A DNA stretch of 64,000 nucleotides from an uncultured bacterium (GCA_964626075.1 CAZVDD010000013.1:31291-95290), one strand, 5' to 3'. Numbered from the stretch's first letter, positions 1-64,000 are shown. Notes: generated by a model from the letters alone, not told the origin. A program made the numbers and translations.

Positions 1-67
1 ACCGATACAAATACCGCTACTACCACTACCGCTATGCGACCAACCCGCAAAAGGCAGAAGGTTAGGG

Positions 68-96
68 TTGACATAAAACAGTTTTCCATCTAATCT
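68..96 (+). promoter_or_regulatory. sigma70-like promoter (TTGACA 68-73, 17 nt spacer, TAATCT 91-96). The -10 ends 7 nt before the ATG at 104, so the transcript would be leaderless.
   Basis: Hexamers and spacing read directly from the sequence. No Shine-Dalgarno between the -10 and the ATG. Confidence 0.45.
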
Positions 97-103
97 ATAT
101 CTG

Positions 104-688
104 ATGAGCCGTATTAAATTTTCCCCCATTTTCCTCGCCGCCCTGTTCAGCGTTGCTGCCCTCTGTGACAATCTGCCCGAACGCCAGTGGGAACGGGGCG
201 CGTTTGAACCGATTGGCGGTAAACCGTACCAACTGCCCAGCGGTATCACCCTCCGGGAAATCAAAGGTCTCGGTGAAGAAACGACCTTTTCTCTCATGCC
301 CCTGCGGGCGGTTCTGCTCAACACCACTTCTCATCGCATCACCGTCAAAATGCCGGCGGGATTGGTATTTTCGCCTTTCGACCACGAGTATCAGTATATG
401 ATGCTTGTCCAGGACTTTTCTTTTTCGGTGCCCGCCGACCAGGACACCGCAATCCTTCTGCCCACCTACGGTTGCAATGAAGATTTAGACGAACCGGACG
501 AAGAGTCCGACTATCAGATTGACATCCAGGTGTGGGAGCGGGAGTTTAACGAACTGTTCACCATCCTCAAGACCAAAAACCTCAACAATATAGATGCCGT
601 AGAACTGGTGCAGGATGCGGTATACGAAATCACCGACGGCAACGGCCTCACCGATTCCACCCGCACGCTTTTGAAACAACTCCCGTGA
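104..688 (+). CDS. Lipoprotein, paralog A (194 aa). N-terminal signal peptide with a lipobox-like AALC. Function unknown.
   Basis: ATG at 104. Hydrophobic N-terminus followed by Cys. Shares an MS(R/K)(I/L)KFS N-terminus and a C-terminal AV(W/Y)xxTDxxGLT motif with the next gene. Stop overlaps the next start (ATGA). Confidence 0.55.
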   Translation: MSRIKFSPIFLAALFSVAALCDNLPERQWERGAFEPIGGKPYQLPSGITLREIKGLGEETTFSLMPLRAVLLNTTSHRITVKMPAGLVFSPFDHEYQYMMLVQDFSFSVPADQDTAILLPTYGCNEDLDEPDEESDYQIDIQVWEREFNELFTILKTKNLNNIDAVELVQDAVYEITDGNGLTDSTRTLLKQLP

Positions 689-1305
689 GTAAACTCAAAT
701 TTTCTTCCCCGCTTCTGCGCCCCGGCGCTACCGCACTGCTGCTTTTCTGCTCTTGCGCACTTCTCTTCTTCTCTGCCTGCGACAACATTTTCTCCCCTTC
801 TGACTTTGAACCCACCGGCACCCCATTTTACCTCAACCCCGGCATCAACACCATCGCCATAACCGGCAACCGCCGCCTGTTCAGCGACCAAGGTCTTTAC
901 ACTCTGGAACTTATCTGCCAGACCACTAATACCAGCCCTCTTCTTGACACCCTTCCCGGCGGCTTACTCTTCACTTCAATTAAAAACTCCACCCAGCATG
1001 TTATCGTTCTTAAAGACCATTTTATCACTGCTCACCCCTCCCGGACAAGCGTCGTCGTCGGCGTGTTCTGCTGTAACCGCTATCGCCAGATCCCGGCAGA
1101 AGACGACACATTTCGCCTCGGACCATTGACTGACAACCCGGACCTCCAGCGGCTGGCGCAACTGGTGAAAAACAAAGACATCTCGCAAAACCTCGGCATG
1201 GTACAACGCGCGGTCTGGATGGTTACCGACTCCACCGGTTTAACCCAGCCTTACATCGACTCAATCAACGCTTTACCCCCGAAATCTGATGGTAACCATC
1301 ATTGA
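685..1305 (+). CDS. Lipoprotein, paralog B (206 aa). Tandem duplicate of the preceding gene.
   Basis: Signal peptide LLFFSAC with lipobox Cys. C-terminal AVWMVTDSTGLTQ motif matches paralog A. Confidence 0.55.
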   Translation: MSKLKFSSPLLRPGATALLLFCSCALLFFSACDNIFSPSDFEPTGTPFYLNPGINTIAITGNRRLFSDQGLYTLELICQTTNTSPLLDTLPGGLLFTSIKNSTQHVIVLKDHFITAHPSRTSVVVGVFCCNRYRQIPAEDDTFRLGPLTDNPDLQRLAQLVKNKDISQNLGMVQRAVWMVTDSTGLTQPYIDSINALPPKSDGNHH

Positions 1306-2422
1306 GGTCAAGACCGCGCAACAGTTAAAGCGGTTTATCGATTTGCCTTTTGCCCTGTATTGGGGAAAACACGGGCTCGGTGCAAAGTACCCCTACTGGG
1401 TACCGCCGCTCAAGAAGGAGGTGGCGGCAATACTTGATTTTCAGCATCACCCATTCTGGGAACACGCCATCGGCACCCTGTTCCTCGCCGAAAAAGCCGG
1501 TAAGACGGTTGGCAGAATCTCGGCGCAGATTGACCACAACTACAACAAACTCTGGGAAGAGAAACTGGGTTCGTTTGGCTTTTTTGAATGTGTTGACGAC
1601 CAGGAGGTGGCGAATGCGCTTTTTGATGCCGCCGCGCAATGGGTCAAGAGCCGCGGGATGAACCGGCTGCGCGGACCAATGAGCCCTTCCTCGAACGACG
1701 AATGGGGCTTTCTCTTTGAAGGCTTTGACCAGCCGCCGGTTTTGATGATGCCCTACAACCCGCCTTACTACCTACGCCTCGCCGAAAACTATGGGTTCGT
1801 AAAGGCGAAAGATCTCCTCGCCTTTATTAAATATGCCCACACCCCGATGCCCGAACGGCTTGTTGCGCTTGCCGAACGCCTCCGCGCCAACCCCAACATC
1901 ACGGTCCGGCCAATTAATATGAAAAAACTGCCTTCGGAGATGGCGATCGTCCGGGAACTGTACAACACCTCCTGGGAGAAAAACTGGGGTTTCTCTCCGA
2001 TGACCGACAAAGAGATGAGCCTCCTTGCCCAAAATTTGAAAACATTTGCCGACCCCAATATGGTGCTTTTTGCCTTCTATCAGGGAAAACCCGCTGGACT
2101 TGCCATCACTTTACCCGATATGAATCAGGTTTTAAAGCATCTAAACGGTAAACTGGGACTTATTGGAATGGTAAAATTCCTCTACTACCGCCGGAAAATC
2201 ACCGGCGCCCGCGCCATCGTGTTCGGGTTCAAGCCCGAGTACCGCCGACTTGGATTACCGGTTCTTCTATTCTACGAAACCGAAAAATATATGCGGCAAA
2301 AGGGCTATCAGTGGTGCGAACTTTCCTGGAACCTTGAAGACAACTGGCTCATCAACGAGTTTGACCGCGAACTGGGCGGAGAAGTGTACAAAAAATACCG
2401 GGTGGTTGAAAAGCCGGTATAA
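1289..2422 (+). CDS. GNAT-fold N-acyltransferase-like protein (377 aa) of the conserved Bacteroidetes/FCB-type family (FemAB/BioF2-like fold).
   Basis: N-terminus KRFIDLPFALYWG..YWVPPL and GFFECVDD motifs recalled from a widely conserved ~380 aa family annotated as N-acetyltransferase. ATG at 1289 overlaps the previous gene by 17 nt. Confidence 0.5.
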   Translation: MVTIIEVKTAQQLKRFIDLPFALYWGKHGLGAKYPYWVPPLKKEVAAILDFQHHPFWEHAIGTLFLAEKAGKTVGRISAQIDHNYNKLWEEKLGSFGFFECVDDQEVANALFDAAAQWVKSRGMNRLRGPMSPSSNDEWGFLFEGFDQPPVLMMPYNPPYYLRLAENYGFVKAKDLLAFIKYAHTPMPERLVALAERLRANPNITVRPINMKKLPSEMAIVRELYNTSWEKNWGFSPMTDKEMSLLAQNLKTFADPNMVLFAFYQGKPAGLAITLPDMNQVLKHLNGKLGLIGMVKFLYYRRKITGARAIVFGFKPEYRRLGLPVLLFYETEKYMRQKGYQWCELSWNLEDNWLINEFDRELGGEVYKKYRVVEKPV

Positions 2423-2648
2423 AGTTTTGACCCCACTTAAATAAAATATTCACGGTCTTTCCTGTAATTCACTATCTATCATAAACTTATTCAACACAAC
2501 CCCCCGTCCCCTGGACCGTTTCCAGGACCGTTTCGGACTCCCTCGGTGCGCAAATACCCTATTTGTGTACCTCTGAACTTGCTATTTTCTACTGTCCAAC
2601 CGCTACTGTGATGCTGTTAACTATCGAAGGACACGGCACTTGGTGCTC

Positions 2649-4109
2649 CTACTCCCACTCAATAGTTGCTGGTGGCTTAGAAGAGATGTCGTAAACCACC
2701 CGATTGATACCCGGCACCTCATTGGTGATGCGCGCGGCGATGCGGGCAAGCAAATCCTCCGGCAACCGCGCCCAATCTGCGGTCATCGCATCGGTTGATG
2801 TCACGGCACGCAGCGCAACAACATTCTCATAGGTGCGCTCATCACCCATCACCCCAACCGAACGCACCGGCAAAAGAACACAGAGCGCCTGCCATACCTT
2901 ATCGTAGTATCCTGCCCGCCGCAGTTCAGTGATAAAAATTTCGTCCGCCGCGCGCACCAGTTTCAGCCGCTCCGGTGTCACCGCGCCCAGGATGCGCACC
3001 GCCAGTCCTGGTCCAGGAAACGGATGGCGCGCAAGAATCACCTTCGGAATGTGCAACGCCCGACCCAGGCGCCGCACCTCATCTTTGAAAAGCTCCTTTA
3101 ACGGCTCAATCAGTTCAAACTTCAAATCCTTTGGCAGACCGCCGACATTGTGGTGGGTCTTGATTGTTGCCGAAGGACCGCCGAACGCCGAGCGGGACTC
3201 AATCAGGTCCGGATAAAGCGTGCCCTGTGCCAGAAATTTAATCCCGCCCAGTTGCTTCCCAACATCTTCAAACACCCGGATAAACTCATTACCGATGATT
3301 TTCCGCTTCTTCTCCGGGTCGCTAACACCCTTCAGCCGGTTCAAAAACCGTTCTGCCGCCGGCACAAACCGCACCGGCAACCGGCAGCGCAAAGTTTTCA
3401 GCACCATTGCCGCTTCCCCGGCGCGCAAAAGCCCGTTGTCAACAAAAACCGCTACCAGTTGCCGGCCAATCGCCCGGTAAAGTAAAGTGGCAAGAACCGT
3501 GGAGTCAACCCCGCCCGAAACCGCACACAGCACCCGCTCCTTGCCCACCGTGTTTCTGATTTCCGCGGTCTTTTCCGCAATGAACTCCTGCATCGTCCAT
3601 TCCGGCTGACAGCGGGCGATGCGGAAAAGAAAGTTTTCCAAAATCTTTTTGCCCAGCGGCGTGTGCTCCACCTCGGGATGAAACTGCACACCGTAAATGC
3701 GCCACGCCTCCTGCCCCATTGCTGCTATTGACAGATGCCCGGTCTTACCCAGCTTCACAAATTCGACGGGCAGACGGGTAACCGAATCGCCATGACTCAT
3801 CCAGACCCTAAACCGTTGCGGCAGTCCGGCAAAAAGCGGGCTAACCTGAATCTTCTCAAACTGGGCGCCGCCGTACTCCCGCACCCCATTACGCGTCACC
3901 TTTCCCCCTAACAGATAGGCGGTGACCTGCATTCCATAGCAAATCCCCAACAGCGGAATGCCCAGGCTGAAAATCGCCGGGTCCGGTAAAGGTGCCTTCG
4001 GCGCAAACACACTCGCCGGCCCGCCCGAAAGAATCAGCGCCCTTGCCTGCCGTTCTAATATCACTTCCGGTGCGATGTTGAAAGGCACAATCTCCGAGAA
4101 AACCCGCAA
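2649..4109 (-). CDS. guaA: GMP synthase, glutamine-hydrolyzing (486 aa).
   Basis: N-terminal class-I glutamine amidotransferase domain (GICYGMQ). ATP-pyrophosphatase P-loop SGGVDSTV. Typical C-terminal dimerisation end ..IEWE. Confidence 0.93.
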   Translation of the reverse strand: MRVFSEIVPFNIAPEVILERQARALILSGGPASVFAPKAPLPDPAIFSLGIPLLGICYGMQVTAYLLGGKVTRNGVREYGGAQFEKIQVSPLFAGLPQRFRVWMSHGDSVTRLPVEFVKLGKTGHLSIAAMGQEAWRIYGVQFHPEVEHTPLGKKILENFLFRIARCQPEWTMQEFIAEKTAEIRNTVGKERVLCAVSGGVDSTVLATLLYRAIGRQLVAVFVDNGLLRAGEAAMVLKTLRCRLPVRFVPAAERFLNRLKGVSDPEKKRKIIGNEFIRVFEDVGKQLGGIKFLAQGTLYPDLIESRSAFGGPSATIKTHHNVGGLPKDLKFELIEPLKELFKDEVRRLGRALHIPKVILARHPFPGPGLAVRILGAVTPERLKLVRAADEIFITELRRAGYYDKVWQALCVLLPVRSVGVMGDERTYENVVALRAVTSTDAMTADWARLPEDLLARIAARITNEVPGINRVVYDISSKPPATIEWE

Positions 4110-4181
4110 CTCCCGAACACGGCGGGCAATCAGCTGAGTGTACTGCGAACCAAAATCTAAGACTAAAACCCTATCCAGTTG

Positions 4182-4598
4182 CTACTTCTCCCTTCTTACC
4201 GGCGGCAGGGTGTCGCTCGCAAGCAGTTCACAAACCCCCGATGCCTTGCCATAGATTAAAAGACATTTATAATAGATGCTGGCTGCGGACTTAACATCCT
4301 TTGTTGCCCGCCACTTGTTCAGCGTCAGTTTCAGCTCTTCAATCTGCCGCTCCAGGTAACCAAGCCGGCGATTAATTAAAAGCCGCTCAACTATTGAAGA
4401 CGACCTCAGCCGGTTGCGCAGTACCACCGCGCTGCTTTCCAGTTCCGCAACACGGCGCTCAAACACCTGTACCGACTCTGGCGTCACCTCAAAAACCATT
4501 ACCCGGGATTTAATCCTCTGCCGTTGATTCACGTTATACAACAAAAGCCCGAACAAAAACGCCAGCACCAAAAGCAGAAACCAGAAAACTCCCTTCAT
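4182..4598 (-). CDS. Hypothetical membrane-anchored coiled-coil protein (138 aa). Possibly FtsB/FtsL-like.
   Basis: One N-terminal TM helix followed by a heptad-like charged region. No diagnostic motif. Confidence 0.35.
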   Translation of the reverse strand: MKGVFWFLLLVLAFLFGLLLYNVNQRQRIKSRVMVFEVTPESVQVFERRVAELESSAVVLRNRLRSSSIVERLLINRRLGYLERQIEELKLTLNKWRATKDVKSAASIYYKCLLIYGKASGVCELLASDTLPPVRREK

Positions 4599-4608
4599 AA
4601 CAACCTCC

Positions 4609-7071
4609 TTACCTGACTACGATATTTACCACCCGGCCCGGTATCAAAACCACCCGGATTACCTCCTTACCCTCAATATAGGGTAGTACCGCACTGTTTT
4701 CCAGCGCCGCTTTTTTCACCTCCTCCGCACCGCTTGTCCGGCTGACAACCACCTTGCCCCGCAGTTTGCCGTTGACCTGAACCGGAATCTCTATTGTATC
4801 AAAATGCACAAACCGCTCATCCCATTCCGGCATCGGCTCGCAAAATATCGACCCCTTTTCCGGATAAAATCGGTGCCACAACTCCTCACTCAAATGGGGG
4901 GCAAACGGCGCCAGCAGTTTAACAAACCGCACCAGGGCAAACCGGAACACCGGCGACTTTTGGTCCGGGAACAGATACAGTTCATTCAAAAACTCCATCA
5001 GGGCGCTGATTGCGGTGTTGAACTGGAAATTGTCTGCATCGGTTATCACCTTCTTATGGGTTTGGTTCATCCGGATGTAAAGCCTCTTCTCCTCGGCGCT
5101 GAACTTTTCCACCTCAATTTTATCGGGCGGCAGTTGATAACCCGCATCTTCAAACAGTCGCCATACCCGGGCGATAAAACGCTTGACACCGGTGACAAGT
5201 TCATTTGACCATTCGAGCGGCTTCTCGGGCGGTGCGGCAAAGAGCACACCGAGTCGGGCACAATCGGCGCCGTGCTCCTCAACAAACGGTCCAACCCAGA
5301 CCCCGTGCCGTCGGGACGAAGACATCGTCTTACCGTCAAGGGAAACCATCCCCTGGGTGTGCAAAACCCGACAGGGTTCTTTTACCGAAACCATTTCGAG
5401 GTCGTGCAAAACCCGGGTAAAGAACCGAAAGAAAATCAGATGGCCACAGGCGTGCTCAATACCGCCGATGTAGTTGTCAATCGGCAACCACTTGTCCGCG
5501 TTCGCCCGGGAAAAGGGCAGTTGGTCGTTGTGCGGGTCGGTGTAGCGCAGGTGGTACCAGGAAGAATCAACAAAAGTATCCATCGTGTCCGGGTCGCGCT
5601 GGGCCGGACCGCCACATTTCGGGCAGGTGGTGTTGATAAACGACTCCACCCCGGCAAGGACCGATTTGCCCTTGGGCTTGTAATCCTTGACATCAGGCGG
5701 CAAAAGCACCGGCAGCTGTTCATAGGGAACCGGCACAATGCCGCACTGCGGGCAGTGAATCATCGGTATCGGTGTGCCCCAGTAGCGTTGCCGAGAGATG
5801 AGCCAGTCTTTTAACCGGTACTGAACCTTGCGCCGGCCGATATTGCGCCTTTCCAGTTCTTCAATAACCAGTTGAATCCCCTTTTCCGAAGGCGTACCAT
5901 CAAACGGCCCGGAGTTGACCATCACCCCGGGCTCGGTGTATGCGCCCGTCATCTCTTCCGGCACAACCGTTTTGCCTTCCGGCACAATCACCACTTTAAT
6001 CGGGATGTTGTACTTGCGGGCAAACTCAAAGTCCCGCTGGTCATGTCCGGGCACACCCATCACCATTCCGGTCCCATACCCGGCAAGCACAAAGTCCGCA
6101 ACCCAGATTGGTACCATTTCGCCGCTCAACGGGTTGCGGGCAAACCGGCCGGTGAAAATCCCCTGCTTCTCCCTGCCCACTGCCGTGCGCTCAATCTCGG
6201 GCTGGATTAGAATTTGGTGACAGAAATCTGCCACCGCATGCTCCTGCGGTGTACCCCGGGCAATTGTTTCCGCCAGCGGCGCATCCGGCGCCAGCGCCAG
6301 AAATGTCACCCCGTAAAGCGTATCAGGCCTTGTTGTCCAAACCGGCAACCTTGTGCCGTCGTCCATTTGAAAATCAACCTCAACCCCTTCGGACCGACCA
6401 ATCCAGTTCCGCTGCATCACCCGCACACTCTCAGGCCAGCCGGTCAACTCTTCAATTCCGTCCAGCAACTCCTGGGCGTACTCGGTGATTTTGAAAAACC
6501 ACTGCGTCAACTTCTTCTTCTCCACCGGTGCCGCACAACTGGAACGGTAACACCGGCCTTCCACCACCTGCTCATTTGCCAGAACCGTCTGGCAGCGCGG
6601 ACACCAGTTCACATAAGCCTCCTTGCGGTAAACCAGCCCGCGCTCGTAAAACTTCAAAAACAACCACTGATTCCACCGGTAATATTCCGGCAGGCAGGTA
6701 GTAACCTCCCGGTCCCAATCATAACCAATGCCCAGCAATTTAAGGTTATTCTTACACAGCTTAATTGAGTCAAATGTCCAAACCCAGGGCGGTATGTTGT
6801 GCTCAATTGCCGCATTTTCCGCCGGTAAACCGAACGCATCCCAGCCAAACGGATGCAACACATCGTACCCCTGCATCATCTTGAGCCGTGCCACACAGTC
6901 GCCGATGCAGTAATTGCGGGCATGACCCATATGCATATCACCCGAAGGATACAGAAACATCTCTAACACATAGTACTTCTTCTTCGGATTAGGATTCGTT
7001 TTAAAAACCCCTTTTTCCTCCCAGAACCGTTGCCATTTCAACTCAATTTCTCTTGTTGGATAATCACTCAT
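4609..7071 (-). CDS. leuS: Leucine--tRNA ligase (820 aa).
   Basis: Class I aaRS HMGH (HIGH) motif near the N-terminus. KMSSS (KMSKS variant). Bacterial LeuS length and typical N-terminus ..ELKWQRFWEE. Confidence 0.93.
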   Translation of the reverse strand: MSDYPTREIELKWQRFWEEKGVFKTNPNPKKKYYVLEMFLYPSGDMHMGHARNYCIGDCVARLKMMQGYDVLHPFGWDAFGLPAENAAIEHNIPPWVWTFDSIKLCKNNLKLLGIGYDWDREVTTCLPEYYRWNQWLFLKFYERGLVYRKEAYVNWCPRCQTVLANEQVVEGRCYRSSCAAPVEKKKLTQWFFKITEYAQELLDGIEELTGWPESVRVMQRNWIGRSEGVEVDFQMDDGTRLPVWTTRPDTLYGVTFLALAPDAPLAETIARGTPQEHAVADFCHQILIQPEIERTAVGREKQGIFTGRFARNPLSGEMVPIWVADFVLAGYGTGMVMGVPGHDQRDFEFARKYNIPIKVVIVPEGKTVVPEEMTGAYTEPGVMVNSGPFDGTPSEKGIQLVIEELERRNIGRRKVQYRLKDWLISRQRYWGTPIPMIHCPQCGIVPVPYEQLPVLLPPDVKDYKPKGKSVLAGVESFINTTCPKCGGPAQRDPDTMDTFVDSSWYHLRYTDPHNDQLPFSRANADKWLPIDNYIGGIEHACGHLIFFRFFTRVLHDLEMVSVKEPCRVLHTQGMVSLDGKTMSSSRRHGVWVGPFVEEHGADCARLGVLFAAPPEKPLEWSNELVTGVKRFIARVWRLFEDAGYQLPPDKIEVEKFSAEEKRLYIRMNQTHKKVITDADNFQFNTAISALMEFLNELYLFPDQKSPVFRFALVRFVKLLAPFAPHLSEELWHRFYPEKGSIFCEPMPEWDERFVHFDTIEIPVQVNGKLRGKVVVSRTSGAEEVKKAALENSAVLPYIEGKEVIRVVLIPGRVVNIVVR

Positions 7072-7156
7072 AACTCTACCTTCCTTTCACCGCTTCACTC
7101 CTTACGCTTCCCCCGCCCACGACAGAAGGGGCAATGGGATAATGTAAACTTCATCG

Positions 7157-8134
7157 CTATCTCCTGGGTCCTAATGCCCAGACGAGCCACATATCAAGCA
7201 GCGCCCAGGGCTCTGGATGACCGGAAACAATCCGGCGGTTAATTTCGTAAAGGGCATCAATCGCCTTATGCAGGCGCCGGGTTCGAATCGTGCCTTCACC
7301 CCAGCCCATCTCTCTGCCATAATAGTCGGGCCGGCGCAAGAGGTTCAACAACGCATAACCCAGATTCACCACAATCCGTATCGGCTCCTCGCCCTTCTCC
7401 TCAAGCCGCCGCAGCATTTGCAGCGCCTGAGCGGGATTCCCCTCCCGTACCAGCCGAATAAACTCCTGCAACTCAAATACCCGGGTGGAACTGGCATACC
7501 GCTTCACCACATCCTCGTTAACCGTTTCGCCCTGTCCCAGAACCGTTGCTAACTTCTCCATCTCCCCTTTAAGAAACCGCAAATCCTGACCACAAACCTC
7601 AACCAGACAGCGCGCCGCCCCATCATCAAACTTTAATCCGTCCGCCGCACCCCAGCTTTTCAACAACCGCACCAGCCCATCACCTTCCGGCGCTCGCAAC
7701 TGCACCACAAACCGTTCCACTCCGGTTTTCTTAAAAACCTCCTTCAACCCCTTCTCGTACTCACAACTTGCCACTATCGTCACCGCCTCGGGCAAACGCG
7801 CAAACACCGCACACACCCTCGCCAGCACCTCCTTGCGCAACTCCTCTAAGTGCTCAATCACCACCAAGCGCCGGGGCGCCGCCACCGGCAACTGACGAAC
7901 CGCCGCCTCAATCGCGCCCCCAACATCACCCCGCACCTCCCGGGCATCAAGCCTTTCAAAATCAAACGCCTCTAAACCTGAAACCAGCAACTCCTCCTTT
8001 AAAAGCCGAACAAACTCCTCAACAAAAAAGGACTCGCTGTCGTAAAATAGATAAAGCGGCTGAAAATTTCCCGCCGCCAACTCGGCAAAAATGTCGCGCG
8101 CCCCACCCTTATGGGCTCTGCTCTTCTCCTGCAT
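7157..8134 (-). CDS. holA: DNA polymerase III delta subunit (325 aa).
   Basis: N-terminal PLYLFYDSESFFVEEF resembles the HolA signature. Located immediately after leuS, as in many bacteria. Confidence 0.6.
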   Translation of the reverse strand: MQEKSRAHKGGARDIFAELAAGNFQPLYLFYDSESFFVEEFVRLLKEELLVSGLEAFDFERLDAREVRGDVGGAIEAAVRQLPVAAPRRLVVIEHLEELRKEVLARVCAVFARLPEAVTIVASCEYEKGLKEVFKKTGVERFVVQLRAPEGDGLVRLLKSWGAADGLKFDDGAARCLVEVCGQDLRFLKGEMEKLATVLGQGETVNEDVVKRYASSTRVFELQEFIRLVREGNPAQALQMLRRLEEKGEEPIRIVVNLGYALLNLLRRPDYYGREMGWGEGTIRTRRLHKAIDALYEINRRIVSGHPEPWALLDMWLVWALGPRR

Positions 8135-8266
8135 ACCGAAAACGATTTTACCTCAAATCCATCTCTGGTCAATCCTCAACCCTTGTCACACTAATCCTTC
8201 CTCACGCTCCTCTCCTCCCTTAAATGCTGAACTAGGGCGCAACGGCAAAAAGGACAATCAGCCCTA

Positions 8267-9034
8267 CTATTCCCCTTTGATGGCATGGGACAAAGGGGAA
8301 GGAACACTCTTCCGTAAGCGGGAAAACTCCTCCTGCAACCGCTGATTGATACGTCTGATTTCCCGCCTCAAATCCTCCGGAGAAGAAGGCGGTTCCGCCG
8401 GCGGCGCAATCGGCTCACCCAGCGCAACCACGATATTACGATTCAGCAAATTCCCGACAACCGAAAAAAATCCCTCCCAGGCTTCATTCAGACCGGCCTT
8501 GGAATTGGGCTCTGGTCCGAGTTTCAACCCCGCAACATACACCGGTAAAACCGGTACCTGCGCCCGCACCGCCAGCCATGCGGTACCGTCGTAAAGATGG
8601 TCAACATCGCCCCGGCGGTTCAACTCGCCCTCCGGATAAACGCCCAACACCGCGCCCTCCCTCAACATCTGGACCCCGCGCCGCAAGGTCGGGATGTTCT
8701 CATTACCCTTGCCAATTGCCACCGGCATCGTATCGCAAAGATTCCTCATCCAGAACCCGACAAACCGCGAATGAAACCACTTTGCCGCCGCCAGAAAGAA
8801 CACCCGCGTCCTCAGCGCCAGTTGAATCACAATTGAGTCTGCACCGGTCAAGTGGTTTGCCGCGACAACAAACCCGCTTTTAATCGGCAGCGCCACCCGT
8901 TCTCTACCAACCACCCGAATCCGGATTAGAAGACCATAAATGGTGAGCAGCACCGACTTTACCAGCGCCCATAACTGGCGGCTGCGGGATGGTTTGACTC
9001 CTGCCCGTGTCTCGAAAATCCTTCCTTTTGACAT
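8267..9034 (-). CDS. plsC: 1-acyl-sn-glycerol-3-phosphate acyltransferase-like (LPLAT family) protein.
   Basis: NHLTGAD (HX4D) acyltransferase motif and VYPEGE (EGTR-like) motif. Confidence 0.7.
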   Translation of the reverse strand: MSKGRIFETRAGVKPSRSRQLWALVKSVLLTIYGLLIRIRVVGRERVALPIKSGFVVAANHLTGADSIVIQLALRTRVFFLAAAKWFHSRFVGFWMRNLCDTMPVAIGKGNENIPTLRRGVQMLREGAVLGVYPEGELNRRGDVDHLYDGTAWLAVRAQVPVLPVYVAGLKLGPEPNSKAGLNEAWEGFFSVVGNLLNRNIVVALGEPIAPPAEPPSSPEDLRREIRRINQRLQEEFSRLRKSVPSPLSHAIKGE

Positions 9035-9314
9035 CTCGCAACTCCTGCATTATTGTAAAATTTCCTCCGACCTGTGTCAATACTCCAGACACCCGCACCT
9101 TTGTTTTCCCTGTTAAGAGAAGAGAAAAACGGGCGGCCGCGCTGGCGTAATAGCTAACTATCGCGCCAATGCTGGCGGTTATCTTTGATTTCTCAAATAC
9201 TTCCAGTAAACTGGGCTGATGCGGCCGGGCACGGCATACTGCGCCCGGATATCCGTTTGACTATTTCGAGCCGTCAAGGTCCGTTAAAAATTACCAGCCA
9301 AAGGAGGCAGCGTG

Positions 9315-9476
9315 ATGGAAGAACACAATAACCATAACGAAGCGGTGGTTGAAGCGCTGATTGAAATTGCGGCGCTCGTTGAAATGTTGATTGACAAAGG
9401 GGTGTTTACCGCTGAGGAGTTTCAGAACAAAATCGGCGAGGTGGTGGAACGGTTTACAACACCTGAACAGGAATAG
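9315..9476 (+). CDS. Small acidic protein (53 aa), unannotated in the ORF track because it is under 60 aa.
   Basis: Strong Shine-Dalgarno AAAGGAGG 6-7 nt upstream of GTG/ATG (9312/9315). Clean ORF MEEHNNHNEAVVEALIEIAALVEMLIDKGVFTAEEFQNKIGEVVERFTTPEQE ending TAG at 9474-9476. Confidence 0.5.
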   Translation: MEEHNNHNEAVVEALIEIAALVEMLIDKGVFTAEEFQNKIGEVVERFTTPEQE

Positions 9477-9553
9477 CCTTACCCTCTTTTCGACCAACCC
9501 TTCCCGCGCAAAGCCGGAAGGGGCTAAGACGATCGCGTTGCACTATGTCCCAA

Positions 9554-10063
9554 CTAAGCCTTACCGTCTTTGATTAACTGGTTGCGGCAGACGGTAAGAA
9601 ACTCCAGGCAAGTTGCGGTGCGGTAGTCCGGGTAAGTCCAGGGCAGAGGTTGAAACTTCCCTTGGTGATAGATTAGGGTCACTTCGGCGTAGATACCCTC
9701 TCCCAGATAGATGCGGTGCGCGTAGTCTTTTGTTGTCGGCAGGATTAAATTGTGCAGGGAAAGGATACCCGGGTCGAGGTTTACCCGACGCCTGCCTGTG
9801 GCATCTTTGAGTTGCGCCTCAAGGGCAATGGTGCTTTTCTTGAATGCAATTAGCCGGTCGGGTGGAAACAGCCCTTGATGGGCAACCCAGCAACGCAGCA
9901 GTTCTGGTCCCATCTCATCTTGATAGTAACGGGAAAAGTCCCAGGGGATAATCGAACTTCTCAACTCAACAGCACCGAAGGTCTGCTCCAGAAGGCGAAC
10001 ACTCTGGTCAAGGATGTCCGGGTTGCGGGCGATAATCCCGATGATAAGTTTAACCGGCTTCAA
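9554..10063 (-). CDS. DUF4416 domain protein (169 aa).
   Basis: YYQDEMG motif and IIGIIARNPD-type N-terminus match the DUF4416 family as recalled. Start overlaps the scpB stop. Confidence 0.55.
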   Translation of the reverse strand: MKPVKLIIGIIARNPDILDQSVRLLEQTFGAVELRSSIIPWDFSRYYQDEMGPELLRCWVAHQGLFPPDRLIAFKKSTIALEAQLKDATGRRRVNLDPGILSLHNLILPTTKDYAHRIYLGEGIYAEVTLIYHQGKFQPLPWTYPDYRTATCLEFLTVCRNQLIKDGKA

Positions 10064-10713
10064 GGTGTAGGTTGCGGTGAATCAGACTCCAGAGTTTCCC
10101 GTTCCGCAAGAAATGTGCCCAGTTCTTCAAGGCTGGGCAGTTCGTCCAGCGACTCCAGTCCAAAGTAGCGCAGAAACTCGCGCGTTGTTCTATAGAGAAA
10201 CGGATTTCCGGGCCGATGTGCCCGGCCCGCGGTCACAATTAAACCGCGCTCCAACAGTGTCAAGAGTGGTGCCGAACAGTCAACCCCGCGCAGTTTCTCT
10301 ATCTCTGGCTTGGTCACCGGTTGCCGATAAGCGATAATGGCAAGAACCTCAAGCGCTGCCGGCGAGAGACGCTGGACCCGCTGGTGCTGGTAAAGTTTTC
10401 TAATCCAGTCGGCGTATTCGGGCAAAGTGTAAAGTTGGTAACCATGGGCAACCCGGCTGATGCGAAACGCCCGGCCGGTGTCGGCGTATTTCTGGTTTAA
10501 TGTTGCGATTACCGTACGGATTTGTTCCTCATCGGCACCGGTTATTGACGCCAGCCGGCTTAAAGGGATTGGTTGGTCACAGGCAAATAGGAGCGCCTCA
10601 ACGATGCCGGACAGTTCGTCGGCCTGATAGTAGCCCACCGCCGCCGAACCGTTTAAATTTTGCTCTTCTGTTCTCCCGTTCTTCTGCTCTTCCTGACTGT
10701 TGTTGTTGTTCAT
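10060..10713 (-). CDS. scpB: Segregation and condensation protein B (217 aa).
   Basis: Conserved ScpB winged-helix core (..VEALLFA..P..L..., ..GLI....R.....G.P.LY.TT..FL..FGL.SL.ELP). Confidence 0.85.
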   Translation of the reverse strand: MNNNNSQEEQKNGRTEEQNLNGSAAVGYYQADELSGIVEALLFACDQPIPLSRLASITGADEEQIRTVIATLNQKYADTGRAFRISRVAHGYQLYTLPEYADWIRKLYQHQRVQRLSPAALEVLAIIAYRQPVTKPEIEKLRGVDCSAPLLTLLERGLIVTAGRAHRPGNPFLYRTTREFLRYFGLESLDELPSLEELGTFLAERETLESDSPQPTP

Positions 10714-11927
10714 CTCTTTTTAGTCAGCCGGAATCGGGTTAGCAGTGCGGTAACCGCAAGGCGCAGCTCTGCGGCGTGAATGAAGCAGGTAAGTCGTAGT
10801 GCCGAAATCGCAAACGCCTCGATGTGAATCTGTGCCCGATGTAGGGTGGCAAAGGTCTCGCCGATGATGTCCGAATCGGTACCCACACCGGGTCCAACGA
10901 GTGAAACCGCACTGAGGTTTTCATCAACCTGTAACCGCCGGGCACCCAATTTTTCAACCAGCGGTCTTAGAAGTTCAACCGCCCGTTTTTGATGTGTTCC
11001 TGGTATGTAGAACAGCAGGTCAAAACGGTCGCGATGGGTGACACCGTGATTGAACAGCAAAACCGGCACCCGGGCAGCACTTAAAATGGTCACGACCTGA
11101 TGTAGACACCTTTTCTTCTTGACAACATCAACCAGGGCAATCCTTGCTACCGCCGCTTCGTGTGTTATCGCCCGGACAAACGGTTTTTCCATCGGTGATT
11201 GTGTTTTTACCATCGTCCCTCGCTTTTTGTTGAAAGACGACCGGATGACCATCGGCACCCGGTACTTTTCGGCTAATGCGCAGGCACGAGGATGAATCAC
11301 ACCCGCTCCCGCCTGCGCCAGTTCGGTCAATTCCTCAAAACTGATTTCTGGAACCTTTTTCAAATTCGGAAACTCCCTTGGGTTCTCGGTAAAGATACCG
11401 TCAACATCTTTGTAAAGTTCGCAGCGGTCGGCTTTGAGCGCTGCGGCAAGTGCCACGGCAGTAACATCAGAACCACCTCGCCCTAAGGTTGTTATCTCGC
11501 GCTCTTCGCTCATGCCTTGAAAACCGGCAACAATTGGCACTTTTCCCCGGCGCAAAGCCTCAGTAACGCGATAAAGCCGGACCTCCTGGATGCGGGCGTC
11601 GGAGTGAAACCGGTCGGTGATGATACCCACCTGCGAGCCGGTAAAGGAAGCCGCCTCCTGTCCTTCATTAAACAGCGCCAGCGAGAGCAATGCCATCGCC
11701 TGCCGTTCACCGGTGGTTAGTAGCATATCCAGTTCCCGGGGCGGCGGTGATGGGTTAACCATCAAGGCTTGCCGATACAGGTCATCGGTTGTGTTGCCCA
11801 TCGCCGAAACAACAACCACCAGCCGGTCACCCAACTGACGCCGTTGGGCAATTTGTCTTGCTATCTGTTTCAGCTGTTTGATACTGGCAAGCGAACTACC
11901 ACCAAACTTCTGAACTATTAACGCCAT
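10710..11927 (-). CDS. lysC: Aspartate kinase (405 aa).
   Basis: N-terminus KFGGSSLAS.. and VVVVSAMG..TD amino-acid-kinase signature. C-terminal ACT-domain region. Confidence 0.9.
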   Translation of the reverse strand: MALIVQKFGGSSLASIKQLKQIARQIAQRRQLGDRLVVVVSAMGNTTDDLYRQALMVNPSPPPRELDMLLTTGERQAMALLSLALFNEGQEAASFTGSQVGIITDRFHSDARIQEVRLYRVTEALRRGKVPIVAGFQGMSEEREITTLGRGGSDVTAVALAAALKADRCELYKDVDGIFTENPREFPNLKKVPEISFEELTELAQAGAGVIHPRACALAEKYRVPMVIRSSFNKKRGTMVKTQSPMEKPFVRAITHEAAVARIALVDVVKKKRCLHQVVTILSAARVPVLLFNHGVTHRDRFDLLFYIPGTHQKRAVELLRPLVEKLGARRLQVDENLSAVSLVGPGVGTDSDIIGETFATLHRAQIHIEAFAISALRLTCFIHAAELRLAVTALLTRFRLTKKR

Positions 11928-13150
11928 ACCGCTCTTGTCTTAGCTCCGGTCATCAGTTTTGTCATTTGCGCCAGCCAGCGCCGGATACGGGCACCGGCGA
12001 CTTTAAGCCTGTTTTCCGGCGCGACCAGCGCAAACCGGACAAACCCTTCACCCTGCTTACCAAAACCAGCCCCGGGCGCGGCAACAATTCGGCATTTTTC
12101 AATTAACTGAAGGCAAAAGGCGTAGGAGCGGGAACCGCGATAAGTTTCCCGCCACCAGTCAGGCAGTTTTGCCCATACATAAAATGTACCTTGGGGTAAA
12201 GTAATATCCCAGCAGCCCTGTGCCAGTTCGGTAACAAAAACATCCCGGCGTTGCTGATACCGGCGCCGCACCGTTGCCGCGATTTTGCTCCCCCTGTTGA
12301 GGGCAAAAACCGCGGCGTCTTGCACCGCGCCAAACGGTCCGGAGTCAACATTCTCTTTTATCTTCAGCAATGCACCGAGCAGCTCTTTATTGCCCACCGC
12401 CACCCCAAGCCGCCAGCCCGGAATTGAAAATGTTTTGGAAAGCGAGTGTAACTCCAGTGCACAATTCTTGCTCTCTGGAACTTGAAGGATGGAAGGCGGC
12501 GGTTCGTTAAAATAGATTTCGGAGTAAACATTGTCATTAACGATGTAGAACCCATATTTCAATGCCAGGGCAACAAGTTCCTGATAGAAAACAAGAGGTG
12601 CAATGGCGGCCGTCGGATTGTTAGGAAAATTAAGGCAAAGCAGTTTCAGCCGGGGGGCAATTCGGCTGATGAAATCAAGGTCGGGAAGAAACCCATTCTT
12701 TTCCTCCAGGGGAACAAGCACCAGCGACGCGCCGCACAGTCGACTCTGATTGACATAAACGGGGTAACCCGGGTCGCAGACCGCAACCGTATCACCTCGG
12801 TCGCACAACGCCCAGAGCAGATGTGCCGCACCCTCTTTAGAACCCAAGAGCACCACCACCTCTTTTTCCGGTTCGAGGTTTACCCCAAACCTTCGCTGAT
12901 ACCAGCGGGCAAAGGCGCGGCGTAAGGTCAGTTTACCGGCATAAGTGGGATAACGGTGATTTTCCGAAACTTTTAACGCGCGGCCGAGTACCTTAAGTAA
13001 CGCGGGTGCGGGCTCAAGGTCCGGATTGCCTTCACCCAGGTCGATTAAACCGCCTTTTGCCCGTGCTTTAAACCTGTTCAGTTCTGAAAAGAGATAGGGG
13101 GGAAGAAGCGTTAACCTTTGCGCAAAAGGGGGCAATCGGCGCTGGCTCAT
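11918..13150 (-). CDS. dapL: Class I/II aminotransferase, LL-diaminopimelate aminotransferase-like (410 aa).
   Basis: LPPYLFSEL N-terminal motif and SKTFSIPGWRLG PLP-lysine region resemble DapL. Adjacent to aspartate kinase. Confidence 0.5.
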   Translation of the reverse strand: MSQRRLPPFAQRLTLLPPYLFSELNRFKARAKGGLIDLGEGNPDLEPAPALLKVLGRALKVSENHRYPTYAGKLTLRRAFARWYQRRFGVNLEPEKEVVVLLGSKEGAAHLLWALCDRGDTVAVCDPGYPVYVNQSRLCGASLVLVPLEEKNGFLPDLDFISRIAPRLKLLCLNFPNNPTAAIAPLVFYQELVALALKYGFYIVNDNVYSEIYFNEPPPSILQVPESKNCALELHSLSKTFSIPGWRLGVAVGNKELLGALLKIKENVDSGPFGAVQDAAVFALNRGSKIAATVRRRYQQRRDVFVTELAQGCWDITLPQGTFYVWAKLPDWWRETYRGSRSYAFCLQLIEKCRIVAAPGAGFGKQGEGFVRFALVAPENRLKVAGARIRRWLAQMTKLMTGAKTRAVWR

Positions 13151-14307
13151 CGCCGGGCTAAAAATCGCTCAATTCTTTCGAGCGCCCGCTGGATGTTCTC
13201 GATAGAGTTGGCGTAACTGAACCGCAGAAACCCATCGCCAAACTTGCCAAAGCAGGTGCCCGCAAGACACGCTACCCCCTCCTCTTCGAGCAGTCTATCC
13301 GCGAGAACCTTACAGTCAATTCCGGTGCCTTCGATATTGGGAAAGACATAAAAAGCGCCCTGCGGTTTAATACAACGAAAACCCGGAAGCCGGTTCAAGC
13401 CCTCGACAATAAGGTCCCGCCGCCGCTTAAACTCCGCCACCATTTGGTCAACAGGTTCACGGGGACCGTTAAGCGCCGCCAAACAGGCACGTTGAATAAA
13501 TGTCGCTGTGCAGGAGTTGATGTTGGTCTCAATCCGCGCCATCTTTTCTGCCAGTTCCGCCGGCATTATACCATAACCGATGCGCCAGCCGGTCATCGCA
13601 AAGGTCTTGGAAAAACCATCGAGAATAATCAAACGGCGTCCCGCCTCGGGAAACTGAGCAATCGACTCAAATTGTCCGTCATAGACAATCTCCGAGTAGA
13701 TTTCGTCGGCGAGAATCCAGACATTGTGTCTTATCGCAACTTCGGCAATCAAGCGCAAATCTTCCCGGGTTAACACTCCACCGGTCGGGTTTGCCGGCGA
13801 GTTGATAATAATCATCTTCGTTCGGGAATTGACCAATGACACCAACTCTTCAACATCCAGCCGAAAACCCCGTTCTTCCCGGAGCCGGATCGGTACCGGT
13901 CTTCCGCCCATATAGTCAATCATTGATTCATAGATAGGAAAACCGGGATTGGGATAAATCACTTCATCCCCGGTCTCAACCAGTGCCATAATCGCAAATG
14001 ACATTACCGGTTTTCCGCCAGGCGTGATTACAACCTGCTCCGGGAAAAACTTCGTTCCCCGCAACCGCCCCGCATATTTCGCAATTGCATCCCGAAGCTC
14101 GCCTAAACCCGCCGAAGGGCAGTAATGGGTCCAGCCCTCATCCAGCGCCTGTTTTGCCGCTTCAACAATGTGTTTGGGTGTCGGGAAGTCAGGTTCGCCA
14201 ATCTCCAGATGAATCACCGCCATTTTGCATTCCAGCTCCTTTGCCCGACACAGACAGTCAAAAGCGGTCTCGGTTCCCAGCCGACTCATCCGCTCTGCCA
14301 GTCTCAT
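13147..14307 (-). CDS. Class I aminotransferase, aspartate aminotransferase-like (386 aa).
   Basis: IHLEIGEPDFPTP and SKTFAMTGWRIGY class-I aminotransferase motifs. Confidence 0.75.
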   Translation of the reverse strand: MRLAERMSRLGTETAFDCLCRAKELECKMAVIHLEIGEPDFPTPKHIVEAAKQALDEGWTHYCPSAGLGELRDAIAKYAGRLRGTKFFPEQVVITPGGKPVMSFAIMALVETGDEVIYPNPGFPIYESMIDYMGGRPVPIRLREERGFRLDVEELVSLVNSRTKMIIINSPANPTGGVLTREDLRLIAEVAIRHNVWILADEIYSEIVYDGQFESIAQFPEAGRRLIILDGFSKTFAMTGWRIGYGIMPAELAEKMARIETNINSCTATFIQRACLAALNGPREPVDQMVAEFKRRRDLIVEGLNRLPGFRCIKPQGAFYVFPNIEGTGIDCKVLADRLLEEEGVACLAGTCFGKFGDGFLRFSYANSIENIQRALERIERFLARR

Positions 14308-16424
14308 TTCTTACCCCCGGGCTTCCGTCTGCTCGCTGCCTTCCGCTTTGGGGTTGGGGTAGAAACCTTGACGCCTCCATCTTTCCCTTTTGCCCTATCA
14401 TACAGCTCCTTTGCCTTGGCGGCGATGTGCTCAGCCGAAACCTCAAACTCCCACATCAACTCCCAGGGCTGGCCTGACTCTCCAAACCGGTCTTTAACAC
14501 CAACCGAACCGAACGCCAGGGGACGACCGTAGAGTTCCGGAGCGGTGTGCAGGACATAAGAAACCCGGTGCGCCAGACCACCAATCTGATGCTCCTCTGC
14601 GGTCAAAACCACACCGGTCTCCAGTGCCGCCTGAATCAAAAACTTTTGATTGGGAATCGTCTCATTCGGATGGGTGCTGGGCGACTTTAAGGTGTGTAAA
14701 TTGATAACCCGGGTTTCAATTCCGAACTCCTCTTTCAAAATCCACGCCGCCCGCAACGCCTCCGGTACCATTGGTCCGCACGCCACAATCGTCAAATGCT
14801 CGCCTTCGTTCTCGTAACTGTCCAAAGTCTTGACCTCAAACGCATCAAGAAATCTGTCCTTCTCCCCCCGGTATCGATAAACATTAGGCATCCCCCAGAT
14901 AAAAGGCGTATCCGGTGTGGTAACAACCGGTGTTGCCTCGCGCGCAAACCGAATATACTTTGGTCCCTGAATACTTAAAAGCAAATGTTCGGTTGCCTTT
15001 TTGGTTTCAAGCGCATCGGCGGGTACTGACACATGCATATTGGGTAACCCACATATCTGGAACAAATCTTCCAGTGCCTGATGTGTCGCACCATCAGGAC
15101 CAACCGAAACCCCACCGTGCGCGCCGGCAATCAAAACATTGAAATTACCATAGCAAACGGTCGTACGCAACTGGTCAAGATTTCGCCCCGCAGCAAAAAC
15201 GCCGTATGTCCCGAAAACCGGCAGTTTCCCTTCCTTTGCCAGCCCTGCCGCCACATTCGTGCCCGACTGCTCGGCAATCCCAACCGAAATCCACCGTTCC
15301 ATTCGCTCTGGATACTTCTCATAAAACTTTGAAATAGCGATTGACCCCGAGATGTCGGCACCAATACAGCATACCCTTTTATCGTCACCCAGTGCTTCCA
15401 GCGCCTCGCCGAACCCGAAACGCGTTGCCTTCATTTCCACCTTCATTTTCTCCTGCTGATTCCAGAAGTAGTCCCGGGAAAACTTTGGCACCTTTGCAGT
15501 CAACTTGGCGGTCGCCTCAGCCTGATATTCCGCAGCCCTTTTCAGCAGTTCCTCGTAATCAATCCGGTAATGAAGACCAAGCTCTTCCAATCCCTTAACC
15601 ATCTCCGCCTTGTTCGGGGCTTTTCCATGCCAGCCGGCGACATTCTCCATAAACGAAACGCCTTTACCCTTGGTCGTGTGGCAGATAATCACCGTCGGCT
15701 GCCCTTTGTGCTTTGCCGCTTTATCAAATGCCGCCAGAATCTGGTGCATGTTGTGGCCATCGATCTCAATCACATTCCAACCAAACGACCGGTACTTTTC
15801 GGCAATCGGGTCAATCGGCATTACATCCTTTACCCAACCGTCAATCTGCAGCCGATTCTTATCCAGAATACAACAAAGGTTATCCAGTTTATACGCACCG
15901 GCTTCCATTATCGCTTCCCAGATCTGTCCCTCCTGATGCTCACCATCACCGGTGATACAGTAAACCCGATAATCCTTCTTATCCAACCGGGCAGCAAGAC
16001 AAATCCCCACCGCCACCGAAAGCCCCTGCCCCAGCGAACCAGAAGAAATCTCAACCCCGGGCAGTTTGAGCCAGTGCGGATGGCCCTGATAAGGAGCGTA
16101 CAGCTTCCTCAACCGCACCACATCCTCAACTGGAAAATAGCCCGCCATTGCCAGTCCTAAGTAAAGCGCCGGCGCCTTATGCCCGGCGGACCAGATAATA
16201 CGGTCCCGGTTTTCCCAGTAAGGATTTTCCGGGTCGTGCCGGGCAACATGAAGATACAGTGCCGCAGTGACATCCATAATAGAAAGCGTCCCGCCTGAAT
16301 GACCCGAACCCGCAGCACAAAGGGCAATAAGGTTATAACCGCGCATTGTATTCGCCGCCTGAATCAACTCCGCCACAGAGTAACTCTTCCGCACCGCATT
16401 GCTCTTTGAGTCAACTATCGGCAT
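14304..16424 (-). CDS. tkt: Transketolase (706 aa). N- and C-terminal split-type subunits fused by a helical linker, plus a ~35 aa lysine-rich C-terminal tail.
   Basis: N-terminal TPP-binding motifs (GHSGG, GDGE..EG). A C-terminal pyrimidine-binding/transketolase C domain follows a KAEMVKGLEELG linker. Tail KDGGVKVSTPTPKRKAASRRKPGGKK. Stop TGA overlaps the aspC-like ATG (ATGA). Confidence 0.88.
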   Translation of the reverse strand: MPIVDSKSNAVRKSYSVAELIQAANTMRGYNLIALCAAGSGHSGGTLSIMDVTAALYLHVARHDPENPYWENRDRIIWSAGHKAPALYLGLAMAGYFPVEDVVRLRKLYAPYQGHPHWLKLPGVEISSGSLGQGLSVAVGICLAARLDKKDYRVYCITGDGEHQEGQIWEAIMEAGAYKLDNLCCILDKNRLQIDGWVKDVMPIDPIAEKYRSFGWNVIEIDGHNMHQILAAFDKAAKHKGQPTVIICHTTKGKGVSFMENVAGWHGKAPNKAEMVKGLEELGLHYRIDYEELLKRAAEYQAEATAKLTAKVPKFSRDYFWNQQEKMKVEMKATRFGFGEALEALGDDKRVCCIGADISGSIAISKFYEKYPERMERWISVGIAEQSGTNVAAGLAKEGKLPVFGTYGVFAAGRNLDQLRTTVCYGNFNVLIAGAHGGVSVGPDGATHQALEDLFQICGLPNMHVSVPADALETKKATEHLLLSIQGPKYIRFAREATPVVTTPDTPFIWGMPNVYRYRGEKDRFLDAFEVKTLDSYENEGEHLTIVACGPMVPEALRAAWILKEEFGIETRVINLHTLKSPSTHPNETIPNQKFLIQAALETGVVLTAEEHQIGGLAHRVSYVLHTAPELYGRPLAFGSVGVKDRFGESGQPWELMWEFEVSAEHIAAKAKELYDRAKGKDGGVKVSTPTPKRKAASRRKPGGKK

Positions 16425-16432
16425 AAACTCTC

Positions 16433-17083
16433 CTATCCTTTTGGTATCCCCTGATAATCCTCGTAGAACTTTTTAATCCCAGCATCAGTCAGAGGATGCC
16501 TAACCATCTTCAAAAGCACATCATAAGGGACCGTTGCTATATGCGCGCCTGCCCGCATCGACTCAACCACATGCAAAGGATGCCTGATACTTGCGGCAAT
16601 CACCTGGGTCGAAAAGTCGTAGTAATCAATCATTGCTGCAATATCCCGAACCAGTTCCATTCCTTCGTGCGAGATGTCGTCCAGTCGTCCTACAAACGGC
16701 GAAACAAAAGTTGCCCCGGCGCGGCACGCTAAAAGCGCCTGATTCGGTGAAAATATCAAAGTGACATTTGTCATTATACCTTTACGCGTTAGCCGGTAAA
16801 CCGCCTGCAACCCCTCGATTCCCATAGGAACTTTCACCGTAACCTTCTTCGGGTCCAACTTTGCCCACTCCTCACCCTCCTTTACCATACCATCCGCATC
16901 TGGTGATATCGCCTCAACCGACACCGGGCCATCCACGACCCTCAGAATCTCTTCCACACATTCCCTAAAAGACTTACCGGTCTTTTTCACCAGTGTTGGA
17001 TTGGTTGTTACTCCATCAATGATGCCCCAGCTGGCAACATCCTTAATCTCCTTGATATCTGCGGAATCAATAAATATCTTCAT
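16433..17083 (-). CDS. tal: Transaldolase / fructose-6-phosphate aldolase family protein (216 aa, short Tal type).
   Basis: [20 protein letters not shown] motif. Start reassigned to the ATG at 17083, preceded by GGAGGAT Shine-Dalgarno (cctcc at 17093-17097). The ORF track's 287 aa extension has no support. Confidence 0.85.
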
Positions 17084-17135
17084 AATGGTTATCCTCCGTT
17101 GACTGAAAATGGAAAGACTCTCGCCAAGGAATTTC

Positions 17136-17163
17136 AGTATAACAACAAAAACCAAAAAGGCAA
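17136..17163 (-). promoter_or_regulatory. Candidate promoter of the tal-tkt-...-DUF4416 operon (minus strand: TTGCCT, 16 nt, TATACT).
   Basis: Hexamers read on the reverse complement. Lies ~55 nt upstream of the tal ATG, which has a Shine-Dalgarno. Confidence 0.35.
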
Positions 17164-17178
17164 GTATTACTACTGGGC

Positions 17179-17760
17179 TTACCTGGTAATGCCGGCACCG
17201 TTGCGGAGCAGGTTGAGAGAGTTGCCCGCTTGTAGTACTGAGCGTACTTCCCCAACCTGCTCCGCTGCCCTGCTCATTAACCTTTCCACCCCGCAACTTA
17301 ACAGTGACGGCGTGTTGAGAACTTTATCCGTCAGCGCCAGGACACGCACCGCGGCACTGGAACGGCTAAGCACGCGCACACTGGGCGGAAACAAAACGAG
17401 GGTAAAGGAAAGACCGAGCCATACCACCGCCAGGCCCTTTGTCAATCCGAAAATACCACCAAGGAAGGTGTCGAGATACTCAAGGCGGCTCCAGTCCAGC
17501 AGTTTTAAAAGCGCCCGTCGGACAAAACGAAGACCCAGTCCGGTGGCAGCAATAAGAATAACGAAGGCTAAAAAAACGGATGCGGGATAGTTGTGCAGAA
17601 ATCGGTCGAACACGGGGGAGACGACCGTTTGATTTCTCAGGCCTATGACAAGTCCAAGCGAAGGGAAAAGTAACGAGCAGAACCTCCTTATCAGGCCGGA
17701 ATAGTAACCACTAATCATAAAACCAAGGACAAATAGAACAATAATCACATCCACCGCCAT
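17179..17760 (-). CDS. cvpA: CvpA family membrane protein (193 aa).
   Basis: Four predicted TM helices. N-terminus [26 protein letters not shown] resembles CvpA. Confidence 0.55.
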
Positions 17761-18094
17761 ATCACACCACTCACTTGAAACTGTGCATTACTTGTGCCAC
17801 CAATTTTACGGTACGTACAGGGCTTAACTTTTTTCTAACATACTTAAAATCAGGCGGTAACAATAATTCAAACTTTGTAATATCAAAATGCCCGCCTGTT
17901 GCACCCCATCCATCACTGTGCCTGTATCATATTCAAACACAACAACATGTCCATCGTGACCGAATTATTTTTAACTGTCGCACCCGTTTCGCAGCAGGAA
18001 TCGTTACCAACCACTTATCTGTTATTGTCAACAAAAGGAACTTAAGGACAAAGCAATTCCCTGTGACCCTAGCTCATAATGCGCTCTCGGTCTA

Positions 18095-18514
18095 TCAAAA
18101 TGACAATAGTTTTAATCCGGTCTCCGGTTCAAGTTGTCGGCTAAGTTTCTTATCACCCGGAAAGATGGAGATCTCACAGGTAACACCTACCCGACCGGCA
18201 AACAGATGGCCCCCATAGGTTGTCATCTGTCTATCGCTAAGAACGATATGACAGTGACAAACCGGCTGTTTTCCATCCCAGGCGACATTACCCAGAAGGG
18301 ATACTATCTCAAACTCGCCTTTTAGCTGACGCCGGCGGTAACTCTTTTTACTGATATTATAGTAACCCAATTCAAAGTCGTATCCAGCACCGAGTCCACT
18401 GATAACCCCGGATTTAATCTTAACCCGCCGGGCAAACTCCACAAGAGTCGTCAATATCTCTTCTCCTTGCAAAAGTCTTAACTGATAGAACTGACTATTT
18501 TTAATCCATTTCAT
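18095..18514 (-). CDS. PPC (DUF296) domain protein (~139 aa).
   Basis: CHCHIVLS..GGHL..G.V..T.EI motif typical of the PPC/DUF296 fold. Start taken at MKWIKN (18514). The upstream K/R-rich residues in the ORF track are the alternate frame of the topA tail. Confidence 0.6.
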   Translation of the reverse strand: MKWIKNSQFYQLRLLQGEEILTTLVEFARRVKIKSGVISGLGAGYDFELGYYNISKKSYRRRQLKGEFEIVSLLGNVAWDGKQPVCHCHIVLSDRQMTTYGGHLFAGRVGVTCEISIFPGDKKLSRQLEPETGLKLLSF

Positions 18515-20615
18515 CTTTCCCCTCTTTTTTCTTGCTCTTTTTCGTTTTTTTAACAAAACGACACTGGGGATACCCGGAACAGGCGATGAATTTCCCAAAC
18601 CGGCTTTGCCGCTCCACCAAAGGCTTACCGCACTTCGGACATGATTCCGCTAGAATTTTAGGCGCCTCTTTAGGTGGACGTTTTATAAAGTCACATTGGG
18701 GATACCCGGAACAGGCGATGAATTTCCCAAACCGGCTCTGCCGCTCCACCAAAGGCTTGCCGCACTTCGGACAGATGTCTGCTAACGGTTTCTCTTCTCC
18801 CTTTTTCACATAGTCACATTCCGGATATTTTGAACAGGATATGAATTTGCCAAACCTGCCCCAGCGTTCAACCAGCACCGCTCCACACTTCGGGCAACTT
18901 TCGTTTAGCTCGCGGGTCAAACCATCTTTAATTTCGGCTGCCTCCGCCTCTGCCCGGTCCAGGTCTTCTTTAAATGGCTGGTAAAAACGCGCCACAACCT
19001 CGCGCCAATTTAATTCCCCCTCTTCAACACCGTCCAGTTCCTTTTCCATCTCGCGAGTGAACCCGATTTCAAATATGTTGGCAAACCGAGGAATTAAAAT
19101 GTCGTTTACAACCGTCCCTAACTCGGTTGGGACCAGTTTTCCCTGTTTCCTCTCAACATACCCACGCTCAACCAGAGTCGGAACGATTGTCGCATAAGTT
19201 GAAGGTCTGCCAATCCCGTTAACTTCTAACCGCTTAATCAAACTTGCTTCAGTGTAACGGGGCGGCGGCTGGGTGAACTTCTGTTCCGGGATAAACTCTT
19301 TCATCTCAACCGGTTCGCCCTTCTGTAATTCGGGCAATGAACTTTCCTTATCCGGTTCGCCGTATATCCGCTCAAAACCCTCAAAAACCCGTCTTACCGC
19401 CTCAGTCCTGAAGGTGTAATCACCCCCTTCAACTAAAACCTCGGTCAAATTGTACAACGCATCCGCCATTTGGCTGGCAACAAACCGGCGGAAAATCAAC
19501 TCGTAAACCTTAAACTCATCAGGGGTTAGATACGGTTTAACCCGCTCTGGGGTCAAATCTAGACGGGTCGGCCTTATCGCTTCATGTGCACCCTGGGTAC
19601 CCTTGCGGTCCGGATAATGCCGCGGCTTATCAGGAAGAAACCGCTCTCCATATGTTTGTGAAATTAAATTACGCACAGCAGTTACCACATCGTCCGCTAC
19701 TCGAAATGAATCGGTGCGGGGATATGTAATTAACCCGACAGTTTCCTCCTTCAAATCTACCCCTTCAAACAGCCTCTGGGCGATACGCATCGTCCGCGCT
19801 GAACCGAACTTAAACAACTGTCCCGTCTCCTTTAAAAGTGTCGCAGTCACAAAAGGCGGTAGTGGTCTCTTATGCCGTTCCCGCTGCTTAACCACGCTTA
19901 CCGTGAAACGGGTTCCCTGGCACCCCTGCCGCACCCCCTCAACTTCGGACCGGTCCTTCAACCGGAAAGTCTGATTCCTGATTTTTATCAGCTGACACTC
20001 AAAACGTTCTCCGCTCGCCCGGGCAAAAATCGCCCGAACAACCCAGAACTCCTCCGGTTTAAAACTTGCAATCTCTCTTTCCCGCTCCACCAGAATCCGA
20101 AGAGCAACGGTTTGCACCCGACCCGCCGACTTCCCTGCTCGCACTGTTCGCCACAGCAAGGGTGAAACAAGATAACCTACAAGCCGATCCAGCACCCGAC
20201 GTGCTCTATGGGCATCAACCTTCCGCAGATCAATTTCGCCCGGTGAATTAAAACCAGCCTCAATACCCCGGGGCGTAATCTCATAAAACAAAACCCGTTT
20301 TATATTCGCCCCATTCTTTATCTCCTGTGCAACCGAATAGGCAATCGCCTCGCCTTCTCGGTCCGGGTCACAACCCAGGTAAACTGTTTTTGCCTGTTTT
20401 GCCGCCGTTTTTAACTCGTTGATGACCGGCGCCTTCCCTCTTATTCTTATATACTCTGGTTCAAATCCATTTTCGATGTCAACCCCGAGTCGGGACTTTG
20501 GCAAATCCGCGATATGTCCCCGGGAGGAAAGAACCTTTACCCTGCCCTTCAGCAATCTGCTGATCGTATGAGCTTTGGTTGGAGACTCGACAATAAGTAA
20601 ATCTTTTTTGCTCAT
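18501..20615 (-). CDS. topA: DNA topoisomerase I (704 aa) with three C-terminal C4 zinc ribbons and a lysine-rich tail.
   Basis: TOPRIM N-terminus LLIVESPTKAHTI. Three CPKCG...C..YP.C repeats. Tail KKTKKSKKKEGKDEMD. Confidence 0.93.
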   Translation of the reverse strand: MSKKDLLIVESPTKAHTISRLLKGRVKVLSSRGHIADLPKSRLGVDIENGFEPEYIRIRGKAPVINELKTAAKQAKTVYLGCDPDREGEAIAYSVAQEIKNGANIKRVLFYEITPRGIEAGFNSPGEIDLRKVDAHRARRVLDRLVGYLVSPLLWRTVRAGKSAGRVQTVALRILVEREREIASFKPEEFWVVRAIFARASGERFECQLIKIRNQTFRLKDRSEVEGVRQGCQGTRFTVSVVKQRERHKRPLPPFVTATLLKETGQLFKFGSARTMRIAQRLFEGVDLKEETVGLITYPRTDSFRVADDVVTAVRNLISQTYGERFLPDKPRHYPDRKGTQGAHEAIRPTRLDLTPERVKPYLTPDEFKVYELIFRRFVASQMADALYNLTEVLVEGGDYTFRTEAVRRVFEGFERIYGEPDKESSLPELQKGEPVEMKEFIPEQKFTQPPPRYTEASLIKRLEVNGIGRPSTYATIVPTLVERGYVERKQGKLVPTELGTVVNDILIPRFANIFEIGFTREMEKELDGVEEGELNWREVVARFYQPFKEDLDRAEAEAAEIKDGLTRELNESCPKCGAVLVERWGRFGKFISCSKYPECDYVKKGEEKPLADICPKCGKPLVERQSRFGKFIACSGYPQCDFIKRPPKEAPKILAESCPKCGKPLVERQSRFGKFIACSGYPQCRFVKKTKKSKKKEGKDEMD
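18561..18772 (-). repeat. Near-identical tandem direct repeat inside topA (two ~80 nt copies, period 132 nt, 3 mismatches), encoding zinc-ribbon repeats 2 and 3.
   Basis: Copies at 18561-18640 and 18693-18772 compared directly. The encoded peptides CPKCGKPLVERQSRFGKFIACSGYPQC are identical. Confidence 0.85.
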
Positions 20616-20649
20616 TGGGCGTGTAGAATAACCTATTTCGATTTAAAAG

Positions 20650-21039
20650 TCAACCCTCAATTATAACCACCGCCGCCGCATAATCCTCTAAGTGGGTCAA
20701 ACTTAAATGCACCCGGCGCTTACCCAAAAACTGCTTTGCCCGACCGGAGACTTTAAGTGTAGGCCGGGTCTTCTCGTTGTCACAAACCTCTATCTCCTGC
20801 CAGGAGACCGCACCGCGTAAACCGGTTCCCAGTGCCTTGGAAAAAGCCTCCTTTGCAGCAAACCGGGCAGCGTAAGAAGGGTAGGGATGCGCAAGTTTCT
20901 GACAGAATTCAACCTCTGCGGGCGTAAAAATCCGCTCGATAAACCGGTGCCCAAAGTTCTCAATAGCCCGACGAATCCTGCTTACACTCATCAGGTCAAT
21001 GCCGACACCGAATATTCCCGGGAGGTCTTTCCGCAACAC
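20650..21039 (-). CDS. acpS: Holo-[acyl-carrier-protein] synthase (129 aa).
   Basis: GIDLMSVSRI.. and FAAKEAFSKALGTG motifs of AcpS-type phosphopantetheinyl transferases. Confidence 0.85.
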   Translation of the reverse strand: MLRKDLPGIFGVGIDLMSVSRIRRAIENFGHRFIERIFTPAEVEFCQKLAHPYPSYAARFAAKEAFSKALGTGLRGAVSWQEIEVCDNEKTRPTLKVSGRAKQFLGKRRVHLSLTHLEDYAAAVVIIEG

Positions 21040-21726
21040 CTACCCCCTCTGATTCAATCGCTCAACTATTGGAATCAACTCTAAGATGTCATTAACCTCA
21101 TAGTCGGCGCCGGAGTTTAAAGTGCCAAAACTGTCGCCGTATCGGGCAAAAACCGTAATCATTCCGAGCTCCTTAGCGCCAACAATATCCCGCTCCGCCC
21201 AGTCGCCAACCATAATTGCCTCGGCAGGCATAACCTGCAAAAGTTCCAAAACCTTTTCGAACGGCTCCCGGGCGGGCTTACGCTTGCCGGTATCATCAAA
21301 TGTTACGACCACATCAAAAAATCGGTCCACACCCAATGAGACCAGGCGCATCCAGACCGGCAAACGTGGTGCATCCGAAACCACCGCCAGCTTCAACCCC
21401 AGGCGAAAAAGTTTCAAGAGCGCCAGGTTTACATGGGGATAAGGAACGAGCGCTCCTTCCCGTGCCCGGCGATAAGCAATAATTCCACTCGCCAGAATCC
21501 GATAATCGATATACCCCAGAACCTCCTGGAGAAAGTCGTTAAAAACCTCTTGATACTCAATCCCTTTCTCTTGATAGATTTCGTAAATCTTCTTCTTCGC
21601 CGCTTCCGGTGTTAAATCCAGCCCAGCGTCAATCATCGCCATTACCGCTGCATCCACCGCCGCTTTTTTCCACTTGTCGAAGTCCACCAGGGTGTTGTCA
21701 ACATCAAACACTACCGCTTTCACCAT
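21040..21726 (-). CDS. HAD-superfamily hydrolase (228 aa).
   Basis: Motif I VVFDVDNTL. Motif IV GDW.ERDI near the C-terminus. Confidence 0.75.
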   Translation of the reverse strand: MVKAVVFDVDNTLVDFDKWKKAAVDAAVMAMIDAGLDLTPEAAKKKIYEIYQEKGIEYQEVFNDFLQEVLGYIDYRILASGIIAYRRAREGALVPYPHVNLALLKLFRLGLKLAVVSDAPRLPVWMRLVSLGVDRFFDVVVTFDDTGKRKPAREPFEKVLELLQVMPAEAIMVGDWAERDIVGAKELGMITVFARYGDSFGTLNSGADYEVNDILELIPIVERLNQRG

Positions 21727-21728
21727 AA

Positions 21729-22226
21729 TTAGCCCCCAACCATCCGCCTGAACCGCGGTGATAGCCTTTCGTAAGTTCTATCTAAATGTTCACTTACCAC
21801 CTTAGTCTCAGCAAATAAGGGCATAAAGTTCGTGTCCCCCTGCCAGCGCGGTACGATGTGCAGATGGAGGTGGCCGGTAACTCCAGCACCAGCAACCGCA
21901 CCTAAATTCGCCCCGATATTAAAACCCTGGGGCTTAAACTCCCGGCGTAATGCCCTCAAACTCAACTTCACCAGTTCGAGAAGATCGTCTCCTTCATCGG
22001 GCTTTAAATTTTCAAAACTGGCGATGTGGCGCAACGGCGCAACCATCAAATGACCGCTGTTGTAGGGATACCGGTTCATCACCACAAACGCCCGCTTCCC
22101 CCGGTAAAGAATCAACCCCTTTTTGTCGTCCTTCAACTTTTTTAAATAACAGAAAAGGCAGCCCTGACATTCCGGTGCCCTATTGCTAAAATACTCCACG
22201 CGCCACGGTGCCCAGAGCCTTTTCAC
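21729..22226 (-). CDS. HIT-family protein (165 aa).
   Basis: Histidine triad HLHLHIVPR. N-terminal WAPWR..Y motif. Confidence 0.75.
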   Translation of the reverse strand: MKRLWAPWRVEYFSNRAPECQGCLFCYLKKLKDDKKGLILYRGKRAFVVMNRYPYNSGHLMVAPLRHIASFENLKPDEGDDLLELVKLSLRALRREFKPQGFNIGANLGAVAGAGVTGHLHLHIVPRWQGDTNFMPLFAETKVVSEHLDRTYERLSPRFRRMVGG

Positions 22227-22239
22227 TTATCCCTCCTAT

Positions 22240-23499
22240 TTAAAACAACCTCATCTGTCTATCATCGGTCTTAACATCTTGCCCCGGTTCAATCGTCCGG
22301 CGCCGTTCTCCGGGAAGAACCTGCACTACACCGAAAACCCCATCGTAACCAGGCTCAACCGTCACATCCCCCTTTCGCATCCTTTCGACACCTTCGCCAA
22401 CCCTCGCATCAACCCGCTTGATATCATCAATCGGCACATCCATCAAAATCTCAAACTCGCTCCCCAGCGCCTTAACCAGTTCTTCGTACCGACGGGCAAC
22501 TCCAGCGGTGTCACGCCCCAGCTCCAGCGCCTCAGCGATAATCTCCTCCAGCGGCACCAGATGCTTAAACGGTATTACATCATCGGGGCAGGAATCCGGC
22601 TTTCGGTCTGCCAGTTCCTCTACCCGATGTAACACACCGACCGTAAGTGGCTTTCGGCATATCGGACACACATTACCCGAAAGCATAGCCTCGGCTGGAC
22701 TCATCCGCACCCCACAGTTACGATGGCCATCGTAATGATACTTCCCCTCTTCAGGAAAGAACTCAATCGTAAACAGAAATCGACTTTTGTCTTTGGTCTT
22801 CAACACAGTACGCAGTGCGTCGTAATCCAACTCGCAGTTGAAAACATTCGCCTCCCGTCCCAGACGGCTCGGCGAATGGGCATCGGAATTCGAAATCAAA
22901 GTCTTTTTGTCCAATGCTGATAACCGCCAGTTCATCGGCGGGTCTGAAGAAAGACCGGTCTCAACCGCAAACACCTCATCCGCCAGGTCACCAAAACAAT
23001 CCTCAAATGAGTCAAATCCGGAGTTGGAACCGAAAAGCGAAAACCACGGTGTCCAGATGTGTGCCGGTACTATAAACGCCCGGGGTTCAATTTCAATCAC
23101 CCTCGCCAGCAGATCATAACTGGAAATGCTAACCGTGGGTCTACCATCAACCTCCAGCCTGCCGTAGCGGGCGAGCATCTTGTTAATCTCTTGGGCGCTC
23201 TTCATGCTCGGACAGTAAATCAGGTTGTGAATGCGCCGTAACTTACCGCCCGCAGAATAGATGTTGTTGACTTCGGTGGAAAGGATAAAATATGTGTCGC
23301 CGTATAGATATAACCCATTAGCTCCTTCTTTCAGATGTTCGCTTAACGATGCAAAATACCGGGGGTGAGTGAAATCTCCAGTGGCAACCAGTTTGATCCC
23401 TTTAATTCGCGCCGCCCGGGCAATCGCCGGAATGTCCATCTCCTGGCTTGTTGCCCTCGAATAGCGCGAGTGAATATGCAAATCGGCAATAAAACGCAT
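22240..23499 (-). CDS. Endonuclease Q-like PHP-domain nuclease (419 aa).
   Basis: ADLHIHSRYS PHP start, GTGD, PAHIWTPW, SNSDAHSP..LGRE and a C-terminal Cys4 zinc finger (CGV...CPIC). These match archaeal EndoQ (TIGR00375) as recalled. Confidence 0.55.
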   Translation of the reverse strand: MRFIADLHIHSRYSRATSQEMDIPAIARAARIKGIKLVATGDFTHPRYFASLSEHLKEGANGLYLYGDTYFILSTEVNNIYSAGGKLRRIHNLIYCPSMKSAQEINKMLARYGRLEVDGRPTVSISSYDLLARVIEIEPRAFIVPAHIWTPWFSLFGSNSGFDSFEDCFGDLADEVFAVETGLSSDPPMNWRLSALDKKTLISNSDAHSPSRLGREANVFNCELDYDALRTVLKTKDKSRFLFTIEFFPEEGKYHYDGHRNCGVRMSPAEAMLSGNVCPICRKPLTVGVLHRVEELADRKPDSCPDDVIPFKHLVPLEEIIAEALELGRDTAGVARRYEELVKALGSEFEILMDVPIDDIKRVDARVGEGVERMRKGDVTVEPGYDGVFGVVQVLPGERRRTIEPGQDVKTDDRQMRLF

Positions 23500-23541
23500 C
23501 GTCCTATTTTAACTCACTTAAACTGAATTTCAAATCTGCCC

Positions 23542-24288
23542 TCATCTTTGCGCCACCACCATCATCCGCACCGTTAAAGGACCAACCGGAAAAAAACCGC
23601 CGTGGTGGTAAAAATGCGTCCCGGAAAAACCCGCTGCCCTCAGCGCGCGCCTCACCTCTTCAACTGTGTAGGCACGCTCCTCGTGTATCTCTTCATACCT
23701 TCCCCCCAGTGTGCCATCACCCATCTTCTCCCAGAAGGTCAAATGGAGGGTGGAAATCCTGGTTTGCCGGTCATAACTGTTCTGCCAGATAGAAACAATC
23801 TCCTCGGTCTCGCGGGTAATCGTCCTTGTTCCCCAACCCTCGGAAAGCCCATACACCGTATTCATATCAAACACAAATATCCCCTGCCCGACTAAACTTT
23901 TGAATACACACCCAAAACAGCGCTCAAGGTCCTCTTCGGTCAGAAGGTAGTTGATGCTGTCGTAAAGCGAAATCGCCGCATCAACCGGTTCTGAAATTTT
24001 AAAATCTCTAATGTCGGCACACACCAACTCAATCGGCAAATCTCCCCGTTTACTCTCGAGCACCGCGAGCATCTCTTTTGACCGGTCAACGCCGATCATT
24101 CGATAACCCTTTTGCGCCAGAAGTACTGTTGGAATACCGCTGCCGCAAGCAACATCAAGAATCGTCCTCGGGACAACCTTAAACCGCCGGAAAATTTTCA
24201 AGATATAGCTGACCCAGCCCGGATAGTCCACGAACTTCGTCATGAACCGGTCGTAATGCCGGGCAAACCGGGCAAACGGCGCCACCAT
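23542..24288 (-). CDS. Class I SAM-dependent methyltransferase (248 aa).
   Basis: Motif I ILDVACGSG and a downstream acidic residue. Confidence 0.75.
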   Translation of the reverse strand: MVAPFARFARHYDRFMTKFVDYPGWVSYILKIFRRFKVVPRTILDVACGSGIPTVLLAQKGYRMIGVDRSKEMLAVLESKRGDLPIELVCADIRDFKISEPVDAAISLYDSINYLLTEEDLERCFGCVFKSLVGQGIFVFDMNTVYGLSEGWGTRTITRETEEIVSIWQNSYDRQTRISTLHLTFWEKMGDGTLGGRYEEIHEERAYTVEEVRRALRAAGFSGTHFYHHGGFFPVGPLTVRMMVVAQR

Positions 24289-24401
24289 CTAACTCAATAT
24301 AAAAAGTTCGTCTCTCCTGTCAACACCAAAATCCATGCCCCCAGCCAGTTAACGCGTTAGCCGAAAGTTTACCTGTTGCTACTGCACTTTCCGGTCTCTT
24401 T

Positions 24402-24429
24402 TTGACATCTGCAAACTACCGGCTAAAAT
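24402..24429 (+). promoter_or_regulatory. sigma70-like promoter (TTGACA, 16 nt, TAAAAT). The -10 ends 10 nt before the ATG, so the leader is essentially absent.
   Basis: Read directly. No Shine-Dalgarno. Confidence 0.45.
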
Positions 24430-24439
24430 AATACTTAAA

Positions 24440-25795
24440 ATGAACTACCACGCCCATATCCGGATGCGTCCTCATATGCCCCTTCTAATAATCTCACATA
24501 TTGTGCTCCTCACCCTCCCGGCTGCTGCCACTTACTGGCCCATTCCACCGATAAACCAAGTTCACCCCTTAGGAAACAATTGGGGCAACTACCAGAACTA
24601 CGGTTCTTCCCCCTACTTTCACCCCGGAATTGATATCATCACCACGGACACCAGTGGTGTTGAAGTCCGGGCGGTTGCCCACGGCTGGGTCAAAGCCTGG
24701 GGCACGATTCAAGCAGAACTGCACTACCGACTCGCGGTGTGTGATTCGCCTTTAACCTACTCTGGTCGTGCTGAAGGATGGCTTTACGCCCATATTGACC
24801 CTAACCGCTGGCACAAAAACCTTGGTGATGAGGTGCAAGAAGGGGAAGTCATTGGCTATCTTGTCGCCTGGCCCATCGATGCTTCTTTCGACCATCTTCA
24901 CTTTGCCCGCATCTCCGACACCGGCGCCACCTGGCAGCGTTTTCCCCAACCCACCTGGTGGTTTATACAGAATCCATTGACAATTATTCAACCCAATACC
25001 GACCTTGAACCACCGGTATTTGAAAATGCCCGTACCAACGCCCTTTTTGCCTTCTGCCGCAACAATACCTCAACCTACTTAAATCCCAACAACCTCACCG
25101 GTGATGTTGACATCATCGCGAAAATTTACGATCGCACCGGCTTTTCAACCGGTAATTCAACCTGGGATAAACTCGCACCTTTTCTGATTGAATACTCAAT
25201 TAAAAGTGTCGGAGGCTCGATTGTTGTTCCCTGGACCATCGGCGTCATATTTTCCGGCCGTTTGGAAGATGCCCTTGTCTCGGTAGTTTACAAAAACGAC
25301 AACACCTGCCGCTCTCAGGGTGATTACGAAAACCGTTCTTACTACTACATCGTCACCAACACCGATGGTGACAGCATAATTGAATCTACCGACATTCAGG
25401 GAAAATGGGCAACCGCCGAGGTTGGTGACGGCGACTATTGGGTACTCATCCGCGCCTCTGATGTCGTCGGTAACACAACCGTCGACTCAATGCTTGTTCA
25501 CACTGCCAACGGCGTCGCACTTGCCGAACAAAACTCAACCTTTCTCACCGCACCGCTGCGGGCAACACCGGCAAATGGCAACTGGCAAATTGATTTTGGT
25601 ATCTCCCGAGCCGCACCGGTCCGCTTGACGGTCTTTGACCCGACCGGCAGACAAGTCACAATCCTTGCCGAGCAACAGCTCGCACCCGGCAACCATCGTG
25701 TGTCATTCCGACCCTCGGCTTCTGGTGTCTATTTTGTCAACATGACCGTTGGATTTAACCAGACCTACCAGACAAAACTAACCGTAATAAAATAA
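24440..25795 (+). CDS. Secreted M23-family (LytM-like) metallopeptidase with a T9SS-type C-terminal sorting domain (451 aa).
   Basis: HPGIDI and DHLHF (HxxxD ... HxH) zinc-ligand motifs. Signal-peptide-like N-terminus. C-terminal ~70 aa ...VFDPTGRQV..APGNHRVSF..ASGVYFV..KLTVIK matches Por_Secre_tail-type domains. Confidence 0.7.
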   Translation: MNYHAHIRMRPHMPLLIISHIVLLTLPAAATYWPIPPINQVHPLGNNWGNYQNYGSSPYFHPGIDIITTDTSGVEVRAVAHGWVKAWGTIQAELHYRLAVCDSPLTYSGRAEGWLYAHIDPNRWHKNLGDEVQEGEVIGYLVAWPIDASFDHLHFARISDTGATWQRFPQPTWWFIQNPLTIIQPNTDLEPPVFENARTNALFAFCRNNTSTYLNPNNLTGDVDIIAKIYDRTGFSTGNSTWDKLAPFLIEYSIKSVGGSIVVPWTIGVIFSGRLEDALVSVVYKNDNTCRSQGDYENRSYYYIVTNTDGDSIIESTDIQGKWATAEVGDGDYWVLIRASDVVGNTTVDSMLVHTANGVALAEQNSTFLTAPLRATPANGNWQIDFGISRAAPVRLTVFDPTGRQVTILAEQQLAPGNHRVSFRPSASGVYFVNMTVGFNQTYQTKLTVIK

Positions 25796-25818
25796 GTAGG
25801 TCAAGAACGGTAACTGAC

Positions 25819-27144
25819 TTACTTGTTTGTCAGTGCTGAAGATGCGGCACGGGCGGCGGTGCCACCTGAAGCCCAGGCAAAGTGCAAATTGTAGCCCCCA
25901 CTTTCTGCCCAGAGGTCTAACGCTTCGCCGACAACGAATAGCCCGGGGAACCGAAACACCGCCATCGTCCTCATATCCACCTCATCCAGACTCACTCCGC
26001 CCCCGGTCACAGTGGCTCTTTCTATCGGTTCGGTACCTACAATCTCAAACCTCGTTCCCTTGAGTTGCTCAATCAAACGCTGCACCGCCACCTTGCTCAG
26101 GTTAGTCAACCTGCTATCCGGTGCCACATCCGCCCGAGCACAGAGAAACATCGCAAACTTGCGGGCAACAAACCTGGTCAAAGCGGTCTTTGCTTGAATC
26201 AACGGCCGCTCCTGCCGGAGGCGATCGATATAAGCTTTCAACTCTTGAAAACTCTTATCCGGTACCCAGTCAACAGTAAGTCCCACCTTATCTGTTTGCA
26301 TCAATGCCCGGGCCACAAAACCCGAAATGTTCATTATCGCCGAGCCGGAAATGTACTTATGTGCAAATATGAAATTACCCGGTCTTGGGGCAACATTTGG
26401 TATATCCACTTTTACCCTAACTGAAGGCTGGCTGATTCCGGCGAAATTTTCAATTTCCTCCTTGGGCTTCAGCGCAGCAAGGGCGGGAAAAAAAGGGGTC
26501 ATTTTGACACCTAATGAGTTGACCAAACGATTACCATCACCTGAGGATCCAGTCTGGGGATAACTGGCACCACCGGTCGCAATTACGACACTTCTTGCGT
26601 GAATGGTCTCACCGCTTTTTAGAACAATATACCAGCCCGGCAATACTTCATTCACATTTGCCTTTGTTCTTATCTCGCCCCCGGCTTGAATCACCGCTTC
26701 AACGAGCCGTTCCCGAACTATTCCAGCACCGGTTTGAGCTCTTTCTAACCGACTGATGTCAGGAGGATTAATCTCAAACATGAACGCACTCTCGGTTTTT
26801 CCCGCCGACCTATGTACCTTCCTGCTAACCCAGACGCATCCATCCTCGTCAATCCGTGGTTCTATACCCAGCATTCTAAAAAATTTAATTGCCTCCTGAG
26901 CCGGAAACTGGCGTAGCAAAAGTAAAATTTTATCTTTAGGACAATCAAACCTTTTTGCCATCAAATTGGGCGGTTCCAGATGGGTAAAATTACACCTTTT
27001 GCCCCCGGTCAAAGCAACCTTATTCCCACACCGGTCGGTCTTCTCTAAAATTAGAACCTTCAATCCCAACCGGCACCCCTCGAGCGCACAAGCAAGACCC
27101 GCGGCGCCACCGCCAACCACTACCAAATCCATAACGTTATGCAT
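25819..27144 (-). CDS. HI0933/BaiN-family FAD-dependent oxidoreductase (441 aa).
   Basis: Rossmann dinucleotide motif VVVGGGAAGL. Family-typical length and ..GGK.CNFTH motif. Confidence 0.7.
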   Translation of the reverse strand: MHNVMDLVVVGGGAAGLACALEGCRLGLKVLILEKTDRCGNKVALTGGKRCNFTHLEPPNLMAKRFDCPKDKILLLLRQFPAQEAIKFFRMLGIEPRIDEDGCVWVSRKVHRSAGKTESAFMFEINPPDISRLERAQTGAGIVRERLVEAVIQAGGEIRTKANVNEVLPGWYIVLKSGETIHARSVVIATGGASYPQTGSSGDGNRLVNSLGVKMTPFFPALAALKPKEEIENFAGISQPSVRVKVDIPNVAPRPGNFIFAHKYISGSAIMNISGFVARALMQTDKVGLTVDWVPDKSFQELKAYIDRLRQERPLIQAKTALTRFVARKFAMFLCARADVAPDSRLTNLSKVAVQRLIEQLKGTRFEIVGTEPIERATVTGGGVSLDEVDMRTMAVFRFPGLFVVGEALDLWAESGGYNLHFAWASGGTAARAASSALTNK

Positions 27145-27358
27145 ATCAAAAAATTATGATAGTAAAGACCAACTGTAATTTGCCGGTGCGCCGGGCTTGA
27201 ATCCTCGGACTTTTTTCTGTAGTCTAAATATCGAGGGCACGAAGGCCCGGTACACTAAAAACGGCTCGGTCAACAAAATTGCCGCGTAACTGGGCTTTCC
27301 GTGACCCTCACCATTTTTATGTGTTATCTACTCTCGGAAACATTCGCATCATCTCAGG

Positions 27359-28615
27359 TTACTCAAGAAAGAAGATGTTGCGTTTGGCGCAAATCTCTTT
27401 GAGCACCTTGGGCCAGACCGTAACCGATACCTCGCCCAGACTTGCGGTCCTAAGCAGATACATATAGGTCCGCGACTGGCCAATACCACCACCGATAGAA
27501 AGGGGCACCCGATCGTTCATAATCGCCTGATGATAGGGCAACTCAAGGAAATGCTCCTGTTTCGCCATCTTCAACTGCTGAACAAGCGTCTCTTTCGTCA
27601 CACGGATACCCATTGAGGTCAACTCGTGTCGTCTTCTTGTTACCGGATTCCAAACCAGGATGTCGCCGTTCATACCGTGGGTCGGCTTTCCGGTCCAATG
27701 GGAAGTGTCGGTAATCCAGTCGTCGTAGTCGGCTGCCCGCATCTCATGGGGCAACCCATCAGCCAGCGGATAGCCAATACCGATGATGAAAACCGCCGGC
27801 GCATACTCCTGAAGCAGTTTGGTCTCCCGCTGCTTTCGTGGTAAGTCCGGGTACATCTCAAGAATCTCCTCGGCGTGGATGAAGGTCAACTCTTCAGGAA
27901 TGGGCGGATACTTTGTCGTGCGCAACTCCGGAAACTGCTCCTGAACCAGGTGAGATGCTCCCACAATCACCTTCCAGATTTTCCTTACGACATCCTTAAG
28001 ATAATCAAGGTTCCGGTCCTGCGCAGTAATAACCTTCTCCCAGTCCCACTGGTCAACATAAGAGGAGTGGTCGTGGTCCAGGAAATAATCTTTCCGCACT
28101 GCTCGCATATCGGTGCAAATCCCTTCACCTACCTTGCACCCAAACTGCGCCAGCGCCAACCGCTTCCACTTGGTCGCTGCCTGAACAATCTGAGCGTTGA
28201 TTCGTGGGGAAATGCCCAGTCCACAGGGAAATTCGACCGGAGTCCTGGAACCATCCCGGTCCAGATAGTCGTTGACCCCTGACTCCCGCTCCACAATCAA
28301 GGGCACCTGAACCATATGCAGGTTCAGTTCCCGGCACAGGTTCTTCTCAATGTACTCCTTGATCATAAAGAGCGCGTCCATCCGTTTTAGCGGCGGTAGA
28401 ATCGGCTCGTAATCGGTGGGTAAAATTTTCTCCACCTCTTCATAGGTGCCGACACCTGGACCGGCTAAATCGGCTCGCTTCTTATCCAGAAGCGTCGGTG
28501 CTGCGCTCTTGAGCGAGGCTTTCTTCGGTATCTTTTTTGCCACTTTTTTCTTAGTGACTTTTTTCACCGTCTTGCGTGCGGTCTTCTTCACCGCCTTTTT
28601 CTGCTTTTTCTTCAT
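27359..28615 (-). CDS. asnA: Aspartate--ammonia ligase (asparagine synthetase A) with a ~75 aa N-terminal extension, including a 40 aa lysine-rich histone-H1-like tail.
   Basis: Core aligns to E. coli AsnA (SSYVDQWDWE, GDILVWNP, SMGIRV, IGGGIGQSR). ATG at 28615 preceded by AAAGGAG Shine-Dalgarno. N-terminus MKKKQKKAVKKTARKTVKKVTKKKVAKKIPKK. Confidence 0.85.
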   Translation of the reverse strand: MKKKQKKAVKKTARKTVKKVTKKKVAKKIPKKASLKSAAPTLLDKKRADLAGPGVGTYEEVEKILPTDYEPILPPLKRMDALFMIKEYIEKNLCRELNLHMVQVPLIVERESGVNDYLDRDGSRTPVEFPCGLGISPRINAQIVQAATKWKRLALAQFGCKVGEGICTDMRAVRKDYFLDHDHSSYVDQWDWEKVITAQDRNLDYLKDVVRKIWKVIVGASHLVQEQFPELRTTKYPPIPEELTFIHAEEILEMYPDLPRKQRETKLLQEYAPAVFIIGIGYPLADGLPHEMRAADYDDWITDTSHWTGKPTHGMNGDILVWNPVTRRRHELTSMGIRVTKETLVQQLKMAKQEHFLELPYHQAIMNDRVPLSIGGGIGQSRTYMYLLRTASLGEVSVTVWPKVLKEICAKRNIFFLE

Positions 28616-28775
28616 CTGCTACACTCCTTTTTGTTAATCTACTTCTTACATCATATTTAAAGGAAAATCGGCATATTAAGGATAACAACCCCGACTTAAT
28701 CTGTCAAGGATTAATGACACCCGAAACGCCGTTCGATGCTCAATTTACCACTCCAAAATTGATTAAGGATTTTTG

Positions 28776-28804
28776 TTGACAAGCGGCTTAGGGGGTGTTA
28801 AAAT
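28776..28804 (+). promoter_or_regulatory. Near-consensus sigma70 promoter (TTGACA 28776-81, 17 nt spacer, TAAAAT 28799-804) driving the candidate sRNA.
   Basis: Read directly from the sequence. Confidence 0.55.
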
Positions 28805-28810
28805 TAACCA

Positions 28811-28967
28811 CAATTTGGTGAGGTGGAGGCGGTTGTTTCAGGCGACGGAACGGCATCTCAACCTCCTCAAAAAGCCCAAAGGAATGCCCTCGCATTCCAA
28901 TCCCACCAAAAAAGCCTCGCCTGAAACCGGCCCTGGCCGCATCCACCTCACATTTTGTTTTATATTT
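28811..28967 (+). ncRNA. Candidate ~150 nt rod-shaped small RNA. The 5' and 3' ends pair and it has an intrinsic-terminator-like 3' end.
   Basis: 5' GGUGAGGUGGAGGCGG (28817-32) pairs with CCGCAUCCACCUCAC (28937-51) with one mismatch. An inner perfect 10 bp helix pairs UUUCAGGCGA (28836-45) with UCGCCUGAAA (28917-26). An apical 7 bp hairpin GGAAUGC-CCUC-GCAUUCC lies at 28881-98. A U-tract AUUUUGUUUUAUAUUU follows the closing helix. The overlapping 81 aa ORF has no coding support. Confidence 0.45.
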
Positions 28968-29022
28968 ATAACTCCAAGAATGTCAAAATATTACACAATC
29001 AGGCTCGCTTTGATTTAACCGC

Positions 29023-29943
29023 TTATCGGGCAAGTTTGCGGGCAAGCTGAATCGCTGCCAGCGTAGAGTGGTGTGATGCAATGCCCTGGCCCGCAATGTC
29101 AAAGGCAACGCCGTGCAGCGGAGACGTGCGCACCGCTTCTAAACCAAGGGTCACATTCACCCCCCTCCCCTGTGAGAGCAGTTTTGCCGGAATCATCGCC
29201 TGGTCGTGATACATCGCCACGAATCCATCAAAATCATCCAGATGGGCGAAAATGGCATCCGCGGGTATGGGACCGAATGCCGCTACCTTTTTCTTCTGTG
29301 CCGATTTAACACCGGCTTCAATCCGCTTTTCTTCACCAGTAGAGAACTCCCGCCCGTGCGGATTGAACGCCAAAACCGCAATCTTAGGTTGCGCGCCGTG
29401 TCGGAATCGTTTGGGGGCTTCTCGTCTCAAAAATTCGTCAATGAGCAGTATCTTCTCCTGCACCGCTCGGGCTGTAATCAACGGCGCAACACGACCCAGA
29501 GGCACATGGATTGTTACAAAAATCACCTTGAACCGCCTTGACCAGGCAAGCATCGCATAACGCCGAGCCCTTAACCGTTGGGCAAGAAACTCAGTTTGCC
29601 CCGGAAACGGAAAACCGGCAAGCCGCAGCGCCTCTTTGGACACCGGTGCAGTAACAAGGGCGCCAATCGTACCGTTTCTCAGTAACTCCACCCCTCTTTC
29701 CAGCGCGCGCCACGCTGCAACACCACAACCTTTCTGCACCCTGCCGTACTCGTATTTACCAACCGGCCCAGTGTCTATCACCCCAACCCCATCATAGTTA
29801 ACCTTCAGCCGTTTTGCCTCCCACTTCAACACCTCTTCCGAACCGATGAGCAAAATATTTCTCCGCTCGGTTTCCTGAACAGCCCGCAACACCGTTTCCG
29901 GACCAACTCCTGCCGGGTCGCCAAGGGTAATACCGATCTTCAT
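29023..29943 (-). CDS. pdxA: 4-hydroxythreonine-4-phosphate dehydrogenase family protein (PdxA/PdxA2 family, 306 aa).
   Basis: N-terminus IGITLGDPAGVGPE typical of the PdxA family. Confidence 0.75.
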   Translation of the reverse strand: MKIGITLGDPAGVGPETVLRAVQETERRNILLIGSEEVLKWEAKRLKVNYDGVGVIDTGPVGKYEYGRVQKGCGVAAWRALERGVELLRNGTIGALVTAPVSKEALRLAGFPFPGQTEFLAQRLRARRYAMLAWSRRFKVIFVTIHVPLGRVAPLITARAVQEKILLIDEFLRREAPKRFRHGAQPKIAVLAFNPHGREFSTGEEKRIEAGVKSAQKKKVAAFGPIPADAIFAHLDDFDGFVAMYHDQAMIPAKLLSQGRGVNVTLGLEAVRTSPLHGVAFDIAGQGIASHHSTLAAIQLARKLAR

Positions 29944-29944
29944 C

Positions 29945-30826
29945 TCAGTAATGGCTCAATGTGCCGGAACGCCGGGTCCGGCGGTCAATCAACATAAAAA
30001 CAAACAGCCCAAAACCAACCCACAACAGAGATAAAAGCCCGAGACGAACAAAGGCATCACTTAAGGTGAAATCAATCTTCTCGCCCATCAGAAAGTGGCG
30101 GGCGGTCAATATCCCATAAGTTGTTGGTACAAACAGCGCCAGTTTCTGCAAAAACACCGGTAAAACCGCCAGCGGATAGGCAATCGGTGTAAGAATCATC
30201 AATATGCTGGATAGCGCCTCACTCACCAGCCAGCCCTGCTTAAAAAGCAGGGTAAAACTTGCCATAAACATCCCGATGCCGTAAAGTGCCACCAGCATCA
30301 ATCCGATAACCAGCAATGTTGGCAGCAGCCCCAGGGGGTTGATTTTCAGGCTGAAAACGAGCAGGATAAAAACAATCTGCACCGCAATCATCAACAACTG
30401 GTGCAAAATTGAGTGCAGCGCCATCCCCATACTGAAAACCCAGCGGGGCACCGGCGCCGCAAATACCGATTCCAGCGTTCCGTAGAACTGCTCCTTCCTC
30501 AGACTGAACCCCATCGCCCACAACGCCATATTGAGGAACCCGATAAACAGATACCCCAGAGTAATAAATGTAACAATGTCCGAGGTGCCAACGAGGTTTT
30601 GTAAACTTGCGGACTCCCTGCCGCCAACCAGTGCAATCCCGTAGAGAAGATAGGGAAGGAGGTAAACCACCGGGTCAATTAAACCGCGGGCAAAGTCCGC
30701 CTTGTAGGTCAACTCCAGTTTCCACTCCTTGATATTTTCTGCCCAGACCGCAGCACCATAATGGCGCAGCAACCGAATCACTTTATGAACTCCCCTTCCC
30801 GTGGAAACTGTTTCATTACAATTCAT
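29945..30826 (-). CDS. ABC-2 type transporter permease (293 aa).
   Basis: Six predicted TM helices with ABC-2 topology. Operonic with an ABC ATPase. Confidence 0.65.
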   Translation of the reverse strand: MNCNETVSTGRGVHKVIRLLRHYGAAVWAENIKEWKLELTYKADFARGLIDPVVYLLPYLLYGIALVGGRESASLQNLVGTSDIVTFITLGYLFIGFLNMALWAMGFSLRKEQFYGTLESVFAAPVPRWVFSMGMALHSILHQLLMIAVQIVFILLVFSLKINPLGLLPTLLVIGLMLVALYGIGMFMASFTLLFKQGWLVSEALSSILMILTPIAYPLAVLPVFLQKLALFVPTTYGILTARHFLMGEKIDFTLSDAFVRLGLLSLLWVGFGLFVFMLIDRRTRRSGTLSHY

Positions 30827-30828
30827 CT

Positions 30829-31659
30829 TTAATGCATCCCCACTGTGCCGTCGCGCCGGGTCTTTTTCTCAAGATAAACAAAAAGAAAATAGCCAGCGGT
30901 CAAAAGAATTGCGTCCATCACCAGTAAAATCAAAACCGTCTGCCATAAGTTAACCTCCGACTTATTCAACAAAATAATCCCTCGAATCGCAATCAGAGCC
31001 CAAGTAAGGGGAATCAATGTGCTCACCATTGCGGTAATCGGGTTCACCTGCACCGGATACCGAATTGGTGAAAACAGAAAAAATATCCACTCTAAGGTAT
31101 GAACCCAGCCATGGACCTCTTTAATCAATAGTGTGAAACCGGCAAAGGCAATGGCAAATCCGTAAAACCCAATCATCAAGAGCCCGACCAGCAGGATAAT
31201 GGGCAGAACCTTGTCAATGGTAAACCGCACGCCAAAGAATATGCTGATTATCGTCGCTTGAAACACCGCCATCACCGTTGACCATGCCCACTCGGCTAAT
31301 GTCTTGCCGATTAAAATCACCAGCGGGTGCGTCGGCGACGCGATGATGTATTCCATCGTTCCCCAGTAGGTCTCCTCGCGTAGCGAATTTCCCACCCCCC
31401 AAAGTGCGGAAAATACAAAAGTCGAAATCATCGCACCAATCAGCACAAACGCCAGATAGTTTCCCGAACCGGTTAACTGCCGGAACGATTCGCTTGTTGC
31501 CCCGCCCACCAGCGCCCTACCCTGAAAAACATAGGGCATCACCCAGATGAGCGGAAAGATTGCCCAGAAGAAAATCATTATCGGATAGGACAACCAGATG
31601 CGCACCGTCTTACCAAACTCGGCACCCAGCGCCCGCAGTTCCACTCCCGGTGCCCGCAT
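30829..31659 (-). CDS. ABC-2 type transporter permease (276 aa).
   Basis: Multi-TM protein, paralogous in topology to the adjacent permease. Confidence 0.65.
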   Translation of the reverse strand: MRAPGVELRALGAEFGKTVRIWLSYPIMIFFWAIFPLIWVMPYVFQGRALVGGATSESFRQLTGSGNYLAFVLIGAMISTFVFSALWGVGNSLREETYWGTMEYIIASPTHPLVILIGKTLAEWAWSTVMAVFQATIISIFFGVRFTIDKVLPIILLVGLLMIGFYGFAIAFAGFTLLIKEVHGWVHTLEWIFFLFSPIRYPVQVNPITAMVSTLIPLTWALIAIRGIILLNKSEVNLWQTVLILLVMDAILLTAGYFLFVYLEKKTRRDGTVGMH

Positions 31660-31663
31660 CGCT

Positions 31664-32668
31664 TCACTCCTCGGTTGTATCCGCCGCCAGCGAGGTACCG
31701 GTCATATAGATAAACACATCCTCCAGCGTTGGTTCCTGAACATCAATCGTTAAAATTTTTGCCCCGGTCCGCACCAGTTCAATCACATCGCTCAAAATCC
31801 CTTCGGCGCGCGGGGCAAGAATCTTCACTGTTGTCACCCCATCCTGGCTATCGGCGCTCAACCGCTCCACGCCGGGCAGCGACTTTAATCGGCTGATGTC
31901 CACCTCCCCCTGACAGCGCACCGAAAGAACCTCTTTGTGAGGAATGTCCCGCTTGAAATCCTCCGGTGACTTAATGTCAACAATCTTACCCCGGTTGATA
32001 AAGGCAATCCGCTCGCACAACTCATCCGCCTCATCCATATAGTGGGTTGTCAAAAGAATCGTCTTTCCCTGTTTTTGATTCAACTCCTCCTTGATAAACT
32101 GCCGGATGAACCGGCCAAACTGCGGGTCGAGCCCAAGTGTCGGCTCATCCAGAAGTAGAAGTCGCGGGTCGTGCAGCATCGCCCGCGCCAGACTCACCTT
32201 CTGCTTCATACCCGAGGAGTAGCGCTCGAGCCGCTCATTTGCGACCTCTTTCAGCCCTAACAGTTCCAGCAGATAGTCAATCCGGCGGTCGCGCTCCTTT
32301 CCTGACAGTCCGTAGAGAGCGGCAAAGAACTTAAGATTGTCCCGGGCCGAAAGTTTCCAGTAGAGCGTCCGCTCCCCCGAAGTCAAAAGCCCGATTTGCT
32401 GGCGGCAGAACAGTGTATCCTTAAAAACATCGTGCCCAAACAGCCGAATTGTCCCCTCATCAGGAATCAAAAGCGTGGCGATACAACGCACCAGCGTCGT
32501 CTTTCCTGCGCCGTTCGGTCCCAGCAATCCAAAAAGCTCTCCGGCGCGCAGGGATAGCGTCGCGCCATCCAGCGCCCTTAATGTCCGCCGCTTCAACCCT
32601 TTACCGCGCCGAAACTTCTTCACCACATTCTGGCACTCAAGTGCCGTTGTCCAACTATCTGTGCCCAT
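31664..32668 (-). CDS. ABC transporter ATP-binding protein, ABC-2 exporter type with a C-terminal extension (~334 aa).
   Basis: Walker A GLLGPNGAGKTTL, signature YSSGMKQKV, Walker B LLLLDEPT. Start reassigned to the ATG at 32668 (MGTDSW...). The ORF-track N-terminal extension is R-rich and unsupported. Confidence 0.8.
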   Translation of the reverse strand: MGTDSWTTALECQNVVKKFRRGKGLKRRTLRALDGATLSLRAGELFGLLGPNGAGKTTLVRCIATLLIPDEGTIRLFGHDVFKDTLFCRQQIGLLTSGERTLYWKLSARDNLKFFAALYGLSGKERDRRIDYLLELLGLKEVANERLERYSSGMKQKVSLARAMLHDPRLLLLDEPTLGLDPQFGRFIRQFIKEELNQKQGKTILLTTHYMDEADELCERIAFINRGKIVDIKSPEDFKRDIPHKEVLSVRCQGEVDISRLKSLPGVERLSADSQDGVTTVKILAPRAEGILSDVIELVRTGAKILTIDVQEPTLEDVFIYMTGTSLAADTTEE

Positions 32669-33776
32669 TTTTTCTTTCCGCCGCGGTGTGCGATAGCATC
32701 TTTTCAATATTATCCGCCGCACTATCCCAGGTCCACTGCCGCGCCCAATCAACCGCCTGAACCCCAAGCCGGTTTCGGAGCGCCTCGTCCTGTAAAAGCC
32801 GGTCAATCTTCTCTGCCAGCTCCGTCACATTGCCATAAGTGTAAAACAGTCCGTTGACACCTTCACGCGAAGAGTCCACCAGACCCGGTGAACGGGCAAC
32901 AACCACCGGTGTGCCGCAACCGTTTGCCTCCATCACAATCAACCCCCACCCCTCCTTGATTGAACTCTCAACCAGCAGCGCACTGCGTCGGTACCAGTTG
33001 ACCTTCTCTGCCTCGGAAACAAAACCGGTAAAGACCACCGTATCCTGTATCCTCAGTTTCTCACTCAATTCCTTAAGCCGGGGCAAATCATCGCCGGTTC
33101 CTACCACCACCACCTTGAACTGTCGCCCTCGCTCCTTCAGAATCCGTGCCGCATAAAGCAGATGGTCGGTTGACTTGTATTTCTTCAACCGTCCGACATG
33201 AAGCACCACCGGCTCCCGCGCCACCGTTGGGTCGGGTTTAAACTTCTCAAAGTCTGTCCCCGGTGGCACAACGGTAATCATCTCGGGGGCGATACCAATC
33301 CGGACCACATCCCGCTTTGAACTCTCCGACAGCACGGCAAAGCGACACCGCTTATACGCCAAAGGAATCATACTCTCGGCCAGGTAAACATAAGCGGCCA
33401 GCGGTGCAACAACCTCCTTAAAAATACTCCCCCGAAAAAGATGCATCAAAAGCACCGCCACCGGCTTATTTACAAACCAGGGCGAATAAAACGGAATCTT
33501 GTTCAAATCATCCACCACCACATCGTAATCGCCTGCCGCGACAACACGGGGCAACTGGCGGTAAACGGTGAAATTAAAAGTCCACTTTCCACCCCGGCGC
33601 AATACTCTTATCCCATCGATATCCTCTTCGGGCGCTGAACCTTTGAACCGTTCACACAGAAGCGTCACCTCATGCCCCCGCGCCACCAGCCGCCGAAAAA
33701 CCTCTTGCAAGTAAACCTCGGCGCCGCCTGCCTCTGGGTTCTGAATACACCGCCAGTTGACAACCAGTATGCGCAT
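32655..33776 (-). CDS. Glycosyltransferase family 4 (373 aa).
   Basis: GT-B retaining GT4 features (N-terminal MRILVV..GGAE, C-terminal EGWGLIVMEANGCGTPVV). Stop overlaps the ABC ATPase start. Confidence 0.8.
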   Translation of the reverse strand: MRILVVNWRCIQNPEAGGAEVYLQEVFRRLVARGHEVTLLCERFKGSAPEEDIDGIRVLRRGGKWTFNFTVYRQLPRVVAAGDYDVVVDDLNKIPFYSPWFVNKPVAVLLMHLFRGSIFKEVVAPLAAYVYLAESMIPLAYKRCRFAVLSESSKRDVVRIGIAPEMITVVPPGTDFEKFKPDPTVAREPVVLHVGRLKKYKSTDHLLYAARILKERGRQFKVVVVGTGDDLPRLKELSEKLRIQDTVVFTGFVSEAEKVNWYRRSALLVESSIKEGWGLIVMEANGCGTPVVVARSPGLVDSSREGVNGLFYTYGNVTELAEKIDRLLQDEALRNRLGVQAVDWARQWTWDSAADNIEKMLSHTAAERKNGHR

Positions 33777-33784
33777 TGACTCTT

Positions 33785-33813
33785 ATCTTAAACCGATTAC
33801 CCATTTCGGTCAA
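33785..33813 (-). promoter_or_regulatory. Leaderless-type promoter for the GT4-ABC operon (minus strand: TTGACC, 17 nt, TAAGAT, 8 nt, ATG at 33776).
   Basis: Read on the reverse complement. Confidence 0.4.
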
Positions 33814-33822
33814 GCCCGTGCC

Positions 33823-33851
33823 TTGCCCGATCGAGAACCCTGGTCTATAAT
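33823..33851 (+). promoter_or_regulatory. Leaderless-type promoter (TTGCCC, 17 nt, TATAAT, 6 nt, ATG at 33858).
   Basis: Perfect -10 TATAAT at 33846-51. Divergent, back-to-back with the previous promoter. Confidence 0.5.
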
Positions 33852-33857
33852 AGCAGT

Positions 33858-34223
33858 ATGTGCCTCAACTGGACCAAAAAACAGTTCTTGAACTGGCTGC
33901 TCCTCGGCATCGGCTATCTCCTTTCACCTTTGTCCTGGTGGAACGACCTGTTTATCAACCTTCCTCTTGCCTATCTTTTCGCCTGTCTTTTCTCCCTTTT
34001 CTCGCCCCGGATTTTCACCCTTGCCATCATCGCCGGTTACTGGCTCACCAACATCACCGGCTTGCTTCTCATCCATCTTGCCGCGCTGCGTTTTGCTGGC
34101 GTCAAACGCCTTAACCGGCGTCAGTGGTTGATCAACGGTCTTATTACTGCCGGTTACAGCCTCCTTATTTTGCTATTGGTCATGCGCCGCATCCTCAAAC
34201 CATTCTGGCTCTACCAGCGTTGA
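33858..34223 (+). CDS. Small integral membrane protein (121 aa, ~3 TM). Function unknown.
   Basis: Hydrophobic profile only. No YbaN PTTPF motif. Confidence 0.45.
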   Translation: MCLNWTKKQFLNWLLLGIGYLLSPLSWWNDLFINLPLAYLFACLFSLFSPRIFTLAIIAGYWLTNITGLLLIHLAALRFAGVKRLNRRQWLINGLITAGYSLLILLLVMRRILKPFWLYQR

Positions 34224-34255
34224 CTTTCCAGTTGCCGTTAAGAAAATAACTTTCG

Positions 34256-35008
34256 ATGATCTGGCTCCTGATTCTGGCGATTCTCCCCGGCGTCGGCCTG
34301 ATGCTTTTTTTCTACTTCCGGGACAAATACAAAAAAGAGCCCTTCGGACCCATATTTCTCGCTTTCCTTTTGGGCGCAGTTGTTACCCTGCCGGCATCCG
34401 CAACATCTTCCCTTGTGCAGCGTCTCACCGGCTGGTTCAGTCCCCCTTTTACCATTACAAAAATCTTTCTCGGCGCCTTCATCGTCGCTGGTCTGATAGA
34501 AGAGTTCTGGAAGTTCTTTGTTGTCCGGTTCTACTGCTATCACCGCCCGGAGTTCGATGAACCCTACGATGGCATTCTTTACGCCACCGCCGTGGCGCTC
34601 GGTTTTGCCACTCTGGAAAACATCATCTACATCTTCGGTACAGCTGCGTTCAGCGGACTGCGCACCGGCGTAATGCGTGCCTTACTCGCGGTTCCGAGCC
34701 ACGCCTTCTACGGCGTCTTAATGGGCTACTTCCTCGGTGAGGCAAAATTTGCCCCAACCGAAACCAAGGCAAATCTCCTCGGGCTCTTCGGGCTCCTTTT
34801 GGCAATCTGTGCCCACGGCGTATACGACTTTGTCGTCGTCGCCCTTGCCCAGCGCCCGCTCCTTATCGGCAGCCTCATTGTATTTTCAGTCCTCGTCTGG
34901 GTGGTATTTTTCGAACTCACCCGGCGTCAGGCAGAACAGTCTGCTCACCAGTCGCCAAGACTCGCCGCACTGAAAAAAGGTCCACCGCCCGACGAACCTT
35001 CTCGCTGA
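34256..35008 (+). CDS. prsW: PrsW-family intramembrane metalloprotease (250 aa).
   Basis: FRDKYKKEPF, GLIEEFWKF and HAFYG..MGYFLGEAKF motifs typical of the PrsW (YpdC) family. Confidence 0.7.
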   Translation: MIWLLILAILPGVGLMLFFYFRDKYKKEPFGPIFLAFLLGAVVTLPASATSSLVQRLTGWFSPPFTITKIFLGAFIVAGLIEEFWKFFVVRFYCYHRPEFDEPYDGILYATAVALGFATLENIIYIFGTAAFSGLRTGVMRALLAVPSHAFYGVLMGYFLGEAKFAPTETKANLLGLFGLLLAICAHGVYDFVVVALAQRPLLIGSLIVFSVLVWVVFFELTRRQAEQSAHQSPRLAALKKGPPPDEPSR

Positions 35009-35025
35009 TTATTAAAAACAGTTGT

Positions 35026-35053
35026 TTGACACCTCTTGGGGCGTGGTTAGTAT
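35026..35053 (+). promoter_or_regulatory. Leaderless-type promoter (TTGACA, 16 nt, TAGTAT, 6 nt, ATG at 35060).
   Basis: Read directly. Confidence 0.45.
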
Positions 35054-35059
35054 CAACTG

Positions 35060-36052
35060 ATGAACAAACAACTCTGGCCGCTAATCCTGGCGGTGGTTAA
35101 TTTAGGACTGTTCACAATAAACGGATGTAAGAAACCCCTTTTAGTTAAAGACCGGGCGGAAACGATTCCGCCCGGCGCGGTAAAGATGCAACCGGAAATG
35201 GATTCGTTCCCTCCAATACTGTTCTCTAACGAATGGGAGCCACCCGTGCCAATGCCCGGACCGGTGAATACCGCCGGCGCTGAGGATTCCCCATTCATCA
35301 CCCCGAACGGTACTGAGTTCTACTTCGTTTTTACGCCCGATGTCTCCGTCCCGGTGGAAAAACAAGCCGCCGACGGCGTTACCGGTATATGGTATTGCCG
35401 GCTGGAAAATGGTCATTGGACCGAGCCGGAGCGCGTGATACTTAACAACGACATTTCGCTTGATGGAGCGCAGTTCGTAATGGGCGACACAATGTGGTTT
35501 GCGTCCGTACGGCCCGGTAACTATGGCGAAATTGACTGGTATCTGGCACTCCGCCGCAATGGTAAATGGGGTAACTGGCGCAACGCCGGCAGGCAGATAA
35601 ATAAAGAACTCAAGCCCGGCGAACTCCACATCAGTGCCGACCATAGCACGATGTACTATGGCAAAACTGGCATTCACGGTGGCCTTGACATCGTTCGTTC
35701 CCAACGCACTCCGTCCGGCTGGGGCGAGCCAGTTAACCTTGGGCCACTGGTAAACAGCGCCCGAGATGAAGGTCAGCCCTTTATATCATCAGACGACAAA
35801 GAGTTGTGGTTCACCGGCTGGACTGACAGCTTAGTTGGACCGTGCGTCTACCGATGCCGGAAAGACAGCACCGGGCGATGGCAACCGGCAGAGCTAATCG
35901 TCGGTCAATTTGCCGGCGAACCTACCCTTGACGACGCCGGCAACCTCTACTTTGTCCACCATTTTTACTCCGGCGGCGACTCCTCGCGGATGATTGAAGC
36001 CGACATCTACCTCTGCCGTCGCAAAACCGCTCTTTCAAAAATCATTAGGTAA
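35060..36052 (+). CDS. Lipoprotein with PD40/TolB-like beta-propeller repeats (330 aa).
   Basis: Lipobox LFTINGC. Repeated PFITPNGTEFYF / PFISSDDKELWF / DDAGNLYFV motifs characteristic of PD40 (WD40-like) repeats. Confidence 0.55.
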   Translation: MNKQLWPLILAVVNLGLFTINGCKKPLLVKDRAETIPPGAVKMQPEMDSFPPILFSNEWEPPVPMPGPVNTAGAEDSPFITPNGTEFYFVFTPDVSVPVEKQAADGVTGIWYCRLENGHWTEPERVILNNDISLDGAQFVMGDTMWFASVRPGNYGEIDWYLALRRNGKWGNWRNAGRQINKELKPGELHISADHSTMYYGKTGIHGGLDIVRSQRTPSGWGEPVNLGPLVNSARDEGQPFISSDDKELWFTGWTDSLVGPCVYRCRKDSTGRWQPAELIVGQFAGEPTLDDAGNLYFVHHFYSGGDSSRMIEADIYLCRRKTALSKIIR

Positions 36053-37034
36053 TCATCGGCTCGCCCGGTATTTCACAGGTTTCTGAAGTGTGCGTCTCAA
36101 GCCAACTCAGCAACTCTTTGAGGCTTGCCGTGGCGAGACAGATTGAAGTATCCGCGGCGCCATAGTAAACCCGTAAGGTGTCGCCATCCGGTTCCAGCAC
36201 CGCACCGCACGGAAAGACAACACTGGGCACATCACCTACCCGCTCGTAAGGCTTCACTGGACCGAATATCCATTCGCTGCTCCGGCGCACACAGCGCCAG
36301 GGTTGCTCTAAATCCAGTAGCGCGAGACCAACCCGGTAAATTGCACCGCTGGGGGTATCTTTCACCCCGTGATAAAAAATTAGCCAGCCGTGCGCTGTTT
36401 CCAGGGGCGGTGTTGCCAGCCCAACTCGACTGGCATCCCACCAGGCACCCTGCCGTGCTGGCATTACCAGATGGTGTCTACCCCAATGAATCAAATCCGG
36501 TGACTGGGAGATATAGATATGCGCTCCGAGCGATGTCGTGGGCCGATGAACCATCAACCAGTACCCGTTGAACCGCCGGGGTAAAAGTGCCGCATCCTTA
36601 TCTGCCGGCGGCATCACCACGCCCAACCGCTCGTACTCCTTGAAATCTTTGGTCAACGCCAGTCCAACAGCCGGACCTGCCCGAGAATAGGCGGTGTAGG
36701 TAACTGCATACTTTCCCAGTTCCTCAACATAGGTGATGCGCGGGTCTTCAACCCCCCACAACTCTTCCGGAAATCGGCTGGGGTCGGGCGCAAAACTCGG
36801 CTCCGGTTCAATCTCCCAGTTGTCAATCCCGTTAGCGGAACGGGCAACGCATAAGTGCGAAATCCCGCGCCGGTCCTCAACCCGGCACAAAAGCAAGGTT
36901 GCGCCGTCGGGCAACAACACCGCGCCCGGGTTGAACACGGTGTTAACCGTATATGGCCAGTCAGCCGCGGTCAGTATCGGGTTCTTTTCCCAGCGCCGGA
37001 GTAACAACTGCCGGTCCTGTTCAATGTGCCTCAA
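36045..37034 (-). CDS. Glycoside hydrolase family 130 protein (beta-mannoside phosphorylase/hydrolase-like, 329 aa).
   Basis: GVEDPRITY, YTAYS, NGYWLMVHRP, HGWLIFYHGV, VVFPCG and VYYGAADT motifs match GH130 5-bladed propeller enzymes. Confidence 0.75.
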   Translation of the reverse strand: MRHIEQDRQLLLRRWEKNPILTAADWPYTVNTVFNPGAVLLPDGATLLLCRVEDRRGISHLCVARSANGIDNWEIEPEPSFAPDPSRFPEELWGVEDPRITYVEELGKYAVTYTAYSRAGPAVGLALTKDFKEYERLGVVMPPADKDAALLPRRFNGYWLMVHRPTTSLGAHIYISQSPDLIHWGRHHLVMPARQGAWWDASRVGLATPPLETAHGWLIFYHGVKDTPSGAIYRVGLALLDLEQPWRCVRRSSEWIFGPVKPYERVGDVPSVVFPCGAVLEPDGDTLRVYYGAADTSICLATASLKELLSWLETHTSETCEIPGEPMIT

Positions 37035-39292
37035 CCTTCCTCCGTTGTCTGCGCTGTCCGCATCGTCAAGAGGGCGCCGATAAACGACAGTGTTGCCTCT
37101 GCCCCTTCATTGCCATTCACCCCGTCGGGATGCAGCCCATCATGGCAGCCACCGGTCGTGTAGTCGTAAATCGGTAAACCGAGGTCGTTGCGTCCCAAAT
37201 ACCACTCAAACGCCCGGCGCATCTCCTCGCGCCACTTGGGCTCCCGGGTGCTCAAAAATGCTTGATAGCACGCCTCCACTGTGCACTCTGCCTCAATCGG
37301 CTGCTGGTCAAACCGCAGCCGCGCTGTTCCCCGCCGCCATCCCGTATGTGCGACCGGTACAAAGTGCCCCTGCTCCGCAGTCTGCACCGCTATCAACCAT
37401 CTTAAAGAATCCAATCCGGCATCAACCATCTCTCTTTTTCCCAGTTCCCGGCCGGCAACAATCAGCGCCTCGCTCAATCGGGCGTTCGCATAGGCAAGGA
37501 CCGGTTCAAACCAGCGCCAATCTTCAGTAGCGTTGCGCCGGTAGAGGTCGAGCAGTCTTTCCGCCAGAACCTCGCGAAATCGCCGGGCATTACTGTCGCC
37601 CGGAAAACGCCGGCTATAAGCACATAACCCCAGCAAGGTGTAAGCCCAGGCGCGCGGGCTGGTAAAAAGTTCCACCGCGGGCAAACCCGAGGCAAACAAA
37701 TTCATCGCCAGCGCCACCACCCCGTCCTCACTTGCCGAACTTACCGCATAACCCAGCGCCCATAGCGCCCGACCCTGACTGTCTTCCGAACCCGCCTCCT
37801 CAGTCCAGCGCCGTTCATAACTCAAAAAATTCCGAAACCGGCTGTTGTCCCGGTTGAAGGCAAAATCGAGAAACGCCAGATAGCGCCGGACCAGCCGATT
37901 GAGAAAAGGCTTATCCGCCGCCACCTCCTGTGCCCTGAGTACCATCAAAAGCGCCCGGGCGTTGTCGTCCGTTGTATAACCTTCAGCAAGATTGGGCACG
38001 GTGCGCCGGGCATGCTGCAGGATTCCGGTGTCATCGGTCAAGGTCAAAAGATGATTCAAGTTCAACTCCGGCAGGTCGATGTCTAACGGGTCAGCACTGC
38101 CCATCACCGGTGCCACCGCAAGCGGCGCCCGCATCCGCTCCTCGGCGGCACGCTGAAACGAGTTCAAATAGACGCGGGCAACCTCCTTCCAAACCATCAT
38201 TCTTCCAAAGGCGTAGGCACGCTTGCGCATCGAATGGCGCTCGGTTTCATTTTCAAACAATCCGATAATTGTTTCCGCCAGCGCCTTTGAATCGCGAAAC
38301 GGCACCAGTCTTCCCCTGCCTTCCGCCAGCATCTCCTCCGCATACCAGTAAGGGGTTGACACCACCGCCTTACCAACCCCCATTGAATAGGCAAGCGTTC
38401 CGGAAACAATCTGCGCCGGATTGAGATAAGGTGTCACATAGATGTCGGCCGCGCCGAGAAACTGGCACAACTCCTCCAGCGTGACAAACTGATTGTAAAA
38501 TATTAAATTCCGGTCTACCCCTTGCTCGCGTGCCCGTCTTTGCAGGCGCAGCCGGTACTCCTCACCCTGTTCCCGCTTCACATGGGGGTGGGTGACACCG
38601 AGCACGATGTAAACCACATCAGGAAACCGGGCGGCAATCGCCGGCAGGGCGTCAATCATATATTCGATACCCTTGTTGGGTGACAAAAGCCCAAATGTGA
38701 GAATCACCCTTCGGCCCTCAACCCCGAACAAATCCTTGTAGTAGTTCGGGTCAACAAAAGGCATATCCGGAATCCCGTGATGGATAAAATCAATCTTTTT
38801 CTCCGGCACCTGGTAAATCTCTTTTAAAAACCGCACCGCCCGCTCACTCATCACCACGACCCTTTCCGAAATCCGGCAAATCTCCTCCATAACCGAGCGC
38901 TGCTGTTCATTCGGTTCGGCAAGAACCGTATGCAATGTCGTCACAATCGGCATCCGCAACCGGCGCAGCGTTACCAGGATATGCCCGCCCGCGGGCCCGC
39001 CAAATATCCCGAACTCATGCTGAAGACAGGTCAAGTCAACCCGGGTCATATTGAGAAACTCTGCCAGTTGCCGGTAATAATCCTGATTGTTCTGGGCGAC
39101 CTCGAACTTCACCTCCTCAGGATAAGGGTAACCATCCGGCGTATCGTTCAACGCCACAACCAGCCCGTTCAACTCCGGCGCTTCCTGAGTAACCGAATGG
39201 TAAAGGTCTGAGGTAAAGGTGGCAATCCCGCACTTCCGCGGCAGATAAGTTCCAATAAACGCTATCTTCTTAAATAGATACGGACCACGCAT
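37031..39292 (-). CDS. Bifunctional-type protein (753 aa): an N-terminal GT4 glycosyltransferase (~400 aa) fused to a C-terminal ~350 aa (alpha/alpha)6-toroid-like (six-hairpin glycosidase-like) domain.
   Basis: N-terminal half has GT4 features (LSPNKG, GT-B fold). C-terminal half shows repeated aromatic-rich helix pairs (DDNARALLMVL, ALWALGYAV, AWAYTLLGL, VLAYANARL) typical of six-hairpin folds. Shine-Dalgarno GAGGTGA upstream of the ATG at 39292. Confidence 0.6.
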   Translation of the reverse strand: MRGPYLFKKIAFIGTYLPRKCGIATFTSDLYHSVTQEAPELNGLVVALNDTPDGYPYPEEVKFEVAQNNQDYYRQLAEFLNMTRVDLTCLQHEFGIFGGPAGGHILVTLRRLRMPIVTTLHTVLAEPNEQQRSVMEEICRISERVVVMSERAVRFLKEIYQVPEKKIDFIHHGIPDMPFVDPNYYKDLFGVEGRRVILTFGLLSPNKGIEYMIDALPAIAARFPDVVYIVLGVTHPHVKREQGEEYRLRLQRRAREQGVDRNLIFYNQFVTLEELCQFLGAADIYVTPYLNPAQIVSGTLAYSMGVGKAVVSTPYWYAEEMLAEGRGRLVPFRDSKALAETIIGLFENETERHSMRKRAYAFGRMMVWKEVARVYLNSFQRAAEERMRAPLAVAPVMGSADPLDIDLPELNLNHLLTLTDDTGILQHARRTVPNLAEGYTTDDNARALLMVLRAQEVAADKPFLNRLVRRYLAFLDFAFNRDNSRFRNFLSYERRWTEEAGSEDSQGRALWALGYAVSSASEDGVVALAMNLFASGLPAVELFTSPRAWAYTLLGLCAYSRRFPGDSNARRFREVLAERLLDLYRRNATEDWRWFEPVLAYANARLSEALIVAGRELGKREMVDAGLDSLRWLIAVQTAEQGHFVPVAHTGWRRGTARLRFDQQPIEAECTVEACYQAFLSTREPKWREEMRRAFEWYLGRNDLGLPIYDYTTGGCHDGLHPDGVNGNEGAEATLSFIGALLTMRTAQTTEEG

Positions 39293-39335
39293 AACCGTTC
39301 ACCTCAAACCCTTTTTTATCTCTCATTTAATATCC

Positions 39336-39364
39336 ATTTTAGTCCCACCGTTAAGGAATGTCAA
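39336..39364 (-). promoter_or_regulatory. Promoter of the GT4-fusion/GH130 operon (minus strand: TTGACA, 17 nt, TAAAAT). Leader ~37 nt with a Shine-Dalgarno.
   Basis: Read on the reverse complement. Same TAAAAT -10 as two other promoters in the window. Confidence 0.5.
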
Positions 39365-39689
39365 CATATGTAACTCTAAACCCCTATGCGCCACCGCGTT
39401 AGGGCAAACCCGGCAACCAACTTTTGCCCCGGACCACCGCTATCACCTATTAGACCCCAACCGAAGAAAAAATTAACGCCCTTTCTCCTAACTGATTGTC
39501 AGTCCATAGGTTAACCGTATAGGATACGGTCCCCTGACCCGTTCCGGGGACTGCTTCTTACACCCTGACCTGTTTCTGTACCGGCAGGTTTTGATAGCCA
39601 ACCGCACCAATCCCGGTAAGTTACCCGACTTGCGCGCTGCGCCCGCCAATTTCACCCAACCACCGATACTTTTTTGGGCAACAAGCTGG

Positions 39690-40325
39690 CTATTTGCGCA
39701 CCGCTGCCTTTTCAAACTCTGCTATCGCCTCATCGGAAAGGGGATGATTACCCAGCGCTAACAGCACCTCATAGGGCAGGGTTAAATGGTGGGCACCAGC
39801 GATAAACGCTCGCAGCGCCTCTTCCGGCGACTTAACACTTGCCGCCACAAGTTCCACCGGCCTGCCACTTGCCTGAATCACCGCTGCCATTTCGGCAATC
39901 AGTTTTATCCCGTCGCCCAAAAGCCTGGTTGCCCGGTTGACATAAGGGATGACATAAGTGCACCCGGCTTCAATCGCAAGGAGCGTTTGGTGCCCGCTGA
40001 ACACCGCGGTCGCGGCACAGGGGATTTCCGGTGCAAGGCGGGTGACGAGCGCCAGGTTTTCGGTTGTCGCCGGAATCTTCAACACAATCTTGTCCGGCGC
40101 AATCTGGTAAAACTCCCTTGCCTCCTGCTCCTTTTCCCGCAAAGCCTTGCCGGTCAACTGATAAAATACCGGACCGGGCACAATCTGACACAACCTTTTA
40201 ATCACCGTATCAGGTGCCGCCGCCACCTTTGATAGTAGGATAGGATTGGTCGTGCACCCGCGCACGAACCCCAGTTTTACTGCCTGCGTTACCTCATCAA
40301 CAACCGCACTGTCAATGAACAGCAT
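39690..40325 (-). CDS. Second transaldolase / fructose-6-phosphate aldolase family protein (211 aa).
   Basis: MLFIDSAVVDEV..GCTTNP motif. Start reassigned to the ATG at 40325 with AGGAGGG Shine-Dalgarno. Translationally coupled to the upstream ribokinase gene. Confidence 0.8.
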   Translation of the reverse strand: MLFIDSAVVDEVTQAVKLGFVRGCTTNPILLSKVAAAPDTVIKRLCQIVPGPVFYQLTGKALREKEQEAREFYQIAPDKIVLKIPATTENLALVTRLAPEIPCAATAVFSGHQTLLAIEAGCTYVIPYVNRATRLLGDGIKLIAEMAAVIQASGRPVELVAASVKSPEEALRAFIAGAHHLTLPYEVLLALGNHPLSDEAIAEFEKAAVRK

Positions 40326-40326
40326 C

Positions 40327-41247
40327 TTAACCCTCCTGTTCCTTGAGCAACCGCTCAACCTCTTCCCTTCGGGGCATAGACGGTTCTGCCCCGAGTACCG
40401 TGCAGGCGACTGCACCGCACGCATTGGCAAACCGCACCGCCTCATCCAGACTCCGACCCTCGGCGATACTTACCACCAGACCGGCGCGAAAGGCGTCACC
40501 GGCACCGGTCGAATCTATCGCCTTAACCTTAAACGGTGGAAACCGCCTTTTGCCATTTTCGTCAAACACCAGCGCGCCATCTGCGCCCACCGAAATAATT
40601 ACCGCCCGGCGTCCGGATTTAAGTTCGGCTTTTGCCCAGTCATCAATCGCCATCCCGCCTGCCAGTTCTGCCGCCTCAATCTCGTTCGGAACGATGTAAT
40701 CAATTGGCTGGCTGATGGGCAGTTCAATCTTGTGAAACGGTGCCGGGTCAAGAAACACCAGACACCCGGCATTGCGGGCAATGGTCGCCGCCTGAAACGA
40801 AACCCGGTGCGGAATCTCAAACTGCAGCATCAGGGCATCCGCCGCCTCAATTTCCGGCTTTACCATCGCTATCTGTTCCTCACCCAGGCGGAGATTGGCA
40901 CCGGCAACACCGATAATCGCATTCTGCCCGGCACTGTCAATCATCGGGCAGGCAACACCCGTTGGCACTTCGGGGTCAACAGCGACGAAATCGGTCCTCA
41001 TCCCTTCCTCTTTCATCTTCTTCAAAAACAACTCGCCGAAGTAGTCCATTCCCACCTTGCCCACCATCACAACATCGGCCCCCAGCCGATGCGCCGCAAC
41101 CGCCTGATTAAAACCCTTGCCGCCTAAAAAAAGTCCAAACCCATCACCGGCCATTGACTCGCCTGGTCGGGGCAACCGCTTGACCCGAAACACCATATCG
41201 GTCATAAAAGAACCAACAACGCAGATTTTAACCCGCTTATTTTTCAT
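40327..41247 (-). CDS. rbsK: Ribokinase-like PfkB-family sugar kinase (306 aa).
   Basis: N-terminal GSFMTDMVFRV..PGES and C-terminal DSTGAGDAFRAGL...ANACGA.CTV.GA.PS motifs, as in RbsK. Confidence 0.75.
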   Translation of the reverse strand: MKNKRVKICVVGSFMTDMVFRVKRLPRPGESMAGDGFGLFLGGKGFNQAVAAHRLGADVVMVGKVGMDYFGELFLKKMKEEGMRTDFVAVDPEVPTGVACPMIDSAGQNAIIGVAGANLRLGEEQIAMVKPEIEAADALMLQFEIPHRVSFQAATIARNAGCLVFLDPAPFHKIELPISQPIDYIVPNEIEAAELAGGMAIDDWAKAELKSGRRAVIISVGADGALVFDENGKRRFPPFKVKAIDSTGAGDAFRAGLVVSIAEGRSLDEAVRFANACGAVACTVLGAEPSMPRREEVERLLKEQEG

Positions 41248-41298
41248 AATGTTAAGTTTATCGCCGCAATACGCCCCCTGTCAAACCAGACGAAAAAA

Positions 41299-41326
41299 TT
41301 GACCACCCGAAAATTGTCCTTATTGT
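41299..41326 (+). promoter_or_regulatory. Leaderless-type promoter (TTGACC, 16 nt, TATTGT, 6 nt, ATG at 41333).
   Basis: Read directly. Confidence 0.35.
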
Positions 41327-41332
41327 TAAACT

Positions 41333-41854
41333 ATGCTGCTAAATTTCCACGGCAAACAGCCGCAAATTGCCCCGGATGTTTTTGTTGCGCCCAATGCGGT
41401 CATCGTTGGCGACTGCGAAATTAAATCCGGGGCAACAATCTGGTTCGGTGTGCTGATTCGGGCTGATGTCAACCGTATCGTCATCGGTTCAATCACCAAC
41501 ATCCAGGATTTATCCGTCATCCACTGTGACGAAGCCGAACCACCGGTTGTACTCGGTACTCGGGTAACCGTGGGCCACCGGGCGATTGTGCACGGTTGCA
41601 CGATAGAAGACGAGGCGATGATTGGCATGGGTGCGGTCATTCTCAACCGGGCAAAAGTTGGCAGGAACTCAATTGTTGCTGCCGGCAGCCTGGTCAAAGA
41701 AGATTTCGTAGTGCCTCCGGGCACTCTTGTTGCCGGGGTGCCGGCGCAAATCAAACGGGAACTGCAACCGGCAGAAATTGAATGGCTCAAAAAGGTGGCA
41801 GAGGGTTATTATCAACTGGGCAAAAAGTATCGTCAGTTAACTCCGACAACCTGA
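41333..41854 (+). CDS. Gamma-class carbonic anhydrase family / hexapeptide-repeat protein (173 aa).
   Basis: Left-handed beta-helix hexapeptide repeats with a YrdA/PaaY-like N-terminus. Confidence 0.8.
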   Translation: MLLNFHGKQPQIAPDVFVAPNAVIVGDCEIKSGATIWFGVLIRADVNRIVIGSITNIQDLSVIHCDEAEPPVVLGTRVTVGHRAIVHGCTIEDEAMIGMGAVILNRAKVGRNSIVAAGSLVKEDFVVPPGTLVAGVPAQIKRELQPAEIEWLKKVAEGYYQLGKKYRQLTPTT

Positions 41855-41896
41855 TTAGAAACCATTAGAACCGGGTTTTGCTCAACCCCAAAACAA

Positions 41897-42613
41897 CTAT
41901 TCAAAAATCCGTTCCACCGCCTGGTCTTCAACCCAGCCGCCTATACCACCCGGAATCTGAATCAACACAAACCCGGGCCGGCGCTCAACAATCTTGACCT
42001 CCAACCCATCGTGCACCGCGGCGATCTCCTTGTACTCTTCACCCGGTCCGGAGCGTAAAATCGCCTCAGCCACCACCACCACCGCCTTTGCCCGATTGAC
42101 CATACCTTGCCAGATTAGCGCCCCGGCACCAAAGTAGAGAAAAACAACTGTTAACCCGATTGCCCCATAACCCAAAAACTTTTTGCCCGTGCTCAGATAG
42201 AGCCCGAGACAAAGCGCCAGGACGAAAAACAAAAACCCGGCAAGAAAACGGGTTGTCAATCGGTCAAACGGTGTCAGGAGATTACGCACCGTTGTTGTCA
42301 ACGGGCTTTCCGGATTGGGATTTTTATCCGGTCGGAAGTTGCGCACAAAGGCGATGTTGCTCGTTATGTCCGGGTCGTGCGGCTTGAGCGCCCAGGCACG
42401 GAGATAGTCCGCGAGCGCCCTGCCCAACCTACCTAACTTGAAATGGGTATTGCCCCGATTGTAATAAATCTCCACCGCCGCGGCCTCCTGCGCCGCCGAG
42501 TCGTAAAGGACAATGGCATCTTCAAACCGTCCTGCCTCGTAAAGTTTGTTTGCCCGTTCCAACTGTTCAACCGGTAGTGCAAACACCAATATCAGCGTCG
42601 CAAGTAAACTCAT
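41897..42613 (-). CDS. batE: BatE-like TPR plus SH3b-domain protein (238 aa).
   Basis: N-terminal TPR, central TM, C-terminal SH3-like region. Terminal position in the Bat operon. Confidence 0.55.
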   Translation of the reverse strand: MSLLATLILVFALPVEQLERANKLYEAGRFEDAIVLYDSAAQEAAAVEIYYNRGNTHFKLGRLGRALADYLRAWALKPHDPDITSNIAFVRNFRPDKNPNPESPLTTTVRNLLTPFDRLTTRFLAGFLFFVLALCLGLYLSTGKKFLGYGAIGLTVVFLYFGAGALIWQGMVNRAKAVVVVAEAILRSGPGEEYKEIAAVHDGLEVKIVERRPGFVLIQIPGGIGGWVEDQAVERIFE

Positions 42614-44367
42614 ATCTTTTTGACAACTCCGCGTGCCTTTTGTAAAACCGCCCGCGGGTTACAGTCGCTCATCCCGGGCGAAAACCGGGCAAGGGCACAA
42701 AGCTGCACCGTGTCCAGCAAATCCTGCACCGCTCCCGCATCGGCGCCCTGTCGGGTCAACGCATCTTTTATCTCCGCACCGGTCAAAGCACCGGTTTCAA
42801 TGTTGAACCGGTCCCCAGCATAAGAAAGTAACGCCTGATACACCAGACTGTAAAAGTCGGCAATCCGGTTTGCGCCCAGCGCTTTTTCCGCCTGTTTCAA
42901 CCGGCGGGTTGCAACCTTCCGCGCATTACTGCGGCGGGCATAACCCGGGTCAAGTTGCAACTTGCGCCGCCGGACACCAAACCCGATGCCGAACGCCATC
43001 ACAACCAGCCCCACTATGTAAAACAACTTAAACCAGGATTCATAACCCGCCAACCGGTTACCGGTCAAGCGCAGTTCGGTCTTGATATGCCTGATGTCCG
43101 TACCCAGAACCCTCATTCCGGTCGCGGTCGTATAATCCTCCCCGCTTCTTGCCGGCACACCGAGAGCGACAAACTCCAAAGGCGGCGTCTTTCTTATGTA
43201 GTAACTACCCGTATTCGGGTCAAAGAAACCAATCTCAACCTCCGGAATCCGGAATTTACCGTCGGCCAGCGGCAAAAGTGGATATTCAAACCGCCTTGTA
43301 CCCTTGAGCCCGCCGCTGGCGTAATTGCAATCGTCCTTTGTCTCCGGGCTCAAGACCTTCAAACCGGTAATCGCCGGCAGAGTTGGCGCACCAATTAAAC
43401 CAAGGTTACCGGTTCCGGTGATAACAAGCGAAAGCATAACCGGTTCACCACCCTTTGCCGTTTCCGGCACCACCCGGGCACTAACCTGAAACGAACCAAC
43501 ACCACCGGTGAACGATGTTGGTCTTCCTGTTTCGGGCAGCGCCTTTACCTCAACCGTCACCTCTTCCGAATTAACCTCAAACGGCTTAGCGGTTGAGAAG
43601 AAAAACCCCGGCGCCACCATCTCACCGGCAAGGCTCATCTTGCCAATCTTCAACTGCCCGGCACGGGTGGGAAACAGCGCGGTCTTTCGCACCACCGCGC
43701 CGAACATCTGCCTGCCCCGATAGTTTCGCCTTTCATAATTCAGTTTTTGCGGTTGATAAACCTCTTGAGTCCAGAAACCGCTCAGGGGCGGCGGCTCTTT
43801 GATATTCAAACTTACCACCTGCCCTGTGGTGTAAAATGTCCAGGTTGCGGTTACCATCTCACCCTGATAAACCGTTTTTCGGTCCACGCTCACATCAAGA
43901 AAAACCTCGCCTCGGGCCGGTTCCGGCTCTTCAAAGATATCAAAGGGGCTGCGCTGGGGTTGCGAGCGCTTTGTCTGAGTCCCGGTTTTTGTCACCTTAA
44001 CCGTTATTGGTTCGGTTGTGTACTCCGTCCCGTTGTAGTTCAACCGGCAGGGTCCGATTACCAGCTCGCCGGTCTTTTTCGGAATCAGGGTGTAGATAAA
44101 ACTGATTGTCTGCTCCTGAGTCACCCGGCCCTGAACAATTGAAATACTTGTTGACTGTGACTGGCTACTGCCGACATTGTCAAACCCGGCCAGTTCGGGC
44201 AACTGCGGCTTCGGCACCCGGCCTACATTCGTTCCGCTTACCTGAACAATCAACTGCAACGGCTCACCCAGCCCAACCGTCATCCGGTCAACCTCGGCAG
44301 TAAACCGCAACTCACCCCCGGTCGCGAGGGCCAAAAACAAACCAAAGGTCGCAATCCAGCGCCGCAT
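42610..44367 (-). CDS. batD: BatD (oxygen tolerance) protein (~585 aa).
   Basis: Signal peptide plus a large beta-rich extracytoplasmic domain, C-terminal TM and basic tail. Start reassigned to the ATG at 44367, which is TAAGATG-coupled to the batB/C stop. Confidence 0.6.
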   Translation of the reverse strand: MRRWIATFGLFLALATGGELRFTAEVDRMTVGLGEPLQLIVQVSGTNVGRVPKPQLPELAGFDNVGSSQSQSTSISIVQGRVTQEQTISFIYTLIPKKTGELVIGPCRLNYNGTEYTTEPITVKVTKTGTQTKRSQPQRSPFDIFEEPEPARGEVFLDVSVDRKTVYQGEMVTATWTFYTTGQVVSLNIKEPPPLSGFWTQEVYQPQKLNYERRNYRGRQMFGAVVRKTALFPTRAGQLKIGKMSLAGEMVAPGFFFSTAKPFEVNSEEVTVEVKALPETGRPTSFTGGVGSFQVSARVVPETAKGGEPVMLSLVITGTGNLGLIGAPTLPAITGLKVLSPETKDDCNYASGGLKGTRRFEYPLLPLADGKFRIPEVEIGFFDPNTGSYYIRKTPPLEFVALGVPARSGEDYTTATGMRVLGTDIRHIKTELRLTGNRLAGYESWFKLFYIVGLVVMAFGIGFGVRRRKLQLDPGYARRSNARKVATRRLKQAEKALGANRIADFYSLVYQALLSYAGDRFNIETGALTGAEIKDALTRQGADAGAVQDLLDTVQLCALARFSPGMSDCNPRAVLQKARGVVKKI

Positions 44368-44368
44368 C

Positions 44369-46030
44369 TTACCAGTCCTTTTCCACCTGACGCCTTGCCC
44401 GGGGCTTGCGCACATCCTTCTGAACCTGGCGCTCCTTGTTTTCCACCGCCTGCAAAACCCGCTCCGCCTCATCCTTCGCCATTCCCGATTGCCCCTGATA
44501 TTCTGGCGCCCGCGGCTGTTCTTGTTGCCTTCCTCCTGATTGCTGCTGCTGGCTCTGACTGGAATCTGGCGCCTGCTTCATTTCTTCCTTTCTCTTCAAA
44601 CAGAACTCTAAATTCTCCTTTGCCTGTCGGTCGTTCGGATTGGAGAGCAAAGCCATTTTATAAGAATTAATCGCCTCATCCAGTTTCCCCATCCGATAAA
44701 AACTGTTACCCAGATTGTAAAAGGCGTTACTGCGTTTGCGCTGATTTCTGTCCACCGTTGCCAGCGAAAGCTCTTTGATTGCCTCATCAAATTTACCCAG
44801 CCGATAGTAGGTGTTGCCGATATTGTAGTGAATCGCCAGGGCATCGGGCTCCAGCACCTCAGCCCGTTGATAAAAACTGAGCGCCTCCTGATACTTGCCC
44901 CGCCGGAACAAACCATTGCCCGCCCGCAACAAATTGGGCACATCGCCGTTTGCCGTTTGCACAACAACAAGAGAAACAACAAACCCGACCAGCGCTGCCC
45001 GCCGCCGATTAGAAGTGAATCGCCCCTTAATAAAGGGGCTCAGCGGGTTGCGGACCGCCGGTAAAGCAAGGCTAAAGAACAGCAGCAAAATGCCCGTCAA
45101 CAAAAAAACTTGATACCGCTCCACATAGTTAGAAAAACTGCCCCCACTCAACTCCTCTTTTTCCAGCCGGTCAAACTCTCCGGCCAGTTTCGGTGCCGAA
45201 AACCCCTCCATTCGATAAAAACGGCCGCCGGTTGCCTGCGCGATAAGAATCAACTTGCGTTCATCCATCCTTGAAATCACCACCTGCCCAGCACGGTCTT
45301 TTTTGTAAACCACACCCCCTTCTTTTCTTTCCGGAATTGGCGCCCCCTCCGCACTGCTGAACGCCACCGGATAAATCCGCACCCCCAGTTCCTTCGCCAC
45401 CTGCACCGCCTGTTCAGTCTGGGTTCCGAGGTCCTCGCCATCGGTGATTAAAACGAGCGCCCTGCTACCCGGTGCAGTACTCCTAAACAGTTCACTCGCT
45501 TTCCGAATCGCCTTGCCGTAATCGGTGCCCGGCACCGGCATCAAATCCGGGCTGATGATGTCAAGGAACAGTTTTGCCGCCTCGATATCGGTTGTCAGCG
45601 GGCATAGGATATGAGCATCACCGGCAAAGGCGACAATGCCCACCGCGTTACCGGTAAGTTCATCAAGCAAAGCGGCGACTTCGGTCCGGGCGCGCTCAAG
45701 CCGGTTCGGCTTGACATCCTCGGCAAGCATCGACTTTGAGGCGTCAAGGGCAATCACCACCGCCACACCCCGACTCTTAAACATCTGTAATCTCTCGCCC
45801 CATCTCGGTCGCGCCAGCGCAACGACCATCAGCCCGAGCCCGAGAACCAAGAGCATCAGTTTCACCCATTCAAGAAAAGGCGCGCGGCTGGGTTCAATCC
45901 GGGCAAGCAACTGCGGTTCAATAAAACGGGTAACCCGTTTTCGGTCCCGATTTCGGACAACGATAAAAAACACCATGATTACCGGCAGGGCAAGCAGAAG
46001 ATACAGTATGCGCGGTGCGCCCCAGTGCAT
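44369..46030 (-). CDS. batB: BatB/BatC fusion: von Willebrand factor A domain plus TPR repeats (553 aa).
   Basis: N-terminal TM, VWA MIDAS motif VIALDASKSM, C-terminal TPR repeats, then a Q-rich tail. Confidence 0.65.
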   Translation of the reverse strand: MHWGAPRILYLLLALPVIMVFFIVVRNRDRKRVTRFIEPQLLARIEPSRAPFLEWVKLMLLVLGLGLMVVALARPRWGERLQMFKSRGVAVVIALDASKSMLAEDVKPNRLERARTEVAALLDELTGNAVGIVAFAGDAHILCPLTTDIEAAKLFLDIISPDLMPVPGTDYGKAIRKASELFRSTAPGSRALVLITDGEDLGTQTEQAVQVAKELGVRIYPVAFSSAEGAPIPERKEGGVVYKKDRAGQVVISRMDERKLILIAQATGGRFYRMEGFSAPKLAGEFDRLEKEELSGGSFSNYVERYQVFLLTGILLLFFSLALPAVRNPLSPFIKGRFTSNRRRAALVGFVVSLVVVQTANGDVPNLLRAGNGLFRRGKYQEALSFYQRAEVLEPDALAIHYNIGNTYYRLGKFDEAIKELSLATVDRNQRKRSNAFYNLGNSFYRMGKLDEAINSYKMALLSNPNDRQAKENLEFCLKRKEEMKQAPDSSQSQQQQSGGRQQEQPRAPEYQGQSGMAKDEAERVLQAVENKERQVQKDVRKPRARRQVEKDW

Positions 46031-47010
46031 TACACCAGCCTCCGGTTGATAACCATCCCAAAACTAAATCCGGCAAATGTAAATATCAAGCCGAGAAGTA
46101 ACGGCAGCGCCATCCGCTCCTGATACAGCGTATAACGCCGGGCTTTAAAGGTCGAAGGTTCCAGCCGGTCAATCTCTTCATAAACCCGCTTCAGCGCCTC
46201 CGGGTCGGTGGCAAGAAAGAACTTGCCACCGGTAATCGCGGCAATCTTCTCCAGCGTCTCGGTGTCAAGGTCAACCTCCACCTGAACATACCGCCTGCCA
46301 AAGAGCGGGTCGTCAACCGGAAACGGTACCGGACCCTTACTGCCAACCCCAATCGTGTAAATCTTAATACCCAGCGCCGCTGCCGCCTGCGCTGCGGTCA
46401 AAGGGTCGATATCGCCCGTGTTGTTGCGGCCATCGGTCAAGAGGATAATCACCTTTTCCCGCGCCTTCGACCCCTTGAGCCGCGCCGCGGCACTGGCGAT
46501 GCCCATTCCAATTGCGGTGCCATCTTCCAGCGTGCCAAACTCCACCCGGTCCAAGATGTCGTTGACAATACTATGGTTCAGCGTCAAGGGACACTGGGTT
46601 AAACTGGTTGCGGCAAAAATCACCAGGCCGATGCGGTCCCCGGTTCGGCGGTTGACAAACTCCTTTGCCCGCTCCTTAGCAACGGTGAGGCGGTCTTTGG
46701 GCAGAAAGTCTGCCGCCTGCATCGTACCCGAAATGTCCAGACAGAGCATAATGTCAATCCCCCGGGTCTCCAGTTCCTCAAACATCCGTCCCTTTTGCGG
46801 TCGCGCCAGCGCCAGCGTGGAAAACACCAGCGCCAGCGAATAACAGAAAAGGGGCAACTGCGTCAGCACCTGCTCGAAAACCGTCGGTGCCGGCAGCAGG
46901 GTCGTGTCACTAAACTGCAGGCAACTGCGCCGGCGCTGGCGCTCCCACCACCACAAAATTGGCACCAGCGCCAGAAGTGCCAGATAACCCGGATGCGCCA
47001 GATGCCACAT
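46030..47010 (-). CDS. batA: BatA: von Willebrand factor A domain membrane protein (326 aa).
   Basis: Two N-terminal TM helices. VWA MIDAS DIMLCLDISGTM. Confidence 0.7.
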   Translation of the reverse strand: MWHLAHPGYLALLALVPILWWWERQRRRSCLQFSDTTLLPAPTVFEQVLTQLPLFCYSLALVFSTLALARPQKGRMFEELETRGIDIMLCLDISGTMQAADFLPKDRLTVAKERAKEFVNRRTGDRIGLVIFAATSLTQCPLTLNHSIVNDILDRVEFGTLEDGTAIGMGIASAAARLKGSKAREKVIILLTDGRNNTGDIDPLTAAQAAAALGIKIYTIGVGSKGPVPFPVDDPLFGRRYVQVEVDLDTETLEKIAAITGGKFFLATDPEALKRVYEEIDRLEPSTFKARRYTLYQERMALPLLLGLIFTFAGFSFGMVINRRLV

Positions 47011-47013
47011 CGC

Positions 47014-48126
47014 CTAACCTCCGCTTTGCACCGACGTGTTACCACGCGCCCCTGCACCGTTGCTGCCGGTCGATTCCGGCGCCGGCATCGTCAGTTCCAC
47101 CAGTTGCCGTGCCTGAACCACCACCTCTTGCGGCTTATCCGGAATATGCTTGGCATACTTCACCCGGTCGGTTTCAAAAAAGAACAACCGGAACCGTTCA
47201 ACTTCCGGCACCTTCCGCTGCCGCAACTCCCGCAGAATCTCGCTCGTTGTCTGGTCAATTGCGGGAAACCCAAAACGCCGGGTCAAGTACCGCTTCACAA
47301 TCTCCGATATTGTGTAGTAATACCGCTTCACCTGGCCATTGCCCAACAACTCTTCAACCGGCACCTGTTCCAGCGCCCTTAACGCCTCCTCCCAGGGTGA
47401 AAGCAAGGGTGCCAACTCAGCCTGTTTCTGCCGGAAACGCCTCAACAGCCGGTAACCCCAATACCCGCCTGCAACTAATACCAGCGCGCCGAGCAACACC
47501 CAGAGCGGCATTAGATTGGGAAACTCCACCTGGGGTTTGATGTCGTTGATGTCCTGCATCCGTTCGTTAATTAAACTCAGCACCCTCACCGGCAGTGAAT
47601 CGCTCGCCGCGGCACACAACCCGCTTCCATCCTGATAGGTCACGAGAAAGGGCGGCAGTTTTCGCTCGCCCACTGTCCACAAAACCAGCGTCAGATTGTA
47701 AACATCAAAGGCGGTGTCGCCCCGGAAGTGAATCTGATGTCTCTGCTCACTGACGGTAAAATCGTCGCCCTTTTCCACAAACGGTGGCGAAACGGTCAAA
47801 TTGCGCGGATGGGAAACTGTCACCGCCACCTTTAACCGGTCGCCAATCGTCAAGGCTTTGCCTTTTTTCTCTGTAACCCGCACCGCGACCCGCACCGGTC
47901 CATCTTGAACCAGACGATAAGGTCGAGGGGGCGTTGTGTCTGCCAGACTGTCCGCCTGAGCCCATAGTAGCCCAAAAAGCAACCCTAACGCCAAAACTAT
48001 CCCGGCCGCTTTTCTTTTTCTCTCTCCTTGTCTGACCTTCCCTTGATGGAAAAAGACAAAGCGGAGGTTGCCCGCTTCCACCCTGCCGCGCTTCTGCTCT
48101 GCTGTCCTGCGCCGCATTTCCCTCAC
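47014..48126 (-). CDS. Bat-operon membrane protein of unknown function (~370 aa; start GTG 48126 or ATG 48117).
   Basis: Signal/TM helix, periplasmic domain, second TM, cytoplasmic C-terminus. Conserved position between DUF58 and batA. Confidence 0.5.
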   Translation of the reverse strand: MREMRRRTAEQKRGRVEAGNLRFVFFHQGKVRQGERKRKAAGIVLALGLLFGLLWAQADSLADTTPPRPYRLVQDGPVRVAVRVTEKKGKALTIGDRLKVAVTVSHPRNLTVSPPFVEKGDDFTVSEQRHQIHFRGDTAFDVYNLTLVLWTVGERKLPPFLVTYQDGSGLCAAASDSLPVRVLSLINERMQDINDIKPQVEFPNLMPLWVLLGALVLVAGGYWGYRLLRRFRQKQAELAPLLSPWEEALRALEQVPVEELLGNGQVKRYYYTISEIVKRYLTRRFGFPAIDQTTSEILRELRQRKVPEVERFRLFFFETDRVKYAKHIPDKPQEVVVQARQLVELTMPAPESTGSNGAGARGNTSVQSGG

Positions 48127-49025
48127 CGATAACGCCGTGCCCGTTCCTGAAAGAACCGATGTAGCTTCGGGGTAAACGGTTCGTCGGTTAAAAGGGAAAT
48201 ATGGTCCACCCCGAGCCGCTGAAACAACCGGCTCAATGCCTCCTGCTGCCGCTCCGTTCTCTGCCGGAACTCATCCTGAACCCGCCGGGCACTCGTGTTC
48301 ACCAGAACCCGTTTGCCCGTTTCCGCATCAACAAACTCCCGCAACCCCAGCGCCGGCAGATTCAGCTCTGCCCGGTCATTGATGCTCAACACCACCAGAT
48401 CGTGCTGCCGGCTCATAATCGAAAGTGGCTTCTCAAACTCGGCACCGACAAAACCCGGACCGAGCAAATCCGACACCAGAAACACAATCGCCCGGCGTTT
48501 AAGGATGTGCAAAACAAACTCCAGTGCTGTGCCCGGTGCTGTTCCCAAACCTTCCGGCTGAAAGTAGAGGATGTCTCGTACCAGGCGTAACACCTGCGTC
48601 CGTCCCTTTGATGGGGGCACAAAGTGCTCAATCCGGTCGGTAAAAAATACCAGCCCCACCTTGTCGTTGTTCTTAATTGCCGAAAACGCCAGTGTCGCGC
48701 TCACCAGCGCCGCCTGCTCAATCTTCAACGCCCCCCTTGTGCCAAACCGATTGGAACCCGAAGCGTCCACCACCAGCATTACCAGAAGTTCCCGCTCCTC
48801 GGCAAACAACTTGACAAACGGCTTGCCAAACCTTGCGGTCAAGCGCCAGTCAATCGTCCGCACATCGTCGCCCACCTGATATTCCCTGGTGTCGGCAAAC
48901 TCCACCCCGCGCCCCTTGAAACTCGACCGGTAATCACCGGCAAACACCGTGTTAACCAAACGCCGGGTGCGAATCTCAATCTGCCGGATTTGGGAAAGTT
49001 CCCGTCGCAGTGTCACCGTCCGCAT
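48123..49025 (-). CDS. DUF58 domain protein (300 aa).
   Basis: DWRLTARFGKPFVK..VVDASGS motif of the DUF58 family. Always paired with MoxR. Confidence 0.75.
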   Translation of the reverse strand: MRTVTLRRELSQIRQIEIRTRRLVNTVFAGDYRSSFKGRGVEFADTREYQVGDDVRTIDWRLTARFGKPFVKLFAEERELLVMLVVDASGSNRFGTRGALKIEQAALVSATLAFSAIKNNDKVGLVFFTDRIEHFVPPSKGRTQVLRLVRDILYFQPEGLGTAPGTALEFVLHILKRRAIVFLVSDLLGPGFVGAEFEKPLSIMSRQHDLVVLSINDRAELNLPALGLREFVDAETGKRVLVNTSARRVQDEFRQRTERQQEALSRLFQRLGVDHISLLTDEPFTPKLHRFFQERARRYR

Positions 49026-49030
49026 CGTCT

Positions 49031-50032
49031 TTACGGCACCTCCACCCCTTCCAGCACGCGCCGGATGATATCATCAGTTGTCAACTCCTCCGCCTCTGCC
49101 TCGTAAGTCAAAATCAGCCGATGCCGCAGCACATCGTAGGCGAGTTCCTTGATATCCTCCGGAATCACAAAACCCCGGCGCCTTAAAAACGCCATCGCCC
49201 GACTCGCCGTCAACAGATAAATTGACGCCCGCGGTGAAGCGCCATAGCGAATCAGCGGCACCAGGTCGGCAAGATTGTGCTCCCTGGGAAACCGGGTCGC
49301 AAACACCAAATTAACGATGTAATCCTTCAACTTTTCATCAACATAGATACGGGTACACAACTCCCGGGCCCGCAGTATCGTTGCGCTGTCAACCACCGGC
49401 GTCACCTTCGGCTCAACCCCTTTTGTCATCCGCTCAACAATCTGTTTCTCCTCTTCCTTTGAAGGATAACTCACCCGCAGTTTCAGCAAAAACCGGTCAG
49501 TCTGCGCCTCCGGCAAGGGATAGGTCCCCTCCTGCTCAATCGGGTTCTGGGTCGCCAGAACCAGAAACGGCTCCTCCAGCCGAAAGGTCTCTTCCCCAAT
49601 CGTCACCTGCCGTTCCTGCATCGCCTCGAGCAGCGCGCTCTGCACCTTAGGTGGTGCCCGGTTGATTTCATCCGCCAGGACAAAATTGGCAAAAATCGGC
49701 CCCTTGCGCGCGGTAAACTCGCCGGTGCGTTGATTGTAAATCTGCGTGCCGATGATGTCGGCGGGCAAAAGGTCGGGCGTAAACTGAATCCGCTGAAACC
49801 GGGCGCTGATTGCACCGGCAAGCGCCTTCACCGCATAGGTCTTTGCCAGTCCGGGCACGCCCTCAATCAAAATGTGCCCGTTTGCTAAAAGCCCGATGAG
49901 CAGCCTCTCAATCAAATACTTCTGCCCGACAATCACCTTGCCGACCTCAGCGGTCAGCGCCTGAACAAACACACTCTCTCTTTCTATCTCCTCATGAATC
50001 CGTCTGATATCATCCTGCTGTAACTCGCTCAT
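49031..50032 (-). CDS. moxR: MoxR-family AAA+ ATPase (333 aa).
   Basis: Walker A GVPGLAKT. MoxR-typical ..RIQFTPDLLPADI.G. Walker B ADEINRA. Confidence 0.88.
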   Translation of the reverse strand: MSELQQDDIRRIHEEIERESVFVQALTAEVGKVIVGQKYLIERLLIGLLANGHILIEGVPGLAKTYAVKALAGAISARFQRIQFTPDLLPADIIGTQIYNQRTGEFTARKGPIFANFVLADEINRAPPKVQSALLEAMQERQVTIGEETFRLEEPFLVLATQNPIEQEGTYPLPEAQTDRFLLKLRVSYPSKEEEKQIVERMTKGVEPKVTPVVDSATILRARELCTRIYVDEKLKDYIVNLVFATRFPREHNLADLVPLIRYGASPRASIYLLTASRAMAFLRRRGFVIPEDIKELAYDVLRHRLILTYEAEAEELTTDDIIRRVLEGVEVP

Positions 50033-50137
50033 CGCCTACTCCTTTTTTATAAAAAGCCTTTAACCCCCATCTCCCATTTTATTATATAAGACTAAACCGT
50101 TAACCCCCTGGTTGCAAGAAAAACAGGCAAGTTTTAC

Positions 50138-50166
50138 TTGATTTATCAATACCGCCGCGGTAAGCT
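50138..50166 (+). promoter_or_regulatory. Leaderless-type promoter (TTGATT, 17 nt, TAAGCT, 7 nt, ATG at 50174).
   Basis: Read directly. The ORF-track TTG start at 50138 is rejected in favour of the ATG at 50174. Confidence 0.35.
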
Positions 50167-50173
50167 ATCAACG

Positions 50174-50755
50174 ATGCTCTACTCACTCCTTCAGCTAATT
50201 ATCCTGTTCTTTGTCATCTTTGACCCGCTCTTGAGTTTTGTTGTCTTCTTTGGTGCCACCGCGGATATGAGCCCAGAAGAAAAACGGAAAACCGCGCTAC
50301 TTGCGGTCATTGTTGCCTTTTCCATATCAGTCCTCTGTCTCATCTTCGGTGCCGGCATCCTGCGCCTCTTCAACACCAACATCCAGGACTTCAAAATCGC
50401 CGGCGGCATCATCCTCGCCATCCTCGGCATCAAGATGTCTCTTGGTCAGTCCGACTCGGAAAAGGTGATGGGCACCAAACGCTCGGCAAAGGCAATCGCC
50501 TCAATCATCGCCACCCCGCTTTTAACCGGCCCGGCGTCAATCACCGCCATCATCATCAGCGTCCACGACTACGGCAGACTCCTCACCGCCATTGCCGTCC
50601 TTCTTGTCCTCATCATCACCCTGATTCTGTTCCTCCAGGCGCCCCGCATCACCCGCTTCACCGGCGAAACCGCGCTGCAGGTCGTCTCCACCTTGATGGG
50701 CTTAATCACCCTCTCCTGGGGCATAATGTTCATCAAACAGGGTTTCGGCTCCTGA
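50174..50755 (+). CDS. marC: MarC-family (UPF0056) integral membrane protein (~193 aa).
   Basis: N-terminus LLQLIILFFVIFDPL and multi-TM profile of MarC. Confidence 0.65.
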   Translation: MLYSLLQLIILFFVIFDPLLSFVVFFGATADMSPEEKRKTALLAVIVAFSISVLCLIFGAGILRLFNTNIQDFKIAGGIILAILGIKMSLGQSDSEKVMGTKRSAKAIASIIATPLLTGPASITAIIISVHDYGRLLTAIAVLLVLIITLILFLQAPRITRFTGETALQVVSTLMGLITLSWGIMFIKQGFGS

Positions 50756-52378
50756 ACCGACCGCGCTGCCTCTTTCCTTCTTCCCCGCTCGTAAAACAAA
50801 AACCATCACCCAGAACAGCAAACCGATAAGCAGGAAGTGAAACCAGAGCCACAACGGCAACCCCAGAACAACCGGTCGCGGCCGGTGCCAGTTGTAAAAG
50901 TCAAGGCTTAACACAAAGATGACGAAAAATGGCGCCACCTGCCACCATTTTATTCGCCCGCCTGTCACCCATGGCTTTAGCCCGCGCGCCGGTAACAAAA
51001 AACTCCCCCCAATCAAAATACCGCTGACGACAACAACCACCGGCACCACCGCCAGAAAACCAAAACTGGGCAAAAGTTTAAAATGGTAAAGAACCACCAG
51101 CACCTCACCGGTAACAATTGCGGCAAAACCTGCCCAGGGGTTTGCCTTCTGCCAGTAAGCCGCGGCAACCGTCACCGGAAAAAGCACCGCCAGCCCGGTA
51201 AAGGTTTCGGTCGCAATCTGTAAAATTGTGCCCCACGGTCTTAACGCCAGAAAAAGCCCAATTAGGGCAAGGATAACAACCACCAAAAAGTGAAGTGGCT
51301 TTGAACCCTCGGCCGGCTTTCCCAGCAAAACCCTTATGTCCCGAACCAGCATCGACGACAGGGTCAAAAGTTGCGAATCCATCGTTGACATCAACGCCGC
51401 AATCCCGCACACGGTCAAAACCCCACTGAAAAATCCGGGCAGACTCTTATTCACCAACAGGGGCAAAATCTGGTCGGTCTTTGTGCCTTCAATTCCGGGC
51501 AAAACCTTGTGCGCCATCACACCCAGCGCCACCGGAAAGAAAAACAGGACCCCGGTCACAAGCGGATAAAACAGCGCGGCCATTTTCAGCGCCTTCTCAT
51601 CTCGCGCGGCAAAAAACCGCTGAAACAACTGGGGAAACATCGGGTCGCAAACAAACCAGAGAAAAAGATAAGAAAACCAGACCTGCGGTGTAAAAAAATT
51701 ACCTCCGCCCGGTCGGGAAAAAAGTTCTCCCTGATTTGCGAGCAAATCGTTGTTCACCAAAGCAAAACCACCCAGCGCCTTGACCGTCGCCCCGAACAGA
51801 ACCGCCAAACCGGCCAGCATCACCAACCCCTGCAAAAAATCGGTCCAGGCATCACCGCGCATCCCGGCAAGCAGCACATAACCCAGACCCACGAAAACTA
51901 CCAAACCGGCGCCCGCTGCATACGGCAGACCAAAAAGCGCATTCAGCATATAACCGGCACCCATCGGTTGCAGCGCCAGGTACGGCAGGGTAAATACAAC
52001 CATTACCAAAAGATAGGCAAGATGGAGCGCCCGGTTTTCAAACCGCAACCCGATCAACTCCGGCGGCGTAATTGCACCCTGCGCCTTTGCCGCTCGATGA
52101 GCCGGAATCCCGAGCAAAAGAAAGGTCAAAGCCATAAACCCGGTGCCAAACGCCATTATCGGATAATAAGAATAGCCCAACCGGTAACCGGCACCGGCAA
52201 ACCCGAACACCGTAAAAGAGGAAAAGTTTGTTGCGGCGAGCGTCAAGAGCAAAACAAGCGGCCCAAGCCGCCGCCGGGCAAGAAAAAAGTCCTCGTGCCC
52301 TGGTCTTGACCGCAACCGGGCGAAAACCCCGAGGATTAAAAGCAAAACAAAATAGCCCGCAAACAAAACGACCGTCAT
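50702..52378 (-). CDS. Sodium:solute symporter family transporter (558 aa).
   Basis: 13-14 TM helices. SSS-typical N-terminus (..FFLA.R.LGP....). Overlaps the marC 3' end convergently by 54 nt. Confidence 0.75.
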   Translation of the reverse strand: MTVVLFAGYFVLLLILGVFARLRSRPGHEDFFLARRRLGPLVLLLTLAATNFSSFTVFGFAGAGYRLGYSYYPIMAFGTGFMALTFLLLGIPAHRAAKAQGAITPPELIGLRFENRALHLAYLLVMVVFTLPYLALQPMGAGYMLNALFGLPYAAGAGLVVFVGLGYVLLAGMRGDAWTDFLQGLVMLAGLAVLFGATVKALGGFALVNNDLLANQGELFSRPGGGNFFTPQVWFSYLFLWFVCDPMFPQLFQRFFAARDEKALKMAALFYPLVTGVLFFFPVALGVMAHKVLPGIEGTKTDQILPLLVNKSLPGFFSGVLTVCGIAALMSTMDSQLLTLSSMLVRDIRVLLGKPAEGSKPLHFLVVVILALIGLFLALRPWGTILQIATETFTGLAVLFPVTVAAAYWQKANPWAGFAAIVTGEVLVVLYHFKLLPSFGFLAVVPVVVVVSGILIGGSFLLPARGLKPWVTGGRIKWWQVAPFFVIFVLSLDFYNWHRPRPVVLGLPLWLWFHFLLIGLLFWVMVFVLRAGKKERGSAVGSGAETLFDEHYAPGEGD

Positions 52379-52413
52379 CTTGAACTCCTTTCAAAATCCC
52401 TATTAAACAAACA

Positions 52414-52436
52414 AGCCATCCCTGGTTGGGATGGCT
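52414..52436 (-). promoter_or_regulatory. Perfect 9 bp GC-rich hairpin (AGCCAUCCC-UGGUU-GGGAUGGCU) in the 5' leader of the symporter gene, followed on the minus strand by a U-rich tract. Possible attenuator or stabilising stem-loop.
   Basis: Inverted repeat read directly. A minus-strand promoter (TTGACA 52489-84, 16 nt, TACAAT 52467-62) lies just upstream. Shine-Dalgarno AAAGGAG follows. Confidence 0.35.
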
Positions 52437-52612
52437 TGCGCCTGACATAACCAGCAAAACAATTGTAAACCCGATTTGCCACCTGTCAAGCCCGCGCTAA
52501 GAGGCGCCGTTACAGCAATCATCACCATAAAAAGGGGAAAGGTACCAGCACCAATCGAAAATTCCAAGATAGAACAGGTCCGACCTAACTTCTAATACCC
52601 CATCAGCCCATT

Positions 52613-52641
52613 TTGACCGCGGGCAAAATCTCGGCTAAATA
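52613..52641 (+). promoter_or_regulatory. Leaderless-type promoter (TTGACC, 17 nt, TAAATA, 8 nt, ATG at 52650).
   Basis: Read directly. Confidence 0.35.
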
Positions 52642-52649
52642 ATTAACCG

Positions 52650-53432
52650 ATGATAAAAACCCGGGTCAACGGCATCAACCTTTGGCTCTTCCCCAACCTT
52701 GCCGGTTACAAAACGATTACCCACTTTGTCACCACCCGGCAGGGCGGGGTAAGTCCGAAACCCTTTGACACCCTCAACCTCGCCTTCCACACCCAAGACC
52801 ATTTCAACAATGTCCTGCGCAACCGTCTCATCCTTGCCCGTGCCCTGAAAATCGACCCGGATGCACTCATCAACGGCGAACAGGTCCACGGTGCCCAGAT
52901 TGCCATTGTCCAGCACAAAAACACGCCCCTACCCGACACCGACGGTCTCATCACCAATAAACCCGGCATCTGCCTTTTAGTCCTTGTTGCCGACTGTGTC
53001 CCGCTTATCTTCTATCACCCCCAAAAACAGGTGGTCGGTGTTGCCCATGCCGGCTGGAAAGGAACCGTCGCCCGCATCGCACAAAAGACCGTCCAGAAAC
53101 TGCAACAAAAATTCGCCTGTGAACCAGAACAACTACTTGTCGGCATCGGTCCGGCAATCGGCCCCTGCTGCTACCAGGTCCAGGACGATGTTGTCCAGAT
53201 TGTCAAAAAGACCCAGCCCCAAAGCGAAAAACTCCTTATCCGGCGCGTGGGCAACTGGTACCTTGACATTATCAAGGCGAACGAAGCCCAGCTACTCGAC
53301 TCCGGGGTCAGAAAAGAAAACATCCAGACCGCCAACCTCTGCACCCGCTGCCACAGCAAAACCTTCTACTCTGCCCGCGACCGCAAAGGACCAACGGGCC
53401 GATTCGGCGCCGGAATTATGCTCAACCCCTGA
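52650..53432 (+). CDS. pgeF: Peptidoglycan editing factor / purine nucleoside phosphorylase YfiH (DUF152, 260 aa).
   Basis: ADCVPL, HAGWKG and CTRCHS..FYSARD motifs of the YfiH/PgeF family. Confidence 0.8.
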   Translation: MIKTRVNGINLWLFPNLAGYKTITHFVTTRQGGVSPKPFDTLNLAFHTQDHFNNVLRNRLILARALKIDPDALINGEQVHGAQIAIVQHKNTPLPDTDGLITNKPGICLLVLVADCVPLIFYHPQKQVVGVAHAGWKGTVARIAQKTVQKLQQKFACEPEQLLVGIGPAIGPCCYQVQDDVVQIVKKTQPQSEKLLIRRVGNWYLDIIKANEAQLLDSGVRKENIQTANLCTRCHSKTFYSARDRKGPTGRFGAGIMLNP

Positions 53433-53846
53433 ACCTATCCTACCCTATGATTAGACCCCAAAATCGGCATAAGATTAACGAACCGGTTAACACATTGACA
53501 ACCGGTTGATTAGCGCCCGAAACCGTCCCGGAAACGGTCCCCTCCCCCCTTCCGGGGATAGTCTCCAAAGCCCAAATCGCACCAACCTCGCATCATTCCT
53601 AACCGTCCCCGGACAAAACCCTCAAAACCCCGACACCAGCCACCGCGCCCCTTTCATCCTCTGCACACCATTTTAATAGACCGAACAAAAGGCTGCGGTT
53701 TAAGAACACCAGAGAGCAACCACTCCAAGCCAATACTTTAATCTTTTGAATTGGGAGGAAAAGCCGCAGTGGGAGCGGTGTCAAATAAAAAATGAAGCCC
53801 CTCTTGAGCTACCATTGCCGGTTGGGTGCTGTCAATCCAGAAAGTT

Positions 53847-55061
53847 TTAACTTCCCCGGCCCAGCATCGTCCGGATGAATTCGTCGCCCTGCAAGACCCC
53901 TAAGGCGCCGGTCAAAACCGCCTGTTCATCAAACCGCTGTACCGAATCCGCCGGCAAATGCGGGTTGTAGATTGCCACCGGCACCGGTCCGTGCGTGTGG
54001 TTGCCCCTTGCCACGGGTGTTTTGTGGTCGGGCAGGACCGCAACCGTTGCCTGAATCTTTTTTTCTTCTAAACCCGCCATCACCCGGGAAACAAGCCTTG
54101 CGTCAAACAGCTCAATCGCTTTGACCTTCTGTTTGACATCACGGCTGTGGCCCGCCTCATCTGGTGCCTCAAGATGAAGGTAGACAAAGTCGTGGTCGTC
54201 AAGCGCCCGCAAGCAAGCGTCCGCCTTGCCTTCGTAGTTGGTGTCAATCAAGCCGGTGGCACCTGGTACCTCAATCACATCCAATCCGGCATAAACGCCC
54301 AAGCCTTTAATTAAATCAACCGCCGCGATGACCGCACCTTTTAAGCCGAAAAGTTCCTGATATGTGGGCATTGACGGCTTTTTGCCCGGGGACCAGAACC
54401 AGATGGAGTTTGCCGGGTCTTTGCCCTGGAGCGTGCGGTTAAGGTTGACCGCCTGTCCGGGCAGAATGTCCCAGGAGGATAAAGTCAGGTGGCGCAACAG
54501 TTGCGCGGTCGGTTCTGCCGCCGGCGTTTTTGCCCGGGGCAAAAGTTCCAGCGCCTTTTCGCCCACATAGTCGTGGGGTGGGAAGCATTCAATCTCGGCA
54601 GAACCCTTTTTCAGCACACACAGATGACGGTAGGTGAAGCCAGGATAGAATCGGACCGTCTCGTTTGCCAGTTGCCGGTTGACCTCTTCAATCAATAGTG
54701 CCGCCTCTTCGGTCGTGATATGGCCCGCGGAGTGGTTTTTGATTTTGCCGTCCTGGATGCAGATGAGGTTGCAGCGCAGCGCAACATCGTCCGGTTCCAG
54801 TTTCACCCCTAAACTTGCCGCCTCAATCACGCCCCGGCCCTGGTAGTAGCGATGCGGGTCATAGCCGAGGATCGTCAGGTTGGCAACCTCAGAGCCTGGT
54901 GGCATATCTTCGGTGACGGTGATGAAACTGCCGCACCTGCCAAGCCGGGCGATGCGGTCCAGGGTTGGTTTTTCTGCCACCTGTAAAGGGGTCTTGTTGC
55001 CCAGTTCTGGCACCGGGTCGTCCGCCATTCCATCACCTAAAAATACGATGTACTTCATCAC
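53847..55061 (-). CDS. Cofactor-independent phosphoglycerate mutase (ApgM)-like metalloenzyme (404 aa). Immediately downstream of thrC, so a candidate for the proposed non-orthologous homoserine kinase (TIGR02535-like).
   Basis: N-terminus YIVFLGDGMAD and metalloenzyme-superfamily organisation. Lies 6 nt downstream of thrC. Confidence 0.6.
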   Translation of the reverse strand: MMKYIVFLGDGMADDPVPELGNKTPLQVAEKPTLDRIARLGRCGSFITVTEDMPPGSEVANLTILGYDPHRYYQGRGVIEAASLGVKLEPDDVALRCNLICIQDGKIKNHSAGHITTEEAALLIEEVNRQLANETVRFYPGFTYRHLCVLKKGSAEIECFPPHDYVGEKALELLPRAKTPAAEPTAQLLRHLTLSSWDILPGQAVNLNRTLQGKDPANSIWFWSPGKKPSMPTYQELFGLKGAVIAAVDLIKGLGVYAGLDVIEVPGATGLIDTNYEGKADACLRALDDHDFVYLHLEAPDEAGHSRDVKQKVKAIELFDARLVSRVMAGLEEKKIQATVAVLPDHKTPVARGNHTHGPVPVAIYNPHLPADSVQRFDEQAVLTGALGVLQGDEFIRTMLGRGS

Positions 55062-55067
55062 CCGTTT

Positions 55068-56411
55068 TTAATTCGCCACCTTCTTCTTCAAGTAATCTTT
55101 GAACCAGTTGTAGTCTACCGGTCCGGTTTCGTAATTCTCCGGTTTTGTGTCCAGTCCCAGCAGCGCCTCGGGCGGTTCCGGCTCAATCCCGAGCAGACTT
55201 TTAATTTCTTCTGGGAACTTTGCCGGATGTGCGGTCTCAATCGCAATTGCCAGGTTGGGCTCTTTTTCCGCCCCGTACCGTTCCAGCGCTGCCCAGCCCA
55301 CCGCGCCGTGCGGCTCAAGCAGGATGTGATACTTTTTGTAGGTGTTGACGATTGTCTGACGGGTCTCGGCGTCGGTGATACTCAAGGAGAAGATATCGCG
55401 CTGCATCGCCTTGAGGTCAGGCGGTTTTATGATGTTGCCCTGTTCGTCCATCACCCCGGAGTAGAGCGCCACGAGCCGGGGTAAATTAGAAGGATGCCCG
55501 ACATTCATCGCATTGGAGATGCACTTGCGCGAGGGCACAATCTTTTCGTATCTACCGGTTTGTAAAAAATTCGGGAATTCGTCGTTCTCGTTGGTGGCGA
55601 TGATAAACCGTTCGGCGGGCAAACCCATTCGCCAGGCAAGCATTCCGGCGCACATATTGCCAAAGTTGCCGGATGGTACACAGAACACCGCCCGCGTGCC
55701 TTTTTCCGCCAGCTGGGCATAGGCGTAGAAGTAGTAAACCGCCTGGGGCAGAAGTCTACCAATGTTGATTGAGTTCGCCGAAGAGAACGGAATCTGTTTT
55801 AACTCCGGGTCGGCAAACGCCCGTTTGACCAACGCCTGACAGTCGTCAAACTTGCCGTCAATCCCGATTGTCGTCACATTGCCACCCAAGGTGGTCATCT
55901 GCTTGCGCTGCCGGTCAGACACCTCGGCAATCGGAAACAAAACCACCATCTTGATGCGGTCCACATTGTAAAACGCATGGGCAACCGCGCTGCCGGTGTC
56001 GCCTGAAGTCGCGGTCAATATGACCAGTTCGCCCCCAGACTGTTTTAAGATATAGCGCAGGAGCCGTGCCATCATCCGGGCGGCAAAGTCTTTGAAGGAG
56101 GCGGTGGGACCGCGGTCAAGTCGCATCAGAAACCGGTTGCCAACCACATTTTCTAAGGGCACCGGGTAGTTGTAGCACTCATAGCAGATTTTCAGAAGTT
56201 CATCATCGGGCAGGAGATGGGAAGTCCAGCGCCGCATCACCGCAAACGCCACCTCGGGATAAGGCTGGTCCGCGAGTTCATAAATCTCCTCTTCTGGAAT
56301 CACCGGAATCTGTTCCGGCATATACAACCCTTTGTCCGGTGCCTGACCAACAAGGAGCGCAGTGCCTAAATCAACCGGTGGCGCCTTCTGGTTGGTGGAA
56401 TAAAAGCGCAT
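55068..56411 (-). CDS. thrC: Threonine synthase (long form, 447 aa).
   Basis: PLP-lysine motif TASFKDFAAR and overall ThrC-like architecture. Confidence 0.85.
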   Translation of the reverse strand: MRFYSTNQKAPPVDLGTALLVGQAPDKGLYMPEQIPVIPEEEIYELADQPYPEVAFAVMRRWTSHLLPDDELLKICYECYNYPVPLENVVGNRFLMRLDRGPTASFKDFAARMMARLLRYILKQSGGELVILTATSGDTGSAVAHAFYNVDRIKMVVLFPIAEVSDRQRKQMTTLGGNVTTIGIDGKFDDCQALVKRAFADPELKQIPFSSANSINIGRLLPQAVYYFYAYAQLAEKGTRAVFCVPSGNFGNMCAGMLAWRMGLPAERFIIATNENDEFPNFLQTGRYEKIVPSRKCISNAMNVGHPSNLPRLVALYSGVMDEQGNIIKPPDLKAMQRDIFSLSITDAETRQTIVNTYKKYHILLEPHGAVGWAALERYGAEKEPNLAIAIETAHPAKFPEEIKSLLGIEPEPPEALLGLDTKPENYETGPVDYNWFKDYLKKKVAN

Positions 56412-56414
56412 CGG

Positions 56415-57818
56415 TTAAGCCCCTTCCAGCGCCTGCTTCAGGTCGGCGATGATGTCTTCCGGGTCTTCGCCACCCACCGAGAGCCTAATCAAATCCGCCG
56501 GAATGCACGCCATCTCTCGGCACTCTTCACCCTGAAGAAGGTGGGTGGAGATGGACGGGATGGTTGCCACCGTCTTGATTCTGCCCAAATCGGTTGCCCG
56601 CCAGATTAACTGGAAGCGGTCAAAAACCCGGCGCGTTGCCTGATGGCCACCTTTGAGCCGAAACGCCAAAAGATGGGTGTAACGGTTTATCGGCTTTAAG
56701 TAGCGCGGGTCTTTCTCGGCATCGACCAGATACAGGTATTTTGTGGCAACTTTGTGCCGGGGATGACTCTCCAGCCCGAGGTAACTCACCTCAAGAACCG
56801 CGGGATGCGCGGCGAGAAATTGCGCAACCCGTAGCGCATTCTGACTGAAAAGGTCCACCCGATGGCGCAGGTCGCGCAGGTCGTTTAATGTCATCAGCGC
56901 CTGAAACGGGTGTAAACAGCCGCCCTGGTCGCGCTGCGGATAGCGCTTGAGATAAAGGGCAAAGTCCTGCTTCATCTCTTCGTTGGTGATTGGGGAGACA
57001 ATCGGTTTGCGGGCGATAACCGCACCGGCCATTCCCATTCCCGAGGTACTCATCACCTTGGTCACCGAATGTATCACGATGTCGGCGCCCAGGGTTAAGG
57101 GACGCAGCAGTGCGGGTGAAGCAATCGTAGAATCCACGACCATCGGTATGCCGTGCTCGTGCGCCAGTTCAATCACCGGTTTTAAGTCAAAGAACTGAAG
57201 CCCGGGGTTGGATGGTACCTCAGCGTAAAGGAACCGGGTGTTGCGGTCAATCTTTTTGCGCCACTCGTCAAGGTCTTCCGGGTGCAGAACCCAGCGCACC
57301 TCAATGCCCCGCTCTGCCATCTTGCGGACATTGAACTGTTGGAAGGTGCCACCGTAAATCTGGCACTGGGAAACAAAGTTGGGTTTCTCGTCATTCTGCC
57401 GCACCAAAAGCGCATCGGTAACATTTTCAATCGCCGCCATTCCCGACGAGTAAACACAGCAACCCGCCTCAAGGTCAGCGCCGTAGGTTTCAAGTAAGGC
57501 AAGGGTGTTTTCCAAATAACCCAATGTCGGGTTGTGAATCCGGGTGTAGCACCAGGTTGGAATCTGGTAGGAGAGCGCCGCCTCCAGTTCGTCGGAGTCC
57601 CGATACGCCTGCGCCGAAGAGAGAAACAGCGGTTCGATAATTGCGCCCTGGTTTTTCTCAATCGCCTCTTCTACGGTGTACATACCCCGCACCGCAATCG
57701 TGTCAAACCGCTTCCTTTTCGCCCGCTCCCAGCGTCGCTTTTCTGCCGCCAGTTGCTCTTTTGCTGCGGCGATGTAGCGTTCGACGCCGGTTGCGGGCGC
57801 CGGTTTATTCATATCCAT
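56415..57818 (-). CDS. Divergent Cys/Met-metabolism PLP-dependent enzyme (MetY/MetZ/MetB-like, 467 aa) with a ~40 aa charged N-terminal extension.
   Basis: FDTIAVRG, AMENVT-like region and PLP-lysine region DIVIHSVTKVMSTSG (a degenerate match to the family signature). Confidence 0.55.
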   Translation of the reverse strand: MDMNKPAPATGVERYIAAAKEQLAAEKRRWERAKRKRFDTIAVRGMYTVEEAIEKNQGAIIEPLFLSSAQAYRDSDELEAALSYQIPTWCYTRIHNPTLGYLENTLALLETYGADLEAGCCVYSSGMAAIENVTDALLVRQNDEKPNFVSQCQIYGGTFQQFNVRKMAERGIEVRWVLHPEDLDEWRKKIDRNTRFLYAEVPSNPGLQFFDLKPVIELAHEHGIPMVVDSTIASPALLRPLTLGADIVIHSVTKVMSTSGMGMAGAVIARKPIVSPITNEEMKQDFALYLKRYPQRDQGGCLHPFQALMTLNDLRDLRHRVDLFSQNALRVAQFLAAHPAVLEVSYLGLESHPRHKVATKYLYLVDAEKDPRYLKPINRYTHLLAFRLKGGHQATRRVFDRFQLIWRATDLGRIKTVATIPSISTHLLQGEECREMACIPADLIRLSVGGEDPEDIIADLKQALEGA

Positions 57819-57993
57819 AAGTTCCTCCCTTATATTTTATCAACTAAAAGCATAAGAACCTTAAACCTTATTGTCAAACAAGGAGCGCGCGACCGGTTAA
57901 ATCCCACCTCGCAAAGGGCGAAAAAAGTGCCGCAGTTTGGTTTTGGCTTTCCGGGTTTTGCTCTATCCGGCAAGAAGTTGTGCCTGTCCAAGG

Positions 57994-58022
57994 TTGACCG
58001 TTTATGGATTTTCCGGTATTAT
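57994..58022 (+). promoter_or_regulatory. Leaderless-type promoter (TTGACC, 17 nt, TATTAT, 7 nt, ATG at 58030).
   Basis: Read directly. Supports the 58030 start rather than the ORF-track 57937. Confidence 0.5.
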
Positions 58023-58029
58023 AATTAAA

Positions 58030-59529
58030 ATGCGGTCTCTATTGAGGCTGAAAACGATTGGCGCCGGGCTTTTCGCGCTCCTCACCTTATCTGTCGCCGG
58101 GGTGAGAACTACAACCGACACCCTGCCACCACCGATTATCAACCGCCACTCTTTTGAACTTCTGCTCAACAGCCGGTACTCGGTGCATAGCGGTTTTGAA
58201 GACAGCCTTCCTGAACAAATCCTTGCCAATGTGCTCTGGGCAATGGCACGCGTGCCCTGCTCGGGCTCTTATCGGGAGTTCTATGTTGCCACCCGAGAAA
58301 ATGTGTATCGCTATCAGCCGGCAACACGCTCTTTGACCGTGCACCTTGCCGGTGACCATCGCTACTACTCCGGCTCGGCTTTTGAGATTGGCATCGCCAC
58401 ACCCCGGCACGAAGACGCCGGCATGGCGATTCAGGCGGGATTGATTGCCGCCACCGCTTTCCGGGATGAAACCGGCGGCAACGTTGTCTGCTGCCCAATG
58501 AAATGGGCGGCGGATTACGCCAACAGCAACTGGCACCCAGACCACCCGATAATGCTGGTCAATCTGTTTGGCAACGCACCGGCAAGGCATCTGGACTCAA
58601 CCCGGGCGGCACTCTCTTCTGACTCCAGTTTGCCCGCCCCCATTACCAAAGGGACCGACACCTTTGAACTGGCACTGATGGAGTTAACCCAGGATTCGCT
58701 CTTTTCGTCCGGTAACCTTTCGATCGAAACCGTTTCCCAGTTACTCTGGGCAGGTTATGGTGTTACCCCGCACACCACATCCAACAACCGTCAGGGTTTA
58801 ACCGTACCCAGTGCGGTCGCCGGCTACTTCCTAACCGGGAAAATTTACCTCGTCCGGGAAGAAGGTATTGAACGGTATCACAACCGGCTACCGCCGGGTA
58901 CCAACCTTACTACGCGCGACCATCGGCTGGAACGGGTTTTGAGCGGCGACCGCCGTGCCGATTTGCGACAAGCGGTAAGCCGGATCCCTTCAACCGCTCC
59001 TGCCTACATCGTTGTCTGTGTTGACGACACCTCCTCTTATCGGACAATGGCAGAGGTGGGGTTTGTTGCCTTCAACCTTTTGATGCAGGCACATATCCTC
59101 GGCCTCTCCGCTTTCCTAACAATGCCCCTGACCCCAAGCGAAAGAAGCGCCATTCAGAACGCCCTGCTTTTGCCCTCAAACCATTATCCCGCACTGGTGT
59201 TTTCGGTTGGTGGCACCGCGGTTGGCATCCGGGAACGCCGCGCCCGAACCGGAACCGTTCAAATTGTCCGTGCCCAGCCTGCGGTGCGGCATGGTTATCT
59301 GCGTATCGAATATCTCCTGCATCAATCCGGTATGGTGCGCGCCGAGGTTTTTGACCTCGTTGGCAGACCGGTACGCACCCTGTTTGAAGAGCGCCAGACC
59401 CCGGGTTACCATTCAATCGTGTGGGATGGCACCGATGAAAACGGTCGTGTCGTACGCCGCGGCACCTATCTTATCGCCATCTCAGCGAACGGTTTCGTGG
59501 CCCAACACAAGGTCAACTGGGCGAAGTAA
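58030..59529 (+). CDS. Secreted protein with two tandem SagB-type nitroreductase-like domains and a T9SS-type C-terminal sorting domain (499 aa).
   Basis: Signal peptide MRSLLRLKTIGAGLFALLTLSVAG. Two repeats of the SagB-like pattern (NRHSFE..LWAMARVP..FYVATRENVYRYQP..L / LWAGYGVT..R..PSA..YFLTGKIYLV..YHNRLP). The C-terminus VFDLVGRPV..TPGYHSIVWDGTDENGRVV..GTYLI..HKV is Por_Secre_tail-like. Confidence 0.6.
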   Translation: MRSLLRLKTIGAGLFALLTLSVAGVRTTTDTLPPPIINRHSFELLLNSRYSVHSGFEDSLPEQILANVLWAMARVPCSGSYREFYVATRENVYRYQPATRSLTVHLAGDHRYYSGSAFEIGIATPRHEDAGMAIQAGLIAATAFRDETGGNVVCCPMKWAADYANSNWHPDHPIMLVNLFGNAPARHLDSTRAALSSDSSLPAPITKGTDTFELALMELTQDSLFSSGNLSIETVSQLLWAGYGVTPHTTSNNRQGLTVPSAVAGYFLTGKIYLVREEGIERYHNRLPPGTNLTTRDHRLERVLSGDRRADLRQAVSRIPSTAPAYIVVCVDDTSSYRTMAEVGFVAFNLLMQAHILGLSAFLTMPLTPSERSAIQNALLLPSNHYPALVFSVGGTAVGIRERRARTGTVQIVRAQPAVRHGYLRIEYLLHQSGMVRAEVFDLVGRPVRTLFEERQTPGYHSIVWDGTDENGRVVRRGTYLIAISANGFVAQHKVNWAK

Positions 59530-59544
59530 TCTGAAAATTCGCTG

Positions 59545-59573
59545 TTGACAATTCGCTTGTCCCGTTTTAGAAT
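59545..59573 (+). promoter_or_regulatory. sigma70-like promoter of yebC (TTGACA, 17 nt, TAGAAT), with a ~40 nt leader and AGGAGG Shine-Dalgarno at 59606-11.
   Basis: Read directly. Confidence 0.5.
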
Positions 59574-59616
59574 AAGAAGGTGAAAATTTGTTTAACACTG
59601 ATCGCAGGAGGATATT

Positions 59617-60375
59617 ATGTCTGGCCATTCTAAATGGGCAACAATTAAGCATAAGAAGAGTAAGGCGGATGCTGCCCGGGGGCGCGCATTTTCCAAATTG
59701 ATTCGGGAAATCACCACTGCCGCCCGCATCGGTGGTGGCGACATTGAAGCCAACCCCCGTCTGCGTAGCGCAGTTGAAGCCGCAAAAGCAATCAATATGC
59801 CCGCCGAGAACATCGAACGGGCGATTAAACGGGGTACCGGTGAACTTCCGGGCGTAACTTATGAAGAGATTTTTTATGAAGGTTATGCACCAGGAGGCGT
59901 CGCGCTCCTTGTACGGGTTTTAACCGACAACAAAAACCGCACCACCGCAGAAATCCGCCATGTGTTTGACAAGTACGGCGGTTCGATGGGCGCTGCCGGT
60001 TGCGTTGCCTGGCAGTTTAAGCCCAAAGGGCTAATCGTGATTGAAAAAGGTAAGACGGACGAGGACACTGTCTTGTCGGTCGCGCTCGAAGCCGGTGCCG
60101 ACGATGTTCAAACAGATTCTGCCGGCTACACCGTGGTCACTTCAGTGGAAAACTTTGAAGGGGTAAAGCGGCAGTTGAAGGCTGCGGGCATCGAATGGCT
60201 CAACGCCGAACTTACCCAGGTGGCAACCAACACCGTGCCCGTTTCGGAAGCCGATGCGCCCAAAGTTTTGAAACTGATTGAGATGCTTGAAGAGCTGGAA
60301 GAAGTCCAGCAGGTTTATGCCAACTTCGACATCCCGGACGAGGTCCTCGAAAGAGTATCATCTGCCGGGAGTTAA
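59617..60375 (+). CDS. yebC: YebC/PmpR-family transcriptional regulator (252 aa).
   Basis: N-terminus MSGHSKWATIKHKK and overall family conservation. Confidence 0.9.
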   Translation: MSGHSKWATIKHKKSKADAARGRAFSKLIREITTAARIGGGDIEANPRLRSAVEAAKAINMPAENIERAIKRGTGELPGVTYEEIFYEGYAPGGVALLVRVLTDNKNRTTAEIRHVFDKYGGSMGAAGCVAWQFKPKGLIVIEKGKTDEDTVLSVALEAGADDVQTDSAGYTVVTSVENFEGVKRQLKAAGIEWLNAELTQVATNTVPVSEADAPKVLKLIEMLEELEEVQQVYANFDIPDEVLERVSSAGS

Positions 60376-60841
60376 ATTTAACCGCATCATCGGCATTGAC
60401 CCGGGGTTGAGTGCCACCGGGTTCGGTGTCCTGGAAAAGGGTAAGGTGCTCGGTTTTGGAGTGATAAGGACCGATGCTCGGGTACCAGTAGCCCAACGGC
60501 TTGCCCAACTGGGAAACGAACTGGAACAGGTTTTGAACCGGTTTAAACCTTCCTGCTGCGCAATAGAAACCCTTTTCTTTAAAAACGGTGGCGCGCGCAG
60601 TGTCATTCTCTCTGCCCAATCGCGCGGGGTGCTTATGTTCATATTAGCCCAAAAGAAAATCCCGATTTTTGAACTCACCCCCGCAACGATAAAACTGGCG
60701 ATAACCGGCTCGGGCCGGGCATCAAAGACCCAGTTGAACTTTATGGTACGGAAGGTGTTAAAGATTACCGGTGCGGTTCAGGAGCATGCCGCGGATGCGC
60801 TTGCGGTTGCCTACTGCCTTCAAAATCGACAGCCACGGTGA
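60317..60841 (+). CDS. ruvC: Crossover junction endodeoxyribonuclease RuvC. The start is uncertain: ATG 60317 would give a 26 aa extension overlapping yebC by 59 nt, and no canonical start lies nearer the IIGIDPG motif.
   Basis: IIGIDPGLSATGFGV catalytic motif and C-terminal HAADALAVA. ATGA/GTGA coupling to ruvA. Confidence 0.8.
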   Translation: MPTSTSRTRSSKEYHLPGVKFNRIIGIDPGLSATGFGVLEKGKVLGFGVIRTDARVPVAQRLAQLGNELEQVLNRFKPSCCAIETLFFKNGGARSVILSAQSRGVLMFILAQKKIPIFELTPATIKLAITGSGRASKTQLNFMVRKVLKITGAVQEHAADALAVAYCLQNRQPR

Positions 60842-61416
60842 TTGCCCAGATTCAGGGTCATTTAATCTCCAAAGAACCAACCCGGGTCCTTGTCAGTGCC
60901 GGTGGCATTGGGTTTGAACTCATCGTCCCCCTTTCCACCTCACGCCAGTTGCCCGACTGTGGCGAACCGGTAACCCTTCTCGTTGTGTTTAAACTTGACC
61001 GCTCGGGTGTTCAACTGTACGGATTTAACACCCGGGAGGAGAAGGAGGTTTTTGAACTCCTGACCGGCGTAAAAGGGGTAGGACCAAAAGCGGCTTTAAA
61101 CCTATTGTCCCGCTGGCCACCAGAAGAGATAACCATTGCGATTCGTCAGGGTAAAACCGAACTCCTCAGGTCCGCACCAGGAATCGGCCCCAAAAAGGTC
61201 GATGCCATACTCAAACGGTTTTCGGAAAATGTAGCGGTTGGCGTCGCAACAACGGCTGACCTGTGCAAACCAACAAACTTCGCCGAGGCGTTAAACGCCC
61301 TTGTTTCCCTTGGCTTAACCCGTAAAGAGGCGCAGGAAAGGCTAAATAGACTAAAAATCACACCCGAAATGAACCTCCAGGACATCTTGAAGCAGGCGCT
61401 TGCCCAGAAGGGTTAA
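60838..61416 (+). CDS. ruvA: Holliday junction DNA helicase RuvA (192 aa).
   Basis: N-terminus IAQIQG.L.......V....GIG(Y/F)E. HhH region [16 protein letters not shown] start overlaps the ruvC stop. Confidence 0.88.
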
Positions 61417-61420
61417 AACT

Positions 61421-62452
61421 ATGCCCCGGGTTGAAAGGCTGTCTTCACCCCATCCGCTGCGGGGTGAAGATGCAATCGAAGAAAGTTTAAGACCAAGGAG
61501 TCTAAACGAGTTTATAGGCCAGAGCCGACTGAAAGACAACCTCAGGGTGTTCATTCAGGCGGCAAAACTGCGCCAAGAGCCGCTCGAACATGTCCTTTTG
61601 TCTGGACCCCCTGGTCTCGGTAAAACAACCCTTGCCCACATCCTTGCCTATGAACTGGGCGGCGCAATTCACTGCTCATCCGGACCGGTGCTGGAAAGAC
61701 CCATTGACCTCGCCGGAATTTTAACCCGTCTTAACCGGGGAGACATCCTGTTTATCGATGAAATCCATCGGACAACAAAAGCGGTTGAGGAGTTTCTTTA
61801 TCCGGCACTGGAAGATTTTGCCATCGACATCCTGCTGGATAAAGGCCCTGGCGCCCGCTCGGAACGGATTGCGCTGGAAGGGTTTACGCTCGTCGGCGCC
61901 ACCACCCGGACCGGACTTTTAACCGCACCCCTACGCTCCCGGTTTGGCATCATACTCCGGCTGGATTACTACCCGCCCGATGAGTTGTGCGCCATCGTCC
62001 ATCGCAGTGCCCGTATTCTGCGGATTGATATCGAGGCAGACGGGGCAAAAGAGATTGCCACCCGTGCCCGTGGTACCCCAAGAATCGCCAATAGGCTTTT
62101 GCGCCGGGTTAGGGACTTCGCCCAGGTACAGGGCAAAAAAGAGATTGATAAGGAGATTGTTCAATTTGCCCTAAACCAGCTGGAGGTGGACTCGCGCGGT
62201 CTTGATGAAATGGATAAGAAAATCCTTTTAACCGTAATCGACAAATTCAATGGCGGACCGGTCGGCATCACCTCAATATCCGCCGCTGTTAGCGAAGACC
62301 CGGGAACAATTGAAGAAGTTTATGAGCCCTATTTACTCCAGCAGGGGTTTATCCAGCGCACCCCAAGAGGCAGGGTTGCAACGCCATTGGCGTACCAGCA
62401 CTTCGGCAGAAAACCGCCTTCCGGAACCCAACCAACGCTTGGGTTTGACTGA
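61421..62452 (+). CDS. ruvB: Holliday junction DNA helicase RuvB (343 aa).
   Basis: LRP.SL.EFIGQ, Walker [20 protein letters not shown] at 61421 is 5 nt after the ruvA stop. Confidence 0.92.
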
Positions 62453-62544
62453 GTTCTGTTGTATAACTAAATATAAATAAATAACTTATAAAATTGGCGG
62501 TATTTTCTTGACAGACAACCTCCTGCCGGTAATTATTTTATCCT

Positions 62545-63189
62545 ATGAACCGATGGGCGATTTTCGCCTTTTTTCTCGTTTCGGGCTGCCTTGGTCCCCG
62601 CGTCCAGAACGTTTATCTGGACCCGGTCCGGCAACTGCCGCCCGCCTGGCTTTTCTCTGGGGTTGGACCCGAGCAGGAGGTAAAAACCGCCCGCTACCTT
62701 GGCAAATTCAAAATCACATATTATTGGGTAGTGGAAGAAAAGGATTACCCGAGTAGCCGAACCGTTCCCTTATACACCGCAGACGGTTCACTTCTCGGTA
62801 GATTTTCCCCCTCATTTGTAAACGACTTCAAAACCGAATCTGCTGCCCGGCTCAAGGACGGTACCTGCCTCAGTTACTTAAAAAAGCAGAATCGGGCTAA
62901 AGTGGTAAAAAAATTTCTGGGCCACGGCGGATACACACTTACAGAACTCAAGTCCGTCGCAGTTGACCCTAAGGTAATACCTCTTGGCTCAACAATTTAC
63001 ATTCCCCAGGCAGAGAATGTCGTCGTTGAAGGTAAACGCCTGAACGGTATCTTTTATGCCCATGATATCGGCAGCGCGGTAGAAGGCAAGCACATCGACA
63101 TCTTTATCGGTAAAAAGTCCAATATGGCGGCGCTTGCCTCAGCGGGGTTGAAAAGTTCTGGTAGCGTCGATGTCTACATACTTGAATAA
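62545..63189 (+). CDS. 3D-domain (MltA-like) lipoprotein (214 aa).
   Basis: Lipobox LVSGC. C-terminal 3D-domain pattern (VAVDPKVIPLGS.IYI....DIGSAV.G.HIDIF). Confidence 0.6.
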   Translation: MNRWAIFAFFLVSGCLGPRVQNVYLDPVRQLPPAWLFSGVGPEQEVKTARYLGKFKITYYWVVEEKDYPSSRTVPLYTADGSLLGRFSPSFVNDFKTESAARLKDGTCLSYLKKQNRAKVVKKFLGHGGYTLTELKSVAVDPKVIPLGSTIYIPQAENVVVEGKRLNGIFYAHDIGSAVEGKHIDIFIGKKSNMAALASAGLKSSGSVDVYILE

Positions 63190-64000
63190 AGAGTCGCTGT
63201 ATAGCAAGTCGTTTGCCGGCCTGATTTCCGATATCAACTTCGCAACCACCTCCCGCCGCCAATCATAATAAAGGTCGGCAATTGTAACAGTCTTTACCCC
63301 TTCTTGGTCCAGCCAATCTAAAAATTCGGCAAACTCTTTCGCCGGCCATTCGGTAAAAAATTGGGGCTGTTCCACAATCCGGTGCAGAAGGATGATTGAA
63401 ACCCGGTGGTTTTTAACATAACTCTTTGCCGCGACAAGAGAAACCTCTTTCCGCAGTTCGAATTCGGGCAACCGATAAGGGTCCAGCCAGAAGTTAACAT
63501 CGCCGGAACGCACCGCCCGGGCAGCCTGATAACCGGCACGTTTTACCAGCCGCCGCACCCTCTCGTCCATATCACCATAAGGGTAGACAAATGTAATAAC
63601 CGGAACCCCGAAAAGTGATTCAAGTATCATCCGGGACTGATAAATCTCCTGCCATGCCCGGGAACTGTCCAGCCTCGTTAGCCAAGGATGGGAAAGGGTA
63701 TGGCTTGCCACCTCAATGCCGCACGAGTCAATCATCTCCTTTATCTCACCGCGTGTCAGGTAGTAAGGACTTCCGCCGGGGTAATAGTTAACACCCTGAC
63801 CGGTAAGCGTGTTAACAATCACTGCGAGCGTGGCGGTCATCCGGTACCGTTTAAGCAAAGGGTATACCTTTTCGTAAACCGAACGGTGGCCATCATCGAT
63901 TGAAAGTACCACATAATGACCGGTCAGCGACTTTTCAACCTCGAACGTATCCTTAAATGAAGTTTCAAACTGCGGTTGTTGCCCATCACCATCAACGGTC
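63139..64000 (-). CDS. Polysaccharide deacetylase (CE4 / NodB homology domain) protein, 5'-truncated by the window edge.
   Basis: LSIDDG, HT.SHP and YPYGD motifs of CE4. The reading frame stays open to position 64000. The listed GTG start at 63912 may be internal. Confidence 0.7.
   Translation of the reverse strand, partial: TVDGDGQQPQFETSFKDTFEVEKSLTGHYVVLSIDDGHRSVYEKVYPLLKRYRMTATLAVIVNTLTGQGVNYYPGGSPYYLTRGEIKEMIDSCGIEVASHTLSHPWLTRLDSSRAWQEIYQSRMILESLFGVPVITFVYPYGDMDERVRRLVKRAGYQAARAVRSGDVNFWLDPYRLPEFELRKEVSLVAAKSYVKNHRVSIILLHRIVEQPQFFTEWPAKEFAEFLDWLDQEGVKTVTIADLYYDWRREVVAKLISEIRPANDLLYSDSLFKYVDIDATRTFQPR

What the first reader, a model, noticed from the sequence alone, without database searches (positions are those of the whole stretch)
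58030..59529. Secreted tandem SagB-type nitroreductase-like protein with a T9SS-type sorting domain
Two consecutive SagB/ThcOx-like dehydrogenase (nitroreductase-fold) domains follow a signal peptide and end in a Por_Secre_tail-type domain. SagB-type enzymes are cytoplasmic FMN dehydrogenases that partner with YcaO cyclodehydratases. An exported, duplicated version with no YcaO or precursor-peptide neighbour is not a described architecture. It may be a pseudo-enzyme scaffold or an extracellular redox protein. The leaderless promoter fixes the start at 58030.
Basis: partly seen in the sequence, partly recalled or inferred. Interest (0 to 1): 0.6.

Follow-up and report, generated by a model that had tools for sequence, protein, structure and literature searches.

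The report
Exported tandem SagB-like flavoprotein, WOR-3
This gene encodes an exported protein made of two fused nitroreductase-type domains with a surface-sorting tail; it is real and conserved across the uncultured WOR-3 phylum, its parts are all known kinds, and its substrate is unknown.

Summary

More than 470 orthologues exist, almost all in candidate division WOR-3. They have no YcaO and no conserved neighbour. A TTGAC-17-TAnnnT promoter sits 6-7 nt before the ATG in most loci, which supports a leaderless start at 58030.

The claim that the architecture is undescribed is only partly right:
- Fused nitroreductase pseudo-dimers are solved (3EO7, Acg).
- The closest single-domain relatives (BF3017/3HOI, BT_0217/8CQS) belong to a large exported SagB/ThcOx-like clade. 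Some members carry Tat signals.
- Remote tandem relatives carry Por_Secre_tail, dockerin, PKD or MYXO-CTERM modules.

The motifs are asymmetric. The N half keeps RxSxH and has lost TAPSAG; the C half is the reverse. This predicts one composite FMN site.

It fails the TIGR03605 cut-off, so it is SagB-like but not a SagB member. The most likely function is a stand-alone extracytoplasmic FMN dehydrogenase/oxidase. FMN binding, surface location and T9SS machinery in WOR-3 are all untested.

The parts
57994..58022 (+). Sigma-70-like promoter: TTGACC (57994-57999), 17-nt spacer, TATTAT (58017-58022). It ends 7 nt before the ATG, so the transcript is predicted to be leaderless. No Shine-Dalgarno sequence is present.
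   Evidence: The promoter scan scores 10 of 12. A TAnnnT hexamer lies 5-10 nt before the ATG in 35 of 47 family loci, usually preceded by TTGAC. SD-like sequence is present in only 4 of 47. No transcription start site was mapped.
58030..59529 (+). Complete coding sequence, 499 aa plus stop codon.
   Evidence: There are >470 homologues of ~500 aa at 53-92% identity. The AF2 model has pLDDT 90.4.
58030..58101 (+). Predicted Sec-type signal peptide, MRSLLRLKTIGAGLFALLTLSVAG (residues 1-24). The cleavage site is approximate and there is no twin-arginine motif.
   Evidence: The segment has low pLDDT and a helical 4-23 stretch. Every family member has a non-conserved hydrophobic N-terminus before the conserved E[ST]LPxP. 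This is inferred from sequence features; no SignalP run was possible.
58117..58614 (+). N-terminal nitroreductase-fold domain (residues 30-195). It is diverged and shortened, keeps the FMN-phosphate-type motif, and has lost the TAPSAG loop (here PCSG, residues 76-79).
58174..58188 (+). R49-Y-S51-V-H53, the counterpart of the canonical RRSxR FMN-binding motif. R49, S51 and H53 are invariant in 48 sequences.
   Evidence: Invariant columns are listed. Alignment to the canonical motif is shown. The role of RRSxR in BmdC is taken from PMC8795117. FMN binding here is inferred.
58489..58497 (+). C154-C155-P156. C155 and P156 are invariant, and the Cys is kept in remote tandem relatives (SCP/CCP). By colinearity it lies on the strand after the central helix of the N half, where other nitroreductases approach flavin N5. 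This placement is a low-confidence inference.
   Evidence: Invariant columns. Sequences of remote relatives. The position is extrapolated beyond the end of the hhalign alignment and was not checked on coordinates.
58615..59220 (+). C-terminal nitroreductase-fold domain (residues 196-397). It is closer to canonical SagB/ThcOx-like domains, but the RxSxR motif is replaced by L219/Q221/S223.
   Evidence: PF00881 matches 232-394. The HMM of exported single-domain proteins hits 200-395 at E 3.3e-28. TIGR03605 gives only 18.1 bits.
58801..58815 (+). T258-V-P260-S-A262, the retained counterpart of the TAPSAG loop. In BmdC this loop, from the second protomer, gives backbone contacts to FMN. It is predicted to complete the single site together with R49/S51/H53.
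   Evidence: for conservation and alignment. PMC8795117 for the role of residues 182-186 of the second protomer. Inferred.
59221..59256 (+). Flexible linker (residues ~398-409).
   Evidence: pLDDT falls to 61 for residues 401-410. The columns are poorly conserved.
59257..59526 (+). C-terminal Ig-like beta-sandwich domain (residues ~410-499) of the FlgD_ig / T9SS type A sorting kind, ending at the last residue of the protein.

Best explanation
The gene encodes an extracytoplasmic flavoprotein-type enzyme built as a single-chain pseudo-dimer.

Export (inferred). A Sec-type signal peptide takes it across the inner membrane. A C-terminal Ig-like domain of the T9SS type A / FlgD_ig kind most likely directs it to, or holds it at, the cell surface.

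Core (shown). The core is two fused SagB/ThcOx-like nitroreductase-fold domains that pack like the two subunits of an ordinary nitroreductase dimer.

Active site (inferred). Only one of the two interface sites is intact. The N half supplies the phosphate/ring-binding motif R49-x-S51-x-H53. The C half supplies the T258-V-P-S-A262 loop. The reciprocal motifs of the second site are both lost. The protein is therefore predicted to bind one FMN.

Function (inferred). It most likely acts on its own as a dehydrogenase/oxidase on a small extracellular or periplasmic substrate. It does not need cytoplasmic NAD(P)H and has no YcaO partner.

Expression (inferred). It is transcribed from its own promoter as a leaderless mRNA.
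For: Fold and fusion.
- AF2 model pLDDT 90.4.
- Both halves match an HMM of exported SagB-like proteins.

Single composite site.
- R49, S51, H53, P260 are invariant and T258, V259, A262 nearly invariant.
- Of 20 tandem proteins aligned to the canonical model, the C half keeps a TxPSA-type loop in nearly all and lacks full RxSxR in all except P0186. Wherever the N half aligned over the motif (14 proteins), it keeps Rx[S/C]x[H/R]. Its TAPSAG loop is degenerate in all except P0186, although P0122 keeps a partial RVPS.
- P0186, a recent duplication, keeps both motifs in both halves.
- In BmdC, RRSxR comes from one protomer and backbone residues 182-186 from the other; their spacing matches TAPSAG (PMC8795117).

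Export and cofactor.
- Signal-peptide features are present in all members.
- BF3017, deposited as 'FMN-dependent nitroreductase' (3HOI), has a Sec signal peptide.
- Relatives P0219 and P0213 pass the TAT_signal cut-off, and P0133 is borderline. Tat export implies folding, usually with cofactor, before export.

Surface targeting.
- Remote tandem relatives carry Por_Secre_tail, Dockerin_1, PKD or MYXO-CTERM modules.

Stand-alone gene. Neighbours differ between loci and none is YcaO.

Leaderless start.
Against: - No experiment or cofactor-aware model shows FMN binding.
- I could not inspect model coordinates. The site assignment rests on motif alignment plus one published structure of a relative.
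- The signal peptide is Sec-type, not Tat, so FMN would have to be acquired after export.
- H53 replaces the Arg that contacts flavin N1/O2 in BmdC.
- Por_Secre_tail models do not hit this particular sequence.
- T9SS components were not found in the 64-kb window and were not searched for in any WOR-3 genome.
- NCBI taxonomy places WOR-3 (Caldifarciminota) outside a named FCB group.
- No substrate clue comes from gene context.
Confidence: 0.55

Rival explanations
1. Cofactor-less pseudo-enzyme. The tandem nitroreductase fold is kept as a rigid exported scaffold or ligand-binding module with no flavin and no catalysis.
For: - Sec rather than Tat signal.
- One of the two sites is clearly dead: L219/Q221/S223 and PCSG.
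- The second Arg of RxSxR is His.
- TIGR03605 gives only 18 bits.
- The family has no invariant Lys.
Against: - R49/S51/H53 and the TVPSA loop are strictly conserved across >50% sequence divergence, and similar motifs persist in remote lineages.
- The complementary pattern of retention is what a single functional FMN site predicts. It is not what free decay predicts.
- The Sec-exported BF3017 was deposited as FMN-dependent.
Confidence: 0.25
2. Surface flavin-binding protein. It captures or presents FMN/riboflavin at the cell surface for uptake or as an electron shuttle holder, and does not transform a substrate.
For: - One conserved flavin-type site.
- Surface-anchoring modules of several kinds in relatives.
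- No redox-partner genes nearby.
Against: - There is no linked transporter gene.
- Residues beyond the flavin motifs are also invariant (C155, E119, E128, D297-H298-R299, D333-T334), which suggests a substrate pocket.
- I know of no precedent for a nitroreductase fold in this role.
Confidence: 0.1
3. A true SagB-type azoline dehydrogenase of a RiPP pathway whose YcaO and precursor genes lie elsewhere in the genome.
For: The nearest folds include ThcOx, BmdC and McbC. TIGR03605 gives weak hits in 19 of 48 members.
Against: - It fails the TIGR03605 cut-off.
- It is exported, whereas RiPP maturation with YcaO is cytoplasmic.
- No YcaO lies beside it in any of the loci examined.
- It is conserved as a single housekeeping-like gene throughout a phylum, often in two copies.
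Confidence: 0.03
4. Annotation or assembly artefact, such as a chimeric ORF or a false signal peptide.
For: None found.
Against: - Hundreds of full-length orthologues from independent assemblies.
- Uniform GC across the region.
- Conserved synteny in eight loci.
- A confident single-chain model.
Confidence: 0.01

Closest known systems
Ava_2154 of Anabaena variabilis (PDB 3EO7), an uncharacterised structural-genomics 'putative nitroreductase'
   Different: It has no detectable sequence similarity to the family profile (absent). No FlgD_ig/T9SS-type tail matched. Its function is unpublished. I could not check whether it has a signal peptide.
BF3017 (PDB 3HOI) and BT_0217 (PDB 8CQS), Bacteroides 'SagB/ThcOx family dehydrogenase', with the wider clade of ~220-250-aa exported single-domain proteins
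   Same: - They share the LPxP start, the LWAxxG helix, the TAPSA loop and the GDxR motif.
- They are exported: BF3017 has a Sec signal peptide, and others have lipobox-like or Tat signals.
   Different: They have one domain per chain, so presumably form homodimers with two equal sites. They keep the full RxSxR motif. They have no C-terminal sorting domain.
Azoline/thiazoline oxidases of the SagB type: McbC, ThcOx, BmdC, BcerB
   Different: They are cytoplasmic and work with YcaO cyclodehydratases or NRPS modules, often through RRE domains. They pass TIGR03605. Here TIGR03605 fails, there is no YcaO context, and the protein is exported.
Acg family fused nitroreductases (M. smegmatis MSMEG_5246, PDB 2YMV) and the pseudo-dimeric Ox domain of indigoidine synthetase IndC
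   Same: They are precedents for two nitroreductase domains fused into one chain that replaces the homodimer (PMC8795117).
   Different: They are cytoplasmic, lie on a different sequence branch, and have no sorting domain.
T9SS type A cargo proteins of Bacteroidota
   Same: They have a Sec signal peptide plus a C-terminal ~80-residue beta-sandwich at the very end of the protein, and the same tail occurs on unrelated proteins of the same genome.
   Different: The tail of this sequence scores on FlgD_ig, not on Por_Secre_tail. The host is WOR-3, where T9SS machinery has not been shown here. I found no nitroreductase-fold cargo described in the literature.

Membership tests
Nitroreductase superfamily (PF00881 fold) | Match to the PF00881 profile above the gathering score | tested here: met
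   26.4 bits against a cut-off of 23.5, residues 232-394. 47 of 48 family members match. The N half is not detected by Pfam; it is detected by hhalign at probability 96.8%.
Nitroreductase superfamily (PF00881 fold) | Alpha+beta fold forming an intertwined dimer or pseudo-dimer | tested here: met
   [not shown]
Nitroreductase superfamily (PF00881 fold) | FMN bound at the subunit interface through the RxSxR-type motif | tested here: inconclusive
   The N half has invariant R49-x-S51-x-H53. The C half has L219/Q221/S223. Actual FMN binding cannot be tested with these tools.
SagB-type peptide (azoline) dehydrogenase, TIGR03605 | TIGR03605 score at or above the curated cut-off (78.4 bits) | tested here: not met
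   18.1 bits, E 0.0015. The best E-value among 48 family members is 1.2e-6, and only 19 of 48 match at E <= 0.01. The relative P0219 does pass, at 105 bits.
SagB-type peptide (azoline) dehydrogenase, TIGR03605 | Genomic association with a YcaO cyclodehydratase and a precursor peptide | tested here: not met
   In the window, the gene is flanked upstream by the divergently transcribed Cys_Met_Meta_PP-type gene, ThrC and phosphoglycerate mutase, and downstream by YebC and RuvCAB (Pfam names from the syntenic locus L003). Other loci have different neighbours and no YcaO. Only +/-4-8 kb was examined, not whole genomes.
SagB-type peptide (azoline) dehydrogenase, TIGR03605 | Conserved active-site Tyr (the Lys-Tyr motif as I recall it; Tyr260 in BmdC, PMC8795117) | tested here: inconclusive
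   No Lys is invariant in the family. Y112 is nearly invariant, but its equivalence to the catalytic Tyr could not be checked without model coordinates.
SagB-type peptide (azoline) dehydrogenase, TIGR03605 | Cytoplasmic location alongside the maturation machinery | tested here: not met
   Signal-peptide-like N-terminus in all members. Sorting-type C-terminal domain.
Fused (single-chain pseudo-dimer) nitroreductases | Two nitroreductase-fold domains in one polypeptide that pack as a dimer does | tested here: met
   [not shown]
T9SS type A cargo | N-terminal Sec signal peptide | tested here: met
   Basic N-region plus a hydrophobic core (maximum 10-residue Kyte-Doolittle mean 2.4) before the conserved mature start. 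The same holds in nearly all of the 48 members; the shortest predicted N-termini score lower. This is a heuristic test, not SignalP.
T9SS type A cargo | C-terminal domain matching TIGR04183 / PF18962 | tested here: inconclusive
   This sequence gives no hit even at E <= 10. It matches FlgD_ig instead. 36 of 48 orthologues hit TIGR04183 (best E 4.2e-7) and 16 of 48 hit the PorU CTD region. Relatives P0122 and P0146 pass the cut-off.
T9SS type A cargo | The same tail at the extreme C-terminus of unrelated secreted proteins of the organism | tested here: met
   Window 24440-25795 is M23-peptidase-like, with a weak Por_Secre_tail hit, and is matched by the CTD HMM at E 5.6e-10. Seven further unrelated ORFs in WOR-3 loci carry the domain; it ends 1-4 residues from the stop in the five strong hits.
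T9SS type A cargo | T9SS machinery (SprA/Sov, PorV, PorU, PorK-N) encoded by the organism | not tested
   None among the window ORFs scanned. No WOR-3 genome was searched. No paper in the library links WOR-3 and T9SS.

The most novel reading that the evidence does not exclude
This family, with its remote relatives that carry dockerin, PKD, MYXO-CTERM or T9SS tails, would be an unrecognised class of cell-surface flavoenzymes. Each would be a single-FMN nitroreductase-fold pseudo-dimer doing redox chemistry outside the cytoplasm, for example oxidising or reducing an environmental small molecule. The invariant Cys155 next to the flavin might take part. The class would be a near-universal trait of the uncultured phylum WOR-3.
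Probability: 0.3. Interest if true: 0.65.

Novelty: new variant of a known kind. Interest (0 to 1): 0.45.

Why it matters
Nitroreductase-fold flavoproteins are generally treated as cytoplasmic NAD(P)H-dependent enzymes or as RiPP/NRPS tailoring oxidases. This gene belongs to a large, uncharacterised exported branch.

- The single-domain forms have Sec, lipoprotein-like or Tat signals.
- The tandem forms are attached to lineage-specific surface-sorting modules.

If the predicted single FMN site is real, these proteins are candidates for extracytoplasmic flavin chemistry in anaerobic, uncultured lineages.

The family is also a conserved marker-like gene for WOR-3. It gives a concrete target for biochemistry: one chain, one site, no partner needed.

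If the protein proves to be cofactor-free, it would be a clean example of a nitroreductase pseudo-enzyme kept under strong selection.

Tried and rejected
- Direct hhalign of the N half against the C half gave only E 0.0023, probability 12.6%. On its own this is not convincing. It was replaced by comparing each half with the canonical exported family.
- Sequence search of the PDB did not find 3EO7. Only fold comparison did.
- The AFDB Foldseek library was unavailable.
- The nitroreductase superfamily survey by Akiva et al. 2017 is not held. I therefore could not check whether it records exported or fused SagB-like subgroups.
- Literature searches found nothing relevant. They covered tandem SagB pseudo-dimers, WOR-3 with T9SS or FlgD, nitroreductase T9SS cargo, signal peptides in the superfamily, and the 8CQS entry.
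- A conserved operon partner was looked for and rejected. A PEGA-domain gene follows the gene in two loci but not in the window or most others. Clustering the flanks of 54 loci found no neighbour family shared beyond the closest eight.
- An RiPP/YcaO role was rejected; see the membership table.
- A Tat signal on this protein was rejected because there is no RR motif.
- Horizontal transfer or mis-assembly was rejected.
- Model coordinates are not exposed, so residue distances around the proposed site could not be measured.

Full report
**What is in the sequence.** The ORF runs from the ATG at 58030 to the stop at 59527-59529 and encodes 499 aa. The mechanical ORF list extends it upstream to a TTG at 57937. 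That extension is not supported. The aligned orthologues start with a short variable hydrophobic segment and then the conserved motif E[ST]LPxP. A promoter-like site, TTGACC-17-TATTAT, ends 7 nt before the ATG. GC content matches the neighbours. The flanking genes are housekeeping. Upstream, transcribed divergently, are a Cys_Met_Meta_PP-type enzyme, threonine synthase and a phosphoglycerate mutase. Downstream are YebC, RuvC, RuvA and RuvB (Pfam names from the syntenic locus L003).

**The family.** A search of 5.8 billion proteins found 471 hits at E <= 0.001. The 120 best are all ~480-525 aa, cover 92-100% of the query at 53-92% identity, and are named by their sources, where named at all, as 'nitroreductase family protein', 'FlgD immunoglobulin-like domain containing protein' or 'T9SS type A sorting domain-containing protein' from candidate division WOR-3. 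A scan of GTDB species genomes found 51 loci, almost all in WOR-3 MAGs. About ten genomes hold two paralogues. WOR-3 is now the phylum Caldifarciminota in NCBI taxonomy. A 92% identical orthologue (L007) lies on an independent WOR-3 MAG contig. Eight loci share the window's flanking genes. The region is therefore not mis-assembled.

**Sequence evidence for two domains.**
- Pfam sees only the C half: PF00881, residues 232-394, 26.4 bits against a cut-off of 23.5.
- A direct N-half versus C-half profile comparison is weak, at E 0.0023.
- An exhaustive profile search of 1.84 billion representatives found 1,093 proteins at E <= 0.001. Many are ~220-250-aa single-domain proteins that match the C half.
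- An HMM built from 14 of these hits residues 200-395 at E 3.3e-28 and residues 41-112 at E 1.5e-3.
- hhalign of the N half against them gives probability 96.8%, E 2e-10 over 119 columns.

**SagB-like, but not a SagB member.** TIGR03605 gives 18.1 bits against a cut-off of 78.4. Among 48 family members only 19 match at E <= 0.01, and the best E-value is 1.2e-6. No YcaO or precursor gene lies next to the gene in the window or in any other locus inspected. The family has no invariant lysine. I therefore file it as resembling SagB/ThcOx enzymes, not as a member of that functional family.

**An exported clade already exists.** That is not so for the nearest relatives.
- BF3017, the protein of PDB 3HOI ('FMN-dependent nitroreductase'), is named 'SagB/ThcOx family dehydrogenase' by NCBI. 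It begins MKKLQFLVCFLLLSVASYA-AERTIQLPKP, a classical Sec signal peptide.
- The single-domain relatives retrieved all have hydrophobic N-termini. Some look like lipoprotein signals.
- P0219 and P0213 pass the curated TAT_signal cut-off. P0219 also passes TIGR03605 at 105 bits.
- More remote tandem relatives begin with Tat-like signals: P0133 (HRRTFLK), P0146 and P0128. P0133 is borderline on the TAT_signal model, and the model reports no hit for P0146 or P0128.
- These tandem relatives end in different surface modules: Por_Secre_tail/TIGR04183 (P0122, P0146), Dockerin_1 (P0145, P0153), PKD (P0261) and MYXO-CTERM (P0133).
- Tat signals imply export after folding, which usually means with a bound cofactor.

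**One site, not two.** The BmdC structure paper reports how FMN is held. One protomer supplies Arg145, Arg146 and Ser147 for the phosphate, Arg149 for N1/O2, an Asn and a Gly. The second protomer supplies backbone contacts from residues 182-186 (PMC8795117). The spacing of 182-186 from RRSxR matches the conserved TAPSAG loop of the canonical domain.

I aligned 20 tandem proteins to the canonical model and found a consistent asymmetry:

| Half | RxSxR-type motif | TAPSAG-type loop |
|---|---|---|
| N half | kept as Rx[S/C]x[H/R] wherever it aligned (14 proteins); here R49, S51, H53, all invariant | degenerate; here PCSG |
| C half | full motif lost in all but P0186; here L219, Q221, S223 | kept as a TxPSA-type loop in nearly all; here T258-A262, with P260 invariant |

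- P0122 keeps a partial loop (RVPS) in its N half.
- The only true exception is P0186, a recent duplication that keeps both motifs in both halves.
- Complementary retention is what one composite FMN site at the interface predicts. It is not what general decay predicts.
- This is an inference from alignment plus a published relative. I could not measure distances in the model.

By colinearity, the invariant C155-P156 falls on the strand after the central helix of the N half, near where other nitroreductases approach flavin N5. This is a low-confidence lead.

**How it most likely works.**
- Shown: a conserved, exported-looking, single-chain tandem nitroreductase fold with a sorting-type tail, and no partner genes.
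- Inferred: Sec export; acquisition of one FMN outside the cytoplasm; display at the surface through the tail, or retention in the periplasm if there is no T9SS.
- Inferred: action as a stand-alone dehydrogenase/oxidase. SagB-like enzymes oxidise their substrates without NAD(P)H, which suits an extracytoplasmic location.
- The substrate is unknown.
- The main rival is a cofactor-free pseudo-enzyme. It is favoured by the Sec signal, the Arg-to-His change and the dead second site.

**Leaderless start.** In 35 of 47 family loci a TAnnnT hexamer lies 5-10 nt before the ATG, usually with TTGAC about 17 nt upstream of it. Only 4 of 47 have SD-like sequence. The same arrangement sits at seven gene starts in this window. 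It is therefore a habit of the genome, not a peculiarity of this gene. It supports 58030 as the start.

**Novelty.** Every part is of a known kind, and the gene is already annotated generically in public databases. I found no description of a surface-sorted tandem SagB-like protein, or of the exported clade as such. I rate it a new variant of a known kind, of moderate interest.

Noticed in passing
window gene starts at 104 (+), 24288 (-), 33776 (-), 35060 (+), 41247 (-), 41333 (+), 58030 (+): Seven ORF starts are directly preceded by TTGAC, 16-19 nt, TAnnnT, then 5-8 nt before the start codon, with no room for a Shine-Dalgarno sequence. Leaderless transcription appears common in this genome.
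   Followed up: partly
window 24440-25795 (+): A 451-aa protein with a weak Peptidase_M23 match and a C-terminal domain that matches both Por_Secre_tail (E 1.9e-4) and the CTD HMM of the target family (E 5.6e-10). It is a second candidate sorted protein in the window.
   Followed up: partly
window 41897-50032 (-): A Bat/MoxR-type cluster: MoxR AAA ATPase, DUF58, DUF4381, VWA/BatA, VWA-TPR/BatB-like, BatD, and a TPR-SH3 protein.
   Followed up: no
loci L034, L036, L041, L047, L048 (genes at about 3940-5310, or 631-2007 in L041): Second paralogues of the family in several WOR-3 genomes are ~440-460 aa. They end in a shortened tail (for example ...VYDALGSRVTGARLAPGVYFVR...KVVVTR) that the full CTD HMM misses.
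   Followed up: partly
proteins P0122, P0133, P0145, P0153, P0261 (remote relatives, not in the window): The same tandem core is fused to Kelch repeats plus a T9SS tail, to MYXO-CTERM after a Gly/Ser/Thr-rich linker, to dockerin (at the N- or C-terminal side), or to PKD. This suggests surface display in several phyla.
   Followed up: partly
protein P0186 (510 aa): A tandem of two nearly identical canonical exported SagB-like domains, each with intact RRSxR and TAPSA motifs. It looks like a recent, independent duplication and contrasts with the old asymmetric fusion.
   Followed up: no
L001 9579-10418 and L003 9920-10369: A PEGA-domain protein gene lies directly downstream of the orthologue in two distant loci, but not in the window or most other loci.
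   Followed up: partly
L021 (contig CAYRBO010000094.1, 1620 bp): A 98% identical copy of the gene sits on a 1.6-kb contig binned as 'uncultured Anaerolinea sp.'. This is probably a binning error rather than a transfer.
   Followed up: no
window 60278-60841 (+) against 59617-60375 (+): The mechanical RuvC ORF starts at a TTG that overlaps the end of yebC by about 98 nt. The true ruvC start is probably further downstream.
   Followed up: no
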